Assembly (NCBI RefSeq): GCF_044704955.1
Contig: NC_091978.1
Location: forward strand, 316,076,001-316,140,000
Direction of reading: 5' to 3'
Origin: Pristiophorus japonicus
Taxonomy: Eukaryota
Length of the DNA stretch: 64,000 bases
Part shown: positions 1 to 64,000 of the stretch, piece after piece
How the letters are laid out: every line of letters starts with the position of its first letter
Numbering within the stretch: the stretch's first letter is position 1
The notes under the pieces: model-generated
What the model was told of the DNA's origin: nothing
Seen by the model: only the letters and a program-made list of their open reading frames with translations
The model's database searches: none
Program-made: the position numbers and the translations under genes

Positions 1-3000
1 ACACATTTCTTAACTAAAGATAGTAGCGGGTCTTTATTTGTCCAGACTTTAATCTGACAGGCTGTCACAGGTGAGCCTTCGCTTTTGAAAGCTTCAATAC
101 CCATGACCATCTCAGCATCATGCTCAGTTGCCCCCTCAGTGGTGGCTAGTGGGAGCCTGCTGAGTGCATCGGCGCAGTTTTCAGTGCCCGGTCTGTGCCG
201 AATTGTGTAGTCATAGGCGGCTAACATGAGTGCCCACCTCTGTATGCGGGCTGATGCATTCACATTTATGACCTTGTTGTCGGCCAAAAGGGACGTTAGG
301 GGTTTGTGATCTGTCTCCAGCTCAAATTTCCTGCCAAACAGGTACTGGTGCATTTTTTTTACTGCATATACACAAGCTAGCGCTTCCTTTTCTACCATCC
401 CGTAGCCCCTTTCTGCCTGGGACAGACTTCTGGAGGCATAAGCTACCAGCTGTAATTGACCATTGGCATTCATATGCTACAACACACACTCGACCCCATA
501 GGACGACGCATCGCACGTTAACACAAGTTTCTTACATGGGTCATATAACGTTAATAGATTGTTGGAGCATAACAATTTGCGTGCTCGATCAAAAGCCCTT
601 TCCTGGCTGTCCCCCCAGACCCAATTGCGACCTTTGCATAGGAACATGTGTAGCGGCTCTAACAGTGTGCTCAATTTGGGAAGAAAGTTACCAAAATAGT
701 TCAGGAGCCCCAGGAACGAACGCAGCTCCGTCGTGTTACGGGGTCTGGGTGCTCTCTGGATCGCTTCCGTTTTGGACGCAGTAGGGCTAATCCCGTCTGC
801 TGTTACCCTCATCCCCAGAAATTCTAACTCTGGAGCTAGGAAGACGCACTTCGCCTTTTTCAGTCGCCGCCCTATCCGGTCCAGTCTGCGTAGCACCTCC
901 TCCAGGTTGTGGAGGTGTTCTTCAGTATCGCGACCCATGATGAGGATGTCATCTTGAAAAATCACCGCCCTTGGAATCGACTTGAGGAGGCTTTCCATAT
1001 TTCGTTGAAAGATCGCGGCGGCCGAACGAATCCCGAACGGACATCTATTATACTCAAACAACCCCTTGTGAGTCGTGATGGTGGTCAGCTTCTTCAACTC
1101 ACTCGCCAGCTCCAGGGTCATGTAAGCTGAGGTCAGGTCCAATTTTGAAAAAAGTTTGCCACCGGATAGCGTCGCAAAGAGGTCCTCTCGGTAGCGGGTA
1201 CTGGTCTTGGAGTGACATTCTATTGATGGTGGCCTTGTAATCGCCACATATCGTGACTGACCCATCCGCCTTGAGCACCGGCACGATCAGGCTCGCCCAG
1301 TCACTGAACTCGACTGCCGAGATGATGCCTTCCCTCAGCAGGCGGTCCAATTCACCTTCTATCTTTTCCCGCATTACGTACGGCACCGCTCTGGCCTTGT
1401 GGTGCACTGGCCTGGTGTCTGGGTTTATGTGAATCACTACCTTGGCCCCCATGAAAGTGCCGATGCTAGGTTGAAATAATGAGTCAAATTTGTCCAGGAC
1501 CTGTGAGCACGATACTCACTCCACAGAAGAAATTGCATTGACATTGCCTCATTTCCAGTTCATGACAGCAAGCCAACTCCTCCCCAATAGTGGGACCGTC
1601 CTCCGGGACAATCCAGAGTGGCAACCTGTTCTCCGAATCTTTGTGGGTCATGACTAGCGTGGTGCTGCCTCGCACCGGAATGATCTCCTTTGTATATGTC
1701 CGTAGCTGTGCGTCAATCGGCAATAATTTTGATCTCCTGGCCTTGGACATCCACAACCTTTCGAACTGTTTGATACTCATCAGGGGCTGGTGGGCCCCCA
1801 TGTCCAGCTCCATTAATACTGGGATGCCATTTAGGAGCACTTTCATCATTATCGGTGGTGTTTTGGTATATGAACTGTATATGTGCTCCACATGAACTCG
1901 CTGAACTTCAGCTTCCAGCGATTTCCCCCAGTATTCATTTGGCCTCGTAGGGCTTACATCGGGCCCATCCTCCTCATACATCAACATATCTGCAGGCTTC
2001 CTGCACATATGCGCCAAGTGACCGCTGACGTTGCAGTTTCTGCAGGTATATTGCTGATACCTGCAAGCTCTGGCTGGGTGTTTGCCTCCACACCTCCAGC
2101 ATGAGCTGGAGGCCCCATTGTTGGAAACAAAAGGTCCATTACCAGTCGATCGTCTCTGACTGTCTCTGTAACTGTCCTTAAGCGCAGCATTAGCAGGTGT
2201 AGATGGCCCCAGTACTGGCCGCATTGTCCATTGCGATGGCATGAATCGCCGTTCGGCTAGCCATTGTCTCTGTTCAATTCCCCCTTTGGGTTCGACTACA
2301 TGATGAGGCATGTCCGATTGCCCTTGTCTGCCTAGAGAACTGTGTGCCACGTTAACAATGTTGACTCCCTGGTCGTTTGCCGCATTTGAGCCAAGATTTT
2401 TGTCATACATCATTCTGGTCTCTTCCTCTCCTGAGATAAATGTCTGGGCTATCAGAGCCGCTGCTTCCAAGGTCAAGTCTTTGGTCTCAATCAGTTTCCT
2501 GAAAACCCCAGCGTGCCCGATGCCCTCAATAAAAATGTCTCGCAACATATCCGCTCTGCATGCATCTGGGAACTGACATAGGCTTGCCAGTCGCCGGAGA
2601 TCTGCCACGAAGTCTGGAACGCTTTGCCCTTCTCACCACCAGTGGTGTCTCGCCATGTGCATGCTGCTCGCTGGTTTAAGGTGTTCCCCGATCAACTTAC
2701 TGAGCTCTTCGAACGTCTTGTCCGCCGGCTTCTCTGGCGCTAGAAGGTCCTTCATCAGGGAGTACGTTCTGGATCCACAAACCATCAGGAGATGAGCCCT
2801 GCGTTTGTCGGCCGAATCCTGACCCAGACATTCCTTTTGACAAAACTTTGCTGTAGTCTCTTAATAAAGTCGGCCCAATCATCACCAACACAGTACCTCT
2901 CTTCTGTGCTGCTAGTGGCCATGCCCGCGTGGTTTAAATCCCAGTTTCTCGTCGCCAATGATAAGTCCTTACTATACAGTATAAATGCACATGAGGCCCA

Positions 3001-3246
3001 TACTTGATAGAAGGTCACTCTGTGACCAGTTACTTTTATTACCAAGACCTCAAGTGATGAAGATGGGTGGAGCTTCCCCTTTTATACCTGAAAGTCCAGG
3101 TTAGGAGTGTCTCCCACAAGTTCACCCTTTGTGGTCAATGTTCTCAAGGTGTACAACCTAGGTCAGCTTATACACGGGTTACAATGATAGTTGTACAACT
3201 TAGATCAGCTTATACATGGGTTACAATGATAGTTGAATACATGACG
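1..3246 (-). mobile_element. Ty3/Gypsy (Mag-like) LTR retrotransposon A; 5' LTR-gag-PR-RT-RH, runs off the left edge of the window
   Basis: LTR ~2959-3246; PBS TGGCGACGAG at 2948-2957 (tRNA-Ser(GCT)-like); Gag with two Cys/His knuckles (CWRCGGKHPARAC, CRNCNVSGHLAHMC); protease ELDMGA; RT KLDLTSAY...CPFG...FQDD; RNase H LTCDAS; several frameshifts. Confidence 0.93.
2959..3246 (-). repeat. 5' LTR of Gypsy A, with an internal ~42-bp tandem duplication (3150-3233)
   Basis: Directly adjacent to the PBS; TATA- and AATAAA-like motifs on the minus strand; similar to the LTR at 22779-23038. Confidence 0.8.
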
Positions 3247-6200
3247 GCGCGCCATTTGGCTGCCGCTCCAGACCCAAGCCATTCAAATACTTTTCCACCT
3301 TTTCCCCCTCTTTCCTTTTCTCTCTATCCCTCCCTGACCGTTCTCTCCTGTCGTCATGCCTCCTTTCATCTTTCCTCTCTCGGATACGCTGCCCTCCCAA
3401 ATCCCTACCCCAATCCTTCATGACTCTTCCACCATCCTACTCTTTCGCCAGCCTTCCCATCCAGTGCGTCCACTGGGGGCTAATCTTGCCAATCTCCTCC
3501 TCATCCAACTCAATCCCCCCAGCACTGACCCTGTGGACACAGGCAGAGGGGCAACCATTACCAACCCTCTCCACATCTCCCTCCAGAATGTTCGTTCGCT
3601 TGTGAACAAAGCCCTTGCCATCCATGAGCTTATAGTAGATGATTACATCGACATCTTGGCCCTGACAGAAACTTGGCTGAGGGATGATGATACCTTACCC
3701 TTAAATGAAGCCTCCCCACCTGACTATACCTTCCATCACGTGCCCCATTCAGACCACCGTGGTGGCAGTGTGGCTTTCATCAGCAAATCACATCTTGGTC
3801 TGTCCCCTACTCCTTGCACTTTCTTCTCCTTTGAGCATCTCACTTTATTCAATCCGCTCACCTCTCATTCAAAATTCTCATTCTCCACCATCCACCCAAC
3901 TACCATAAAAGATGTTATTAATCTTCACTGCTTTCCTCCCTCAGCCTTTGCACCGAACAACTTCTCATCCTCCATAATTTCGAACCTCCAACTCAATTCA
4001 TCATGCTCTCCCTCCTCTGAGTTCACTAGTCCTCTAGCCTCCTAACCTCCCTTAATCTCTCCCTCTATGTAAACTCCCCAACCCATATTCATGGCCACCC
4101 CCTCGACCTTGTCATCTCTCGTGGTCTCGCTAATCCCATCATGTCAACCGCAGATAAGGTCATCTCTGACTACATCCTCGTATCGCTCTCCACCCATATC
4201 CTCTGTCCACCAGCCCCCCCTCCACCACAACCCTACCTCCTACTGTGTCTGCCCCTGGAAAAACTCTCTCTAGACTCTATGGCAACTGCACTTAATAACT
4301 CCCAAATGTCCAGCCTTTGGCCCTCCATTCACCGTGACATTTCTGCAGCTACCGATCTGCCCAACCACAACCTCACCACCATCTTTGATGACATAAGTCC
4401 CTATTAAAACAATTACTCTCTATCACCATGGCTGTTCCCCCTGGTATGGCCTTCACTCACGTAAGGGGCGCAGACTTGAATGGATATGGCCGACAACTGG
4501 TTTAGCCATTCACCGCTAGATTTGGCTGGACCACATAAAGCATTATTGGGTCCTGCTCTCATCTGTCAATGCAAAGTTAAACTCCGCCTTCTATTCTCCA
4601 CTGCTAACCATCTTCTTAAACCCCTCTCCCCAGTCTCCACCCTCACCTCCGACAATAAGTGTGAGGAGCTCATGGACTTTTTTGTCTCTAAGATTGAGAC
4701 CATTCGTTCACTTGCCTCTGCCACTTCCTTTCATTCACCTAGCCCACCGGGCCAAACTTCCTCTAAGGATCCCGCCTGCCCTAGCCCTGACCTCACATCT
4801 TTCACCAGGTTCTCCCCGATCTCCCCTCATGACCTCTCCGAGCTCATTTTGTCGATGAGACACACTTCCTGATCCCTTGACCCTTTTCCCACCAAACTGT
4901 TGACCACCCAACTTCCTTTTCTGGCTCCCATGTTAGCTGACATTATTAACGGTTCGCTTTCCTCAGTTACTGTCCCCCTCTCCCACAAATCTGCCGTCGT
5001 CATCCGTCTACTCAAAAAAACAACTCTTGACCCCCTCGTCCTTGCAAACTACTACCCCATCTCCCACCTCCCTTTCCTCTCAAAGTCCTTGAACGAGTTG
5101 TCACTTCCCAAATCCGTGCCCATGTTTCCCACAACTCCATGTTTGAATCCCTCCAATACGGTTTCCGCCCCTGCCACGGTACAAAAGCGGCTCTCATCAA
5201 AGTCACAAATGACATCCTTTGTGACTGTGACAAAGGCAAACTATCCCTCCTCGTCCTTCTTGACTTGTCTGCAGCCTTTGACACAGTTGACCACTCGATC
5301 CTCCTCCAACGCCTCTCCACCGTTGTCCTGCTGGGTGGGACTGCACTCTCCTGGTTCTATTCTTATCTACCTAATCATAAGCAGAGAATAACCTGCAACG
5401 GCTTCTCTTCCCGCTCCTGCATCGTTACCTCTGGTGTCCCCCAAGGATCTATCCTTGGCCCCCTCCTATTTCTCATCTACATGTTGCCCCTTGACGACAT
5501 CATCCAAAACCACAGCATCAGTTTCCACATGTAAGCTGATGACTCAGCTCTACCTCACTACCACTTCTCTCGACTCCTCCACGGTCTCTAAATGATCAGA
5601 CTGCTTGTCCGACATCCAGTTCTGGATGAGCAGAAATTTTCTCCAATTAAATATTGGGAAGACTGAAGCCATTGTTCTTGGTCCCTGCCACAAACTCCAT
5701 TCCCTAGCGACTGACTCCATCCTTCTCCCCAACTTCTGTCTGAGGCTGAACCACACTTTTCGCAACCTTGGTGTCATATTTGACCCGGAAATTAGCTTTT
5801 GACCACATATCCGCAGCATAACTAAGACCACCTATTTCCATCTCCATAAAATCACCCGTCTCCGCCCTTGCCTCAGCTCATCCGCTGCTGAAACCCTCAT
5901 CCATGTCTTTGTTACCTCTAGACTTGAATATTCCAATGCAATCCTGGTTATCTCCCACATTCATCCCTACGTAAACTTGAGGTGATCCAAAACTCGGCTG
6001 CCTGTGTTCTAACTCGCACCAAGTCCCACTCACCCATCACCTCTGTGCTTGCTGACCTACATTGGCATCTGGTTGAGCGATGCCTTGAAATACAAAATTC
6101 TCATCCTTGTTTTCAAGTCCCTCCATGGCCTCGTCCTTCCCTATCTCTGTAATCTCCTCCAGCCCCACGACCATCCAAGATATCTGCGCTCCTCTAATTC

Positions 6201-6489
6201 CGCCCTCTTGAGCATCCCTGATTATAATTGCTCAATCATTGGTGGCCGTGCCTTCTGTTGCCTAGGCCTTAAGCTCTGGAATTGTCTGCATAAACCTCTC
6301 CGTCTCTCTACCTCTCTTTCCTCCTTCAAGATGCTCCTTAAAACCTACCTCTTTGACCAAGCTTTTGGTCACCTGCCCTAATTTCTCCTTATGTGGCTCG
6401 GTGTCAAATTTTTTGTCTTATAATACTGTTAAGCGCCTTGGGACGTTTTACTACATTAAAGGTGCTATATAAATTCAAGTTGTTGTTGT
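3247..6489 (+). mobile_element. L2-clade LINE, decayed ORF2 (APE endonuclease + RT) with 3' end
   Basis: Endonuclease LQNVRSL...LALTETWL; RT QYGFR, LLDLSAAFDTVDH, GVPQGSILGPLLF; C-terminal FKMLLKTYLF; 3' end aaaggtgctatataaattcaagttgttgttg. Confidence 0.92.
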
Positions 6490-8204
6490 CTACAAATGTA
6501 ACAAAATGCAAAGCTCTGCAACTGCCTCAGTGCTGACTCAGCTCCTGCAGTCACCCAGTTATCATTCCGCCAGAGAGCCTTCATAACAGGTGCAGCCTCT
6601 AGTTCCAGTTGATTTCCCCGTCAAGTCTTCTTTCATTTTCCGTTATTTAAATACTGTGGTAGGTAGCTTGGAAAAACAAACCTCACCATTATTGAAGCAT
6701 TGCATTGAATTGAAATGACTCTGACCCTTTAATAGCTCCATTACCCAAATGTATGAATTTAGCTTGCTTTTAATATCCACTTTTAATGGTCAGAATTAAC
6801 ACTGGACATGATATTCACACAAAATATGGCCTCCATGTCAACTCCCTCATCTACATGAATTAATTTTACATTCTGTACAAGAGCTGCTAACAATAAATAG
6901 GTTAATGCCTCTATTTAATTAGTGGACGAGGTTTGCCATACAAACACCTTAAAATTTCATACGTTAATATGGCAAATAATGGCCTCAATATTACTTGGTG
7001 TGAGAGAATTATTTGGAGAGTTTTGAGTTGTTCAGAGAGAGAAGCTCATGCTGGGTGGCATCATGTCTGCTCTCTATTGGACTGAGGAAGAGGAGAATGA
7101 GGATCAACAGAGCAAGGGTACAACATGGAGAGAGTTGCACATGGTCAGCAGAGAAGGGAGCATCAGAGGGCATATGAGCTCACAGAACGTCCTATCCATT
7201 TAACAGAGTCTACAGACAGAGGCTCAGCTTCCTTGACCTGTCAGAAGAGCAGTGCTTCTGAAAGCTAAGATTGTCACATCAAATGGTTGCAGACATCTGT
7301 AGCCGCCTACAGGAAGACCTGCTGCCTGCTGGACCTGGTGGCCATACACTACCAATGATTGTACAAGTCACCGTCAGCCTCAATTCTTTTGTCTCAGGTT
7401 CCTTCCAGGGTGCTACCGGAGACATAGTGAGGTTGTCACAGTTGACTGCACATAAATGCATAAGGCAGGTGATGGATGGATTGTTTGTCGGTGCTGGGAG
7501 GTATATAAGCTTCTCCTATGATGACAAAAGCCAGAATGAGCGTACACTAGGATTAGCATCTCTGGCTGGCTTTCCACTGGCGCAGGGAGCCATTGACTGC
7601 ACATATGTGGCAATCCGGGCACCTCCTGACCAACCAGGAGCATTTGCCAACTGCAAGGGATATCATTGCATCAATGTGCAGCTGATGTGCAACCACATAA
7701 AAGGGTTCAAGCAGATCTGGGCCAGATTCCCTGGGAGCTGCCATGATACTTTCATATGCGGCTCTCCAACATCGCCGACATGTTCCACCCAGGAACGAAC
7801 CTTAAAGGGTGGCTGTTTGGTGACAAAGGATACCCCTTTTCAAATCTGGCTGATGATACATCTGAAGAACCCCTCTGGTGAACACTATGGGCCCAAGTTT
7901 CCACAAGAAAAAAAACGGGCGCCCCTCCGAGCTGGGCGCCCGTTTTTCACGCCTAAAACGGCGCCTAAAAAAATCCTCGGTATTCTCCACCTACTTACAG
8001 GTCCTCTGGCCCTCTGCGCAGCCAGCACGCGCTGTGGGGGGGGCGGAGCCAGGTCCCGGGGCTGAAAACAGTGCCGGGACCTCTGCACATGCGCGTTACA
8101 GTCGGCACACAAGTGCAGTAGCTCCAGGCGCCGAACTGTGTGGGAGGGGCCCGAAGCACGCAGCCCCTAGCCCTGGCTGAATGGCCTCACTGGGGCTCCT
8201 CCCA

Positions 8205-8592
8205 CGGCCAGCTCCTGCTCCCCGACCCCGACAAGACCCGACACCCGCTCCCCCCCCCCCCCGCCGACCAGACCCGACCCGACACCCGCTCCCCCCCCCC
8301 CGCCGACCAGACCCGACCCGACACCCGCTCCCCCCCCCCCAGCCGACCAGACCCGACCCGACACCCGCGCCCCCCCCCCCGCCCTGACCCGAGACCCGAG
8401 ACCCGCTCCACACCCCCCCCGACTGACCCGACCCGACCCGCGCTCCTGTTCCCCGACCCGACCCGCCCCGCCCCCACTGGACCCGACTCCCGACTCCCGG
8501 ACTGGATCCGATCCGACCTGACCTCTCCCTTCCCAACACCCCCCCACCCTCTCTCTCTCCCCCCCCCGCTCTCTCTCTCTACCCCCCCCCGG
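8205..8592. repeat. C-rich minisatellite (~39-bp unit, CCCCCGCCGACCAGACCCGACCCGACACCCGCT) and low-complexity tract
   Basis: Several visible tandem units, running up to the assembly gap. Confidence 0.9.
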
Positions 8593-9008
8593 NNNNNNNN
8601 NNNNNNNNNNNNNNNNNNNNNNNNNNNNNNNNNNNNNNNNNNNNNNNNNNNNNNNNNNNNNNNNNNNNNNNNNNNNNNNNNNNNNNNNNNNNNNNNNNNN
8701 NNNNNNNNNNNNNNNNNNNNNNNNNNNNNNNNNNNNNNNNNNNNNNNNNNNNNNNNNNNNNNNNNNNNNNNNNNNNNNNNNNNNNNNNNNNNNNNNNNNN
8801 NNNNNNNNNNNNNNNNNNNNNNNNNNNNNNNNNNNNNNNNNNNNNNNNNNNNNNNNNNNNNNNNNNNNNNNNNNNNNNNNNNNNNNNNNNNNNNNNNNNN
8901 NNNNNNNNNNNNNNNNNNNNNNNNNNNNNNNNNNNNNNNNNNNNNNNNNNNNNNNNNNNNNNNNNNNNNNNNNNNNNNNNNNNNNNNNNNNNNNNNNNNN
9001 NNNNNNNN
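8593..9008. other. Assembly gap (416 N)
   Basis: Run of N. Confidence 1.
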
Positions 9009-9829
9009 ACGAACGGCTGCAGAATTCTCCCTGGCTGAAGCACTTTCACACAGGTAGGAAGATGGTTTATTTAATCTTTTCTTGGCTTATAAATGTTTAT
9101 TCAGGTTGGATTTATTCGTATAATATTTGTAGAAGTATAAATAAGGATTTATTGTCGAATTTAATGAGTTCCCTTCCCCCCCCTCCTCCTCCTCCTCGTT
9201 CTGGACGCCTAATTTGTAACCTGCGCCTGATTTTTTAATGTGTAGAACAGGTTTTTTCAGTTCTACAAAAATCTTCACTGGCTCCATTCTACTTTAGTTT
9301 GGAGTACATTTTCACTGTGGAAACTTTCAAATCAGGCGTCAGTGGCCGGACACGCCCCCTTTTGAAGAAAAAATTCTGTTCTAAACTAGAACTGTTCTAC
9401 CTGACTAGAACTGCAGAAAAAAAAAATGTGGAGAATTGCGATTTCTAAAATAGTCCATTCTCCACCAGTTGCTCCTAAAAATCAGGCGCGAATTGGGCCC
9501 AATGAGTGGTACAACGTGTACCATAAGACAACCAATTAGATGCATCATCAAGCAAGCCATCGGCATGCTGAAGTCATGCTTCAGTGCCCGGACAGGTTGG
9601 GAGGTTTCCTTCAGTACTCACCAGTGAGGATCTCCAGGATAATTGTGGTCTGCTGTGTGCCCCACAAAATAGTGCAGCAGCGAGAACTAGAACTCCAGGA
9701 GGAAGAAGCCACTCAGGACTCCACATTTGATGAGGATTCCAATGATGAGGAGGAAGATGGGGCATCCAAGGCAATATCAGCTGATCACGATGCGGCTCGA
9801 GATTCCAGGGATGCCCTGATAGCTTGAAT

Positions 9830-10490
9830 ATTCAGTTAGGTACTCACATTGGACCAATGTCGTGATACCAGCCCCTTTCCCTGCCACCACTTAATGCTCG
9901 TGCTCACTTGTGCCGTGCTAATCACCAGGAGACATCCCGTCTAACAGGCCCTCCCGATGTGCTCATATCTGCGCTGGTGCCTGCAACACACGTCTCCTGT
10001 GATGGTGCTCCCTCAGTAGGATCAAACTGCTCAGAGGAACTGTCATCCTCTCCAAGCAGGGTCTCCTGATCTTCGTGTGATGGCCCTGGAGCAGAGAAGA
10101 GACAGATAAGATTTAGGCATAGAACTTTACAAATGTTGGAATACACATGATTAAAGTGATCATATTTGTTAAAATGCTGAAGTCAACTCAAGATGACTGT
10201 CTTCTCGGAGTTGTGAGTCTCAGAGATTTGCAGCACTGGATCCATAACCTCATGATGACGCTCCTGCTGCTCATGGTTGCCCCATGACCAGTTATAGTTA
10301 TACAGTCCAGTTTAATTAGTAATTCTAAACTCTCCAACATATCCAACACTCGCCTCCTGTGCCATCTCCACTCACATCGTTTTTGTGGTAGCAGCAGGTT
10401 TCTTTACTCCATTGCTTACTGCACCCAGCAAACTATATATGGAGGCTCAGTACACCTGGGCACAGCCTTTTCTCGCCTTCCAGCCATCTC
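9830..10490 (-). pseudogene. Decayed Myb/SANT-like partner gene of the Harbinger element, convergent with the transposase
   Basis: MAGRREKAVPR-like start near 10490; acceptor ctctgctccag followed by an acidic/Ser-rich exon (GPSHEDQETLLGEDDSSSEQ); position fits the two-gene Harbinger layout. Confidence 0.5.
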
Positions 10491-10653
10491 AATGCTGTCC
10501 TTGCAATCCACAATCTTCCAGGCTCCAAACCTCCTCTTCCAGTTAGTTTCTGAATTGGGCCTTTAAATAGTCGAGGTGAAATCACATCACGCGGATCATG
10601 TCACGCCTGCTCACGTGCAGTGGAGACACGAAACCCAGAAGGAAAATGATAAT

Positions 10654-11328
10654 GGCCCTAAAATTCCAGTCGGAGGCTTCTTTCGGACGAACGCCTCCGA
10701 CCTGAGAATTTTTACGAAATAACCTTGTCGTTCCAGAGGCGCCTGGTGGGGAGACCTCCTCTTCCTGTGCTTTGGAGCGCGCTCCCGTCCTCGAGGTTCC
10801 AACACAGAAAGTGGAGTCACGTGTGACTGCACAACCAATCAGGTACAGTATTCTCATTAATAGCAATGAGAACTCCGTATCTACGAGTTCTCATTGCTAT
10901 TAATGAGAAAAAAAAAACACACTAAACACAACATATAAAATAAAAAACACACCTCACATAATTATAATTAGCTGAAATTAGTTAATAAATGTTTTAGAAA
11001 AAGAGTTTTGTAATTAAGGTTTAAAATAAACTTAGCTTAGTGGGCAGGGTTTTTAACATAAAAATGTGTTTTTAAATTTTATTTTTATATGTTTTTTATA
11101 CATTTTATATGCTTTTACCAGGCGCAAGAGTTTTAAGGACTTTCGCTGGGCAAGAGATGGGCAACTACCGCAATCTTGCCCATGCAAATGTCCTTGCTGC
11201 TGAGATGCGTCCGATCTGTCAAGCCAGAACTTGGCATGCACATTGCGCGCCGAAAATTGGCTTTTGCAATGTCTTCCTGGGTCCATACACACTCCGTACG
11301 AACTCAGGGAGGCTGGAATTTCAGGGCC
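10654..11328. mobile_element. Non-autonomous TIR element (Harbinger-type MITE)
   Basis: TIRs GGCCCTAAAATTCCAG / CTGGAATTTCAGGGCC; perfect 3-bp TSD aat/aat. Confidence 0.85.
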
Positions 11329-12009
11329 AATGAAGCTCTCCTGTGAAATCAGACATTTCTACCTGTCCCGTGATATTGCAAGTTCATCACCCGCAATCGC
11401 ACAACCCCCGCTCTGTTCCAGTATCTATGTTAATGTCGGGGCCAATAATGTCTTAGGTTAAACTAAGGATCAATTGCTTATTTACTAGAACTCCAGCAGT
11501 GTGTCCAGTGATCATTGGACATCTAGTAAATATTTACATTCACTATTTGAGAAAATTCAGCAAGGCTGTTCTCCTGGCACTCAGCCTCATTGAAGATGAA
11601 CACATCTAACAATCACGGCTATCTCTGACCCACACTCCCATGTAGTGAAACTGTGCATGCATGCAGCCTAATTGAATTTGCATGTTAATGTTGTGTTAAG
11701 TAATGAATGAGACTGGCAGTTTAAATAGTGGAAGTGAGAAAACAACACCGAGGAAAAAATAATGAAGGTTTCAATCCAAAATTTGCATTCACTAAGCTAA
11801 ATAAGTAGAATTTTCAAAAACTGATCTCAGTCTAAACAGGTTTGTCAGTTAATCAGCCTGGCACGATTACTAGATGATTCAATAATTGAAACACATTTAA
11901 TTGCACTTGTACTTGCTTTTAAATGTATGTCAATGTGCCCCGTTCTCCAATTTCTCTGCAACACTGGGTTGCACTCTTGCTAATTCAGTGGTTATGTCAC
12001 TCAAAAAAG

Positions 12010-12600
12010 GCTCCGTTTTGGCCAGGAGTTGCTCCGTTTTTTTTGGAGTAACTTGGTTTTTCTGGCATAACTTAAGAATCCCCATTTTGCACATTCAATT
12101 TGCACCAGTGTAAGTGAGTTAATTACGATTTTTTTAGTTTAGTTTTTTTCTCAAAAGTGGGCGTTACCAGCCACCTACACTAGTTCTGCCCATTTAGGCA
12201 ACTTTGGCCAACTAATAGTTACTCCAAATCTACTTAGGCCAGCGTATGTGGCCACTTCAGAAAACCCTTGCGGAGAGTTAAGAAATCAGGGCAGGTAGGT
12301 ACATCGGAGGCCATTCGGCCTGGGATAGGGGCGGGGAGGGAAACGGAGAGGACCTGCACCGAAAGCACAGACTTACAAAGCACTAAACCCTGGAAACAAA
12401 AAGTAATAAGCATTCAATAACAAATAAAAAATTGAAGTAAGTCCTACCTTCATCTTAAAACTCGGCTCTGGAAGGCAGCAGGCCGGTCGGTGCGGGAGAT
12501 CTTGCAGCCTAGGCTAGGGCGGGCAGCAGAACTGATAGAAATCATCCAGGCAGGAGCACTATTAGTTCACCTGCCTGTCTGCCCCTAGCCCTGGCCGACT
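12010..12600. mobile_element. Partial MITE of the family also seen at 17560-18082, 53973-54832 and 60861-61697 (opposite orientation)
   Basis: Reverse-complement similarity to those copies (ttttggccagg...ggagtaac...atttgcaccag...gagtt). Confidence 0.65.
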
Positions 12601-12764
12601 GGCCTCCGAGTGTGATTTCTAAGGTTAAAGTGATTAAAGCTTCAAATCAAATGGAACTAAGCAGTCCGTGCAATTGCCACTCCATACCCCTACTCACAAC
12701 AACATTTGGCCGACATCAGGTCCCACACAGCGGCTGCAGCAAGACACGGAGGGGCTGGGGGCGA

Positions 12765-13365
12765 GGAGCTACAGTTGTACAGGGCCTTGGTGAGGCCACA
12801 CCTGGAGTATTGTGTACAGTTTTGGTCTCCTAACCTGAGGAAGGACATTCTTGCTATTGAGGGAGTGCAGCGAAGGTTCACCAGACTGATTCCCGGGATG
12901 GCGGGACTGACCTATCAAGATAGACTGGATCAACTGGGCTTGTATTCACTGGAGTTCAGAAGAATGAGAGGGGACCTCATAGAAACGTTTAAAATTCTGA
13001 CGGGGTTAGACAGGTTAGATGCAGGAAGAATGTTCCCAATGTTGGGGAAGTCCAGAACCAGGGGACACAGTCTTAGGATAAGGGGTAAGCCATTTAGGAC
13101 CGAGATGAGGAGGAACTTCTTCACCCAGAGAGTGGTGAACCTGTGGAATTCTCTACCACAGAAAGTTGTTGAGGCCAATTCACTAAATATATTCAAAAAG
13201 GAGTTAGATGAAGTCCTTACTACTCAGGGGATCAAGGAGTATGGTGAGAAAGCAGGAATGGGGTACTGGAGTTGCATGTTCAGCCATGAACTCATTGAAT
13301 GGCGGTGCAGGCTAGAAGGGCCGAATGGCCTACTCCTGCACCTATTTTCTATGTTTCTATGCTTC
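12765..13365 (+). mobile_element. CR1 LINE 3' fragment
   Basis: LYRALVRPHLEYCVQFWSP...RTRGH...FFTQRVVNLWNSLP; (ctatgttt)n tail. Confidence 0.95.
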
Positions 13366-13376
13366 TAATACACATT

Positions 13377-14032
13377 GGGCTAGAATTTCCCCAAAGCCCG
13401 CCAGCGCCCGATTGCCGCCCCAAAAAATGTTAGGGCTGTGAAGATTATCACCAGCGAAAACTTCCCAAAAATGTTTTTAAAAATCTGCCCAGCAAAAAAC
13501 ATAGGCCTTGCACCCCCAATCTGGGTGAAAAAGTGCTATTTAGGGTAGATTGGGCAGTGCCTAAAGAAAATGGGCAAAAAAATAAACAAATCTATAAAAA
13601 TTTACACCGAGGCTGTGGGTTGGGCCTAACACCAAAAAAAAGAATAAAACAAATTTTTCAAAAAACCAAACTAAAAAAACCAAAAAACGTTCCCAAAACA
13701 CTTCTAAATTAAATCACCCCAATAGAGTTTGAAAATAAATAGTAAAAAACCAATCACTTACCTTTTTCTTGCAGACCTACTTGCCTACCACCCAGCTCCG
13801 CTGATCCTCGAGGGAGTTTTAAAATGTTTTTATACTGACCTACGGGTCACCGCTCAGTCAAACATCGCGCCAGGGCGATCTGTGGATGGTGCACGCCAGT
13901 GGTCTGCTCCCCAGCGAGACTTCGAAACCGCCGGCATGCCTCAGCTGGGAAATTTTTCACCAACCCGGTTGTCGACCAAAAAGGCCAATACTGTCGAGAA
14001 ACCAGGCTGTGAACCACTGAAAATTCTAGCCC
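13377..14032. mobile_element. Non-autonomous TIR element inserted in a CR1 fragment
   Basis: TIRs GGGCTAGAATTT / AAATTCTAGCCC; CR1 sequence resumes at ~14036. Confidence 0.75.
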
Positions 14033-14035
14033 ACG

Positions 14036-14746
14036 AAATGGTACGACACTGAAAAGTGTAGAGGAACAAAGGGACCTTGGAGTGCAGATCCACAGATTCC
14101 TGAAGGTAGCAGGCCAGGTACATAAGGTGGTTCAGAAGGCATATGGAATACTTGCCTTTATTAGTCGAGGCATGGAATACAAGAGCAAGGACGTTATGCT
14201 TGAACTGTATAAAACACTGGTTAGGCCGCAGTTGGAGTACTGTGTGCAGTTCTGGTCACCACATTACAGGAAAGATGGGATTGCACTGGAAGGGGTGCCG
14301 AGGAGATTTACAAGAATGTTGCCTGGACTGGAGAATTTTGGTTATGAGGAAAGATTGGAGATGCTGGGTCTGTTTTCTTTGGAACTGAGGAGGCTGAGGG
14401 GAGACCTGATTGAGGTATATAAAATTATGAGGAGCCTGGATAGAGTGGATAGGAAAGATCTGTTTCGCTTGGCAGAGTGGTCAATAATCAGGGGGCATAG
14501 ATTTAGAGGAGATATAAGGAGAAATGTCTTTGCCTAGAGGGTGGTGGGGATCTGGAACTCACTGCCTGAAAGGGTGTTAGGCCACATTTAAAAAATACTT
14601 GGATGTGCACTTAAAGTGTCGTAACCTAAAGGGCTATGGAACTAGAGCTGGAAAGTGGGGTTAGGCTGGACAACTTTTGGTCGGCCGGCATGGACACAAC
14701 GGACCAAATGGCCTCCTTCCGTGCTGTATAAAAAACTAATTCTATG
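14036..14746 (+). mobile_element. CR1 LINE 3' fragment
   Basis: AYGILAFISRGMEYKSKDVMLELYKTLVRPQLEYCVQFWSP; 3' UTR ending aatggcctccttccgtgctgta. Confidence 0.92.
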
Positions 14747-14788
14747 AAATGACTATTGACCCTTGTGCAATCCCTTAATGCCTGTCTT

Positions 14789-15445
14789 ACATAGAAACAT
14801 AGAAATTAGGTGCGGGAGCAGGCGATTCGGCCCTTTGAGCCTGCATCACCATTCAATAAGATCATGGCTGATCAATCAACCTCAGTACCTCCTTCCTGCT
14901 ATCTCTCCATACCCCTTGATCCCTTTGGCCGTAAGGGCCATATCTAACTCCCTTTTGAATATATCAAACGAACTGGCCTCAACAACTTTCTGCGGTAGAG
15001 AATTCCACAGGTTAACCACTCTCTGAGTGAAGAAGTTTCTCCTCATCTCAGTCCTAAATGGCCTACCCCTTATTCTTAGGTTGTGATCCTTGGTTCTGGA
15101 ACTCACCAGCAATGGGAACATTCTTCCTGCCTCTAACCTGTCCAATCCCGTCAGAATTTTATATGTTTCTATGATATCCCCTCTCATTCTTCTAAACTCC
15201 AGTGGATACAAGCCCAGTTGATCCAGTCTCCCCTCATATGTCAGTCCTGCCATCCCAGGAATCAATATGGTGAACCTTCGCTGTACTCCCTCAATAGCAA
15301 GAACATCTTTCCTCAGATTAGGGGACCAAAACTGAACACAATATTCCAGGTGTGGCCTCACCAAGGCTCTGTACAACTGTAGTAAGACCTCCCTGCTCCT
15401 ATACTCAAATCCTCTTGCTATGAGGGCCAACATGCCATTTGCCTT
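14789..15445 (-). mobile_element. CR1 LINE 3' fragment
   Basis: ORF 14882-15433 has the CR1 ORF2 C-terminus; tail reads acatagaaacatagaa on the plus strand. Confidence 0.95.
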
Positions 15446-15479
15446 GTGTTTTCCTTTCCCTTTTCTAGTGCTTCTATGA

Positions 15480-17189
15480 ATTGTTTCCCTAGTGGCTACA
15501 GATTAGGAAGTGGAATGCTGCTGAGATTCCATGAGGATACTCCAGATGGCCTTGGAAGAGGACTATGAGCAGCTCTGGGCCTAGAGGGCCTGGCTGCAGA
15601 CTGTACCATCATGGCCTGGGCTACAGCACTCTGGGCTGACTGGCTGAAGGGCACCTGCAAGGGCAGTGGCAGAGTGGCTAGGGTGGGGGGAGTTGGTACA
15701 CTGTCATTCCTGAGAGAGGACAGCATGTTCCTCTCTTATGGAACCAAGACTACTCCCCTGGAGTAGCTCCTAGGCCTCTGCTCGAGTGCTGATGCCCTGG
15801 AAGCCCCTTACAACAGTGGCCCCAAAACCAAGTTCGTAGCCATCCAAGCTTCCATGGCATCACAAACTGCTGTCAGATTTGACCTAAGACACTCCATCAT
15901 GGTGGGTTCTACTGCACTGCTGATGGAGCTGACCACTCAGTCCATGTTGGACCAAAATGGCTTCATGGTCTGCACAAAAGCCTTGTGCCAATTTGGAGGT
16001 GGACTCCTTCCTACTCTGAGACATTGTGTGCAAGTTCTCCGGCCGGCTGTCCATTGCATTTCCTGGTGTTTGTCCATGAGCCTTCTTCGGTAGTCTGCCT
16101 CATCAAAATCTGCATCTCAGTCCTCTGCAGCTGAAATAGTGTGCAACCTCGCCCTCCAGCGAGTTCCCATCAGTGGTACCCTATGCCCCTGTCCTAGCTC
16201 CTGCGCACTTATGCCCGGTGAGTCAGAAAGTGCAGAATGCTCCTCTAACCTAACCTCTAAAATCCATCTAAAATATATGAGTTGGTGGTTGCGAGGGTGA
16301 GATCACCTGGCAGTGCATTTGCTGCAACACTGCACTCATCTTCCTCCACTGAATGAGGAGCGTCAACATTCTCAGGAGCTGAAATGAAAAAATGGGACAT
16401 GGGTTAGCATGTGAGGGAGAGCAGAAAGGCAGAAGTGGGTGTTGGAAGCATTTGTTGGAAGTGTGGTTGAGTGAAAAGTCAGAAGAGACAAGGAGGATTG
16501 GTATAAAGAAATCCTGCTCGGCATCTACTCCAGCATCGCCAGTGACCATGGCCTCCACTCTGCCCCTTTCCATGATGCCAGAATGCGCTCTTCAAGGGAG
16601 AGAGGGTATGCCGACACTCTCTTCCTCCTCTAGTGCCAGTTTGTTGCCTGGTGTTGTGCACCAACTTCTCCGACAAGAAAGAGAGAAGTGTGTTCGTGAG
16701 AGTCTTGTGAGATGTTTGAGGAATGTGGCTGTCATGGTAGAATACCTAACAGTGTGTGAGATGTGAGTTGTGAGAGTGAAGTTTGTAATAGTGCTGAGTT
16801 TGAGGATGAAGAGAAGGATATTTAGTGAGGTGTGGTGCAGAGATTGCAGAACAGTGCAGGGTGGTGGAGGAGGGCAGTGTTGAGAGCACTGTACATGTTG
16901 TAATTAATGAGGCTGTGAGTGGTACGGTTGTGATGAGAAAGTATTTCCACAGTGTTGGTACCTTGACAAACCTAGTCAAATCATTGAATATTTTCCTGCA
17001 TTGCATCCATATTCTTGAGCAATGCTCCTGGCCTCAGCATCCTCAGCAATATCTTCCACTACCGCCTGATCAGTCACCTGGAGGGCTTCCTGCCCCCTGG
17101 AGTATGTGTGTCTTCCTGTCCGCTGCCTACAACAAGGCCTCTAGTACAGCATGAGAAGAGCTTGGTGTTCTCTCTCTCGCCTCAGCCAT
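15480..17189 (-). pseudogene. Spliced Myb/SANT-like (Harbinger DNA-binding, MSANTD4-like) pseudogene
   Basis: Exon 1 MAEARERTPSSSHAVLEALL...WMQCRKIFNDLTRFVK|gt; exon 2 EKLVHNTRQQTGTRGG; later low-complexity exons; stops and frameshifts. Confidence 0.75.
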
Positions 17190-17289
17190 TTCCTTAACAA
17201 TCACTTGCAGAACATGTCTTGCAGCCAGGATACACTTCCCCTTTAAGAGATGTAGTCTGCCTTTAAGTAGCCAATATTGCATCTTTTGT

Positions 17290-17600
17290 CCTCTCTCCTC
17301 TCCCTCCCCCCTTGAGTCTTGTGACCTCTCTCTCCTCCACCCCTCTTGAGTCTTGTGACCTCTCTCCCCGCCTCCCCCCCACACCTCTCCATTGAATTGT
17401 AGCCTATCCCTCTATATGTGGCCCACAATGCTTGCCACCGCCCAGCCTCTCCGTTGATTTGCTTGCTGCAGCCTCTCCGTTGAATCCTGATTCCTGCCAG
17501 TTCAATCACTCCTCGCCCCCAGCCTCTCTGTTGATTTGCCTGCTGCAGCCTCTCCGTAGAATTCTGATGCCGGCCAGTTCAATCGCTCCCGACCCTAGCC
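17290..17600. repeat. Two short tandem duplications (~36-bp and ~78-bp units)
   Basis: cttgagtcttgtgacctctctc twice; cccagcctct...gccagttcaatc twice. Confidence 0.8.
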
Positions 17601-18082
17601 CAGGCCGAGTGGCCGCCCGCACCGGCCCGCTGTCTTCTCGGGCCGAATACAGAAAGGTGAATTGCAGTTTGAAGCTGAAGGTAGGACTTCAATTTTTAAT
17701 TTCTTATTGAATTGTTAATACCTTTTGTTTGCAAACATTGCAAAGGGTAAGGCTTGGTTGGTTTAGGTGCAGGTCCTCTGCGCTTCCCGCACTTTTCCCA
17801 GACCGAATGGCCTCCAATGTACCTACCTGCGCCGATTTCTTTAACTCTCCGCAAGGGTTTTCTGAAGTGGCCACATACGCTGGCCTAAGTAGAAATGGAG
17901 TAACTATTAGATGGCCAAAGTTGCCTAAATGGGCAGAACTGCCATAGGTGGCCTAAAAAAAACGTAACTAAGTGAGTTATGCTGGTGCAAATTGATTGGG
18001 GAAATTGGGGATTTTTAAGTTACGCTAGAAAAAGCAGGTTACTCCAAAAAAAAACGCAGCAACACCTGGCCAAAATTGAGCC
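17560..18082. mobile_element. Partial MITE with right TIR AAAATTGAGCCC
   Basis: Same terminus and subterminal sequence as 53973-54832. Confidence 0.7.
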
Positions 18083-18420
18083 CATTGTGTCCAGTTCTGG
18101 GCACCACATTTTAGGAAGGACGTCAAAGCCTTTGAGCGGGTGCAGAGGAGATTTACTACAATGGTACTAGGGATGAGGGACTACAGTTCTATGGAGAGAC
18201 TAGAAAAGTTGGGGTTGCTCACCTTAGAGCAAGGGAGGTTATGGGGAAATTTAATAAAGGTGTTCAAAATTGTTCTCCTTAGAGCAGAGAAGGATAAGGG
18301 GAGATTTAATGGGGCATGCAAAATGATGATGATTTTTAAGAGAGTAAATAGGGAGAAATTGTTTCCACTGAGGACATAGATTTAAGGTAATTGGCAAAAG
18401 AACCAGAGGGGGATGATGAG
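18083..18420 (+). mobile_element. Old CR1 3' fragment
   Basis: CVQFW, QRRFT, ERLEKLGL motifs. Confidence 0.8.
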
Positions 18421-18923
18421 TGCCTAAAAAAGGGCGTGCCCGAACCTTTCCGAACCATGGTGTTCTAGATAAGAGTAGGAAGGTGAAAACTTTAGGTTCA
18501 TTCATAGTATAGTTAGATGATGTGATTGGGGGAATATAATGTATTTTCCTGGATGGGTGTCCTAAGATGGGCCAAATGGTTTCCCTTACGTGTTTATCTT
18601 GAGAAGTTGTGTCCAACCACAGTCAAAATACTTGTCCATTTGTCTAGTTGATCTGCTGTGAGTAAAATAAAGCAGTCTGCAGCTATTATTTCAAGACCAA
18701 CCATAAACCAGGGTTTTCAACGCGTATAAAGTGAGAACATTGCAAAATTATGTGAACTGGATTTAAATAACAATTATGCAGTCTTTAACAAGCTAAATAA
18801 GATTAGCGCATGGATTCAGCACTATAACTTTATGTTGGAAGAATCTTTGTAAGGCACAATAAAGCTGGATGAAATATGTACCGACAGCACTAGCAAAATT
18901 AGTCACTCAGAGCACCAAATGGT

Positions 18924-19651
18924 GGGAGAGAAATTGGCCTGGTTAGCGCCTGCGGGGGCAGTAACGGGATGCTAAGGGGTTACCAACTGGGCGCGGCAAA
19001 ATCACCGATGCCCACGAACTTCCCTGGTAATTTTGCGCTGGTGCTAACACTTACCACCTCACTCTCTTGCTGCCCGGAGATTGTGATGTCATCCAGTGAG
19101 CAGCGCCCCGTCACTGCCCCGATGCAATATTAGCTCCTGCCCCCTGTAGCATTGCCAGGCGTCAACAAAAGCAGCTGCGGGAGGTGTTGTTACTTCGAGT
19201 GGCCGCTTGGGGAGCGCTAATTCAAGGCAGTGGTGGTCGGGTAGGGCAAAATTTATTTATCTCCCCATTCTGGTGCCTCCTGATTTCCTTAGCCCCCACG
19301 ATTGCTCAGCCCTGCACTCTCTTCGAGTGCTTGGGGCTACTATGCATGTAGCGTAGGTACTGTGGCCCAATACTCATTCACCCCAGCATTAGCCATTCCC
19401 TTTAAGAGAGTGAAGGAGCTTGTACAGGCAACAGCGCTGCATTAAACATTGCTCAGCACTCTGCCGATACCACCCCCTCACTCCCTTTAGCGCTCTAAGA
19501 GAAATGGCAGTGCTTGATCTAGCACTCCACGTCCCTCTTGGAGCGCTAAAATGGAAGTTCCAGTCAGCTGAAAATCTTTTTCGCCCGGCAATACTTCTGC
19601 GCACCCTGAAAATTTATCACCCCAAACAGGACGCTACGTAATTTCTAGCCT
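18924..19651. mobile_element. Degenerate non-autonomous TIR element
   Basis: Imperfect TIRs GGGAGAGAAATT / AATTTCTAGCCT; flanks ggt/gat; GC-rich interior in AT-rich DNA. Confidence 0.55.
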
Positions 19652-20146
19652 GATGTGTGTGTCAATTGTAACATTAATAGTGTTTTCCTAGAAAATAGAT
19701 GTTGTACTAACTGTTCACTTCATTCTCAGTTCTGGCACACTTTGCAAGTGGGGAGTGACCTTGACAGTTCTGCTGATCATCTGAACAGCATGTTCCAAGG
19801 AGTTACAGGTACCTAAAACAATATTGCTCTTCAAATCAATTGGTGAATCCAATTCTAAGTAGAAGTGACTGCAAATCTCTTGTAGCATCAAGTCGTTCTC
19901 ATTGTTCTTTCTGTCGTTCTTTCTGGAGGTAAGATCAGAATATTTTATATGTTGTAACCAGTTTCACGCAATATTTTGCAATGGCTATTCCTGATACTAT
20001 AAAAGGATTTAAATTAGGAGTATAGCACATTGCTGGGAAAATCAGCATGTTGTGCCATGAATTGGCAAGATTTCAATTTATATCTGATAGGGTATTATAT
20101 AGTCACTGTGGAGAGAGGCTGAGTAGAAGCCAAATATTTTCCCACA

Positions 20147-20557
20147 CAGGGGTGGCTTAACAATTCTTGGGGCCATTGGGGACATTCAGGGCCTCACCGC
20201 ACCCTGCACATCGACACCACCCACCCTCCCCACCCTCAATCTATTAAAACACAAACGTGTAGTAAAACGCATGAAGAAATAGCCCCATTGAATGTTTGCA
20301 CACTGCTTCTAAGTTTCCTCATATCTAAATAAATCAATGTTTTTTTAACTTGTGTATTGCAACGGCAAGTGTCTATAGTTATGTTGTAACAAATCTCTGA
20401 CTCTGCCTCACACCCTTCTGACAGTATTTTTAAATGCTAGAATATTTTTCTCGAGTGGTTGTATGCAGTATTTCTACATTAAGATGAGTTTTATTGGTGA
20501 CCTATATTTGCAGAGGCCCTAGGTGGGTCCCTTAGGGCTGTGCATTAATCCGCCCCA
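20147..20557. mobile_element. Possible hAT-type MITE relic
   Basis: Termini CAGGGGTGGCTTAA / TTAATCCGCCCCA with GGGCC-rich subtermini; no clear TSD. Confidence 0.4.
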
Positions 20558-21429
20558 TTCCACAATAAGCAAAGGAACACTAAGAAGGTCAGACTGGCTC
20601 CTCTCTCGTATCTAATATTGGGCATGCAACAGAGTAACTTTAGCAGAAACCTGTGAATGGATTGGTCCCCTACCCCCTCATCCAGTGATGGGGCCTGGTA
20701 TGGAAAAACCCAAACAAGGAGGGAAATAGGAAATGGCCATATAAACATTAAAATATCAATTCATTTTCAAAAATGTTAATCCATTACAATACAGTGGGAC
20801 CGAAATTATCCCTTTCGATAAGGCCTCTGACCACCGGAAAACGGTGACCACGGGGCAGTGCGGAATGGCCGCCAACTCTCCATGGAGGGGTTGCCATTTT
20901 AGAAATTGCCCTTCCTCAGGAGCGGAGCAAAGTCCGGGACCAGAGCTGGTCCAGGGCATCCTTGTAGGCTGTCTGTACTGTCTGGCCCACTAACACAGCA
21001 GCCCTCAAGTAGCCTTGCTGTAGGCACTAAGGCCTCATTGAAGAGGACCAGTGGGGTGGGAGGCGGGTAAAGGTGAGGTGGGTGAAAGGTCAGGCCAAGT
21101 CTGATTTAGGACTTGCACCACATTGGGGACATGTACTTAGAATTGTTAATCAGGCCTGTATATAGTTAAGTTACTTTGCTGGTCGAGTGCGTTGCGTTGA
21201 GTGTGTTGCAACAGGACGTTGTATTTTGTTTGGTTATTTGGGGGGATGGGGCATATGTTTGTTTGTTTGAGTAAAATGCTTGACTGATTGCCATTGGCAT
21301 CTTGTGTATCATTGTACACTTAACCGGAGATGTGCCATTATGGTGGCACATAGCGCGGGCAGTATTCGTTGCATCTCTCAGCTTCTTCCATTCAAGAGAA
21401 CCGATCCATTATGAGCTGCTGAAGTGCAG

Positions 21430-22480
21430 CTCTTGGTCCGGAAGCATCTCCATGCTGCTTGCCCCATGGATGGTGTTCCTCCTGGTGTGGCTAGCCATTC
21501 GGGGCCTCGCCAGGCTCCTGTTTGTCCTCCTCCTCCTGAGGTGGGGCTGCAATCCCCACTGGCAATCCCTGGCCTTTCATGATGAATTCTGAGACCTGTT
21601 GAAGGGAGTATTGAAGGCTGCCTCCAGAGCGGTCCAGGCATCGGAAACGCTGCCTATTGGCTCTTCGATGATGTTGCGGGTGGCCGCATGGCTCTCATTG
21701 TAGTGCTGCTCCGCTTCTGTGGTGAGATTGCGGAGGGAGGTCATCAGCCACATGGCTAGGCCGTATCCTTTGTCCCCAAGCAGCCAGACACGCCATTCCC
21801 GTGATGGCCGAAGCAATCCTGAGACAGTGCTCATCATGTGTGCTGCCTGGATAATGGGCATTCGTTGCGAGGATACGTTGCGTGTGGTTGCACACCAGCT
21901 GCACGTTTAGGGAGTGGTATCCCTTTCGGTTTCTGAATACCTCTATGTGTGTGTAATGGTGCTCGCAAGGCCACGTGTGTGCAGTCAATGGCTCCTTGAA
22001 CCCTCAGGAAGCCCGCAATCCTGCCAAACCCACATGCCTGCTCATTCTGGCTGACCCTGCTCATTGGGAACGTCATGAAGTTCATTCTACGGGTGTACAT
22101 AGCCTTTGTGACATGGCGAATGCAGCGATCTGCAACATATTGAGTGATGCTGCATATGTCCCCTGCTGCAGCTTGGAAGGAGCCAGAGGCATAGAAGGCC
22201 ATCACCACAGTCACCTTCACTGCAACAGGCTGCGCAGTCCTGGTACCGATGTGAGGCTGCGGGTCTGCCTGTGGGAGATGGCATACCTCTGTCAGCACAA
22301 CCTTTCGGAAGTGCAGCCTTCCCACACACTGCTCTTCAGAGAGTTGGATTTATGAGCATTGCTGCCTGTAAACCCATGCGGTGTAAGGCCTCCTGCCCAG
22401 ACGTCTTCGGTTTTTCCCCATCCGTGGGCCGACATGGCCAGCAGCCCTTCTATCATGATGCCGGCTAGCAATAGCATGGA
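21430..22480 (-). pseudogene. PIF/Harbinger transposase pseudogene (element ~20796-22778, TIR-like GGGACCGAAATT at 20796)
   Basis: FYASGSFQ, VQGAIDCTHVAL, NRKGYHSLNVQLVC, YPGSTHD, WLLGDKGY, YNESHAATRNIIE across frameshifts. Confidence 0.9.
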
Positions 22481-22778
22481 GCAAGGTGCGCTGGCGAACT
22501 ATAATGTCCCCATTAAATTATTTCACAGAAGTTGTAAGGACACTACAGCTTTAAAGTCTGAGATTCACGCAGCATGCTGTGCACAAATGTTGCAGTCAGT
22601 GTGATCTCTGATTTAGGATCCTCCTCCCTCAATTGCTACATGCTGCAAATACCGCCTACTCGACCATGGGACCACCTGGTTATTTCAGGCGTCACTTGGG
22701 GCAGATGTTAAAGGAGGCGTTAGCACCTAATTTTGCAACCAGGGTGCTAGCGGGACGTTGCATGACGATTGACGTCAT

Positions 22779-25700
22779 TGTCATGATTGTAACCTTCACG
22801 AAACTGTAACCTTCATGTAACAACACTGTACACTGTATACACCTAAGAAATGCACACCTTGACCACAGGGGGTGAACTTGTGGGAGACACTCATCACCTG
22901 ATCATCCAGGTATATAAAGGGAGGTCCCACACAGGGTCATCACTTCTTGGTCCTGTGAATAAAGGTACAGGTGACAGAGTGACCTTGTCTCCAGTGTGTG
23001 CCTCGTGTTGATTTGCTCTAGTGTGTAAGGACACAACATTTGGCGACGAGAAATGGGAATCAACGACTCACAAGAATGGCCACCGGTAGCACGGAGGCAC
23101 AGTACTGTGTAGGTGAAGACTGGGATGATTTCATTGAGATGCTCCAGCAGAGCTTTGTCACGAAGGACTGGCTGGGAGTGGCAGCGGCTCACAAGCGAAG
23201 GGCGCATCTGCTGACCAGCTGTGGACCTAAGACGTATGCGCCGATGAAAGACCTGCTCGCACCCGAGAAGCCCGCGGACAAGACCTTCGAGGAGCTCAGC
23301 AAACTGATCGGTAGGCACCTCAAACCGGCAAGTAAGTATACACATGGCCCGACACCAATTCTATACGCACCGACGTCGGGAAGGGCAGAGCATACCAGAC
23401 TTTGTTGCGGACCTTTGGCACTTGGCCAGCCTCTGTAAGTTCACAGATGACTGCAGGGGGGAGATGTTACGGGATTTCTTCATTGAAGGCATTAGTCATG
23501 CCGGGATTTTTAGGAAGTTAATTGAGACCAAGAACTTGACCTTGGAAGCAGCGGCGTTGATGGCTCAAACCTTCATGGCAGGGGAAGAGGAAACCAAGAT
23601 CATAAACACGCGCAACCCTGCTCCCAACGTGGCAATGGAGCAGGGAGTTAACATGGTAAACGCAACTCAGAACCCTGCAGGCAGGCAAGGGCAATTCGAC
23701 ACCAACCAGGCAGTAACAGACACTAGGGTGGGTCCTCAACAGAGACAATGGCAGGTTGAATGGACATTTACACCATCACTGTGGACAATACGTCCCGGGA
23801 TGGGACCATTGGCACCCACTAACAGAGTGCTCAAGAGTAATCAAAGAGACAATCAGAGAGGAATGCCTGGTAACAGTTCTTTTGTTCACAACAATCTCAG
23901 CTCATGCTGGAGGTGCGGGAGCAGACATGCTGCGAAGACCTGCAGGTTTCAACGATTTATCTGCAGAAATTGTAACTTAAGTGGACATTTAGCCAGAATG
24001 TGCAGGAAGCCCGCAGCGAGGCTGGTTTACAAAGCGGATGAACCACAAGAGGGGTCTGCAAGGCAGGGTTATGCTTGGGACACAGCAATGGACGCTGAAG
24101 TTCAGCGGGTTCAGGTGGCAACCATCCACAGCTGATACACAAAAACGCCACCTATGATGATGAGAGTCCTGCTAAACGGCATCCCGGTACGCATGGAGCT
24201 GGGCACTGGAATCAGCCAGTCACTTATGAGTGTCCAACAATTCGAGAAACTGTGGCCACTCAGAGCTAGCAGACCCAAGTTAGCACGCATTGACACGCAA
24301 TTACGGACGTACACCAAAGAGATCATCCCAGTGCTAGGCAGTGCAATGTTGGTGGTCACACATAATGGATCAGAGAACTGGCTGCCACTCTGGATTGTCC
24401 CAGGAAATGGTCCCGCGCTTTTGCGGAGGAGCTGGCTAGCCAAGATGAACTGGAAATGGGAGGATGTAAACGCCATTTCATCTGTGGAGCGAAGTTCATG
24501 CTCACAGGTCCTACAAAAGTTCGAGTCATTATTTCAACCTGGTGTCGGGACTTTCAAAGGCACCAAAGTAAGGATACGCATCACCCCAGTCGCCACACCA
24601 GTGCACCACAAAGCCAGAGCTGTGCCATATGTGATACGGGAGAAAATTGAGAGTGAGTTGGACAGGTTGCTAAGAGAAGGCATAATTTCGCCCGTTGAAT
24701 TCAGCGACTGGGCAAGCCCCATCGTCCCTGTTCTAAAAACAGATGGCTTGGTCAGGATCTGTGGCGACTACAAGGCCACCATCAACCGATTGTCACTTCA
24801 GGACCAATACCCTTTTCCGAGAGCGGAGGATCTTTTTGCCACGCTGGGAGGCAGCAAGCTGTTCACCAAGTTGGACCTCACTTCAGCCTACATGACCCAG
24901 GCACTGGCCGAAGAATCCAAGCTACTGACCACCATCACCACGCACAAGGGGCTGTTTGTTTACAACAGGTGTCCGTTTGGCATTCATTCAGCAGCCGCTA
25001 TCTTTCAAAAGAACATGGAAAGCCTGCTCAAATCCATCCCCGGAACAATTGTATTTCAGGACGACATCCTTATCACGGGTCGAGACATCGAGGAACACCT
25101 CCACAACCTGGAGGAGGTGCTACGCCGACTGGACCGGGTAGGCCTGCGACTAAAGAAGTCCAAGTGTGTGTTTTTGGCCTGAGAGGTCGAGTTTTTGGGC
25201 AGAATGGTTGCCGCAGACGGGATCCGGCCCACCGAATCCAAAATGGAGGCGATCCGTCGCGCGCCCAGGCCTGGCAACACATCGGAGTTGCGGTCATTTC
25301 GGGAACTTTCTGCCGAACTTCAGCACATTGTTGGAGCCGCTGCATGTGCTCCTGCGTAAGGGTTGCGATTAGTTTTGGGGGGACTGTCAGGAACGGGCTT
25401 TCAATCGGGTGCGGAATCTGCTTTGTTCTAATAAGCTGTTGACCCTGTACAACCCCTGTAAGAAATTGGTTTTGAGATGTGATGCATCATCCTATGGGGT
25501 TGGGTGCGTGTTGCAGCAGAGTAATGATGAGGGCCAACTCCAACCTGTGGCTTATGCTTCCAGGTTGCTCTCCCAAACAGAAAGGGGATATGGGATGGTT
25601 GAAAAGGAAGCACTCGCATGTGTCTACGGGGTGAAAAAGATGCACCAGTACCTTTTTGCAGAAGGTTCGAGTTAGAAACGGACCACAAGCTGTTAACATC

Positions 25701-25787
25701 CCTGTTGTCCGACAGCAAAGCTGTCAATGCCAATGCGTCAGCTCGCATACAGCGATGGGCTCTCACGCTGGCTGCATATGACTACAC
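22779..25787 (+). mobile_element. Gypsy B (same family as A): 5' LTR 22779-23038, PBS, gag-PR-RT-RH; truncated after RNase H
   Basis: TG..CA LTR with TATATAAA and AATAAA; PBS TGGCGACGAG at 23041; two zinc knuckles; RT KLDLTSAY/CPFG/FQDD; RH CDASSYG...ELETDHK. Confidence 0.93.
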
Positions 25788-26760
25788 TAGTCTGACCATC
25801 GTCCTCCACATGGTGTGTCACAGCACGCTTGCTCATCTGCGGACACTTGCGTTGGAGATGCCCCACTCTCAGACAGCCTTTGCAGCTATATTGCTTAAAT
25901 CAGCACTGCTGGTACCAGTGATTTTCCCCACAATGCCAACACGGAGAAATCGGATGCATTCCTGCTGGCGGACTTTGGGCAGCTACGGGTTTCGCGTACG
26001 CAGTCGGGTAGGCCTTGCCGAACGGCGAATCAATCATATTTACAGTACTTGCCGAGTTTCGATTTTTCACTGATATCTGTTTTAGACTTCAATCCGTCGT
26101 CATGCATGACTGAGCGATCGTGATGGCCCTGTTCAAGTCCAACGTCTCCACCGCCAGTAGTTTACGCAGGATCACCTCGTGGTTGATGCAGATTACAAAG
26201 AAGTCCCGCTGCAAGTCTGCCAACACAGTCCCGAACTTACACAGTCCCGCTACATGTCTCAGGTCGGCAACGAATTCTGGCCCTCTGAGCGAATGTGCAT
26301 GTAAAATCTGTATCTCGAGATGATGATACCTTCGTCTGGCTTAAGAAGGTCCTTTACCAATGTACACAATTCTTCATACGTCTTCTCTGTTGGACTCACA
26401 GGCAGGAGCAGATTCTTTATCAGAACATAAATTTTTGGACCGCAAACCGTGAGGAACACCGCCTGGCGCCGATCTGCGTCGCCGACCTCCATTTTGTTGG
26501 CCACGAAGAACTGGCTCAAACGGCTCACAAAGTCTGTCCAATCTTCTCCTTCCATAAATCGCTCCAACAATCCAATTGTGCTCATTTTTGCATGCAAAGG
26601 TTCTTGTTGCCTCATCGCGAAATGTTGTGTATGCAATAACTGTTAGACTGAGTACTGTTTAACTCCAAGAGATATGACCTTGACTCTGCTTTATTAAGGC
26701 CCAAAGTGACTAATATACAAAATGGCTGGCCTTTTATATTTGGGCTGCACACACGTGCAG
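25788..26760 (-). mobile_element. Gypsy fragment C: partial 5' LTR (~26623-26760) and gag N-terminus
   Basis: MSTIGLLERFMEGEDWTDFVSRLSQFFVANK...FLTVCG...RYRFY; degenerate PBS next to the LTR end. Confidence 0.8.
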
Positions 26761-26899
26761 AGAGAATAACAAAGTCTTAACTAAAAGATTCAGGAGCTGA
26801 GAGTAACAGTCAGATCAGGGTAAGGAATTAAGATAACAAATGGCCAGGGAATAAACACAGTTACAGAACAGAAGTATAAAAGGACTGATAAAAATAAAG

Positions 26900-27020
26900 T
26901 GAGAGGAACAATTAATAAAAACAAATTAAATTGCCTGTATAGCAATGTACACAATGTCCAAAATAAAATGAGGGAACTGGAAACAATATTTCACAGCAAG
27001 GAACCAGTTGTAGTGAAGAT
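26900..27020 (+). mobile_element. CR1 ORF2 N-terminal (endonuclease) fragment
   Basis: KLNCLYSNVHNVQNKMRELE. Confidence 0.65.
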
Positions 27021-27500
27021 CACCATCATCATAGGCAGTCCCTCGGAGTCAAGGATGACTTGCTTCCACTCTAAAAGTGAATTCTCAAGTGACTACCGTC
27101 TCTGTCAAAGGTGGGGCAGACAGTGCTTGAAGGAAAGGGTGGGTGGGGAGCCTGGGTTGATGCATGTTGCTTCCGCTGTCTATGCTTGGTTTCTGCTTCT
27201 TCTCGGTGATGGAACAAGGTGCTCAGCGCCCTCCTGGATGCTCTTCCTCCTCTTTGGGCAGTCTTGTGCCAGGAACTGGTAGGGATGTTGCACTTTGTCA
27301 AGGAGTATATGAGGCTGTCCTTGAAGCGTTTCTTCTGCCCACCTATGGCTCACTTGCCATGTCGAAGTTCCGAGTAGAACGCTTGCTTTGGGAGTCTTGT
27401 GTCAGGCATGTGGACGATGTGGCCCGCCAAATGGAACTGATCAAGCATGGTGAATGCTTCGATGTTGGGGATGCTGGCCTGAGCGAGAACACTGATGTTG
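27020..27500 (-). mobile_element. RTE-clade LINE 3' fragment
   Basis: AGHIVHMPDTRLPKQAFYSEL; (atg)n tail read as catcatcataggcagtccc. Confidence 0.85.
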
Positions 27501-30500
27501 GTGCAGGAGCAGACCATTCGGCCTTTCGAGTCTGCACCATCATTCAATAAGATCATGGCTGATCATTCACCTCAGTACCCCTTTCTTGCTTTCTTTCCAT
27601 ACCCCTTGATCCCTTTAGCCATCAGGACCATATCTAACTCCCTCTTGAATATATCTAACGAACTGGCATCAACAACTCTCTGCAGTAGAGAATTCCACAG
27701 GTTAACAACTCTGAGTGAAGGAGTTTCTCCTCATCTCAGTTCTAAATGGCTTACCCCTTATCCTTAGCCTGTGACCCTGGTTCTGGACTTCCCCAACATT
27801 GGGAACATTCTTCCTGCATCTAACCTGTCCAGTCCCGTCAGAATTTTATATGTTTCTATGAGATCCCCTTTCATTCTTCTCAACTCCAGTAAATACAGGC
27901 CCAGTCGATCCAGTCTCTCCTCATATGTCAGTCCTGCCATCCTGGGAATCAGTCTGGTGAACCTTCGCTGTATTCCCTCAATAGCAAGAACGTCCTTCCT
28001 CAGATTAGGAGATCAAAACTGAACACAATATTCCAGGTGAGGCCTCACTAAGGCCTTGTACAACGGCATTAAGACCTCCCTGCTCCTATACTCAAATCCC
28101 CTAGCTATGAAGGCCAACATACCATTTGCCTTCTTCACCGCCTGCTGTACCTGCATGCCAACTTTCAATGACTGATGTACCATGACACCCAGGTCTTGTT
28201 GCACCTCATCTTTTCCTAATCTGCCGCCATTCAGATAATATTCTGCCTTCATGTTTTTGCCACCAAAGTGTATAACCTCACATTTATCCACAAATTTACA
28301 GCATCTGCCATGCATTTGCCCACTCACCTAAACTGTCCAAGTCACCCTGCAGCCTCTTAGCATCCTCCTCACAGCTCACACCGCCATCCAGTTTAGTGTC
28401 ATCTGCAAACTTGGAGATATTACACTCAATTCCTTCATTTAAATCATTGATGTATATTGTAAATAGCTGGGGTCCCAGCACTGAGCCCTGCGGCACTCCA
28501 CTAGTCACTGCCTGCCATTCTGAGAAGGACCCGTTTATCCCAACTCTCTGCTTCCTGTCTGCCAACCAATTCTCTATCCACATCAATACATTACCCCCAA
28601 TAACATGTGCTTTAATTTTGCACACCAAACGCTTGTGCGGGACCTTGTCAAAAGCCTTTTGAAAGACCAAATACACCACATCCACTAGTTCTCCCTTGTC
28701 CACTCTACTAGTTACATCCTCAAAAAATTCTGGAAGATTTGTCAAGCATGATTTCCCTTTCATAAATCCATGCTGACTTGTACTGATCCTGTCATTGCTT
28801 TCCAAATGCGCTGCTATTTCATCTTTAATAATTGACTCCAACGTTTTCCCCACTACTGATGACAGGCTAACCAATCTATAATTCTACGTTTTCTCTCTCC
28901 CTCCTTTTTAAAAAGTGGGGTTACATTAGCTACCCTCCAGTCCATAAGAACTGATCCAGGGTCGATAGAATGTTGGAAAATGATCACCAATGCAACCACT
29001 ATTTCTAGGGCCAGTTCCTTAAGCACTCTGGGATGCAGACTATCAGGCCCTGGGGATTTATCGGCCTTCAATCCCATCAATTTCCCTAACACAATTTCCT
29101 GACTAATAAGGATTTCCTTCAGTTCCTCCTTCTCGCTAGACTCTCGGTCCCCTAGTATTTCCGGAACGTTATTTGTGCCTTCCTTCGTGAAGACAGAACC
29201 AAAGTATTTGTTCAATTGGTCTGCCATTTCTTTGTTCCCCATCATAAATTCACCTGATTCTGATTGCAAAGGACCTATGTTTGGCTTCACTAATCTTTTT
29301 CTCTTCACATATCTATAAAAGCTTTTGCAGTCAGTTTTTATGTTCCCAGCAAGATTCCTCTCATACTCTATTTTCCCCCTCCTAATTAAACCCTTTGTCC
29401 TCCTCTGTTGAATTCTAATTTTCTCCCAGTCCTCAGGGTTTGCAGCTTTTTCTGGCCAATTTATATGCCTCTTCCTTGGATTTAACACTACCCCTAATTT
29501 TCCTTATTAGCCACGGTTGAGCCACCTTCCCTGTTTTATTTTTACTCCAGACAGGGATGAACAATTGTTGAAGTTCATCCATGTGATCTTTAAATGTTTG
29601 CCATTGCCTATCCACCGTCAACCCTTTAAGTATCATTCGCCAGTCTATTCTAGCCAATTCACGTCTCATACCATCGAAGTTATTGTTATGTCTGTAAGCT
29701 TGTAATGCTTGTAGCTCCACACTGTGGGTGTGGACGTATTGTGTACTGCAGCTGCATAGTTAATCATTAAACAACAGGCAGCTTTCCGGAGAGTTCCGAG
29801 AGACCAGCCTGCCATGTTAGGAAGCTGTGTGTGCTGTGCTCTGTGAAGATATCACAATTGGTGGCGTGATGTGATATTTTTCGAATGTTTAAAGCTTAAA
29901 TTTTGTTGGTGAAGGATTCAGCCAGCCGACGGAAGACTTTGAAAGTTTTTGTCTTTGAAAAAAAACCTGCAAAATCCGAAGTAAAAAACAGCACATGGCG
30001 TGAACAGCTGGAGATTAAAAATGGCAGGTGTAATCGGATATTTGGGTGAATATAGACATGAGCGGGAACATTTTAAAGCATATGTGGATTGGCTAGAAAT
30101 GTATTTCACTGCAAATAACATAATCGAAGTTCCAGACAATGCAGTCCAGAACCAGGCTGTGTTGGAACGTAAGAAAGCGATTTTCTTATCAGTGGCAGGT
30201 CCGGCATTATACGAAACCCTTGTAAATTTGCTTGTGCCTGACGAGCCATAGGACACAATGCTTAAAGAGATTTTAATGAAGCTGGAGCAGCACTATAACC
30301 CCAAACCGTTAGAAATTGCTGAAAGCTATCGTTTCGGGATTCGGAATCAAAAGTCTGATGAAAGTATCGCTGATTACATCACAGCATTAAAAAAGCTATC
30401 GATGCATTGTAATTTTGAAAACTTTCAAAACCGAGCATTACGGGTTCGTTTTGTTTGTGGGGTGAAAAATGATGCGATCAGAAGGAAGTTATTGACGACA

Positions 30501-31677
30501 GATGACTAAACTTTTGAGATTGCTTGTCAGACAACGAGGTCAATGAGCATGGCTGAATAATATTCCCGAGAATTAAATAATGATTACGGTCATCAGTCAA
30601 CCGAGGTAAATCACCTGCAGGTTCAAAGTAAAAGACGGGCATGGCCGAAAGTCTCAGAAACTGGAAATTCTACCAGAGTGTCGAAGTCATGCTATAGGTG
30701 CCTGGGACAACACATTGCTAAAAGTTGTTCATACGTGAAGACAGAGTGTTTCTTCTGCAGAAAGACTGGGCATCTTGCGAAGGCATGCCGACTGAAGGGT
30801 AAACCAGTTTTTAAAGCTATGAGTCCAGGTTTCAAAACTATGAGTCGAAATCCAAACAGACTACATAGCACGGAAGAACAACAACAGGACGAGGAGATGT
30901 TAGAGTTACACGTCATCAGGAGCACGAGGTTAACGGACAGCGATTCGGGAAGCATCAAAATCCACATAGATGTTGCGGGATTCAAGATACCAATGGAAAT
31001 TGACACAGGTGCCTCCGTGAGTGTAATACCAGAGTCACTGTACCGCGACAAATTGCGTGATTTCCAACTGGAGAAATCCCAGATAGAGCTGCGAGGCTAC
31101 TCGGGAGGGAAAATTCCTGTAGTAGGTCATATCACCGTACCGGTGAAATATAAAGATCAATTTCAGAACTTACCTCCAATAGTAATGAAAGGAGACAAGA
31201 CTGCCTTACTAGGAAGAAATTGGTTGAGCTCACTGAAGCTGGATTGGAGTAAGGTTTTCTGTGTGGAAGCGAGATTTTCATCAATGAAAGAGGTTATCAA
31301 GCAGTATCCGAAGGTGTTCTGCGAAACAGGCAGTCCGATCCAAGGCTTCAAGGCGAGTGTCAGGGTACAGAAGGACGCTAGTACCATATGCACTCAAGGA
31401 GAAAGTAGAGCAAGAACTCAAAAGGCTAGAGACTGAGAACATTATTTGTAAGATAGATCGATGTAATTGGGCTACACCCATTGTTGTTGTACCTAAGTCT
31501 GATGGTAAAGTAAGATTGTGTGGTGATTATAAGGTAACCGTAAACCAGGTTCTAGAGGGTCAAGTCCCCAATACATTGCCGAATATAGAAGATTTGTTCA
31601 CAACACTGACAGATGGTCAGATCTTCTCAAAACTGGATCTTACGAATGCCTACTTACAGCTTGAACTAGATGAGGAA

Positions 31678-32339
31678 TGTTAGCGCGAATGTTTTCCTGG
31701 AAGAAGCACTCGACACTCTGGGTCGGTTCCAACGGCAAAACGGCCTTTATTACTCCGGCAGGGAGAGAGCCTCTGGTCCAACTCCAGGCACTCCACTCCA
31801 CCGAACAAAGAAATTCATCGATATTTATATGTTTTACAATAGTTCATTACAATTACTCAGCCCATGTCGGCTGGACATAATCCAATCATAATGATTACAA
31901 ATCGATTCCACTGGGCCAATGGAATTGGCCCCCACGCACCAGGGGACTGCGTGATCATCTCATGTTTTACCTGGGGCTTATTCATGGCCTCGTGATATTC
32001 TCCAGACCCCCTTATCTTTACTGTCCTTGGGTTCTGCTTGCGCCTAACCTCCTTATCCTTACACAGGAATTTCTTTGTTCAGTATTCTGCTGGGATATCT
32101 TGGCTGTGGTTTGTTGATTAAGGACGTTCTGCTGAGCTCGCCCTTTCCAGTGTTCCTGTACACGGAACTGCAGTGTCATCAGCTACTCAAAAATGTAGTC
32201 AAGCTAACTGTTAGCTGAATTCCCCTAGTGCTTTGCGGAATCCCTGGCAGCCATTTTATATCTGGCTACCATTTTACACATGCATACATGCATACATATA
32301 TTCAGCAAGTGCCTTTGCCTTTGAAAGTGCCCTACAACA
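31678..32339 (-). repeat. 3' LTR of the provirus (662 bp)
   Basis: Direct repeat of 37440-38086; TATA (catataaatat) at ~31821-31831 and AATAAA at 31746-31751 on the minus strand. Confidence 0.97.
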
Positions 32340-32350
32340 ATCCCCTCTTT
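32340..32350 (-). promoter_or_regulatory. Polypurine tract
   Basis: AAAGAGGGGAT immediately before the TGTTGTAGG start of the 3' LTR. Confidence 0.85.
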
Positions 32351-32544
32351 CGGTAAGGGACAAATCCTAGTCCACTTTAACCGACAACATAATTGTTACT
32401 CTATTTATATTCTTATGTACCACTCGGTACTTCCTGCCTCAACGTGCTGGCCAGTCACGTGATTTCAGAAGTCCCGGTTGCTTAGATCAAATTGATATAG
32501 TTCAGATTCCCCTGTCCCTCTGCTGGACAAGTCTCTTTATTTAC

Positions 32545-34627
32545 TCAATCCCTTGTTCTGATACTCCTTTGTCGCGCATAATGCCTGTAGGAGCGACATG
32601 CCATGACGCCCCATGTTAGTGCTAAGACCAGCTGTATCCCTACCAGTATGTGTGATATTATTCAAATCCAGGGGTGGATGTTTACGTTCATCCCCCAGTC
32701 CCAGACCCTCCTCCACCAACTCTGGTTTTGTAACTCTTGGTCAGTATCCTTCTCCAGTATTTCAATCTTTGTCTGTAGTTGGTGGTAGAGTCTGACAGAC
32801 TGGCCTACTCTGAGTCTTAGTTCCCTTAATACTTCAACTAAATGTGGGATAGGGGCCTGCTCTGGCTCGTCATAACCCTGCAGGTGATCGTGGAGCTGAT
32901 CGATGGCGTTAATGATTTTGGGCCTCGGCGTCTAACCTGGATAATGCGGGCTTGTCCTATTGTAACCGATCGTAGGGCTGTGAAGCAAAAGTTTGGTTGC
33001 GAGATCTGGCATTGTAAGCATTGTACCGATATGAATGTGCCGTGGTAAAGACACAGTATTTCCCTTTGCCCCCGTAACCTGCTCTGGCAAAATGTGTGGG
33101 GGCAGGTACTATTTCCAATACACATCCATCGGTTGGATTAAATCCACATCTGTCTAGTTCTCCCTGTCCCACCGGGTGAGGGCACACCGTAATGTCACCC
33201 GTCTGCTTGCATCCCGTCAGGGAGATCCCATAGAGTGTGTTGTCTCTGCGGATAGCAGAGGCTGCAGTCAGATAGTAATGGAGGGAGGTGTTTTCCCGTA
33301 TGATCCTGATATTCTCCAGTTGATAAAGGGGAAACGGTCCTGAGTCTTGTGTGACTATAGGTATCATCAGGGCTATTCCCACTCCGGCAGCTTTGCCCAT
33401 TAGGCAGTTTGGGATCACTGGGTATACTCTGGTTAGTCCCTTCAGAGTGCAGTTATCCAGTGTCCCCTTCAGTTTGGCCAACTGAGCCAGATGTGGGCTG
33501 TCTATCCAGTCTGGCAACTCCCCCCTTTGGATCTGATCGAGGTTGTGCCGTATCTGTCCCACCATCCATAAGCCATAAGCGTGACAGAATTGCTCCTGTC
33601 TAAGTTTTCCAGTATCTTCTCTCTCTCTCTCTCGATAAGGTGATTGATTGTTTTTGCGTGAGCTTCCAGGACCGAGATGCCATCCAATTGGATTTCGGCA
33701 CCCTCTCTTCCTAGTTCGGCTTGATCTTCCTGATTCCGCCCTGCCCATTCTAATAATCCCTTCATCACCCCTTTAAGCTGCTCCACCCTTTCATTTAGCC
33801 CTTGTATGTCCAGTGAGTTTACTATGGAGGTTCCGGCATTAAAACCGGTAGCAACATCATTAACTATTTCCCTCTGAGTCCTATGAACTGGCTCCTGTCC
33901 TCGGAATCTACTGGCACCCATGGCATCGGCAGCCTGCTGCATTATAACTTTACTTAATACATTATACATTTTTCTTGCCTGCTCTCTACAATATTCCGGC
34001 ATCTGTATACCTGAGATATTGATCAGGACAGGCACAATTTCATGCTTAACATTATCATACAATAGTTCACCCTCGTTGGACAGCCCGATCCCATTTTCCG
34101 GTCCCCTTGTAATTGTTGGACATGGCAATTCCATGGGCAGTGTGGTGGTTCTTATGGGGCGCAGTGTCGGAGGGGGTGAGAAGCATACATACAACAATAT
34201 TGCGGCAGCCTCTACCTCCTCATAGTATCCACACAGCCCCATCCCCTTTTTGTGGGTGACTAACGATTGTGGCTGGGCAGGAGGCGCGCAAATTATTCCA
34301 AAGGTACATTCATCGGGCCCCCCCGGCCTCCCTTCGTCTAATGCAACTGCTCCTTGTACCCGTGGAGCATTGCACACATACTCTATTCTTATCCGGATTC
34401 ACTTGCAGCCACGCGTTAAAATAAGTTCTGTCCTTGCTCCAGTCCTTGGCTGTCGGAATGCCTATTCAGTCAGTCAAAGTAAACAAAACCCCATAGTTCA
34501 TGTAATTTTGTCTTTCCTGCGTATGCTGTATCTCTCGTCGTCCGTCTGTATTATCCAGTGCTTGCGTGGGCCTTAAGGTTCCCAGTATCATGAGTCCCCA
34601 GAGTCGAAGTCGCCACTGCGGTCCCAC
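32545..34627 (-). pseudogene. env: Envelope / class I fusion glycoprotein (F-type), disrupted by 2 in-frame stops and ~5 frameshifts
   Basis: Signal-like N-terminus; RTQR cleavage site at 33871-33882; fusion-peptide-like EIVNDVATGFNAGTSIVNS; heptad repeat; Cys-rich domain; second heptad; Trp-rich segment; TM IISHILVGIQLVLALTWGVMAC; basic tail. Confidence 0.85.
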
Positions 34628-34754
34628 CTCGGTGAGTGTTTTATCTGCAAATTTTAAACAGATAGCCTGGTCGTCACCAGGTGTTAGGTTCTGGTCTACT
34701 TGTGTCGCGGTCACTCTGTGGAATCGGAGGCAAGGGTTAGGTTATCCATATACT

Positions 34755-34907
34755 TTATAGTCGTACCATCTCAATCACTTCATGTCCCTGTCTGGGCTGC
34801 CGTCGATTTTGCATTTGAGCTTGCTGTGCTCGAGCCTGCACGATGACCCATCTAAATATTATCCAAACTGCAATCAACACCAATGCCACCACTATTCCTC
34901 CAAACAT
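34755..34907 (-). CDS. 50-aa single-pass membrane protein, candidate accessory gene (below the ORF-track length cut-off)
   Basis: Manual translation: MFGGIVVALVLIAVWIIFRWVIVQARAQQAQMQNRRQPRQGHEVIEMVRL*. Confidence 0.5.
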   Translation of the reverse strand: MFGGIVVALVLIAVWIIFRWVIVQARAQQAQMQNRRQPRQGHEVIEMVRL

Positions 34908-36626
34908 CGCAGTCTGCTTTACTGTTAGGTTGGGTTTGTGGACTACACCTACTCACCGTGGGGTACATTGGCTCTATTGCCATAGGTGATGGTGCTATGA
35001 CTGCGCACTGCACTATTCGTCTGGTCCCATTTTTAAAAATCTCTTCCAGCCTATTTATCTTAGCTTTTAACTCTTGACCAGCTAGTTTGTTTTATTTTTA
35101 TTCTGACTACCCCACCATTTCCTCTGTCTGTCAGGTGAGTCTTCTTTATTTTATTAAGAAATTCAAATTAGTAAGGTCCAGTATAAAACAGCTGTCAATG
35201 GAAAGAGTTAACTCCTTTACAGGTTTGTAAGAAGGCCTGATGTCATTACATGACTTCGCGTAATCATCCAAATCTTTGTGCCTTCAAAACTTGCTTAGAA
35301 ATTAGGAATCCATTAAAACACCAGAAATCATTAGTAAAGTGGTCATAATAAAACTCTTCTCATCGCGAAAGACAGCATTTTAGATTAAACTCCAATTTTT
35401 TCCTTAACTTCTAATGCAAGTACTTGCCAAAGATTTATTTTTGATTTAAAACGAGACCACACATTTTTAATAGCTATTTTGTTCACTGAAATCCAATTTT
35501 CACACAAGCTGTACACATGCCAACATTTCAGGGGTTTTTTACGGTCCCGTTCATTGGGCAAATCTTGTGTTTTATTTCTCTCTCGGCACAAAATCTAAAC
35601 TTCCGTGCCAGTTCCATTTTCTATAAGAATTTTAAAATTCAGTAAGATTTTCTAATTCCCAGTTTTTTCTTTCTGTGCTGAGTTCGCATAGCTTAGATCT
35701 TTTCTCCTCGTTATTTTCAAAATGCTCCTGCTTGTTTAGACTGTGCGGGACTTTTCTTGATAAACAACGTCCATTTTGGAAATCTTTTCAAACTGCAGTG
35801 AAACTTTCTCGTAATTTAAAATCATTATCAATGTCGAGTGTCTTTTACCTCCTCCAATTTTTTTTTCCAATTAAACCAATATCTTTTTCACAGCCAATAT
35901 CAACTAGTATTTAGTAAGTTATGTCTTTTTCGATCACAAACACCTTTTTTTTAAAGAGATCAGATTTAACTTTTTGTTTTAAATGTATCGCATTTTGTTT
36001 TGCCTTTTCTTAACCAGTGGTACTTGAAACCTTCACAACAAAATTAATTCTTCACTGTTCCCATCCTAATTTCTGCTCCCCTTTTGTAGAATTTGTATTT
36101 ATTGTTGGATTACAAAATGTCAAATATGGTAATACTGTTTTTTTTAGCCAAACTTCTGTTTTAGAAGCTGATCAAAAACTCTAATCTTTTGCTCTGTAAC
36201 TTCAATTTTGTGGTACTATATCTCATAAATTACATCTTTTTTAAGCTTCAGCTTCTGACACAGTATGTGTACTTTTATTAAAAAGGCTTCCAAATCCAAG
36301 ATTTTCCAATACAACCAAAATGTTTATCAATGAGAATCACCTGAAATATCTCAAAATCCCAATTCAAATATTGTACTGCCAATCTGTTATTTAAAAATCT
36401 CTTTACTGAGCTAGAAGCTTTCGTGTCAAGGTTTTACACAAAGGAAAAATGGGAACGTACTTCTCCAGCTTGCAGCCTCGAGATACCCACACAGGCTTCT
36501 TTTTTTAAAAGGCATTACAGCTTCCCTTCTCCATTCTTTATCTCATTCCTAGACAGACATTCACAAAAGTCTCCTTTCATTCAACAAAGTTTATTGTTTA
36601 GCTGGCTCTATTCTTGGATCCATACT

Positions 36627-36902
36627 TCACTTAAGATAATCACTATTAGGTTTTTTCTCATTTCTTACATATTGATTAACTTCCTCTGTTAATTTTATGT
36701 GGGCTCGAAGAATCAAGACCACGGCTTTCTCATCTTTATCTTTCTTTTCCTTCTCCCACCGTTCCCGCTGATTTGCTGACGGGTCCTGGGGGTCCCATCC
36801 TGACTTAATCATCTTCTCAATTAGTTTCTTTTGTTTTTCTGCCAGGTGGCAGATAAGGGACCCTTCCGGTCCCCACTCGAGGTTATTTGCTTTATTGGCC
36901 AT
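36627..36902 (-). CDS. 91-aa ORF in the Gag position, probably a truncated Gag N-terminus
   Basis: First substantial ATG ORF after the PBS leader, good Kozak context (ggaATGG), charged helical sequence; no capsid or zinc-knuckle motif. Confidence 0.55.
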   Translation of the reverse strand: MANKANNLEWGPEGSLICHLAEKQKKLIEKMIKSGWDPQDPSANQRERWEKEKKDKDEKAVVLILRAHIKLTEEVNQYVRNEKKPNSDYLK

Positions 36903-37378
36903 TCCTGGATAGGACTAGAACCGTTAGGAATCTACTCACAGAGGTCCGCTTTCCACCGAGCGTAACTTGTAGTAGACCGCCTCCTGGCCTGTCAGGTCAC
37001 ATGTTCTGCTATTACACAAACTTATACAATTCTTAAAATGCGTTTAAGCAATTCCCTACGCCTCCTTAATGACTACCTACCACCGTTTTGTCTGTCGGTC
37101 CGACCCTGTTCACAGGTTTGGTTTCCGTTGGTCGCTGTGCACCGCCTGGTCTCCGGGGTATATTTTCAAATCACACTACTGGGTCTGGGAAGTGTCGCTC
37201 GGTATCACGATCCCACAGTCTAAGTGTGTTCCCTACACCTACTTAGTTCCTGGCCATCACGTGGGACAAAAGTCCTCTTAATACAGGCTCAGGCTAGGTG
37301 TTTAAGATATTAGACCGTCTCCTCGTGTCGATCAACCGGCTTCCACCTTCCACACCCTTTATAATTAAATTTTTTTAT

Positions 37379-37384
37379 ACTCAC
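37379..37384 (-). promoter_or_regulatory. Candidate major splice donor
   Basis: CGG|GTGAGT about 35 nt downstream of the PBS. Confidence 0.55.
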
Positions 37385-37419
37385 CCGGGTTTTTCCAAGG
37401 GCGTCCAGCGACTCCGGGA

Positions 37420-37438
37420 AATCCTGCCGACTATGCCA
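37420..37438 (-). promoter_or_regulatory. Primer-binding site, tRNA-Ser (AGA/TGA-type)
   Basis: TGGCATAGTCGGCAGGATT matches TGGCGTAGTCGGCAGGATT (complement of the vertebrate tRNA-Ser 3' end) at 18/19; 1 nt from the LTR. Confidence 0.9.
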
Positions 37439-37439
37439 C

Positions 37440-38086
37440 TGTTAGCGCGAATGTTTTCCTGGAAGCAGCACTCGACACTCTGGGTCGGTTCCAACGCCAA
37501 AACGGCCTTTATTACACCGGCGGGGAGAGAGCCTCTGGTCCAACTCCAGGCACTCCACTCCACCGAACAAAGAAATTCATCGATATTTATATGTTTTACA
37601 ATAGTTCATTACAATTACTCAGCTCATGTCGGCTGGACACAATCCAATCATAACGATTACAAATCGATTCCACTGGGCCAATGGAATTGGCCCCCAGGCA
37701 GCAGGGGACTGCGTGATCATCTCATGTTTTAGCTGGGGCTTATTCATGGCCTCGTGATATTCTCCAGACCCCCTTATCTTTACTGTCCTTGGGTTCTGCT
37801 TGCGCCTAACCTCCTTATCCTTACACAGTCACAGGAATTTCTTTGTTCAGTATTCTGCCAGGATATCTTGTCTGTGGTTTGTTGATTAAGGATGTTCTGC
37901 TGAGCTCGCCCTTTCCAGTGTTCCTGTACACGGAACTGCAGTGTCATCAGTTACCCTAAAATGTAGTCAAGCTAACTGTTAGCTGAATTCCTGGCAGCCA
38001 TTTTATATCTGGCTACCATTTTACACATGCATATATGCATACATATATTCAGCAGGTGCCTTTGCCTTTGAAAGTGCCCTACAACA
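37440..38086 (-). repeat. 5' LTR of the provirus (647 bp)
   Basis: ~19 substitutions plus 6-bp and 21-bp indels relative to the 3' LTR (counted by eye). Confidence 0.97.
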
Positions 38087-41000
38087 AGGAGTCCAAGTCA
38101 TGTTTGACTATAAATACTCATCTAGGCCTATATCAGTTTAAAAGGCTACCGTTTGGAGTGTCATCCGCCCCTGCCATATTCCAAGGGGTGATGAACCAGA
38201 TTTTGCAAGGTATTGAAGGGGTAGTATGTTATTTGGATGACATACTAATTTCAGGACCAAATAGGCAAATTCATAATAACATATTGAATGAAGTCCTCAA
38301 ACAGCTAGAGAAACACAGAGTACGAGTGTCTGCTCGTAAGTGTGAGTTATTTAAAAACTTAGTGGAGTACTTAGGGTACAGTGTAGACAAAGATGGTTTA
38401 CTTCCAACCATGGAAAAATTGGATGTAATTAGAAATGCAACCACTCCCAGGAATGTCACTGAACTTCGTTCATTCTTGGATCTTTTGAACTATTATGGGA
38501 AGTTCCTACCACTATTGGCTACAGTATTACATCCATTGAATGAACTTTTGAAAAAACAGGTCCAGTGGAAGTGGTCAAAAGAATGCGATACAGCATTAAG
38601 GAGTGTAAAAGCAAATTGGTAGAGAGCACCATGTTAGTTCACTACGACATATCTAAGGAGATTAAACTAGCATGTGATGCCTCTCCGTATGGAGTTGGGG
38701 CAGTAATCTCTCATGTATTAAGTAGTGGGGAGGAGAGACCAATTGCTTTTGCTTCACGCACTCTCAGTGCCAGTGAGAGAAATTATGCTCAAATTGAAAG
38801 GGAAGCTTTGGCATTAATTTTTGGGGTCAAGAAGTTTCACAAATACTTGTATGGTCGTAAATTTACCATCGTTACGGACCATAAGCCTCTAACAGCAATC
38901 CTCCATCCAAAGTCCCCAGTTCCAACATTAGCTGCAGCCCGAATGCAGAGATGGGCTTTGATTTTGTCAGCATATACATATGATATTGAATACAGACGAT
39001 CAGCTTATCACAGTAATGCTGATGCAATGTCTAGATTGCCTTCCCCATCACAAGTTACACCCGATAGGGAAGAAGTGTTTTATTTTTCATACATTGATGA
39101 ACTGCCAGTCACAGCTGAAGAGATTGGTAGAGCAACCAAACGTGACCCAGTGATGTCAAAGGTGTATGAGTATATTGCAAATGGATGGCCAAACCAGGTA
39201 ACAGACAACGATACACAACCATTCTTCATTCGTAGGAATGAATGATCAGTCGATAAAGATTGTATCATGTGGGGTGCAAGAGTGGTTATACCAAATAAAT
39301 TCAGGTCCAAATTATTCGGAGACCTCCATGACCAGCACCTGGGAATGTGCTTGACCAAGAGTTTTGCACGCAGTTATTTATGGTGGCCAGGTCTTGATAA
39401 AAATATAGAGTACATCGTGAGTCAGTGTACGACATGTCAATCGGTAAACAAGCAACCACCACCAGTACCATTACAGCCATGGAAATGGCCTCCCAGGGTG
39501 TGGCAAAGGCTACATATTGATTTTGCTGAGTTAGATGGACAACAATTGTTCATTGTAATTGATAGCCATTCAAAGTGGGTTGAGGGTTTCCAATGTGGAA
39601 AATAGCAAGTAAAACATTGGACATTTTACGAAAATAATTTTCTGCATTTGGCCTCCTTGAAGAAAATGTTTTGGATAATGGACCATAATTTCGTTCAGAA
39701 GAATTTGCACAATTCACGAGCAAAAATGGTGTGAAACATACCAAGGTTCCATCATACCACCCTGCTTCGAATGGTGCAGCAGAGCGCACTGTACAAATTG
39801 TAAAACGTGCCCTCATAAAACAAATGTTAGATCCAAATCCAAGAAAACGACAGTTGTCATTGGATCACAAATTGGCTAATTTTTTGATTACATATCGTAA
39901 TACTCCTCATACAACTACTGGTAGAACACCAGCAGAGTTGTTTCTCAAATGACAGCCACAAACCAGATTCTCGTTGTTGAAGCCAAATTTGGCACAGTCT
40001 GTAGAAGAGACACAATTAAGACAAAAAGAGAATCTTGATAAAGGGAGAGTAAAAGAGAGAAGTGTGAAATTAAACCAGAAGGTGAGAGTGAGGAACTATC
40101 ACCATAAATGGTTAAAGTGATTACCCGGAAGAGTGGTAAAGATATGTGGTCCTCGCACATATTTGGTCAAGATGTTTGATAATGAACAGGTGAGGTTTGT
40201 CCATATTGATCATATTTTACCTACAGACATGGAAGGAGTTGAAGGTGGGAATGATTCAATTATTTCTGACTTTTCAGATAGTTTTGATATACCAGTAGCA
40301 AATCCTAAATCCAATGTACTGGAAACAAATCCAGGAGAGAATCAGAATGAAAGTCTGAGTCCGAGTCAGGAAAACAAAGAGCCTGAAGTTAGAGGGAGTG
40401 CAAATGAAAATCAAGGAAATTCCATGGAGGAAAATGTTCCTCAGGATGAGCCTCAAATGAGTGTGAAATCAACACCATGTTTGGAAGGTTCTATTCGAGA
40501 GCGAAGGTGTCCTCTTCAAAACAGAAAACAAGTGGTAAAGTTAAATTTGTAAATATGTATAAAAATGAAAGTTATTTATGATGTTTGTTATGATGGATTT
40601 TTCATTAAGGAGGGAGAAGTGTAATGTCTGTAAGCTTGTAATGTTTGTAGCTCCACACTGTGGATGTGGACGTATTGTGTACTGCAGCTGCATAGTTAAT
40701 CATGAAACAACAGGCAGCTTTCCGGAGAGTTCCGAGAGACCAGCCTGCCATGTTAGGAAGCTGTGTGTGCTGTGCTCTATGAAGATATCACAGTTATCTT
40801 TCCTTAAGTTCAAGTAACCCTAGTCTCTGAATTAACACTGTCACTCTCCATCTTAATAAAGAATTCTACCATATTATGGTCACTCTTCCCCAAGGGGCCT
40901 TGCACAACGAGATTGCTAATTAGTCCTTTCTCATTACACATCACCCAGTCTCGGATGGCCAGCCCTCTAGTTGGTTCCTCGACATATTGGTCTAGAAAAC

Positions 41001-41093
41001 CATCCCTAATACACTCCAGGAAATCCTCCTCCACCGTATTGCTACCAGTTTCGTTAGCCCAATCTATATGTAGATTAAAGTCACCCATGATAA

Positions 41094-43697
41094 ACATAGA
41101 AACATAGAAATATAGAAATTAGGTGCAGGAGCAGGTCATTCGGCCCTTCGAGCCTGCACCGCCATTCAATAAGATCATGGCTGATCATTCAACTTCAATA
41201 CCCCTTTCCTGCTTTCTCTCCATACCCCTTGATCGCTTTGGCCGTAAGGGCCATATCTAACTCCCTTTTGAATATATCTAACGAACTGGCCTCAACAACT
41301 CTTTGCGGTAGGGAATTCCACAAGTTAACCACTCTATGAGTGAAGACATTCCTCCTCATCTCGGTCCTAAATGGCTTACCCCTTATTCTTAGACTGTGAC
41401 CCCAGTTCTGGAACTCCCCAGCAATGGGAACATTCTTCCTGCCTCGAATCTGTCAATCCCGTCAGAATTTTATGTTTCTATGAGATCCCCTCTCATTCTT
41501 CTAAAATCCAGTGGATACAAGCCCAGTTGATCCAGTCTCTCCTTATATGTCAGCCCTGCCATCCCGGGAATGAGTCTGGTGAACCTTCGCTGTACTTCTT
41601 CAATAGCAAGAACGCCCTTCCTCAGATTAGGAGACCAAAACTGAAAACAACATTCCAGGGTGTGGCCTCACCAAGGCTCTGTACAACTAGAGTAAGACCT
41701 CCCTGCTCCTATACTCAAGTCCTCTAGCTATGAAGGCCAACATGCCATTTGCCTTCTTCACCGCTTGCTGTACCTGCTTGACAACCTTCAATGACTGATG
41801 TACCATGACACCCAGGTCTCGTTGCACCTCCCCTTTCCCTAATCTGTCACCATTAAGATAATATTCTGTCTTCCTGTTTTTGCCACCATAGTGGATAACC
41901 TCACATTTATCCACATTATACTGCATCTACCATGCATTTGCCCACTCACCTAACCTGTCCAAGTCACCCTGCAGCCTCTTAGCATCCTCCTCACAGCTCA
42001 CACCGCCACCCAGCTTAGTGTCATCTGCAAACTTGGAGATATTACATTCAATTCCTTCATCTAAGTCATTGATGTATATTGTAAATAGCTGGGATCCCAG
42101 CACTGAACCTTGCAGCACCCCACTGGTCACTGCCTGCCATTCTGAAAAGGACCCGTTTATTCCCGACTCTCTGCTTCCTGTCTGCCAACCAGTTCTCTAT
42201 CCACGTCAATACATTACTCCCAATACCATGTGCTTTAATTTTGCACACTATTCTCTTGTGTGGGACCTTGTCAAAAGCCTTTTAAAATCCAGATAACCAC
42301 ATCCACTGGTTCTCCCTTGTCCACTCTACCAGTTACATCCTCAAAAATTTCTAGAAGATTTGTCAAGCATGATTTCCCTTTCATAAATCTATGCTGACTT
42401 AGACTGATCCTGTCACTGCTTTCCAAATGCGCTGCTATTTCATCTTTAATAAGTGATTCCAACATTTTCCTCACACCGATGTCAGGCTAACCGGTTTATA
42501 ATTCCCTGTTGTCTCTCTCCCTCCTTTTTTAAAAAGTGGTGTTACATTCACTACCCTTCAGTCCATTGGAACTGATCCAGAGTCAATAGAATGTTGGAAA
42601 ATGATCACCAATGCATCCAATATTTCTAGGGCCACTTCCTTAAGTACTCTGGGATGCAGCCTATCAGGCCCTTGGGATTTATCGGCCCTCAATCCCATCA
42701 ATTTCCCGAACACAATTTCCTGACTAATAAGGATTTCCTTCAGTTCTTCTTTTTCGCTCGACCCTCGAACCGCTAGTATTTCCGGAAGGTTATTTGTGTC
42801 TTTCTTAGTGAAGACAGATCCAAAGTATTTGTTCAATTGGTCTGCCATTTCTTTATTCCCCATTATAAATTCATCTGATTCTGACTGCAAGGGACCTACA
42901 TTAGTCTTCACTAATCTTTTTATCTTCACATATCTATAGAAGCTTTTCCAGTCAGTTTTTATGTTCCCTGCAAGCTTCCTCTCATACGCTATCTTCCCCC
43001 TCCTAATTAGACCCTTTGTCCTCCTCTGCTGAATTCTAAATTTCTCACAGTCCTCAGGTTTGCTGCTTTTTCTGGCGAATGTATATGCCTCTTCCTTGGA
43101 TTTACCACTATCCCTAATTTCCCTTGTTAGCCACGGTTGAGCCACCTTCCCCGTTTTATTTTTACTCCAGACAGGGATGTACAATTGTTGAAGTTCATCC
43201 ATGTAATCTATAAATGTCTGCCATTGCCTATCCACTCTCAACCCTTTAAGTATCATTTGCCAGTCTATCCTAGCCAATTCACGTCTCATACCATAGAAGT
43301 TACCTTTCCTTAAGTCCTGCACCCTAGTCTCTGAATTAACACTGTCACTCTCCATCTTAATAAAGAATTCTACCATATAATGGTCACTCTTCCCCAAGGG
43401 GCCTCGCACAACAAGATTGCTAATTAGTCCTTTCTCATTACACATCACCCAGTCTAGGATGGCCAGCTCTCTAGTTGGCTCTCAACATATTGGTCTAGAA
43501 AGCCATCCCTAATCCACTCGAGGAAATGCTCCTCCACCGCATTGCTACCAGTTTGGTTGGCCCAATCAATATGTAGATTAAAGTCACCCATGATAACTGC
43601 TGTATCCTTATTGTACGCATCCCTAATTTCCTGTTTGATGCCATCCCCAATCTCCCTACTACTGTTTGGTGGTCTGTACACAACTTCCACTAACACA
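41094..43697 (-). mobile_element. Second CR1 LINE, 5'-truncated, decayed
   Basis: Tail aacatagaaacatag at 41094; VVYRPP, IMGDFN, SDH, FADD. Confidence 0.93.
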
Positions 43698-46600
43698 TGC
43701 ACATCTTAAGCTCAAACTGTTGTGACCTTGGTCTCTTTATTGTAACTCCAGAGTGAGGAGGCAGCTTGGTAGTCTGCCTTCTATACCTGCTTGCCCGGGG
43801 TGTGCAGGTGACCATTGGGTCTCCCACAGGTGCACCCCTGTTGGCAAGTCTTACACTTTGGTAGTGTTTACATACATAACATCATTCCCCCCCCCCCAAA
43901 TCTTATGTACAAGTTATTTACAAGTTGAGGGGATCCGGGGCTCTGTATTCCAGGGTTGATCACCTGAGTTGAAGTCCTGGCATGGGTGAGTCGGTCGGAT
44001 CATTGCTGCACTGCGGTGTGGCTGGTCTGATCGGACTGTCGGGCATGGTGGGTTCATCCTTGTGGTTGACCGTGAGTTCGATTGCTGGTTGCGTGTGTGT
44101 GGGTGGATCAATGATGGTAATGTCCTCTTCAAACTGTTCTTGGTTGTCGGTGAACCGCAGTTTGGTCTGATCCAAGTGCTTTCTGCACGTTTGTCCGTTC
44201 AAAAGTTTGGCAACTCTACTCCCCTCCTTGGCTAACAAAGTGCCAGCAACCCATTTGGGACCATGACCATAATTAAGAACAAACACAGGGTCATTGACTT
44301 CAATGTCACGTGATGCAGCCGGGCGATCGTGGTACATGTTATGCCGGTTTCTACATGATCACTGAGATCCAGGTGGACTAGGAGATCTTGGTTTTGAGTG
44401 CTCTCTTCATTAGCAATTCTGCAGGGGGTACCCCGGTAAGCGAGTGGCGTCGCGTGCAGTAGCTGAGCAGAATCTGAGATAACCGGGTCTGCAGGGAACC
44501 GTTCATCACGCGTTTCAAGCTCTGCTTGATGGTTTGGACTGCCCGGTCCACTTGACCATTGAGTGCGAGCTTAAACAGCGCAGACCCGACATGCTTGATG
44601 CAATTGCGGGTCATGAACTCGTTGAATTCCGAACTGGTGAAGCTTGGTCCATTGTCACTAACAAGGGCGTCGGGCAAACCATGGGTGGCGAACATGGCCC
44701 GGAGGCTTTCAATGGTGGCAGTGGATGCACATGACGACATTATTATACATTCAACCCATTTAGAGTAAGCGTCCACTGCTACTAGGACCATCTTTCCTAG
44801 AAAAGGACCAGCGAAATCTACGTGGACCCTTGACTACTGTTTGGAGGGCCATGACCACAGACTCAGTGGGGTCTCCCTTGGTGCCTTGGTGCGTGCTCAA
44901 CTGTGAGCAAGTGTTACGCATGACTCCAATTCAGAGTCAATGCCGGGCCACCAAACGTGCGACCTGACGATAGCCTTCATCATGACTATGCCTGGTGGGT
45001 ACTATGAAGGTCGCGTATAAACATTTCCCTGCCTTTTTTTGGCAAAATTACCCGATTCCCCCATAGGAGGCAGTCCAAATGGATGGACATTTCATCCTTG
45101 CGTCAGTGGAACGGCTGAATTTCGTCTTGCATTTCTGCGGGAACCGCCGACCAGCTCCCATTGAGGACGCAGCTTTTTACTAGTGAAAACACCGGGTCCT
45201 GGCTAGTTCAGGTCTTGACCTGGCGAGCTGTGACGGGTGACCCCTCACCCTCAAAAGCATCCGTTACAAGGAGCAAGTCTGCAGGTTGCGCCATTTCCAC
45301 CCCGATGGTGAGCAATGGTAGCCGACTGAGGGCATCCACATAGTTCTCAGAGCCTGGTCTGTGGCGGATTACATAATCATACGCAGATAATGTTAGTGCC
45401 CATCTTTGGATGCAGGACGAAGCATTGGTGTTAATACCTTTGCTTTCTGAGAACAACGAAATGAGTGGCTTGTGGTCGGTTTCGAGCTCGAGCTGGAGCC
45501 CAAATAGGTATTGGTGCATTTTCTTAACCCCTTATACACATGTTAATGCTTCTTTCTCAACCATACTGTAGGCTCTTTCAGCCTTAGATGAGCTTCTGGA
45601 TGCATATGCAACTGGTCACAATTTGCCTGACACATTGGCTTGCTGTAACAGACAACCGACCCCATATGAAGATGCATCACAAGCTAGTATTAAACGTTTA
45701 CATGGGTCATACAATACAGGTAACTTGTTAGAACATAGCAGGTTTCTGGCCTTATTAAAGGCTGTCTCTTGAGATTATTTACCCCAAACCCAGTCGTCAC
45801 CCGTGCGTAAATGCAATGGTTCCAGCAAAGTGCTCAACCCCGGTAGAAAGTTACCAAAATAGTTGAGGAGTCCCAGGAACGAACGCAGCTCCGTCACATT
45901 CTGTGGTCTGGGTGCATTCTTGATGGCCTCCGTCTTGGAGTCCTTGGGTCTGATGCCATCCGCCGCAATCTTTCTCCCCAGAAATTTGACCTCTGGTGCC
46001 AGGAAAACACACTTGGAACGTTTCAGCCTGAGTCCCACTCTGTCCAGTCGCTTGAGAACCTTTTCCTGGTTGTGCAACTGTTCGGTGGTGTTGCGGCCAG
46101 TGATCAAGATGTCATCTTGGAACACCATGGTGCGCGAAACTGATTTCAGCAGACTCTCCATGTTCCTCTGGAAGATGGCCGCCGCTGAGCGAATCCCAAA
46201 GGGGCATCTGTGATATTTGAATAGTCCTCTGTGTGTGTTGATGCATGTCAATTTTTTTGAAAGTTCAGCCAGCTCCTGTGTCATGTAAGCAGAGGTTAGA
46301 TCCAGCTTGGTGAACGACTTCCCCCCTGCTACTGTTACAACAGGTCATCTGCTTTGGGTAGTGGGTATTGGTCCTGTAACGAGACTCGGTTGGTTGTTAC
46401 CTTATAGTCCCCGTAGATTCTGACCGTCCCGTCGCTCTTCAACACCGGAACAATTGGACTGGCTCACTCGTTGAACTTGACTGGCAATATGATCCCCTCT
46501 CATTGAAGTCTATCCAGCTCGATATCGTCTTTCTCTCGCATCATGTATGGAACCGCTTGGGCCTTGTGATGAATGGGTCATGCATCAGGGACTAGATGGA

Positions 46601-48190
46601 TCTGCACTTTGGCGCCTGTGAAGTTGCCGATGCCTGGCTCGAATAACGACGGGAATTTGTTTAGCACTTGGGCGCACGAGCGTCATCCTCCGAAGACCGT
46701 GCTTTGATGTCGTCCCAGTTCCATCAGATCTTTCCCAGCCAGCTTCTGCTGAACAGCGTTGGGCCATCGCCTGGTACAATCCATAATGGTAAATCATGCA
46801 TTGCTCCATCGTACGATACCTTCACTGCTGCACTGCCAATGACTGGTATGAGCTCTTTGATGTAAGTGCACAGCTTGGTGTAGATCGAGCTTAGTTTTGG
46901 TCTTTGTGCCTTGTTGCCCCACAGTTTCTCAAAAGCCTTCTGGCTCATAATTGATTGACTCACCCCCGTGTCCAATTCCATGGAAACTGGAATGCCATTT
47001 AATTTGACTTTTAACAGTATCGGAGGGTTTTTGGTGGTGAAGCTGTGTAACCCATACACTTCCTCTTCAGCCTCGGGTTGAGTTGCCTCTCTTATTCATT
47101 CAGTGTGATCAGCGCCGGATCGGTCATCTTCTGCCGACTCTGCCACGTGGTGAGTCGCAGCACGTCTGCACATCCGCTGGAGGTGCCCCATTGTTCCACA
47201 GCCCTTGCACACGTAGTGCTTGAATCGACATTGATGGGCTGGATGACTACCCCCACAGCGCCAACGTGGTGCTAATGGATTTGCATTCATGCCCCACGGC
47301 GGGCTCTGAGTCATCCTATGTCTGGCGTCTGCGGGCGTGTGGGCCCTGCCATGTACAGTTCTGCCTGATGAAGGCAGTATTTTATGCACAGTACTTACCG
47401 GTGAGTTCCGATGCTGCAATGATATCTGTTTAGTGTTATCGTTCATGGACGTAAAAGCCTGGGCTATCGTGATGGCCTTGCTCAGATCTAGGGATTCGGC
47501 TGACAGCAGTTTGCGAAGAATGACCTCGTGGCTGATTCCAAGCACGAAAAAGTCCGGCAACACTTCCCTCAAAAATCCAGAAAATATGAATGGTCCCGCA
47601 AGGTGGCTTAGGTTGGCGACATAGCTCGCCACATCCTGACCCTCGGAGCGTATAAAAGCGATAACTGGCCATCAAGACGCTCTCCTTTGGCTTGAGGTGT
47701 TCCCGAACCAGCGTGCACAGCTCTTCATATGTCTTCTCCGTTGGTTTCATCGGTACTAGCAGATTTTTGATGATGCCAAATATCGTGGACCCGCAAATGG
47801 TGAGGAGAATCGCCTTGCGCTTGATTGCAGTTTCTTCCTTTTCCAGCTCTTTGGCCATGAAGTACTGGTCAAGGCGCTCAACGAAGACTTCCCAATCATC
47901 ACCTTCAACAAATCTCTTAAGAATACTAAAGGCAGTCATAACTGCGTGAAAATTTGTGATCTGTTACTCGTCACCAATTGTTACGTTTAGAATAATCCAC
48001 AAGACTGCACATCTTAAGCTCAAACTGTTGTAACCTTGGTCTCTTTATTGTAACTCCAGAGTGAGGAGGCAGCATGGTAGACTGCCTTTTATACCTGCTT
48101 GCCCAGGGCGTGCAGGTGACTCTTGGGTCTCTCACAGGTGAGCCCCCCGGTGGCAAGTCTTAAACTTTGGTAGTGTTTACATACATAACA
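43698..48190 (-). mobile_element. Near-full-length decayed Gypsy E (gag-PR-RT-RH-IN)
   Basis: 5' LTR 47979-48190; 3' LTR 43698-43881, missing ~27 bp; PBS TGGTGACGAG at 47967-47976; G-rich PPT at ~43882-43897; ELDTGV; FQDD; IN VSDNGP. Confidence 0.93.
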
Positions 48191-48199
48191 CTAACTTCA

Positions 48200-48362
48200 A
48201 ACCAATTCCCTACCTATGTCAATAAGTTGCCTCGAATTCCATGCATTCGCATTTTTGTTAGCAATCTCTTATGTGAAACCTTATCAAATGCCTTCTGGAA
48301 GTCCATGTAAATAACATCCATAGACACTCCCTTATGTATCACATTAGTTACCTCCTCAAAAA
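48200..48362 (-). mobile_element. CR1 RT fragment
   Basis: [15 protein letters not shown] on the minus strand. Confidence 0.7.
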
Positions 48363-48904
48363 TGTTTGAGGGAGATAATTGAAAAGCAGAGAAGTTATAT
48401 TAAGCTAGTATAGAACCTTGGTTAGACCACACTTAGAATAATGTGTACAGTTCTGGTCTCGATAGTATAAAACGTGTATAGAGGTTAAAGGTGCAAAATA
48501 GATTTACAAGGATGATATCAGAACTGAGATGTAATACTTACCATGAAGCATTGAATAGGATGTGGCTTCTTTCTTTAGAACTGATAGAGGTATTTAAGAT
48601 TATGAAAGGGTTTGATAGGGTAGACGTAGAGAAAATGGCCAGAATTTTACCGGTGCCGAGTGTGCGCGTTTGGGGATGGGTCAGAAGTTAAATTCACGGA
48701 AATTGACAGCACATCACCATATGAGTGACTGTTGTATGCCATGTGGCAGTGTGAGATTTAATTCTGTCACCAGGTTGCTGGAAGGTCCCCCCCCCCCCCC
48801 CGCCTCTCCATCTCCCACCGCCAGCACTCTGCAACTCCAGAGATCTCTAGGGCCTCCTCCTCTGCTGCAGTCAATTGAGTGAATATTGGAGGGCCACCTC
48901 CGGT

Positions 48905-50105
48905 TTTAGATTTTCAAAAGGCATTCGATAAGGTGCCACACAAAAGGTTACTGCAGAAGATAAGGGTACGCGGAATCAGAGGAAATGTATTAGCATGGAT
49001 AGAGAATTGGCTGATGAACAGAAAGCAGAGAGTCGGGATAAATGGGTCCTTTTCGGGTTGAAAATCGGTGGTTAGTGGTGTGCCACAGGGCTCGGTGCTG
49101 GGACCACAACTGTTTACAATATACATAGATGAACTGGAAGAGGGGACAGAGTGTAGTGTAACAAAATTTGCAGATGACACAAAGATTATTGGGAAAGCGG
49201 GTTGTGTAGAGGACACAGAAAGGCTGCAAAGAGATTTAGATAGGTTAAGCGAATGGGCTAAGGTTTGGCAGATGGAATACAATGTCGGAAAGTGTGAGGT
49301 CATCCACCTTGGGGGAAAAAAACAGTAAAAGGGAATATTATTTGAATGGGGAGAAATTACAACATGCTGTGGTGCAGAGGGACCTGGGGGTCCTTGTGCA
49401 TGAATCCCAAAAAGTTAGTTTGCAGGTGCAGCAGGTAATCAGGAAGGTGAATGGAATGTTGGCCTTCATTGCGAGAGGGATGGAGTACAAAAGCAGGGAG
49501 GTCCTTCTGCAACTGTATAGGGTATTGTTGAGGCCGCACCTAAAGTACTGCATGCAGTTTTGGTCACCTTACTTAAGGAAGGATATACTAGCTTTGGAGG
49601 GGGTACAGAGACAATTTACGAGGCTGATTCCGGAGATGAGGGGGTTACCTTATGATGATAGATTGAGTAGACTGGGTCTTTACTCGTTGGAGTTCAGAAG
49701 GATATGGGGTGATCTTATAGAAACATTTAAAATAATGAAAGGGATAGACAAGATAGAGGCAGAGAGGTTGTTTCCGCTGATCGGGGAGACTAGAACTAGG
49801 GGGCACAACCTCAAAATACGGGGGAGCCAATTTAAAACCGATTGAGAAGGAATTTCTTCTCCCAGAGGATTGTGAATCTATGAAATTCTCTGCCCAAGGA
49901 AGCAGTTGAGGCTAGCTCATTGAATGTATTCAAGTCACAGATAGAGAGATTTTTAACCAATAAGGGAATTAAGGGTTACGGGGAGCGGGCGGGTAAGTGG
50001 AGCTGAGTCCACGGCCAGATCAGCCATGATCTTGTTGAATGGCGGAGCAGGCTCGAGGGGCTAGATGGCCTACTCCTGTTCCTAATTCTTATGTTCTTAT
50101 GTTCT
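48905..50105 (+). mobile_element. CR1 3' fragment (copy 2 at ~55809-57010)
   Basis: [25 protein letters not shown]; (ttcttatg)n tail. Confidence 0.93.
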
Positions 50106-50467
50106 CTGCCTTTCCCTGTTGTTGTGGCAAGGAGGGAAAGAAGAGAACGTTGAGTGAGAGTGATGAAATGAGTGTAAGGAATGGATGAGGTACATCTGTA
50201 GAGGGTGACCATGAGGGATTGGCATGAATTGCCAAATGGCCTCGTTCTGTGGTGTTATTTGCTATGATTGCATTAGGATGAGGGTGAGTGTCAGGTGTGG
50301 TTAATCAGATGGGAATTTGTGTAGATGCAAAGAGAGTGAGGGATGGGTGGACCTGCAAGATAGGTTGGTGTGAGGAATGGTGTGCATGAGTAGACTTGGT
50401 AAGGCAGAGTGATGGAGTTGGGGTGACAGGCACATCAGGATGTAGGTGAGTATGGCATTGCACTCAC

Positions 50468-50705
50468 CTTGCCTGACCTTATGAGATCATTGAATCTCTT
50501 GCGGCACCGGATCTACGTCCTCCTCACCACAACCCTGCTGTGCTCTGTGCTGTCCAGCCATGCCCTCTTAGTGTCTCTTATGCTGGTCTTTTTCTGGATT
50601 CTGCAGGGAAGAGGAACTCCTAGCATGCTCTTACTCCCTAGACCAGCACTTCCAGGAAGGCATCTAGAAATCATAGGGCTGCCCTCTGCCTTTGTATCTC
50701 CATGA
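50468..50705 (-). pseudogene. Myb/SANT-like exon 1 remnant (copy 2 at ~57373-57610)
   Basis: KRAW...SRVVVRRT*IRCRKRFNDLIRSGK|gtgagt. Confidence 0.7.
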
Positions 50706-50717
50706 CCCACAGAATAA

Positions 50718-53700
50718 CATAAAAGGGAATCCAAAAGTCTTCTATAGCCATATAAATAGTTAACGGGTAGTAAGAGGAGGGGTGGGGCCGATTAGGGACC
50801 AAAATGAAAACTTGCGCATGGAGGCAGAGGGCATGGCTGAGGTAATAAATGAGCACTTTGCATCTGTCTTTACCAAGGAAGAGGATGCTACCAAAGTCAC
50901 AGTGAATGAGGAGGTAGTTGAGATTCTGGATGGAATAAAAATTGATAAGGAGTAGTTACTAGAAAGGCCGTCTGTACGTAAAGTAGATAAGTCACCAGGA
51001 CCAGATGGGATGCATCCTAGAATGCTGAGGAAAGTAAACGTGGAAATTGCGGAGGTACTGGCCAAAATCTTCCAAATCCTCCTTCGATATGGGGCTGGTA
51101 CACCGCTGTTCAAAAAAGGGTGTAAGGATGAACCCAGCAACTACAGGCCGGTCAGTTTAACCTCAGTCGTGGGTAAGCTGTTAGAAACGATAATCTCGGA
51201 CAAAATTAACAGTCACTTGGACAAGTATGGGTTAATTAAGGAAAGCCAGCATGGTTTTGTTAAAGGCAAATCGTGTTTACCTAACTTGATCGGGTTTTTT
51301 GATAAGGTAACAGAGAGGGTTGATGAGGGCAATGCGGCTGATGTGGTGTACATGGACATAAAAGGCGATCGATAAAGTGCCACATAATAGGCTTGCCAGC
51401 AAAGTTGAAGCCCATGAAATAAAAGGGACAGTGACAACATAGAGACAAAATTGGCTAAGAAACAGGAAACAGAGAGAAGTGATGAATGGTTGTTTTTCGG
51501 ACAGCAAGAACGTATACAGTGGTGTTCCCAGGGGTTGGTACTAGGATGATGATGATGATGATGACTAGGACCACTGCTTTGCTTGTGGGAAACTGTTCAA
51601 CCTTCGTTGATTCCAGGCCAGGTCCAAGACCACCCCAACGTCTGTTGGCAAGCTACAGTACGCGGACAACGCCTGCATCTGCGCATATACAGAGGCTGAA
51701 CTCCATGTCATAGTCAACATATTTCATCATTATCATCATCATAGGCAGTCCCTCGGAATCGAGGAAGATTTGCTTCCACTTAAAATGAGTCCTTAGGTGG
51801 CTGAACAGTCCAATATGAGAACCACAGTCCCTGTCACAGGTGGGACAGATAGTCATTGAGGGAAAGGGAGGGTGGGATTGGTTTGCCGCACACTCTTTCC
51901 GCTGCCTGCGCTTGATTTCTGTATGCTCTCGGCGACGAGACTCGAGATGCTCAGCGCCCTCCCGGATGCACTTCCTCCACTTAGGGCAGTTTTTGGCCAG
52001 GGACTCCCAGGTGTCAGTGGGGATGTTGCACTTTATCAGGGAGGCTTTGAGGGTGTCTCAACGTATTTACTGAGGCATACGAAAGCTTGGGCCTTACGCT
52101 AAACATCCGTAAGACAAAGGTCCTCCACCAGCCTGTCTTCGCCGCACAGCACTGCCCCCCAGTCATCAAGATCCACGGCCCGGCCGAGGACAACATGAAC
52201 CATTTCCCATACCTCGGGAGCCTCTTATCAACAAGAGCAGACATTGACGACGAGATTCAACACCGCCTCCAGTGTGCCAGCGCAGTTTTCAGCCGCCTGA
52301 GGAAAAGAGTGTTCAAAGACCAGGCCCCCAAATCCACCGCCAAACTCATGGTCTACAGGGCTGAAGTAATACTCGCCCTCCTGTATGGCTCAGAGACATG
52401 GACCATGTACAGTAGACACCTCAAGCCACTGGCGAAATACCACCAACGATGTCTCCGCAAGATCCTACAAAGCCCTTGGGAGGACAGACGCACCAACATT
52501 CAGGCCAACATCCCCAGCATCGAAGCACTGACCACACTTGACCAGCTCCACTGGGCAGGCCACATTGTTCTCATGCCAGACATGAGACTCCCAAAGCAAG
52601 TGGTCCACTCGGAACTCCTTCACGGCAAATGAGCCAAAGGTGGGCAGAGAAAACGTTACAGGGACATCCTCAAAGCCTCCCTGATAAAGTGCAACATTGC
52701 CACTGACACCTGGGAGTCCCTAGCCAAAGACCACCCTAAGTGGAGGAATTGCATCCCGGAAGGCACTGAGCATCTCGAGTCTCATCGCCGAGAGCATGCA
52801 GAAATCAAGCGCAGGCAACGGAAAGAGCATGTGGCAAACCAGTCCCACCCACCCTTTCCCTCAACGGCTATCTGCCCCACCTGTGACAGGGATTGTGGTT
52901 TTCGTATTGGACTGTTCAGCCACCTAATGATTCATTTTTAGAGTGGAAGCAAGTCTTCCTCAATTCTGAGGGTCTGCCTATGATGATGATGATGATGATG
53001 ACTAGGACCACTGCATTGCTTGATAAATATTAATGTTTTACACTTGGGCGTACAGGACACAATTTCAAAATTTGCAGATGACACTAAACTTGAAAAAAAA
53101 GGAGAATAGTGAAAGACTTCAAGAAGACATAGACAGGCTGGTGGAATGGGTGGATATCTGGCAGGTGACATTTAATGCAAAAGTGAAAAGTAATACATTT
53201 AGGTAAGAAGAATGAGGAGAGGCAATATAAACTAAAGGCTACAATTCTAAAGTGGGTGCATGAACAGAGAAACCTGGGGGTATATGTGCACAAATCATTG
53301 AAGGTGGCAGGGCAGGTTGAGAAAGTGGTTAAAAAAGCAAAAAGGATCCTAGGCTTCATAAATAGAGGCATAGAGTGCAAAAGCAAGGAAGTTATCATGA
53401 ACCTGTATAAAACACTGCTTCGGCCTCAACTGGACTATTGTGTCCAATTCTGGGCACTGCACTTTAGGAAGAATGTGAAGGCCTGAGAGAGGGTGCAGAA
53501 AAGTTTACAAGAATGGTTCCAGGGATGAGGGACTTCAGTTACGTAGATAGACTGGAGAAGCTGGGGTTGTTCTCCTTAGAGCAGAGAAGGTTGAGAGGAG
53601 ATTTGATAGATGTGTTCAAAATCATGAGGGGTCTAAAAAGTGTAAATATAGAGAAACTGTTCCAATTGGTGGAAGGGTCGAGAACCAGAGGACACAGATT

Positions 53701-53972
53701 TAAGAGCCAAAGGCAGAAGAGCCAAAGGCGACACGGCGAAAAACTTTTTTATGCAGCGAATGGTTAAGATCTGGAATGTACTGCCTGAAAATATGGCGGA
53801 GGCAGATTCAATTGTGGCTTTCAAAAGCGAATTAGATATGTACCTGAAGGAAGAAAATTTGCAGGGCTCTGGGGAAAAGGCGGGGGAGTGGGATTAGCTG
53901 AAGTGCTCTTGCAGAGAGCCGGCATGAGCCCAATGGGCCAAATGGCCTCCTTCTGTGCTGTAACCATTCTAT
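50718..53972 (+). mobile_element. Decayed CR1, interrupted by RTE insertions (copy 2 at ~57623-60860)
   Basis: KSPGPDGMHPR, NYRPVSLTS, QHGF, FADD, YCVQFW; CR1 3' UTR. Confidence 0.88.
51586..53000 (+). mobile_element. 5'-truncated RTE LINE containing an inverted RTE 3' fragment (51725-52057); copy 2 at 58484-59888
   Basis: LQYADN, GLTLNIRKTK, LLYGSETW, WAGH; (atg)n tail; 22-bp TSD at 51564-51585 / 53001-53022; inner 11-bp TSD tcaac(a/g)tattt. Confidence 0.9.
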
Positions 53973-54832
53973 GGACTCAATTTTCCCCAAAGCTGTTTTT
54001 TGGCGCACTTAAAGAGTTACGTCCATTTTTTGGGGGTCCCAAGTACGGCAAAAAAAATCATCCAAGTTTCCCCTTTTGAATTCTTCATTTTGGCGCCACC
54101 TAACCTGTTGTGGGGCTGGAGCCCAAGATCTGCACCAAAAAGATCGGGTTGCCACGGTAACCAGGGACACAATGCAGGTTGAGTCTGGAAAGTGTAACAT
54201 ACAGCCAGCTCACAGCAATCTGCACAAGCGTTTTACAGCAACTTACCAAGCACGTTAAACATTGCAGCAACTTACCTCCATTAAATTATTAAAGTGTAAT
54301 GATAAAAGTCTATCTCCCTCCCACCCCCTCCCCACCCACCGATGCCGATCCCAGCCCATGGACCTATCCCTGGCCGAATGGCCTCCCGGTTCCGGTCATC
54401 ACACCTATCCGAGGCCGAATGGCCTCCTTCCTCCCGATCCCCGCACCTAACTATGCCTGAAAAGCTTCCCCCCCCTCTCTCCCACTCTCTCTCACCTCTC
54501 TACTGCTGCTGTCCGGGCATCTGCTGTGCTGATTTACTTACCTGCGGCTATTTTCTTAACTCACCTGAAGGTTTTTCCACAGAGGCCATATACGCCATCC
54601 TAAAAAGAATTGGAGTAAAGCGGAGCTGGCCAAACTTGCTTAACTGGCTAGAATTGGCGCGGGTGGCAAGTTACACCACCTATGACAGGAAAAAAAACTA
54701 ACCTAAAAATATTGTAACTAACTGAGTTACGCCAGCACACATTGATTGGGGAAACTTGTATTTTTTAACTTAGGCCAAAAAAAGCGGCGCGTGCCAAAAA
54801 AACGGCGCGAATCACTGGGGAAAATTGAGCCT
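53973..54832. mobile_element. MITE inserted in the CR1 tail (copy 2 at 60861-61697)
   Basis: TIRs GGACTCAATTTTCCCC / GGGGAAAATTGAGCCT; flanks tat/tag. Confidence 0.8.
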
Positions 54833-55516
54833 TAGGTTTCTATGACTCTAATTGTCAATATTATTCAGCAATTTAGAGATCTGGAAATTACCTTCAACAC
54901 TCCAACAGCAATCTTCAAATGAAATGTGTACAAGGCTGCTTTAAATATTCGCACAGAGCTGCTCCGTTTAATTGGGCCAGGAAACGCATGACTCTTTTAA
55001 TTGGAGCCATTGAGTTAAACACGCAGTGCAGAACGCACTGTTCAAATCTTCGGGATGCCGACCCGCTACGCAGCCTGCGCGCAGCCGACCTGACTCCTGG
55101 TTAAAGATTCCAGCCGATGTTTCCGCATGTGGAGGAGACCAATACTCGGCGACATAACTACAAGATCACCACTAATAAATCCAATAGGGAATTTGAGTAA
55201 TACTTCTTTACCAGAAAGTGGTTAGAATGTGGAACTCGCTGCCACAAGGAGTAGTTGAGGTGAATTGCATTGATGCGTTTAAGGGGAAAATGGATAAACA
55301 CACGAGGGAGAAATTAATAGAAGGTTATGCTGATAGGGTGAGAGGAAGAGGGGTATGAGGAGGCACGTGTGGAGCATAAACTCCGGTATGGACCAGTTGA
55401 GCCGAATGGCCTGTTTCTGTGCTGTACATTCTATGTAATATTTATCCAAATGCTTAGTCACTCCACCTCTAATAACAGATTCAAGTAACATCCCCAACTC
55501 AGATGTTAGATGAATA

Positions 55517-58500
55517 GGTTTGATAGGGTAGACGTAGAGAAAATGGCCAGAATTTTACCGGTGCCGAGTGTGCGCGTTTGGGGATGGGTCAGAAGTTAAA
55601 TTCACGGAAATTGACAGCGCATCACCATATGAGTGACTGTTGTATGCCATGTGGCAGTGTGAGATTTAATTCTGTCACCAGGTTGCTGGAAGGTCCCCCC
55701 CCCCCCGCCTCTCCATCTCCCACCGCCAGCACTCTGCAACTCCAGAGATCTCTAGGGCCTCCTCCTCTGCTGCAGTCAATTGAGTGAATATTGGAGGGCC
55801 ACCTCCGGTTTTAGATTTTCAAAAGGCATTCGATAAGGTGCCACACAAAAGGTTACTGCAGAAGATAAGGGTACGCGGAGTCAGAGGAAATGTATTAGCA
55901 TGGATAGAGAATTGGCTGATGAACAGAAAGCAGAGAGTCGGGATAAATGGGTCCTTTTCGGGTTGAAAATCGGTGGTTAGTGGTGTGCCACAGGGCTCGG
56001 TGCTGGGACCACAACTGTTTACAATATACATAGATGACCTGGAAGAGGGGACAGAGTGTAGTGTAACAAAATTTGCAGATGACACAAAGATTATTGGGAA
56101 AGCGGGTTGTGTAGAGGACACAGAAAGGCTGCAAAGAGATTTAGATAGGTTAAGCGAATGGGCTAAGGTTTGGCAGATGGAATACAATGTCGGAAAGTGT
56201 GAGGTCATCCACCTTGGGGGAAAAAAACAGTAAAAGGGAATATTATTTGAATGGGGAGAAATTACAACATGCTGTGGTGCAGAGGGACCTGGGGGTCCTT
56301 GTGCATGAATCCCAAAAAGTTAGTTTGCAGGTGCAGCAGGTAATCAGGAAGGTGAATGGAATGTTGGCCTTCATTGCGAGAGGGATGGAGTACAAAAGCA
56401 GGGAGGTCCTTCTGCAACTGTATAGGGTATTGTTGAGGTCGCACCTAAAGTACTGCGTGCAGTTTTGGTCACCTTACTTAAGGAAGGATATACTAGCTTT
56501 GGAGGGGCTACAGAGACAATTCACGAGGCTGATTCCGGAGATGAGGGGGTTACCTTATGATGATAGATTGTGTAGACTGGGTCTTTACTCGTTGGAGTTC
56601 AGAAGGATATGGGGTGATCTTATAGAAACATTTAAAATAATGAAAGGGATAGACAAGATAGAGGCAGAGAGGTTGTTTCCGCTGATCGGGGAGACTAGAA
56701 CTAGGGGGCACAACCTCAAAATACGGGGGAGCCAATTTAAAACCGATTGAGAAGGAATTTCTTCTCCCAGAGGGTTGTGAATCTGTGAAATTCTCTGCCC
56801 AAGGAAGCAGTTGAGGCTAGCTCATTGAATGTATTCAAGTCACAGATAGAGAGATTTTTAACCAATAAGGGAATTAAGGGTTACGGGGAGCGGGCGGGTA
56901 AGTGGAGCTGAGTCCACGGCCAGATCAGCCATGATCTTGTTGAATGGCGGAGCAGGCTCGAGGGGCTAGATGGCCTACTCCTGTTCCTAATTCTTATGTT
57001 CTTATGTTCTCTGCCTTTCCCTGTTGTTGTGGCAAGGAGGGAAAGAAGAGAACGTTGAGTGAGAGTGATGAAATGAGTGTAAGGAATGGATGAGGTACAT
57101 CTGTAGAGGGTGACCATGAGGGATTGGCATGAATTGCCAAATGGCCTCGTTCTGTGGTGTTATTTGCTATGATTGCATTAGGATGAGGGTGAGTGTCAGG
57201 TGTGGTTAATCAGATGGGAATTTGTGTAGATGCAAAGAGAGTGAGGGATGGGTGGACCTGCAAGATAGGTTGGTGTGAGGAATGGTGTGCATGAGTAGAC
57301 TTGGTAAGGCAGAGTGATGGAGTTGGGGTGACAGGCACATCAGGATGTAGGTGAGTATGGCATTGCACTCACCTTGCCTGACCTTATGAGATCATTGAAT
57401 CTCTTGCGGCACCGGATCTACGTCCTCCTCACCACAACCCTGCTGTGCTCTGTGCTGTCCAGCCATGCCCTCTTAGTGTCTCTTATGCTGGTCTTTTTCT
57501 GGATTCTGCAGGGAAGAGGAACTCCTAGCATGCTCTTACTCCCTAGACCAGCACTTCCAGGAAGGCATCTAGAAATCATAGGGCTGCCCTCTGCCTTTGT
57601 ATCTCCATGACCCACAGAATAACATAAAAGGGAATCCAAAAGTCTTCTATAGCCATATAAATAGTTAGTAAGAGGAGGGGTGGGGCCGATTAGGGACCAA
57701 AATGAAAACTTGCGCATGGAGGCAGAGGGCATGGCTGAGGTAATAAATGAGCACTTTGCATCTGTCTTTGCCAAGGAAGAGGATGCTACCAAAGTCACAG
57801 TGAATGAGGAGGTAGTTGAGATTCTGGATGGAATAAAAATTGATAAGGAGTAGTTACTAGAAAGGCCGTCTGTACGTAAAGTAGATAAGTCACCAGGACC
57901 AGATGGGATGCATCCTAGAATGCTGAGGAAAGTAAACGTGGAAATTGCGGAGGTACTGGCCAAAATTTTCCAAATCCTCCTTCGATATGGGGCTGGTACA
58001 CCGCTGTTCAAAAAAGGGTGTAAGGATGAACCCAGCAACTACAGGCCGGTCAGTTTAACCTCAGTCGTGGGTAAGCTGTTAGAAACGATAATCTCGGACA
58101 AAATTAACAGTCACTTGGACAAGTATGGGTTAATTAAGGAAAGCCAGCACGGTTTTGTTAAAGGCAAATCGTGTTTACCTAACTTGATCGGGTTTTTTGA
58201 TAAGGTAACAGAGAGGGTTGATGAGGGCAATGCGGCTGATGTGGTGTACATGGACATAAAAGGCGTTCGATAAAGTGCCACATAATAGGCTTGCCAGCAA
58301 AGTTGAAGCCCATGAAATAAAAGGGACAGTGACAACATAGAGACAAAATTGGCTAAGAAACAGGAAACAGAGAGAAGTGATGAATGGTTGTTTTTCGGAC
58401 AGCAAGAACGTATACAGTGGTGTTCCCAGGGGTTGGTACTAGGATGATGATGATGATGATGACTAGGACCACTGCTTTGCTTGTGGGAAACTGTTCAACC

Positions 58501-61500
58501 TTCGTTGATTCCAGGCCAGGTCCAAGACCACCCCAACGTCTGTTGGCAAGCTACAGTACGTGGACAACGCCTGCATCTGCGCATATACAGAGGCTGAACT
58601 CCATGTCATAGTCAACATATTTCATCATTATCATCATCATAGGCAGTCCCTCGGAATCGAGGAAGATTTGCTTCCACTTAAAATGAGTCCTTAGGTGGCT
58701 GAACAGTCCAATATGAGAACCACAGTCCCTGTCACAGGTGGGACAGATAGTCATTGAGGGAAAGGGAGGGTGGGATTGGTTTGCCGCACACTCTTTCCGC
58801 TGCCTGCGCTTGATTTCTGTATGCTCTCGGCGACGAGACTCGAGATGCTCAGCGCCCTCCCGGATGCACTTCCTCCACTTAGGGCAGTCTTTGGCCAGGG
58901 ACTCCCAGGTGTCAGTGGGGATGTTGCACTTTATCAGGGAGGCTTTGAGGGTGTCTCAACGTATTTACTGAGGCATACGAAAGCTTGGGCCTTATGCTAA
59001 ACATCCGTAAGACAAAGGTCCTCCACCAGCCTGTCTTCGCCGCACAGCACTGCCCCCCAGTCATCAAGATCCACGGCGCGGCCGAGGACAACATGAACCA
59101 TTTCCCATACCTCGGGAGCCTCTTATCAACAAGAGCAGACATTCAACACCGCCTCCAGTGTGCCAGCGCAGTTTTCAGCCGCCTGAGGAAAAGAGTGTTC
59201 AAAGACCAGGCCCCCAAATCCACCGCCAAACTCATGGTCTACAGGGCTGAAGTAATACTCGCCCTCCTGTATGGCTCAGAGTCATGGACCATGTACAGTA
59301 GACACCTCAAGCCACTGGCGAAATACCACCAACGATGTCTCCGCAAGATCCTACAAAGCCCTTGGGAGGACAGACGCACCAACATTCAGGCCAACATCCC
59401 CAGCATCGAAGCACTGACCACACTTGACCAGCTCCACTGGGCAGGCCACATTGTTCTCATGCCAGACACGAGACTCCCAAAGCAAGTGGTCCACTCGGAA
59501 CTCCTTCACGGCAAATGAGCCAAAGGTGGGCAGAGAAAACGTTACAGGGACATCCTCAAAGCCTCCCTGATAAAGTGCAACATTGCCACTGACACCTGGG
59601 AGTCCCTAGCCAAAGACCACCCTAAGTGGAGGAATTGCATCCCGGAAGGCACTGAGCATCTCGAGTCTCATCGCCGAGAGCATGCAGAAATCAAGCGCAG
59701 GCAGCGGAAAGAGCATGTGGCAAACCAGTCCCACCCACCCATCCCTCAACGGCTATCTGCCCCACCTGTGACAGGGATTGTGGTTTTCGTATTGGACTGT
59801 TCAGCCACCTAATGATTCATTTTTAGAGTGGAAGCAAGTCTTCCTCGATTCTGAGGGACTGCCTATGATGATGATGATGATGATGATGACTAGGACCACT
59901 GCTTTGCTTGATAAATATTAATGTCTTACACTTGGGCGTACAGGACACAATTTCAAAATTTGCAGATGACACAAAACTTGAAAAAAAAGGAGAATAGTGA
60001 TAGACTTCAAGAAGACATAGACAGGCTGGTGGAATGGGTGGATATCTGGCAGGTGACATTTAATGCAAAAGTGAAAAGTAATACATTTAGGTAGGAAGAA
60101 TGAGGAGAGGCAATAAAAACTAAAGGCTACAATTCTAAAGAGGGTGCATGAACAGAGAAACCTGGGGGTATATGTGCACAAATCATTGAAGGTGGCAGGG
60201 CAGGTTGAGAAAGTGGTTAAAAAAGCAAAAAGGATCCTAGGCTTCATAAATAGTGGCATAGAGTGCAAAAGCAAGGAAGTTATGATGAACCTGTATAAAA
60301 CACTGCTTCGGCCTCAACTGGATTATTGTGTCCAATTCTGGGCACTGCACTTTAGGAAGGATGTGAAGGCCTGAGAGAGGGTGCAGAAAAGTTTACAAGA
60401 ATGGTTCCAGGGATGAGGGACTTCAGTTACGTAGATAGACTGGAGAAGCTGGGGTTGTTCTCCTTAGAGCAGAGAAGGTTGAGAGGAGATTTGATAGATG
60501 TGTTCAAAATCATGAGGGGTCTAAAAAGTGTAAATATAGAGAAACTGTTCCAATTGGTGGAAGGGTCGAGAACCAGAGGACACAGATTTAAGAGCCAAAG
60601 GCAGAAGAGCCAAAGGCGACATGGGGAAAAACTTTTTTATGCAGCGAATGGTTAAGATCTGGAATGTACTGCCTGAAAATATGGCAGAGGCAGATTCAAT
60701 CATGGCTTTCAAAAGCCAATTAGATATGTACCTGAAGGAAGAAAATTTGCAGGGCTCTGGGGAAAAGGCGGGGGAGTGGGACTAGCTGAAGTGCTCTTGC
60801 AGAGAGCCGGCATGAGCCCAATGGGCCAAATGGCCTCCTTCTGTGCTGTAACCATTCTATGGACTCAATTTTCCCCAAAGCAGTTTTTTGGCGCACTTAA
60901 ACAGTTACATCCATTTTTTGGGGGTCCCAAGTACGGCAAAAAATCCAAGTTTCCCCTTTTGAATTCTTCATTTTGGCGCCACCTAACCTGTTGTGGGGCT
61001 GGAGCCCAAGATCTGCGCCAAAAAGATCGGGTTGCCACGGTAACCATGGACACAATGCGGGCTGAGTCTGGAAAGTGTAACATACAGCCAGCTCACAGCA
61101 ATCTGCACAAGCGTTTTACAGCAACTTACCAAGCACGTTAAACATTGCAGCAACTTACCTCCATTAAATGATTAAAGTGTAATGATAAAAGTCTATCTCC
61201 CTCCCACCCCCTTCCCACCCCCTGATGCCGATCCCAGCCCATGGACCTATCCCTGGCCGAATGGCCTCCCGGTCCCGGTCGTCGAACCTATCCGAGGCCG
61301 AATGGCCTCCTTCCTCCCGATCCCCGCACCTAACTATGCCTGAAAAGCTTCCCCCCCCCTCTCTCCCACTCTCTCTCACCTCTCTACTGCTGCTGTCCGG
61401 GCATCTGCTGTGCTGATTTACTTACCTGCGGCGATTTTCTTAGCTCACCTGAAGGTTTTTCCACAGAGGCCATATACGCCATCCTAAAAAGAATTGGAGT

Positions 61501-62383
61501 AAAGCGGAGCTGGGCAAACTTGCTTAACTGGCTAGAATTGGCACGGGTGGTAAGTTACACCACCTATGACAGAAAATAAAATAACCTAAAAATATTGTAA
61601 CTAACTGAGTTACGCCGGCACACATTGATTGGGGAAACTTGTATTTTTTAACTTAGGCCAAAAAAAGCGGCGCGAATCACTGGGGAAAATTGAGCCTTCG
61701 GTTTCTATGACTCTAATTGTCAATATTATTCAGCAATTTAGAGATCTGGAAATTACCTTCAACACTCCTACAGCAATCTTCAAATGAAATGTGTACAAGG
61801 CTGCTTTAAATATTCGCACAGAGCTGCTCCGTTTAATTGGGCCAGGAAACGCATGACTCTTTTAATTGGAGCCATTGAGTTAAACACGCAGTGCAGAACG
61901 CACTGTTCAAATCTTCGGGATGCCGACCTGCTACGCAGCCTGCGCGCAGCCGACCTGACTCCTGGTTAAAGATTCCAGCCGATGTTTCCGCATGTGGAGG
62001 AGACCAATACTCGGGGACATAACTACAAGATCACCACTAATAAATCCAATAGGGAATTTGAGTAATACTTCTTTACCAGAAAGTGGTTAGAATGTGGAAC
62101 TCGCTGCCACAAGGAGTAGTTGAGGTGAATTGCATTGATGCATTTAAGGGGAAAATGGATAAACACACGAGGGAGAAATTAATAGAAGGTTATGCTGATA
62201 GGGTGAGAGGAAGAGGGGTATGAGGAGGCACGTGTGGAGCATAAACTCCGGTATGGACCAGTTGAGCCGAATGGCCTGTTTCTGTGCTGTACATTCTATG
62301 TAATATTTATCCAAATGCTTAGTCTCTCCACCTCTAATAACAGATTCAAGTAACATCCCCAACTCAGATGTTAGATGAATAGG
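55517..62383 (+). repeat. Tandem duplication, copy 2
   Basis: Differs from copy 1 by scattered SNPs and small indels (e.g. 7 bp near 50762, 12 bp near 52246). Confidence 0.97.
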
Positions 62384-62990
62384 CCTATATCTCTCCTAGC
62401 CTTCCTAAGTAATTGCCAATTTTCCATTCCAAAGGGACATTTCCTGAATCGAGAGAGTTTTGGAAGATCATGACTAGAGCACCTATAATTTCCTCACCTA
62501 TTTATTTTAATACCCTGGAGTGGAAACCATCGGGTCTTGGAGATCTCTATTTTTTGTGTCATTATTTTCTCCATTACCATTTTTTTACTTCTATTAAATC
62601 AAGTAAGTTTCTTCCTTAGATTTATTTTTAGTTTTCCTTGTATCTCTGGTACTTTATCCTAATCTTCTATTGTGAAGACAGATAACAAAGGAAGTATTTT
62701 CAATTACAATATCACCTCTGTCTGTCTTTACAGGGCCTGCATCACTCTTAGCCACCCTCTTTCTCTTAATATACTTGTAAAAGTCTTTAGTGTTATCCTT
62801 GATAACCCTCACAGATTTTTTCTCATATTCCCTTTTTGCAGCTCTTCCTATATCTCTCCCAGTCTGGGGGATCTCCACTGTTCTTTGCATTGTACAGAGA
62901 CACTGCAACTTTTTCCCAATCACTAAAATCTTTTTGAAATATCTATTTGTAGTTAACAGATATTTGACTAATTTTCTGATGTATCCTTTT
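62305..62990 (-). mobile_element. Old CR1 ORF2 fragment
   Basis: AKREYEK...KDNTKDFYKYIKRKR. Confidence 0.75.
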
Positions 62991-63212
62991 GTCTTCTAAA
63001 ATGTCCACAGTCAAAGACTGCAGAGCAACATCTGGTTTCTATACTGAAGCTGCTTCTTAAAATGGAACAGAAACTAATCTGGAGTTATTTAAACAAACAA
63101 ACTCATAAGACAAGCAAAACAGTTTACTGTTTCATTTTGTTCAAGCATACAGATCAGACCAAGTGAACAGCTGCAACACTAAAGGTAAATCACAGAAGCA
63201 GAGAGTCCCATA

Positions 63213-63276
63213 ATGAAGACTAAACATATGCTGGTGCCACTTGCAGCAATTCTACTTTACACAGCTCTTCCAGCAG
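63213..63276 (+). CDS. Probable first coding (signal-peptide) exon of a host secreted or membrane protein gene
   Basis: ATG-MKTKHMLVPLAAILLYTALPA-G|GTAAGG: 21 codons + 1 nt, phase-1 consensus donor, A at -3, unique DNA. Confidence 0.6.
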
Positions 63277-63769
63277 GTAAGGTTTTTAATAATGATTATA
63301 TTTCACTTTATAGCATATGATGAGTACATTTTCCTGTTTTGTTAACCTATAGAGATATAGAAAGACTAGGGTCTTCTCCATGATAATTAGACACAGTATC
63401 AGTGAGCATATTGCATCTTGAGATACTGGTATGAGCTTTTGCAGCAGATCAATGATATACATTTAGCATTCATTGATTTATCAAAGTTCATTTGTGAACA
63501 GTGATATTGTGCACTGCATTGCTGTAAACTAAAGGGAAAATGGTCAATTTTTGCACACTTTGGTCACAGACAAAAACAACTAAGAATGTTTAACTTACCT
63601 GACAGTTATTCTTATCACGTCTAAACACACATTTCAAATGTGTCTGTCAGCCCTAATGTTAAAGTCCTTCTAGTTTCTCATCACTGCAAGATAGCTACAG
63701 ATTAAGCAGTAGCTATGTTAGCTACCTGTTGTGTATGTCAAAATGGAAAGGAGCATTACCCTTTGGTCA

Positions 63770-63985
63770 GAGACCCTTCATTTAGTGGGCTGAGCTGCTT
63801 TAGTGATGTTGATTGAGGGATAAATGTTAACCAGGGTAGACCTCCCCTGCTCATCTTCAAATAGTGTGATGGCAACTTTTATGTCCACTTGTGGGGGCAG
63901 ACAATGATTTGATTCAATGTCTCATTCTGAAAACGGATGAAAGTGACACGACTAGACCCACTCTACAATGTTCTCAGTCACACCA
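63770..63985 (-). mobile_element. Degraded DeuSINE-like (SacSINE1/AmnSINE-type) relic
   Basis: cccctgctcatcttcaaatagtg...cttttatgtccac...ggggcagac...gtctcattctgaaa resembles the Deu domain as I recall it. Confidence 0.55.
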
Positions 63986-64000
63986 AGGGGCATATTTTAT

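Follow-up and report, generated by a model that had tools for sequence, protein, structure and literature searches.

A high-copy, pol-less endogenous retrovirus family that retains env in the shark Pristiophorus japonicus, with a complete relative as its probable helper

The closest described counterpart of the family studied here is the cattle ERVK[2-1-LTR] system, in which, as far as the available text of PMC10924933 describes it, a D-type form with a foreign central segment between retained gag and env flanks is mobilised in trans by a C-type helper, recombines with the competent form and outnumbers it, as is observed or proposed here. The same text gives the D-type form only parts of env, with no intact ORF, and cattle ERVK is betaretroviral, whereas the shark family holds the whole env region, open in some copies, and belongs to a fish lineage. 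A helper LTR and gag leader, a foreign middle, the helper 3' end and target duplications at new sites are likewise found in recKoRV/KoRV (available portion of PMC6112702) and in ETn/MusD, which are named in PMC10924933; recKoRV1, however, is described there with only the env end and with a known retroelement as its middle, whereas the shark spacer had no matched source in the searches made. Fish hosts are also reported for SnRV and SnRV-like ERVs, including the CmiERV lineage I of the elephant shark (excerpts of PMC4422223, PMC6001957 and PMC4977317). With regard to the envelope, lokiretroviruses (accessible part of PMC7947760) resemble our system in having an Env related to paramyxovirus and pneumovirus F, an RXKR cleavage site and a dual RNase H, and the five cartilaginous fish genomes in the screen presented there carried no Loki mark. 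The Env of foamy viruses, which are true retroviruses, is an F-like fusogen of class Ib (available sections of PMC11468914), as is predicted for the shark protein.

In this study, a window of 64,000 nucleotides from Pristiophorus japonicus was investigated, in which a provirus lies on the minus strand. The first-pass annotation had described a pol-less, env-carrying provirus with a complete set of cis signals, and we found them all: TG...CA LTRs, a tRNA-Ser primer binding site, a polypurine tract, a 5-bp target duplication, TATA and AATAAA. The 5' LTR (37440..38086, minus strand, 647 bp) contains the TATA near 37591-37586 and the AATAAA at 37513-37508, and mismatches the 3' LTR (31678..32339, minus strand, 662 bp) at 19 of 641 aligned positions (3.0%). 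The flanking 5-bp target duplications read AGGAA (31673..31677, plus strand) and AGGAG (38087..38091, plus strand), with one mismatch between them. The primer binding site (37420..37438, minus strand) is complementary to the host tRNA-Ser(AGA) at 18/19 bases when scored against the 3' end of the tRNA gene plus CCA, and a short purine tract (32342..32351, minus strand) stands just before the 3' LTR. The provirus is inserted within the reverse transcriptase (RT) of a Gypsy-type element (29684..40795, plus strand, with 176-bp repeats 96.6% alike) and splits the RT frame of that element.

All interior features are also on the minus strand. The leader harbors a predicted splice donor (37075..37080), and in the database gene model P0004 the 16 codons upstream of this donor are spliced to env; its six bases are identical in 49 of 55 copies without pol and in 21 of 32 copies with it. 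Both small ORFs of the first description are present, namely a 91-aa Gag stub (36627..36902), made of about 79 codons of the gag of a complete relative (the partner, below) and a short spacer-encoded tail, and a 50-aa hydrophobic ORF (34755..34907), which corresponds to the 3' portion of a membrane ORF of 70-82 aa located between the pol and env of that partner. Between them the A-rich spacer (34910..36666, 38% A) begins at a junction near 36667 and measures about 1.75 kb between its two junctions, longer than the 1.5 kb proposed at first. A predicted splice acceptor (34645..34646), placed from the sequence and the P0004 model, precedes env (32545..34644), a predicted class I fusogen of the F type, which shows an RXXR cleavage site and long helices and ends in a membrane anchor. 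The env region is thus present, but its frame is broken by four changes near 34320, 33600, 33000 and 32920.

The proposed absence of pol from the 5.1-kb interior was borne out. A tblastn search of the window's internal region with RT and RNase H-integrase pieces of the partner gave a best E of 0.13, and a pol profile built from 13 natural open pieces gave a best E of 2.8 on five spacers, although the same profile did detect the neighbouring, distantly related Gypsy RT, at E 0.002; no degenerate pol was seen in the spacer by blastn, tblastx, tblastn or profile. Nor did the spacer show a protein relative, an Rfam match, a match to the proteins compared or, among the best 150 matches scored, a long ORF. 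A faint gag-like trace occurs near 35140-35090 (E 0.004-0.02).

Genome searches yielded thousands of candidate copies, of which the best 40 or best 150 were scored in each search, which makes for small, biased samples. Among 57 sampled look-alike loci, pol was present in none and the A-rich spacer in all, while none of 37 pol-bearing loci had the spacer. The pol-less copies have common junctions and a common spacer across loci. Of 23 loci scored for target duplications, 13 have perfect 5-bp ones and five have 4-bp ones. Chromosomal copies of the family possess paired LTRs, their own 4-5-bp duplications and distinct flanks, indicating insertion by integrase at independent sites. A deletion of pol after insertion was rejected, the layout being shared across the 57 loci, and a 10.4-kb LTR pair on C5, considered as a full-length helper, proved to be a pol-less copy into which other repeats have inserted. 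The window element is therefore one copy of a large pol-less ERV family in which this structure is a family trait, and not a lone deleted provirus.

A pol-bearing partner sharing LTR and primer site had been anticipated, and a complete relative was discovered in the same genome, with a Gag containing a CCHC zinc knuckle, protease, RT, RNase H, integrase, the membrane ORF and env, the pro-pol region following the gag stop. Its pol aligns in one stretch to the connection and RNase H of MLV (tether plus second RNase H), an arrangement common to all retroviruses, and its best PDB matches are foamy integrase and MLV/XMRV RNase H. The LTRs of the partner are related to the pol-less LTRs, the tRNA-Ser primer sites are the same, and both primer-site types are present in both classes; in L024, a pol-bearing copy that is itself broken, the LTR is 91% identical over its whole length to that of the provirus in the window, and the primer site is the same. 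The LTR divergence of the two classes overlaps (medians 3.1%, n=37, and 3.5%, n=19), and the pol-less copies accordingly have a contemporaneous autonomous relative that shares their LTR ends, primer site and leader. An env of its own was recorded in 36 of the 37 pol-bearing loci, the single exception being cut off and devoid of a 3' LTR. Three candidates for env-less helpers were dismissed, as two have env past an insertion and the third is cut off, and the pol-bearing loci sampled included no element with two LTRs that had pol but lacked env.

The env regions of the two classes have evidently exchanged segments. Mosaics were recognised in 16 of 45 pol-less env rows, and 13 of these show a single switch to the partner type on the 3' side, at five positions, with no reverse switch, a polarity that is partly built in because only pol-less copies were scored. 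Such movement of env segments from the partner into pol-less copies points to co-packaging. One env frameshift is common to 16 of 45 pol-less rows at separate loci, seven of which also share a second, and a 160-bp env deletion is common to two loci; an open env stretch was recorded for 4 of the 45 pol-less rows as compared with 7 of 16 pol-bearing rows. From the shared frameshift it appears likely that the pol-less copies spread without a working env. Between subfamilies the spacer and membrane ORF differ by a net 1.4-3.7%, against an env net dS of 0.86, and the divergence of env therefore did not arise on the pol-less backbone; a ladder in the env tree that resembled gradual evolution on this backbone proved in window scans to be largely recombination.

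We consider it probable, at roughly 78%, that this is a non-autonomous ERV family and that the complete gag-pol-env relative supplied the proteins for its packaging, reverse transcription and integration. In the layout of the family, the A-rich spacer stands in place of most of gag and all of pol, and the LTRs, tRNA-Ser primer site, leader with the gag start and purine tract, which a helper needs in cis, are retained, the leader and gag start probably serving as packaging signal. The env of the pol-less copies would then be a passenger, and template switching in mixed particles may keep restoring env and the 3' end from full-length helper sequence, because these are homologous to the helper, while the spacer, which has no helper counterpart, drifts in length. 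Env length falls within 40 nt of the median in 32 of 42 copies and spacer length in 2 of 40, a steadiness that selection on Env would also give. By analogy, the best reading is a trans-complemented parasite comparable to cattle D-type ERVK or recKoRV, unusual in its full-length env. Of the original proposal, mobilisation in trans of a non-autonomous element agrees with the pol-less family and with a partner sharing its cis signals, but dependence of the helper on a donated envelope fails: the system is not bipartite, since env accompanies pol in 36 of 37 pol-bearing loci and pol-less copies share an env frameshift.

A weaker form of donation, which we regard as unlikely, is that pol-less copies, at least those of the window subfamily, were selected to supply their own Env from spliced RNA, the window subfamily lending helper particles, under purifying selection, an F-type Env variant absent from complete proviruses; if so, a single retrovirus was served by two genomes whose fusogens were interchangeable. 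The conserved splice donor and env length are consistent with this, as are an open env stretch in two window-type rows and the stem of the window env type, whose net dN/dS of 0.09 (bootstrap 0.07-0.11) signifies strong purifying selection and sits uneasily with a passenger env. No donor for this type was matched among the 37 pol-bearing loci, where the best segments reach 89-90%. Within the window's subfamily, however, env dN/dS is 0.64, the non-coding spacer control giving 0.55-0.81, and the env of the partner, the env lesions common to many loci and the excess of env over backbone divergence all argue against donation. Clearly less probable still is that the env region persists for the sake of its RNA, as a cis element for export, dimerisation, packaging or genome length, with the protein irrelevant and recombinational repair unneeded. 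A constant env length despite an often broken frame would suit this, and cis effects have been suggested for cattle defective forms retaining gag/env flanks (available text of PMC10924933); yet env is freely swapped between types 16-30% apart, the 160-bp deletion was propagated and no structured RNA family was matched. That the copies multiplied chiefly through duplication or conversion, at the DNA level, of a single deleted provirus, instead of retrotransposition by a helper, is very improbable: many near-identical matches lie on unplaced contigs and a few loci are tandem, but the target duplications, paired LTRs and different flanks largely refute it for chromosomal copies, and the unplaced cluster may have arisen in that manner. 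The lokiretrovirus affinity first suggested is hardly tenable, for in spite of the F-type Env, the tether and RNase H layout and an extra ORF beside env, the partner RT falls inside a branch with SnRV and gamma/epsilon-like sequences (support 99/98), a clade with lokiretrovirus RT is rejected (AU p 0.00086, in a tree with two Loki rows, labelled by eye from the accessible supplement of PMC7947760, and no ERV-L or foamy rows), and a scan of this genome for the Loki RT motif pattern gave no exact hit.

The partner and SnRV both lie deep in the retrovirus branch; their RTs are 46% identical over the core and share the YVDD motif, but a joint clade is without support in the RT tree, and SnRV Env is absent from the 48 nameable Env profile matches. 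As compared with lokiretroviruses, the partner has its RT outside Loki, and the smc gene described in the available part of PMC7947760 was not seen in it. It also differs from foamy viruses, as depicted in the accessible text of PMC11468914, by its CCHC Gag, the pro-pol region after the gag stop and an Env of about 700 aa whose signal peptide is short.

The F-type fusogen proposed at first pass is supported by the predicted fold of a sister copy's Env, modelled from its open frame and not from the broken env of the window (mean pLDDT 70; an earlier model from 12 rows, at pLDDT 30, was unusable). This model matches pneumovirus and paramyxovirus F (Foldseek best E 1.9e-10, TM 0.46), all 44 rows listed being F proteins, and Env is thus a predicted F-type (class Ib) fusogen. 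By sequence profile, the best PDB match was foamy virus Env (8rm1_D, E 0.0039), whereas a single-sequence PDB search found nothing, and no Pfam fusion family was detected in Env or 47 relatives. Relatives of the partner occur in several sharks, a skate and frogs, the frog ones being Env relatives. The literature searched, which was largely without subscription journals, yielded no description of an F-type Env in a retrovirus outside both Loki and, judged from RT and layout, the foamy viruses.

Proliferating ERVs as a rule shed env; this high-copy family departs from the rule, and the reason we propose is that helper recombination resets env while the foreign spacer decays. Its complete partner is a retrovirus outside Loki with an Env predicted to have the paramyxovirus and pneumovirus F fold. 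If this fold holds, the Envs of the partner, foamy viruses and Loki would together be F-type, which would favour the F-type Env as the ancestral retroviral envelope and the orthoretroviral type as a later replacement.

The provirus occupies positions 31678-38086 of the window on the minus strand, its paired LTRs included. The first-pass annotation had described it as lacking pol, with LTRs of 662 and 647 bp about 3% apart and a tRNA-Ser primer site, and these points were borne out: none of four methods detected pol, intact or degenerate, in the internal region, including the A-rich spacer that stands in place of most of gag and all of pol; aligned over 641 sites, the LTRs show 19 differences (K2P 0.030); and 18 of 19 primer-site bases agree with a host tRNA-Ser(AGA) gene. 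The LTR divergence corresponds to about 69 million years at the shark rate assumed in the accessible text of PMC4422223, a rate that is itself a guess. Compared with an intact database relative, the env of the provirus has lost its reading frame at four points, and the insertion interrupts the RT frame of a Gypsy-type element (29684-40795; 176-bp terminal repeats, 96.6% alike), itself embedded in LINE-like sequence, giving a nest of three levels. The window also holds two more Gypsy-like copies in opposite orientation (335-2958 and 23040-25658, about 71-77% alike), a 6.9-kb repeat-rich block duplicated in tandem (48602-62383, 98.2% identity), and an open frame of 267 aa (7262-8062) that we take to resemble a Harbinger-type transposase fragment.

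Nor is the pol-less structure unique to the window, a possibility that the annotation had set against its own reading. Six LTR pairs taken from the first search each proved collinear with the window provirus and pol-less, and pol was found in 0 and spacer sequence in all of 57 loci chosen by LTR, spacer or Gag-stub matches, a sample biased toward pol-less copies because the Gag-stub query (a 91-aa ORF beginning with about 79 partner gag codons) contains a spacer-derived tail. Queried with the LTR, the genome gave 2,766 first-look candidates; the Gag stub gave 6,605 and a 213-base piece of the spacer 4,415, none of these being a copy number. The layout follows the pattern described, in the accessible parts of the sources, for cattle D-type ERVK and ETn (PMC10924933) and recKoRV (PMC6112702), but these carry part of env or none, in which the window family differs; no earlier description of the family was found in the literature, as distinct from repeat databases. 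A faint resemblance (E 0.004-0.02) between window 35140-35090 and the gag start in a partner lineage further removed hints that the backbone may have been assembled in two steps.

The partner was reached through a single 408-codon frame among the best 150 Gag matches scored, and encodes Gag with a CCHC knuckle, protease, RT (YVDD), RNase H, integrase, a small membrane ORF and env. It shares 84.6% identity with the window provirus across the end of the LTR, the leader and the opening ~79 gag codons and 75% in env, and its RT recurs at 83% identity or more in at least 150 loci. Pol-bearing elements with related LTRs and a shared primer site, which the annotation had proposed to seek, exist; one broken copy has an LTR 91% identical to that of the window and the same primer site. 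Primer sites and target duplication lengths are common to both classes, and their ages overlap. In several partner copies pol is open over about 1,180 codons and the LTRs are near-identical, indicating recent activity. The env-less partner of the suggested bipartite system was not encountered: among 37 pol-bearing loci retrieved, none carried the spacer and 36 carried env, the remaining one being truncated, no 3' LTR following within 9.9 kb. Several partner lineages conserve between pol and env a 70-82-aa ORF for a putative single-membrane protein, and the 50-aa ORF of the window is its 3' portion, nearest to a more distant lineage.

Two primer-site types alternate in both classes alike, the first matching tRNA-Ser(AGA) and the second presumably tRNA-Ser(CGA). 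The tRNA-Ser-like end has 1022 exact matches across the genome and forms a large tandem array (period ~1.95 kb) at about 11.7-20.5 Mb of one contig (C23 of the searched genome, G000). A 16-codon frame 5' of the predicted splice donor opens with ACG instead of ATG in 44 of 55 copies without pol and in 20 of 32 with it, so that a non-AUG leader peptide is possible; snakehead retrovirus (SnRV) has a spliced leader peptide.

The lokiretrovirus affinity suggested by the annotation was not upheld. Among solved structures, the partner RT scores best against MLV (126 bits), followed by foamy virus (116) and Ty3 (75). Our RT tree comprised 29 of 77 database matches, seven partner copies, two metagenome RTs and two Gypsy RTs, none of them foamy or ERV-L; the metagenome RTs as lokiretroviruses, and the database row P0022 as SnRV, were assigned by eye against the accessible supplement of PMC7947760. 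The partner clusters with other shark RTs (98/92), nested in a branch holding SnRV and gamma/epsilon-like rows (99/98), with no supported node uniting it with SnRV; the two lokiretrovirus rows, so labelled by eye, lie outside, and a forced clade of partner and lokiretrovirus rows was rejected (AU p 0.00086). As far as the accessible text goes, a lokiretrovirus screen lists five cartilaginous fish genomes with none marked positive (PMC7947760), and SnRV-like shark ERVs are already described (PMC4422223, PMC6001957, PMC4977317, PMC12440569, PMC13709493).

The F-type fusogen, by comparison with the annotation, stands as a predicted fold. With a model (mean pLDDT 70) of the 455-aa natural open frame of a sister copy, 77% identical to a window-type Env, all 44 Foldseek matches listed were pneumo- or paramyxovirus F proteins (best E 1.9e-10, TM 0.46, rmsd 19); the modest TM and high rmsd would be compatible with a monomer model intermediate between pre- and post-fusion shapes. 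A Pfam search of Env returned no family, a 47-row Env profile matched foamy virus Env best (E 0.0039), and the top Atlas clusters were Baculo_F (0.96) and Fusion_gly (0.93), with a recognition score under the Atlas trust line. The close named relatives are all from sharks, which makes a cartilaginous fish the likely host, and relatives known from Env sequence alone extend to a skate and frogs. In four distant relatives from a shark and frogs (database rows P0118, P0133, P0135 and P0138) the N-terminal module differs, being Ig-like in one by a weak Pfam match. F-like Env is known, from the accessible portions of the sources, in lokiretroviruses (PMC7947760), foamy viruses (PMC11468914) and errantiviruses (bioRxiv 2023.10.26.564294); for the partner's part of the retrovirus tree no description was found in our literature searches.

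Between window-type and partner env, net dS is 0.84-0.95 and dN/dS 0.09, so the window type evolved under selection somewhere. The pol-less subfamilies are only 1.4-3.7% apart in spacer and membrane ORF and have an env net dS of 0.86; the backbone therefore received its env from elsewhere, and env did not evolve on it. Among 45 pol-less env rows spanning 85% or more of the reference stretch (shorter rows were dropped), 15 resembled the sampled partners nowhere, 14 throughout and 16 in part, 13 of the last group having a single switch to partner type, on the 3' side, at five positions. We hold it probable, at roughly 0.78, that the pol-less copies are helper-mobilised and retain env through recombination, without use of the protein. 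Helper Gag would package the pol-less RNA via the retained leader, helper RT would prime it on tRNA-Ser, and helper integrase would insert the copy; where a particle contains one pol-less and one helper RNA, template switching would swap the 3' part for helper sequence, restoring env length, while the spacer could not be reset because the helper has no counterpart. Such switching would explain env retention without a use for Env.

That window-type copies are instead an envelope-donor satellite appears unlikely. In its favour, and against a mere passenger, env length is stable whereas spacer length varies, the predicted splice donor is retained, and no window-type env donor occurs among the 37 pol-bearing loci. 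On the other side, one env frameshift is common to 16 rows at separate loci, seven of which share a second, a 160-bp env deletion is common to two loci, and env dN/dS in the window subfamily is 0.64, as in the non-coding control (0.55-0.81); the window's first env frameshift is shared with four rows, though it lies in a base run where slippage can recur. Retention of env RNA for a cis role is a very improbable account of these same copies. A bipartite system is improbable and the elements are not lokiretroviruses; what the window contains is a member of a real, high-copy, probably helper-dependent family with a predicted F-type envelope.

Follow-up and report, generated by a model that had tools for sequence, protein, structure and literature searches.

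The locus raises two questions: which class of fusion protein is encoded by the broken envelope (env) gene on its minus strand, and what kind of element carries that gene. The window, as used here, is the whole 64,000-nucleotide stretch of Pristiophorus japonicus DNA that was analysed. The initial annotation had read the env frames as a class I fusion protein resembling the F proteins of paramyxoviruses and baculoviruses rather than a gamma/beta-type Env. It gave no carrier element for env, underestimated the length and damage of the gene, and omitted the F-type retroviral envelopes that are already known from lokiretroviruses and foamy viruses. The reading preferred here, with a probability of roughly 85%, is that the window copy is a dead, non-autonomous member of a shark endogenous retrovirus (ERV) family whose Env is an F-type (class Ib) fusogen.

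The env remnant and its lesions

The env gene starts near 34630, about 480 nt further upstream than the start near 34150 proposed earlier, and all of its parts lie on the minus strand. The additional 5' part (34140..34630), which encodes a putative signal peptide, ~130 aa of Cys-rich domain and a Pro/Thr-rich linker, is interrupted by a stop near 34468 and by a frame change near 34320. It is followed by the F2-like N-terminal subunit of the fusion core (33883..34140), recognized from a homologue match and marked by structural matches that begin at model residue 174, and by the cleavage-site position (33871..33882). The putative fusion peptide and the long heptad helix (HRA, 33560..33870; helix 277-366 of the structural model) are disrupted by a frame change in a GA run near 33630. 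The Cys-rich beta domains, which resemble F domains I/II (32925..33560), are modeled at residues 350-560 with a pLDDT of mostly 70-95 and have frame changes near 33020 and 32920. The last part (32482..32925) holds the second heptad (HRB), a Trp-rich membrane-proximal stretch, the transmembrane helix and a basic tail, with stops at 32664 and 32547. The peptides quoted in the initial annotation were all found in minus-strand frames at the place given for them.

Both main window frames align to a natural protein of 714 aa from the shark Mustelus (P0001) with 56% identity (E 1e-88 and 1e-64); therefore, the frames are not a product of chance. Relative to a natural open frame of the family there are seven breaks, namely the frame changes at ~34320, ~33630, ~33020 and ~32920 and the stops at ~34468, ~32664 and ~32547. 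The lesions reported earlier at the GA run, ~33020 and ~32920 and the stop at 32664 were recovered, but the break given at 32690 was not, and a second stop at 32547 and another near 34468 had been overlooked. A position downstream of the GA run was also considered for the first of these breaks and rejected, as comparison with sibling loci puts the break at the run itself. Six of the 11 closest siblings carry the ~32920 break with an identical border, which suggests that the env of the integrated template was already broken; recurrent slippage is a possible alternative.

The window copy retains a minimal basic motif at the cleavage position. A canonical furin-type motif occurs there in 15 of 20 sibling loci, and also in P0001, so the minimal motif is best read as decay. 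The peptide after the cleavage site is weakly hydrophobic (19-residue mean <=0.6), and the model has low pLDDT at residues 238-299.

Several siblings keep frames of ~500-540 aa that end before the transmembrane helix, and siblings share a break ahead of the second heptad, as might be expected if a domesticated gene made a truncated, secreted Env, for example a receptor-blocking restriction factor. In the window copy, however, four more breaks lie upstream of the second-heptad break, the longest frame is 298 codons, and the copy sits within another decayed retrotransposon. Domestication is thus a highly improbable explanation, and the window locus is a non-coding fossil.

Fold of the Env protein

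The structure was predicted for the natural, whole Mustelus homologue P0001 (45-row alignment) and not for the window copy. Since natural open-frame relatives exist, reconstruction of an ancestor is unnecessary for the structural question. The model has a mean pLDDT of 64.8 and a pTM of 0.44, with most of the core at 70-95. It contains helices at 277-366 (HRA) and 596-633 (HRB) with strands between them, and a transmembrane helix at 652-699; the two heptads are thus spaced by beta-rich domains and followed by a transmembrane helix, as in F proteins, where such domains take up ~250-300 residues. The distance of over 300 aa claimed between the heptads agrees with the 328 residues counted in a natural open copy from where the first heptad begins up to the second. 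The TM-side subunit is ~460 residues long, as compared with the short TM subunit of gamma-type Env. Neither the CKS-17 immunosuppressive domain (ISD) nor a CX6CC motif, both said earlier to be missing, gave any match in the three window frames and P0001.

Foldseek, which the initial annotation had suggested running and which was applied here to the single-chain model of the natural homologue, returned only paramyxovirus and pneumovirus F proteins among the PDB matches listed (best E 4e-10; whole-chain TM-score ~0.3). A second structural search over 48,161 chains placed ten F proteins at the top (Z 8.2-11.2), followed by two foamy-virus Env chains (Z 8.0 and 7.7). The best match was hMPV F, with a Z of 11.2 over 278 residues (rmsd 6.9 A) and model residues 174-569 covered. 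The structural matches start at model residue 174, which in 4 of the top 5 rows is paired with F residue 25-38, and the predicted P0001 model has the three-domain core of F proteins with the N-terminal subunit contributing to it. The initial annotation had named a better match to orthoretroviral TM proteins as one result that would speak against it; no gamma-type TM chain is among the 50 structural matches listed, although weaker ones may exist.

Long coiled coils can by themselves produce structural matches, and the protein might then be an unrelated or gamma/beta-type Env. Helical bundles do reach Z 6.5-7.5 against the model, and the TM-scores of the F matches are low. The best helical look-alike has a Z of 7.5, HIV gp41 has 6.5 over 103 helical residues, and such matches cover ~60-150 residues, whereas the F matches extend over model residues 174-569, beta domains included, with ~280 residues aligned at 6-7 A rmsd. 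A sequence-profile search of the PDB listed foamy-virus Env first (E 0.006, marginal), and this match falls in the beta region rather than in the helices. Together with the missing CX6CC and ISD, these results leave an F likeness due to coiled coils alone with very little probability.

In Pfam scans, no window frame and no family member matched Fusion_gly or Baculo_F, apart from a single sub-threshold Baculo_F match (E 0.0011) in a chimeric relative that is distant from the window copy. When the PDB was searched with single sequences or close profiles, no significant match was obtained. Neighbours in a protein language-model search (Atlas) carry Fusion_gly or Baculo_F, with a recognition value below the level typical of known families, and are weak evidence. 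The fold search, the foamy-virus Env profile match and, weakly, the language-model neighbours support the interpretation of the window Env as F-type rather than gamma/beta-type, in agreement with the original proposal.

Among predicted viral structures, the Env model matched those of a lispivirus, baculovirus F and walleye epsilonretrovirus Env. The BFVD matches A4GTG3, Q9WHI8 and A0A2P1GML9 comprise walleye epsilonretrovirus Env (E 7e-11 and 1e-10; low TM-scores) and a glycoprotein named for a fish filovirus. These model-to-model matches suggest that F-type folds may occur in further fish viruses.

The N-terminal Cys-rich domain has no fold match (model pLDDT 50; best Z 4.2; no Foldseek match with E <= 0.001), and an Atlas search with it gave no usable match.

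Structure of the provirus

The broken env is carried by an LTR-flanked provirus of 6.4 kb on the minus strand (31678-38086). Its 5' LTR (37440..38086, minus strand) is 647 bp long and bounded by TG...CA, and its 3' LTR (31678..32339, minus strand) is 662 bp long. The primer-binding site (37421..37438, minus strand) is complementary at 17 of 18 nt to the 3' ends of this genome's own tRNA-Ser(AGA) genes, and a polypurine tract (32341..32352, minus strand) lies before the 3' LTR. The 5-bp target-site duplication at 31673..31677 matches its partner at 38087-38091 in 4 of 5 positions. The two LTRs differ by 19 substitutions over 640 aligned sites (K2P 0.030). Under the two substitution rates used in the available part of PMC4422223 (2.2e-9 and 2.2e-10 per site per year) this corresponds to an integration age of ~7 to 70 million years; therefore, the age is poorly bounded.

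The provirus retains only the first 88 codons of gag (36651..36914, minus strand), with 76% identity to the start of a natural open gag frame, and no match to pol was found in it. Most of gag and the whole of pol are replaced by an AT-rich non-coding segment (35080..36540; GC 0.33-0.38), which is common to the pol-less siblings, is absent from L021, L024, L027, L043-L047 and L049, and had no match in Rfam. A search of the own genome with this segment gave 2994 candidates, 40 of which were scored. One locus (L048) has a related AT-rich segment in place of gag only, and its LTRs are identical over the part fetched. The remnant of a small ORF with a single membrane helix, located between pol and env in the family, lies at 34755..34950 (minus strand); it is 51% identical to the same ORF in L024, and the frame is open in L044 and L046.

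The provirus was inserted into the reverse transcriptase (RT) of a Ty3/gypsy element on the plus strand (30561..40552), of which protease, RT, RNase H and integrase can be recognized. Two LINE-like copies (RT/endonuclease-type by appearance), which are ~90% identical to each other, flank the region at 27500-29860 and 40620-43600 of the window, and several decayed gypsy elements also occur around them.

Family copies and homologues

When one env frame was used to search the own genome (5.9 Gb), 15,846 candidates were obtained, of which at least 150 were scored as matches; this is a lower bound and not a copy number. Twenty sibling loci were fetched with their flanks; 17 are without pol, two have nearly all of it and one has a part. 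When RT was used as the query, 22 of 150 scored matches lay in frames that run for 1000 aa or more without a stop. Eight loci from this RT search were fetched, chosen mostly for long pol frames and therefore not a random sample: four have open gag, pol and env, in a fifth gag and pol are open and env contains a single stop, and three are broken or distant. The search for intact paralogues proposed earlier thus yielded intact-looking relatives in four of eight cases. The LTRs of the four open loci are 99.6-100% identical over the part fetched. A young subfamily (L043-L047) is ~76% identical to the window copy in env DNA, and the three young relatives checked have perfect 5-bp target duplications and different flanks. 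The shark family has been mobile very recently.

The family layout is LTR, primer-binding site for tRNA-Ser, gag with two CCHC knuckles, an in-frame TGA, pol (protease, RT, tether, RNase H and integrase), the small membrane ORF, env of ~707 residues, and LTR. The in-frame TGA at the gag-pol junction was present in all four loci examined.

Eight loci (L018, L019, L022, L023 and L028-L031) adjoin a ~68-bp tandem satellite on few contigs and have flanks in common. Because of these shared flanks, part of the copy number is attributed to segmental duplication rather than new integration. One contig of the same genome (C23) also contains long tandem arrays of tRNA-Ser-like 3' ends with ~1.95-kb spacing; the pattern has 1150 matches genome-wide.

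Outside this genome, the homologues from a word-based database search with Env were all from sharks (7 of 7). An Env profile search of 1.84 billion proteins gave 50 matches; the ten looked up comprised five from sharks, three from frogs and two unnamed, and snakehead retrovirus (SnRV) was not among these ten. Distant full-length homologues from the bamboo shark and frogs (P0033, P0046, P0049 and P0058) have a different N-terminal module, which is possibly Ig-like (UniRef name; V-set E 0.045). One frog homologue cluster has 16 members, mostly of 677 aa.

Retroviral lineage

The RT core of the family carries the motifs LPQGFHNSP and LQYVDD, and Pfam recognizes both RT_RNaseH and RNase_H, i.e. 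the dual RNase H (tether plus RNase H) that is common to all retroviruses. The family RT is 42.6% identical to a record that matches the printed SnRV sequence (P0096, used as the SnRV anchor in the trees), 39.8% to MLV and 36.5% to simian foamy virus. Two trees were computed, a 48-row RT tree with rows chosen from the collected matches and a 24-row RT-RNase H tree, neither of which includes loki, ERV-L or fish foamy-like references. In both, the family falls outside the gamma/epsilon-type clade (95/98), and its supported sister group consists of fish ERVs (98/95). A sister relation to SnRV has no support in either tree; the term SnRV-grade therefore denotes placement by exclusion and motif and not a supported clade. 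A scan of viral contigs with the family RT gave no match.

Membership of the lokiretroviruses was the first guess, and the family would be their first representative from cartilaginous fish. The available part of PMC7947760 describes an F-like loki Env with an RXKR site and a loki pol with dual RNase H, and the printed Loki-Xtr Env has, by eye, the same motif order as the shark family Env. However, all 22 loki RT rows in the supplement of that paper, as far as it was available, have PFG, while the shark family, SnRV and MLV have LPQG, and none of the collected proteins contained the loki RT motif patterns. The loki Env also appears by eye to be without the extra N-terminal domain. The guess was rejected on the RT motifs, and a lokiretroviral origin is very unlikely, in a comparison made by RT motif alone.

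A foamy-like ERV of sharks might account for the foamy Env being the best PDB profile match, and foamy RTs are among the top PDB matches for the family RT, level with MLV. Foamy viruses, however, have a Gag without CCHC knuckles and make Pol separately from Gag, while the family Gag has two such knuckles and a single in-frame stop precedes pol. Simian foamy Pol is the least similar of 23 rows over RT-RNase H (27%). Between its F2-like part and its cleavage site, where the foamy receptor-binding domain sits according to the accessible part of PMC11468914, the shark Env contains no large insert. A foamy affiliation is therefore given scarcely any probability. The family is assigned here to a non-loki, non-foamy lineage of fish retroviruses, with an F-type Env and recently integrated members.

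Proposed mechanism

By analogy with F proteins and foamy-virus Env, the precursor of the shark Env would be cut by furin, and the N-terminal subunit would remain part of the folded core after cleavage. On triggering, the first heptad would extend and put the post-cleavage peptide into the target membrane, and the second heptad would then zip back to form a six-helix bundle. Since there is no separate attachment gene, the N-terminal Cys-rich domain on its Pro/Thr stalk is likely a built-in receptor-binding module; class Ib proteins have been reported to carry modular inserts for receptor binding (PMC11468914). The window copy would have been integrated by family integrase that intact helpers provided in trans. 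Its template probably had a broken env already, and the copy has decayed since. The pol-less subfamily would likewise have spread by complementation in trans.

Implications

The literature considered included PMC12583693, PMC11521997, PMC10435555, PMC12193657, PMC13709493 and bioRxiv 2023.10.26.564294 and 2024.03.17.585361, each in the part available. No paper on an F-type Env in SnRV-like or shark ERVs was found in this scope, which took in few subscription papers and not Repbase, and an earlier printed account may therefore exist. The shark and frog Env homologues are annotated as 'uncharacterized protein'. Annotation based on Pfam does not see envelopes of this kind, and ERV screens that rely on env will therefore overlook them.

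Four scenarios for the origin of retroviral Env are left open in the accessible text of the loki paper (PMC7947760), and in that of the foamy structure paper (PMC11468914) orthoretroviral Env is given a class of its own (Ia). The shark family, with homologues in frogs, would add a third and independent retroviral lineage with an F-type Env, which lends weight to the view that this type is ancestral or was repeatedly exchanged among aquatic retroviruses. This question becomes testable with RT-versus-Env trees. One tentative scenario, more doubtful than probable, is that the F-type (class Ib) Env is ancestral and was kept in loki, foamy and the SnRV-grade shark/frog lineage as well as in fish orthoretroviruses, the last of which depends on the walleye epsilonretrovirus Env matches of the predicted model. 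The N-terminal attachment module would have been swapped (Cys-rich here, Ig-like in relatives), the mammalian gamma/beta Env would be a derived replacement, and the shark family would be a still-mobile representative.

Comparison with known systems

The lokiretroviruses of Wang and Han have a published F-like Env, and none of six chondrichthyan genomes was positive for them in the available part of that paper (PMC7947760). As described there, the loki Env resembles the shark Env in its signal peptide, RXKR site, coiled coil, transmembrane helix and similarity to paramyxovirus and pneumovirus F. The shark family differs in its RT motifs, which are not lokiretroviral, in the N-terminal Cys-rich domain added to Env, and in its host group.

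The foamy-virus Env is a class Ib, F-like protein (PDB 8RM0/8RM1) according to the part of PMC11468914 available. It has in common with the shark Env the F-like three-domain core and a weak profile match in the beta domain. The putative attachment module is N-terminal to the core in the shark Env, whereas in the foamy Env it is inserted before the cleavage site. The shark family further differs in having a Gag with CCHC knuckles and a gag and pol joined by an in-frame stop.

SnRV-like ERVs include lineage I CmiERV of the elephant shark (PMC4422223) and clade Huo (PMC6001957 and PMC4977317), as far as the accessible parts of these papers describe them. SnRV and clade Huo resemble the shark family in RT and RNase H motifs, the gag-pol in-frame stop and a small accessory ORF. 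The in-frame stop makes the layout compatible with gag-pol stop-codon readthrough as in SnRV-like viruses. The gag-pol stop of SnRV is UAG, and that of other fish retroviruses is UGA, in the available part of PMC13517186. Unlike SnRV, the shark family has UGA at this position, no 3' ORF after env and a short Env tail.

The F proteins of paramyxoviruses and pneumoviruses and of baculoviruses and errantiviruses are the best structural matches of the predicted shark Env. Identity to them is 9-14%, and the shark Env differs from both groups in that it is encoded by a retrovirus and has its own extra N-terminal domain.
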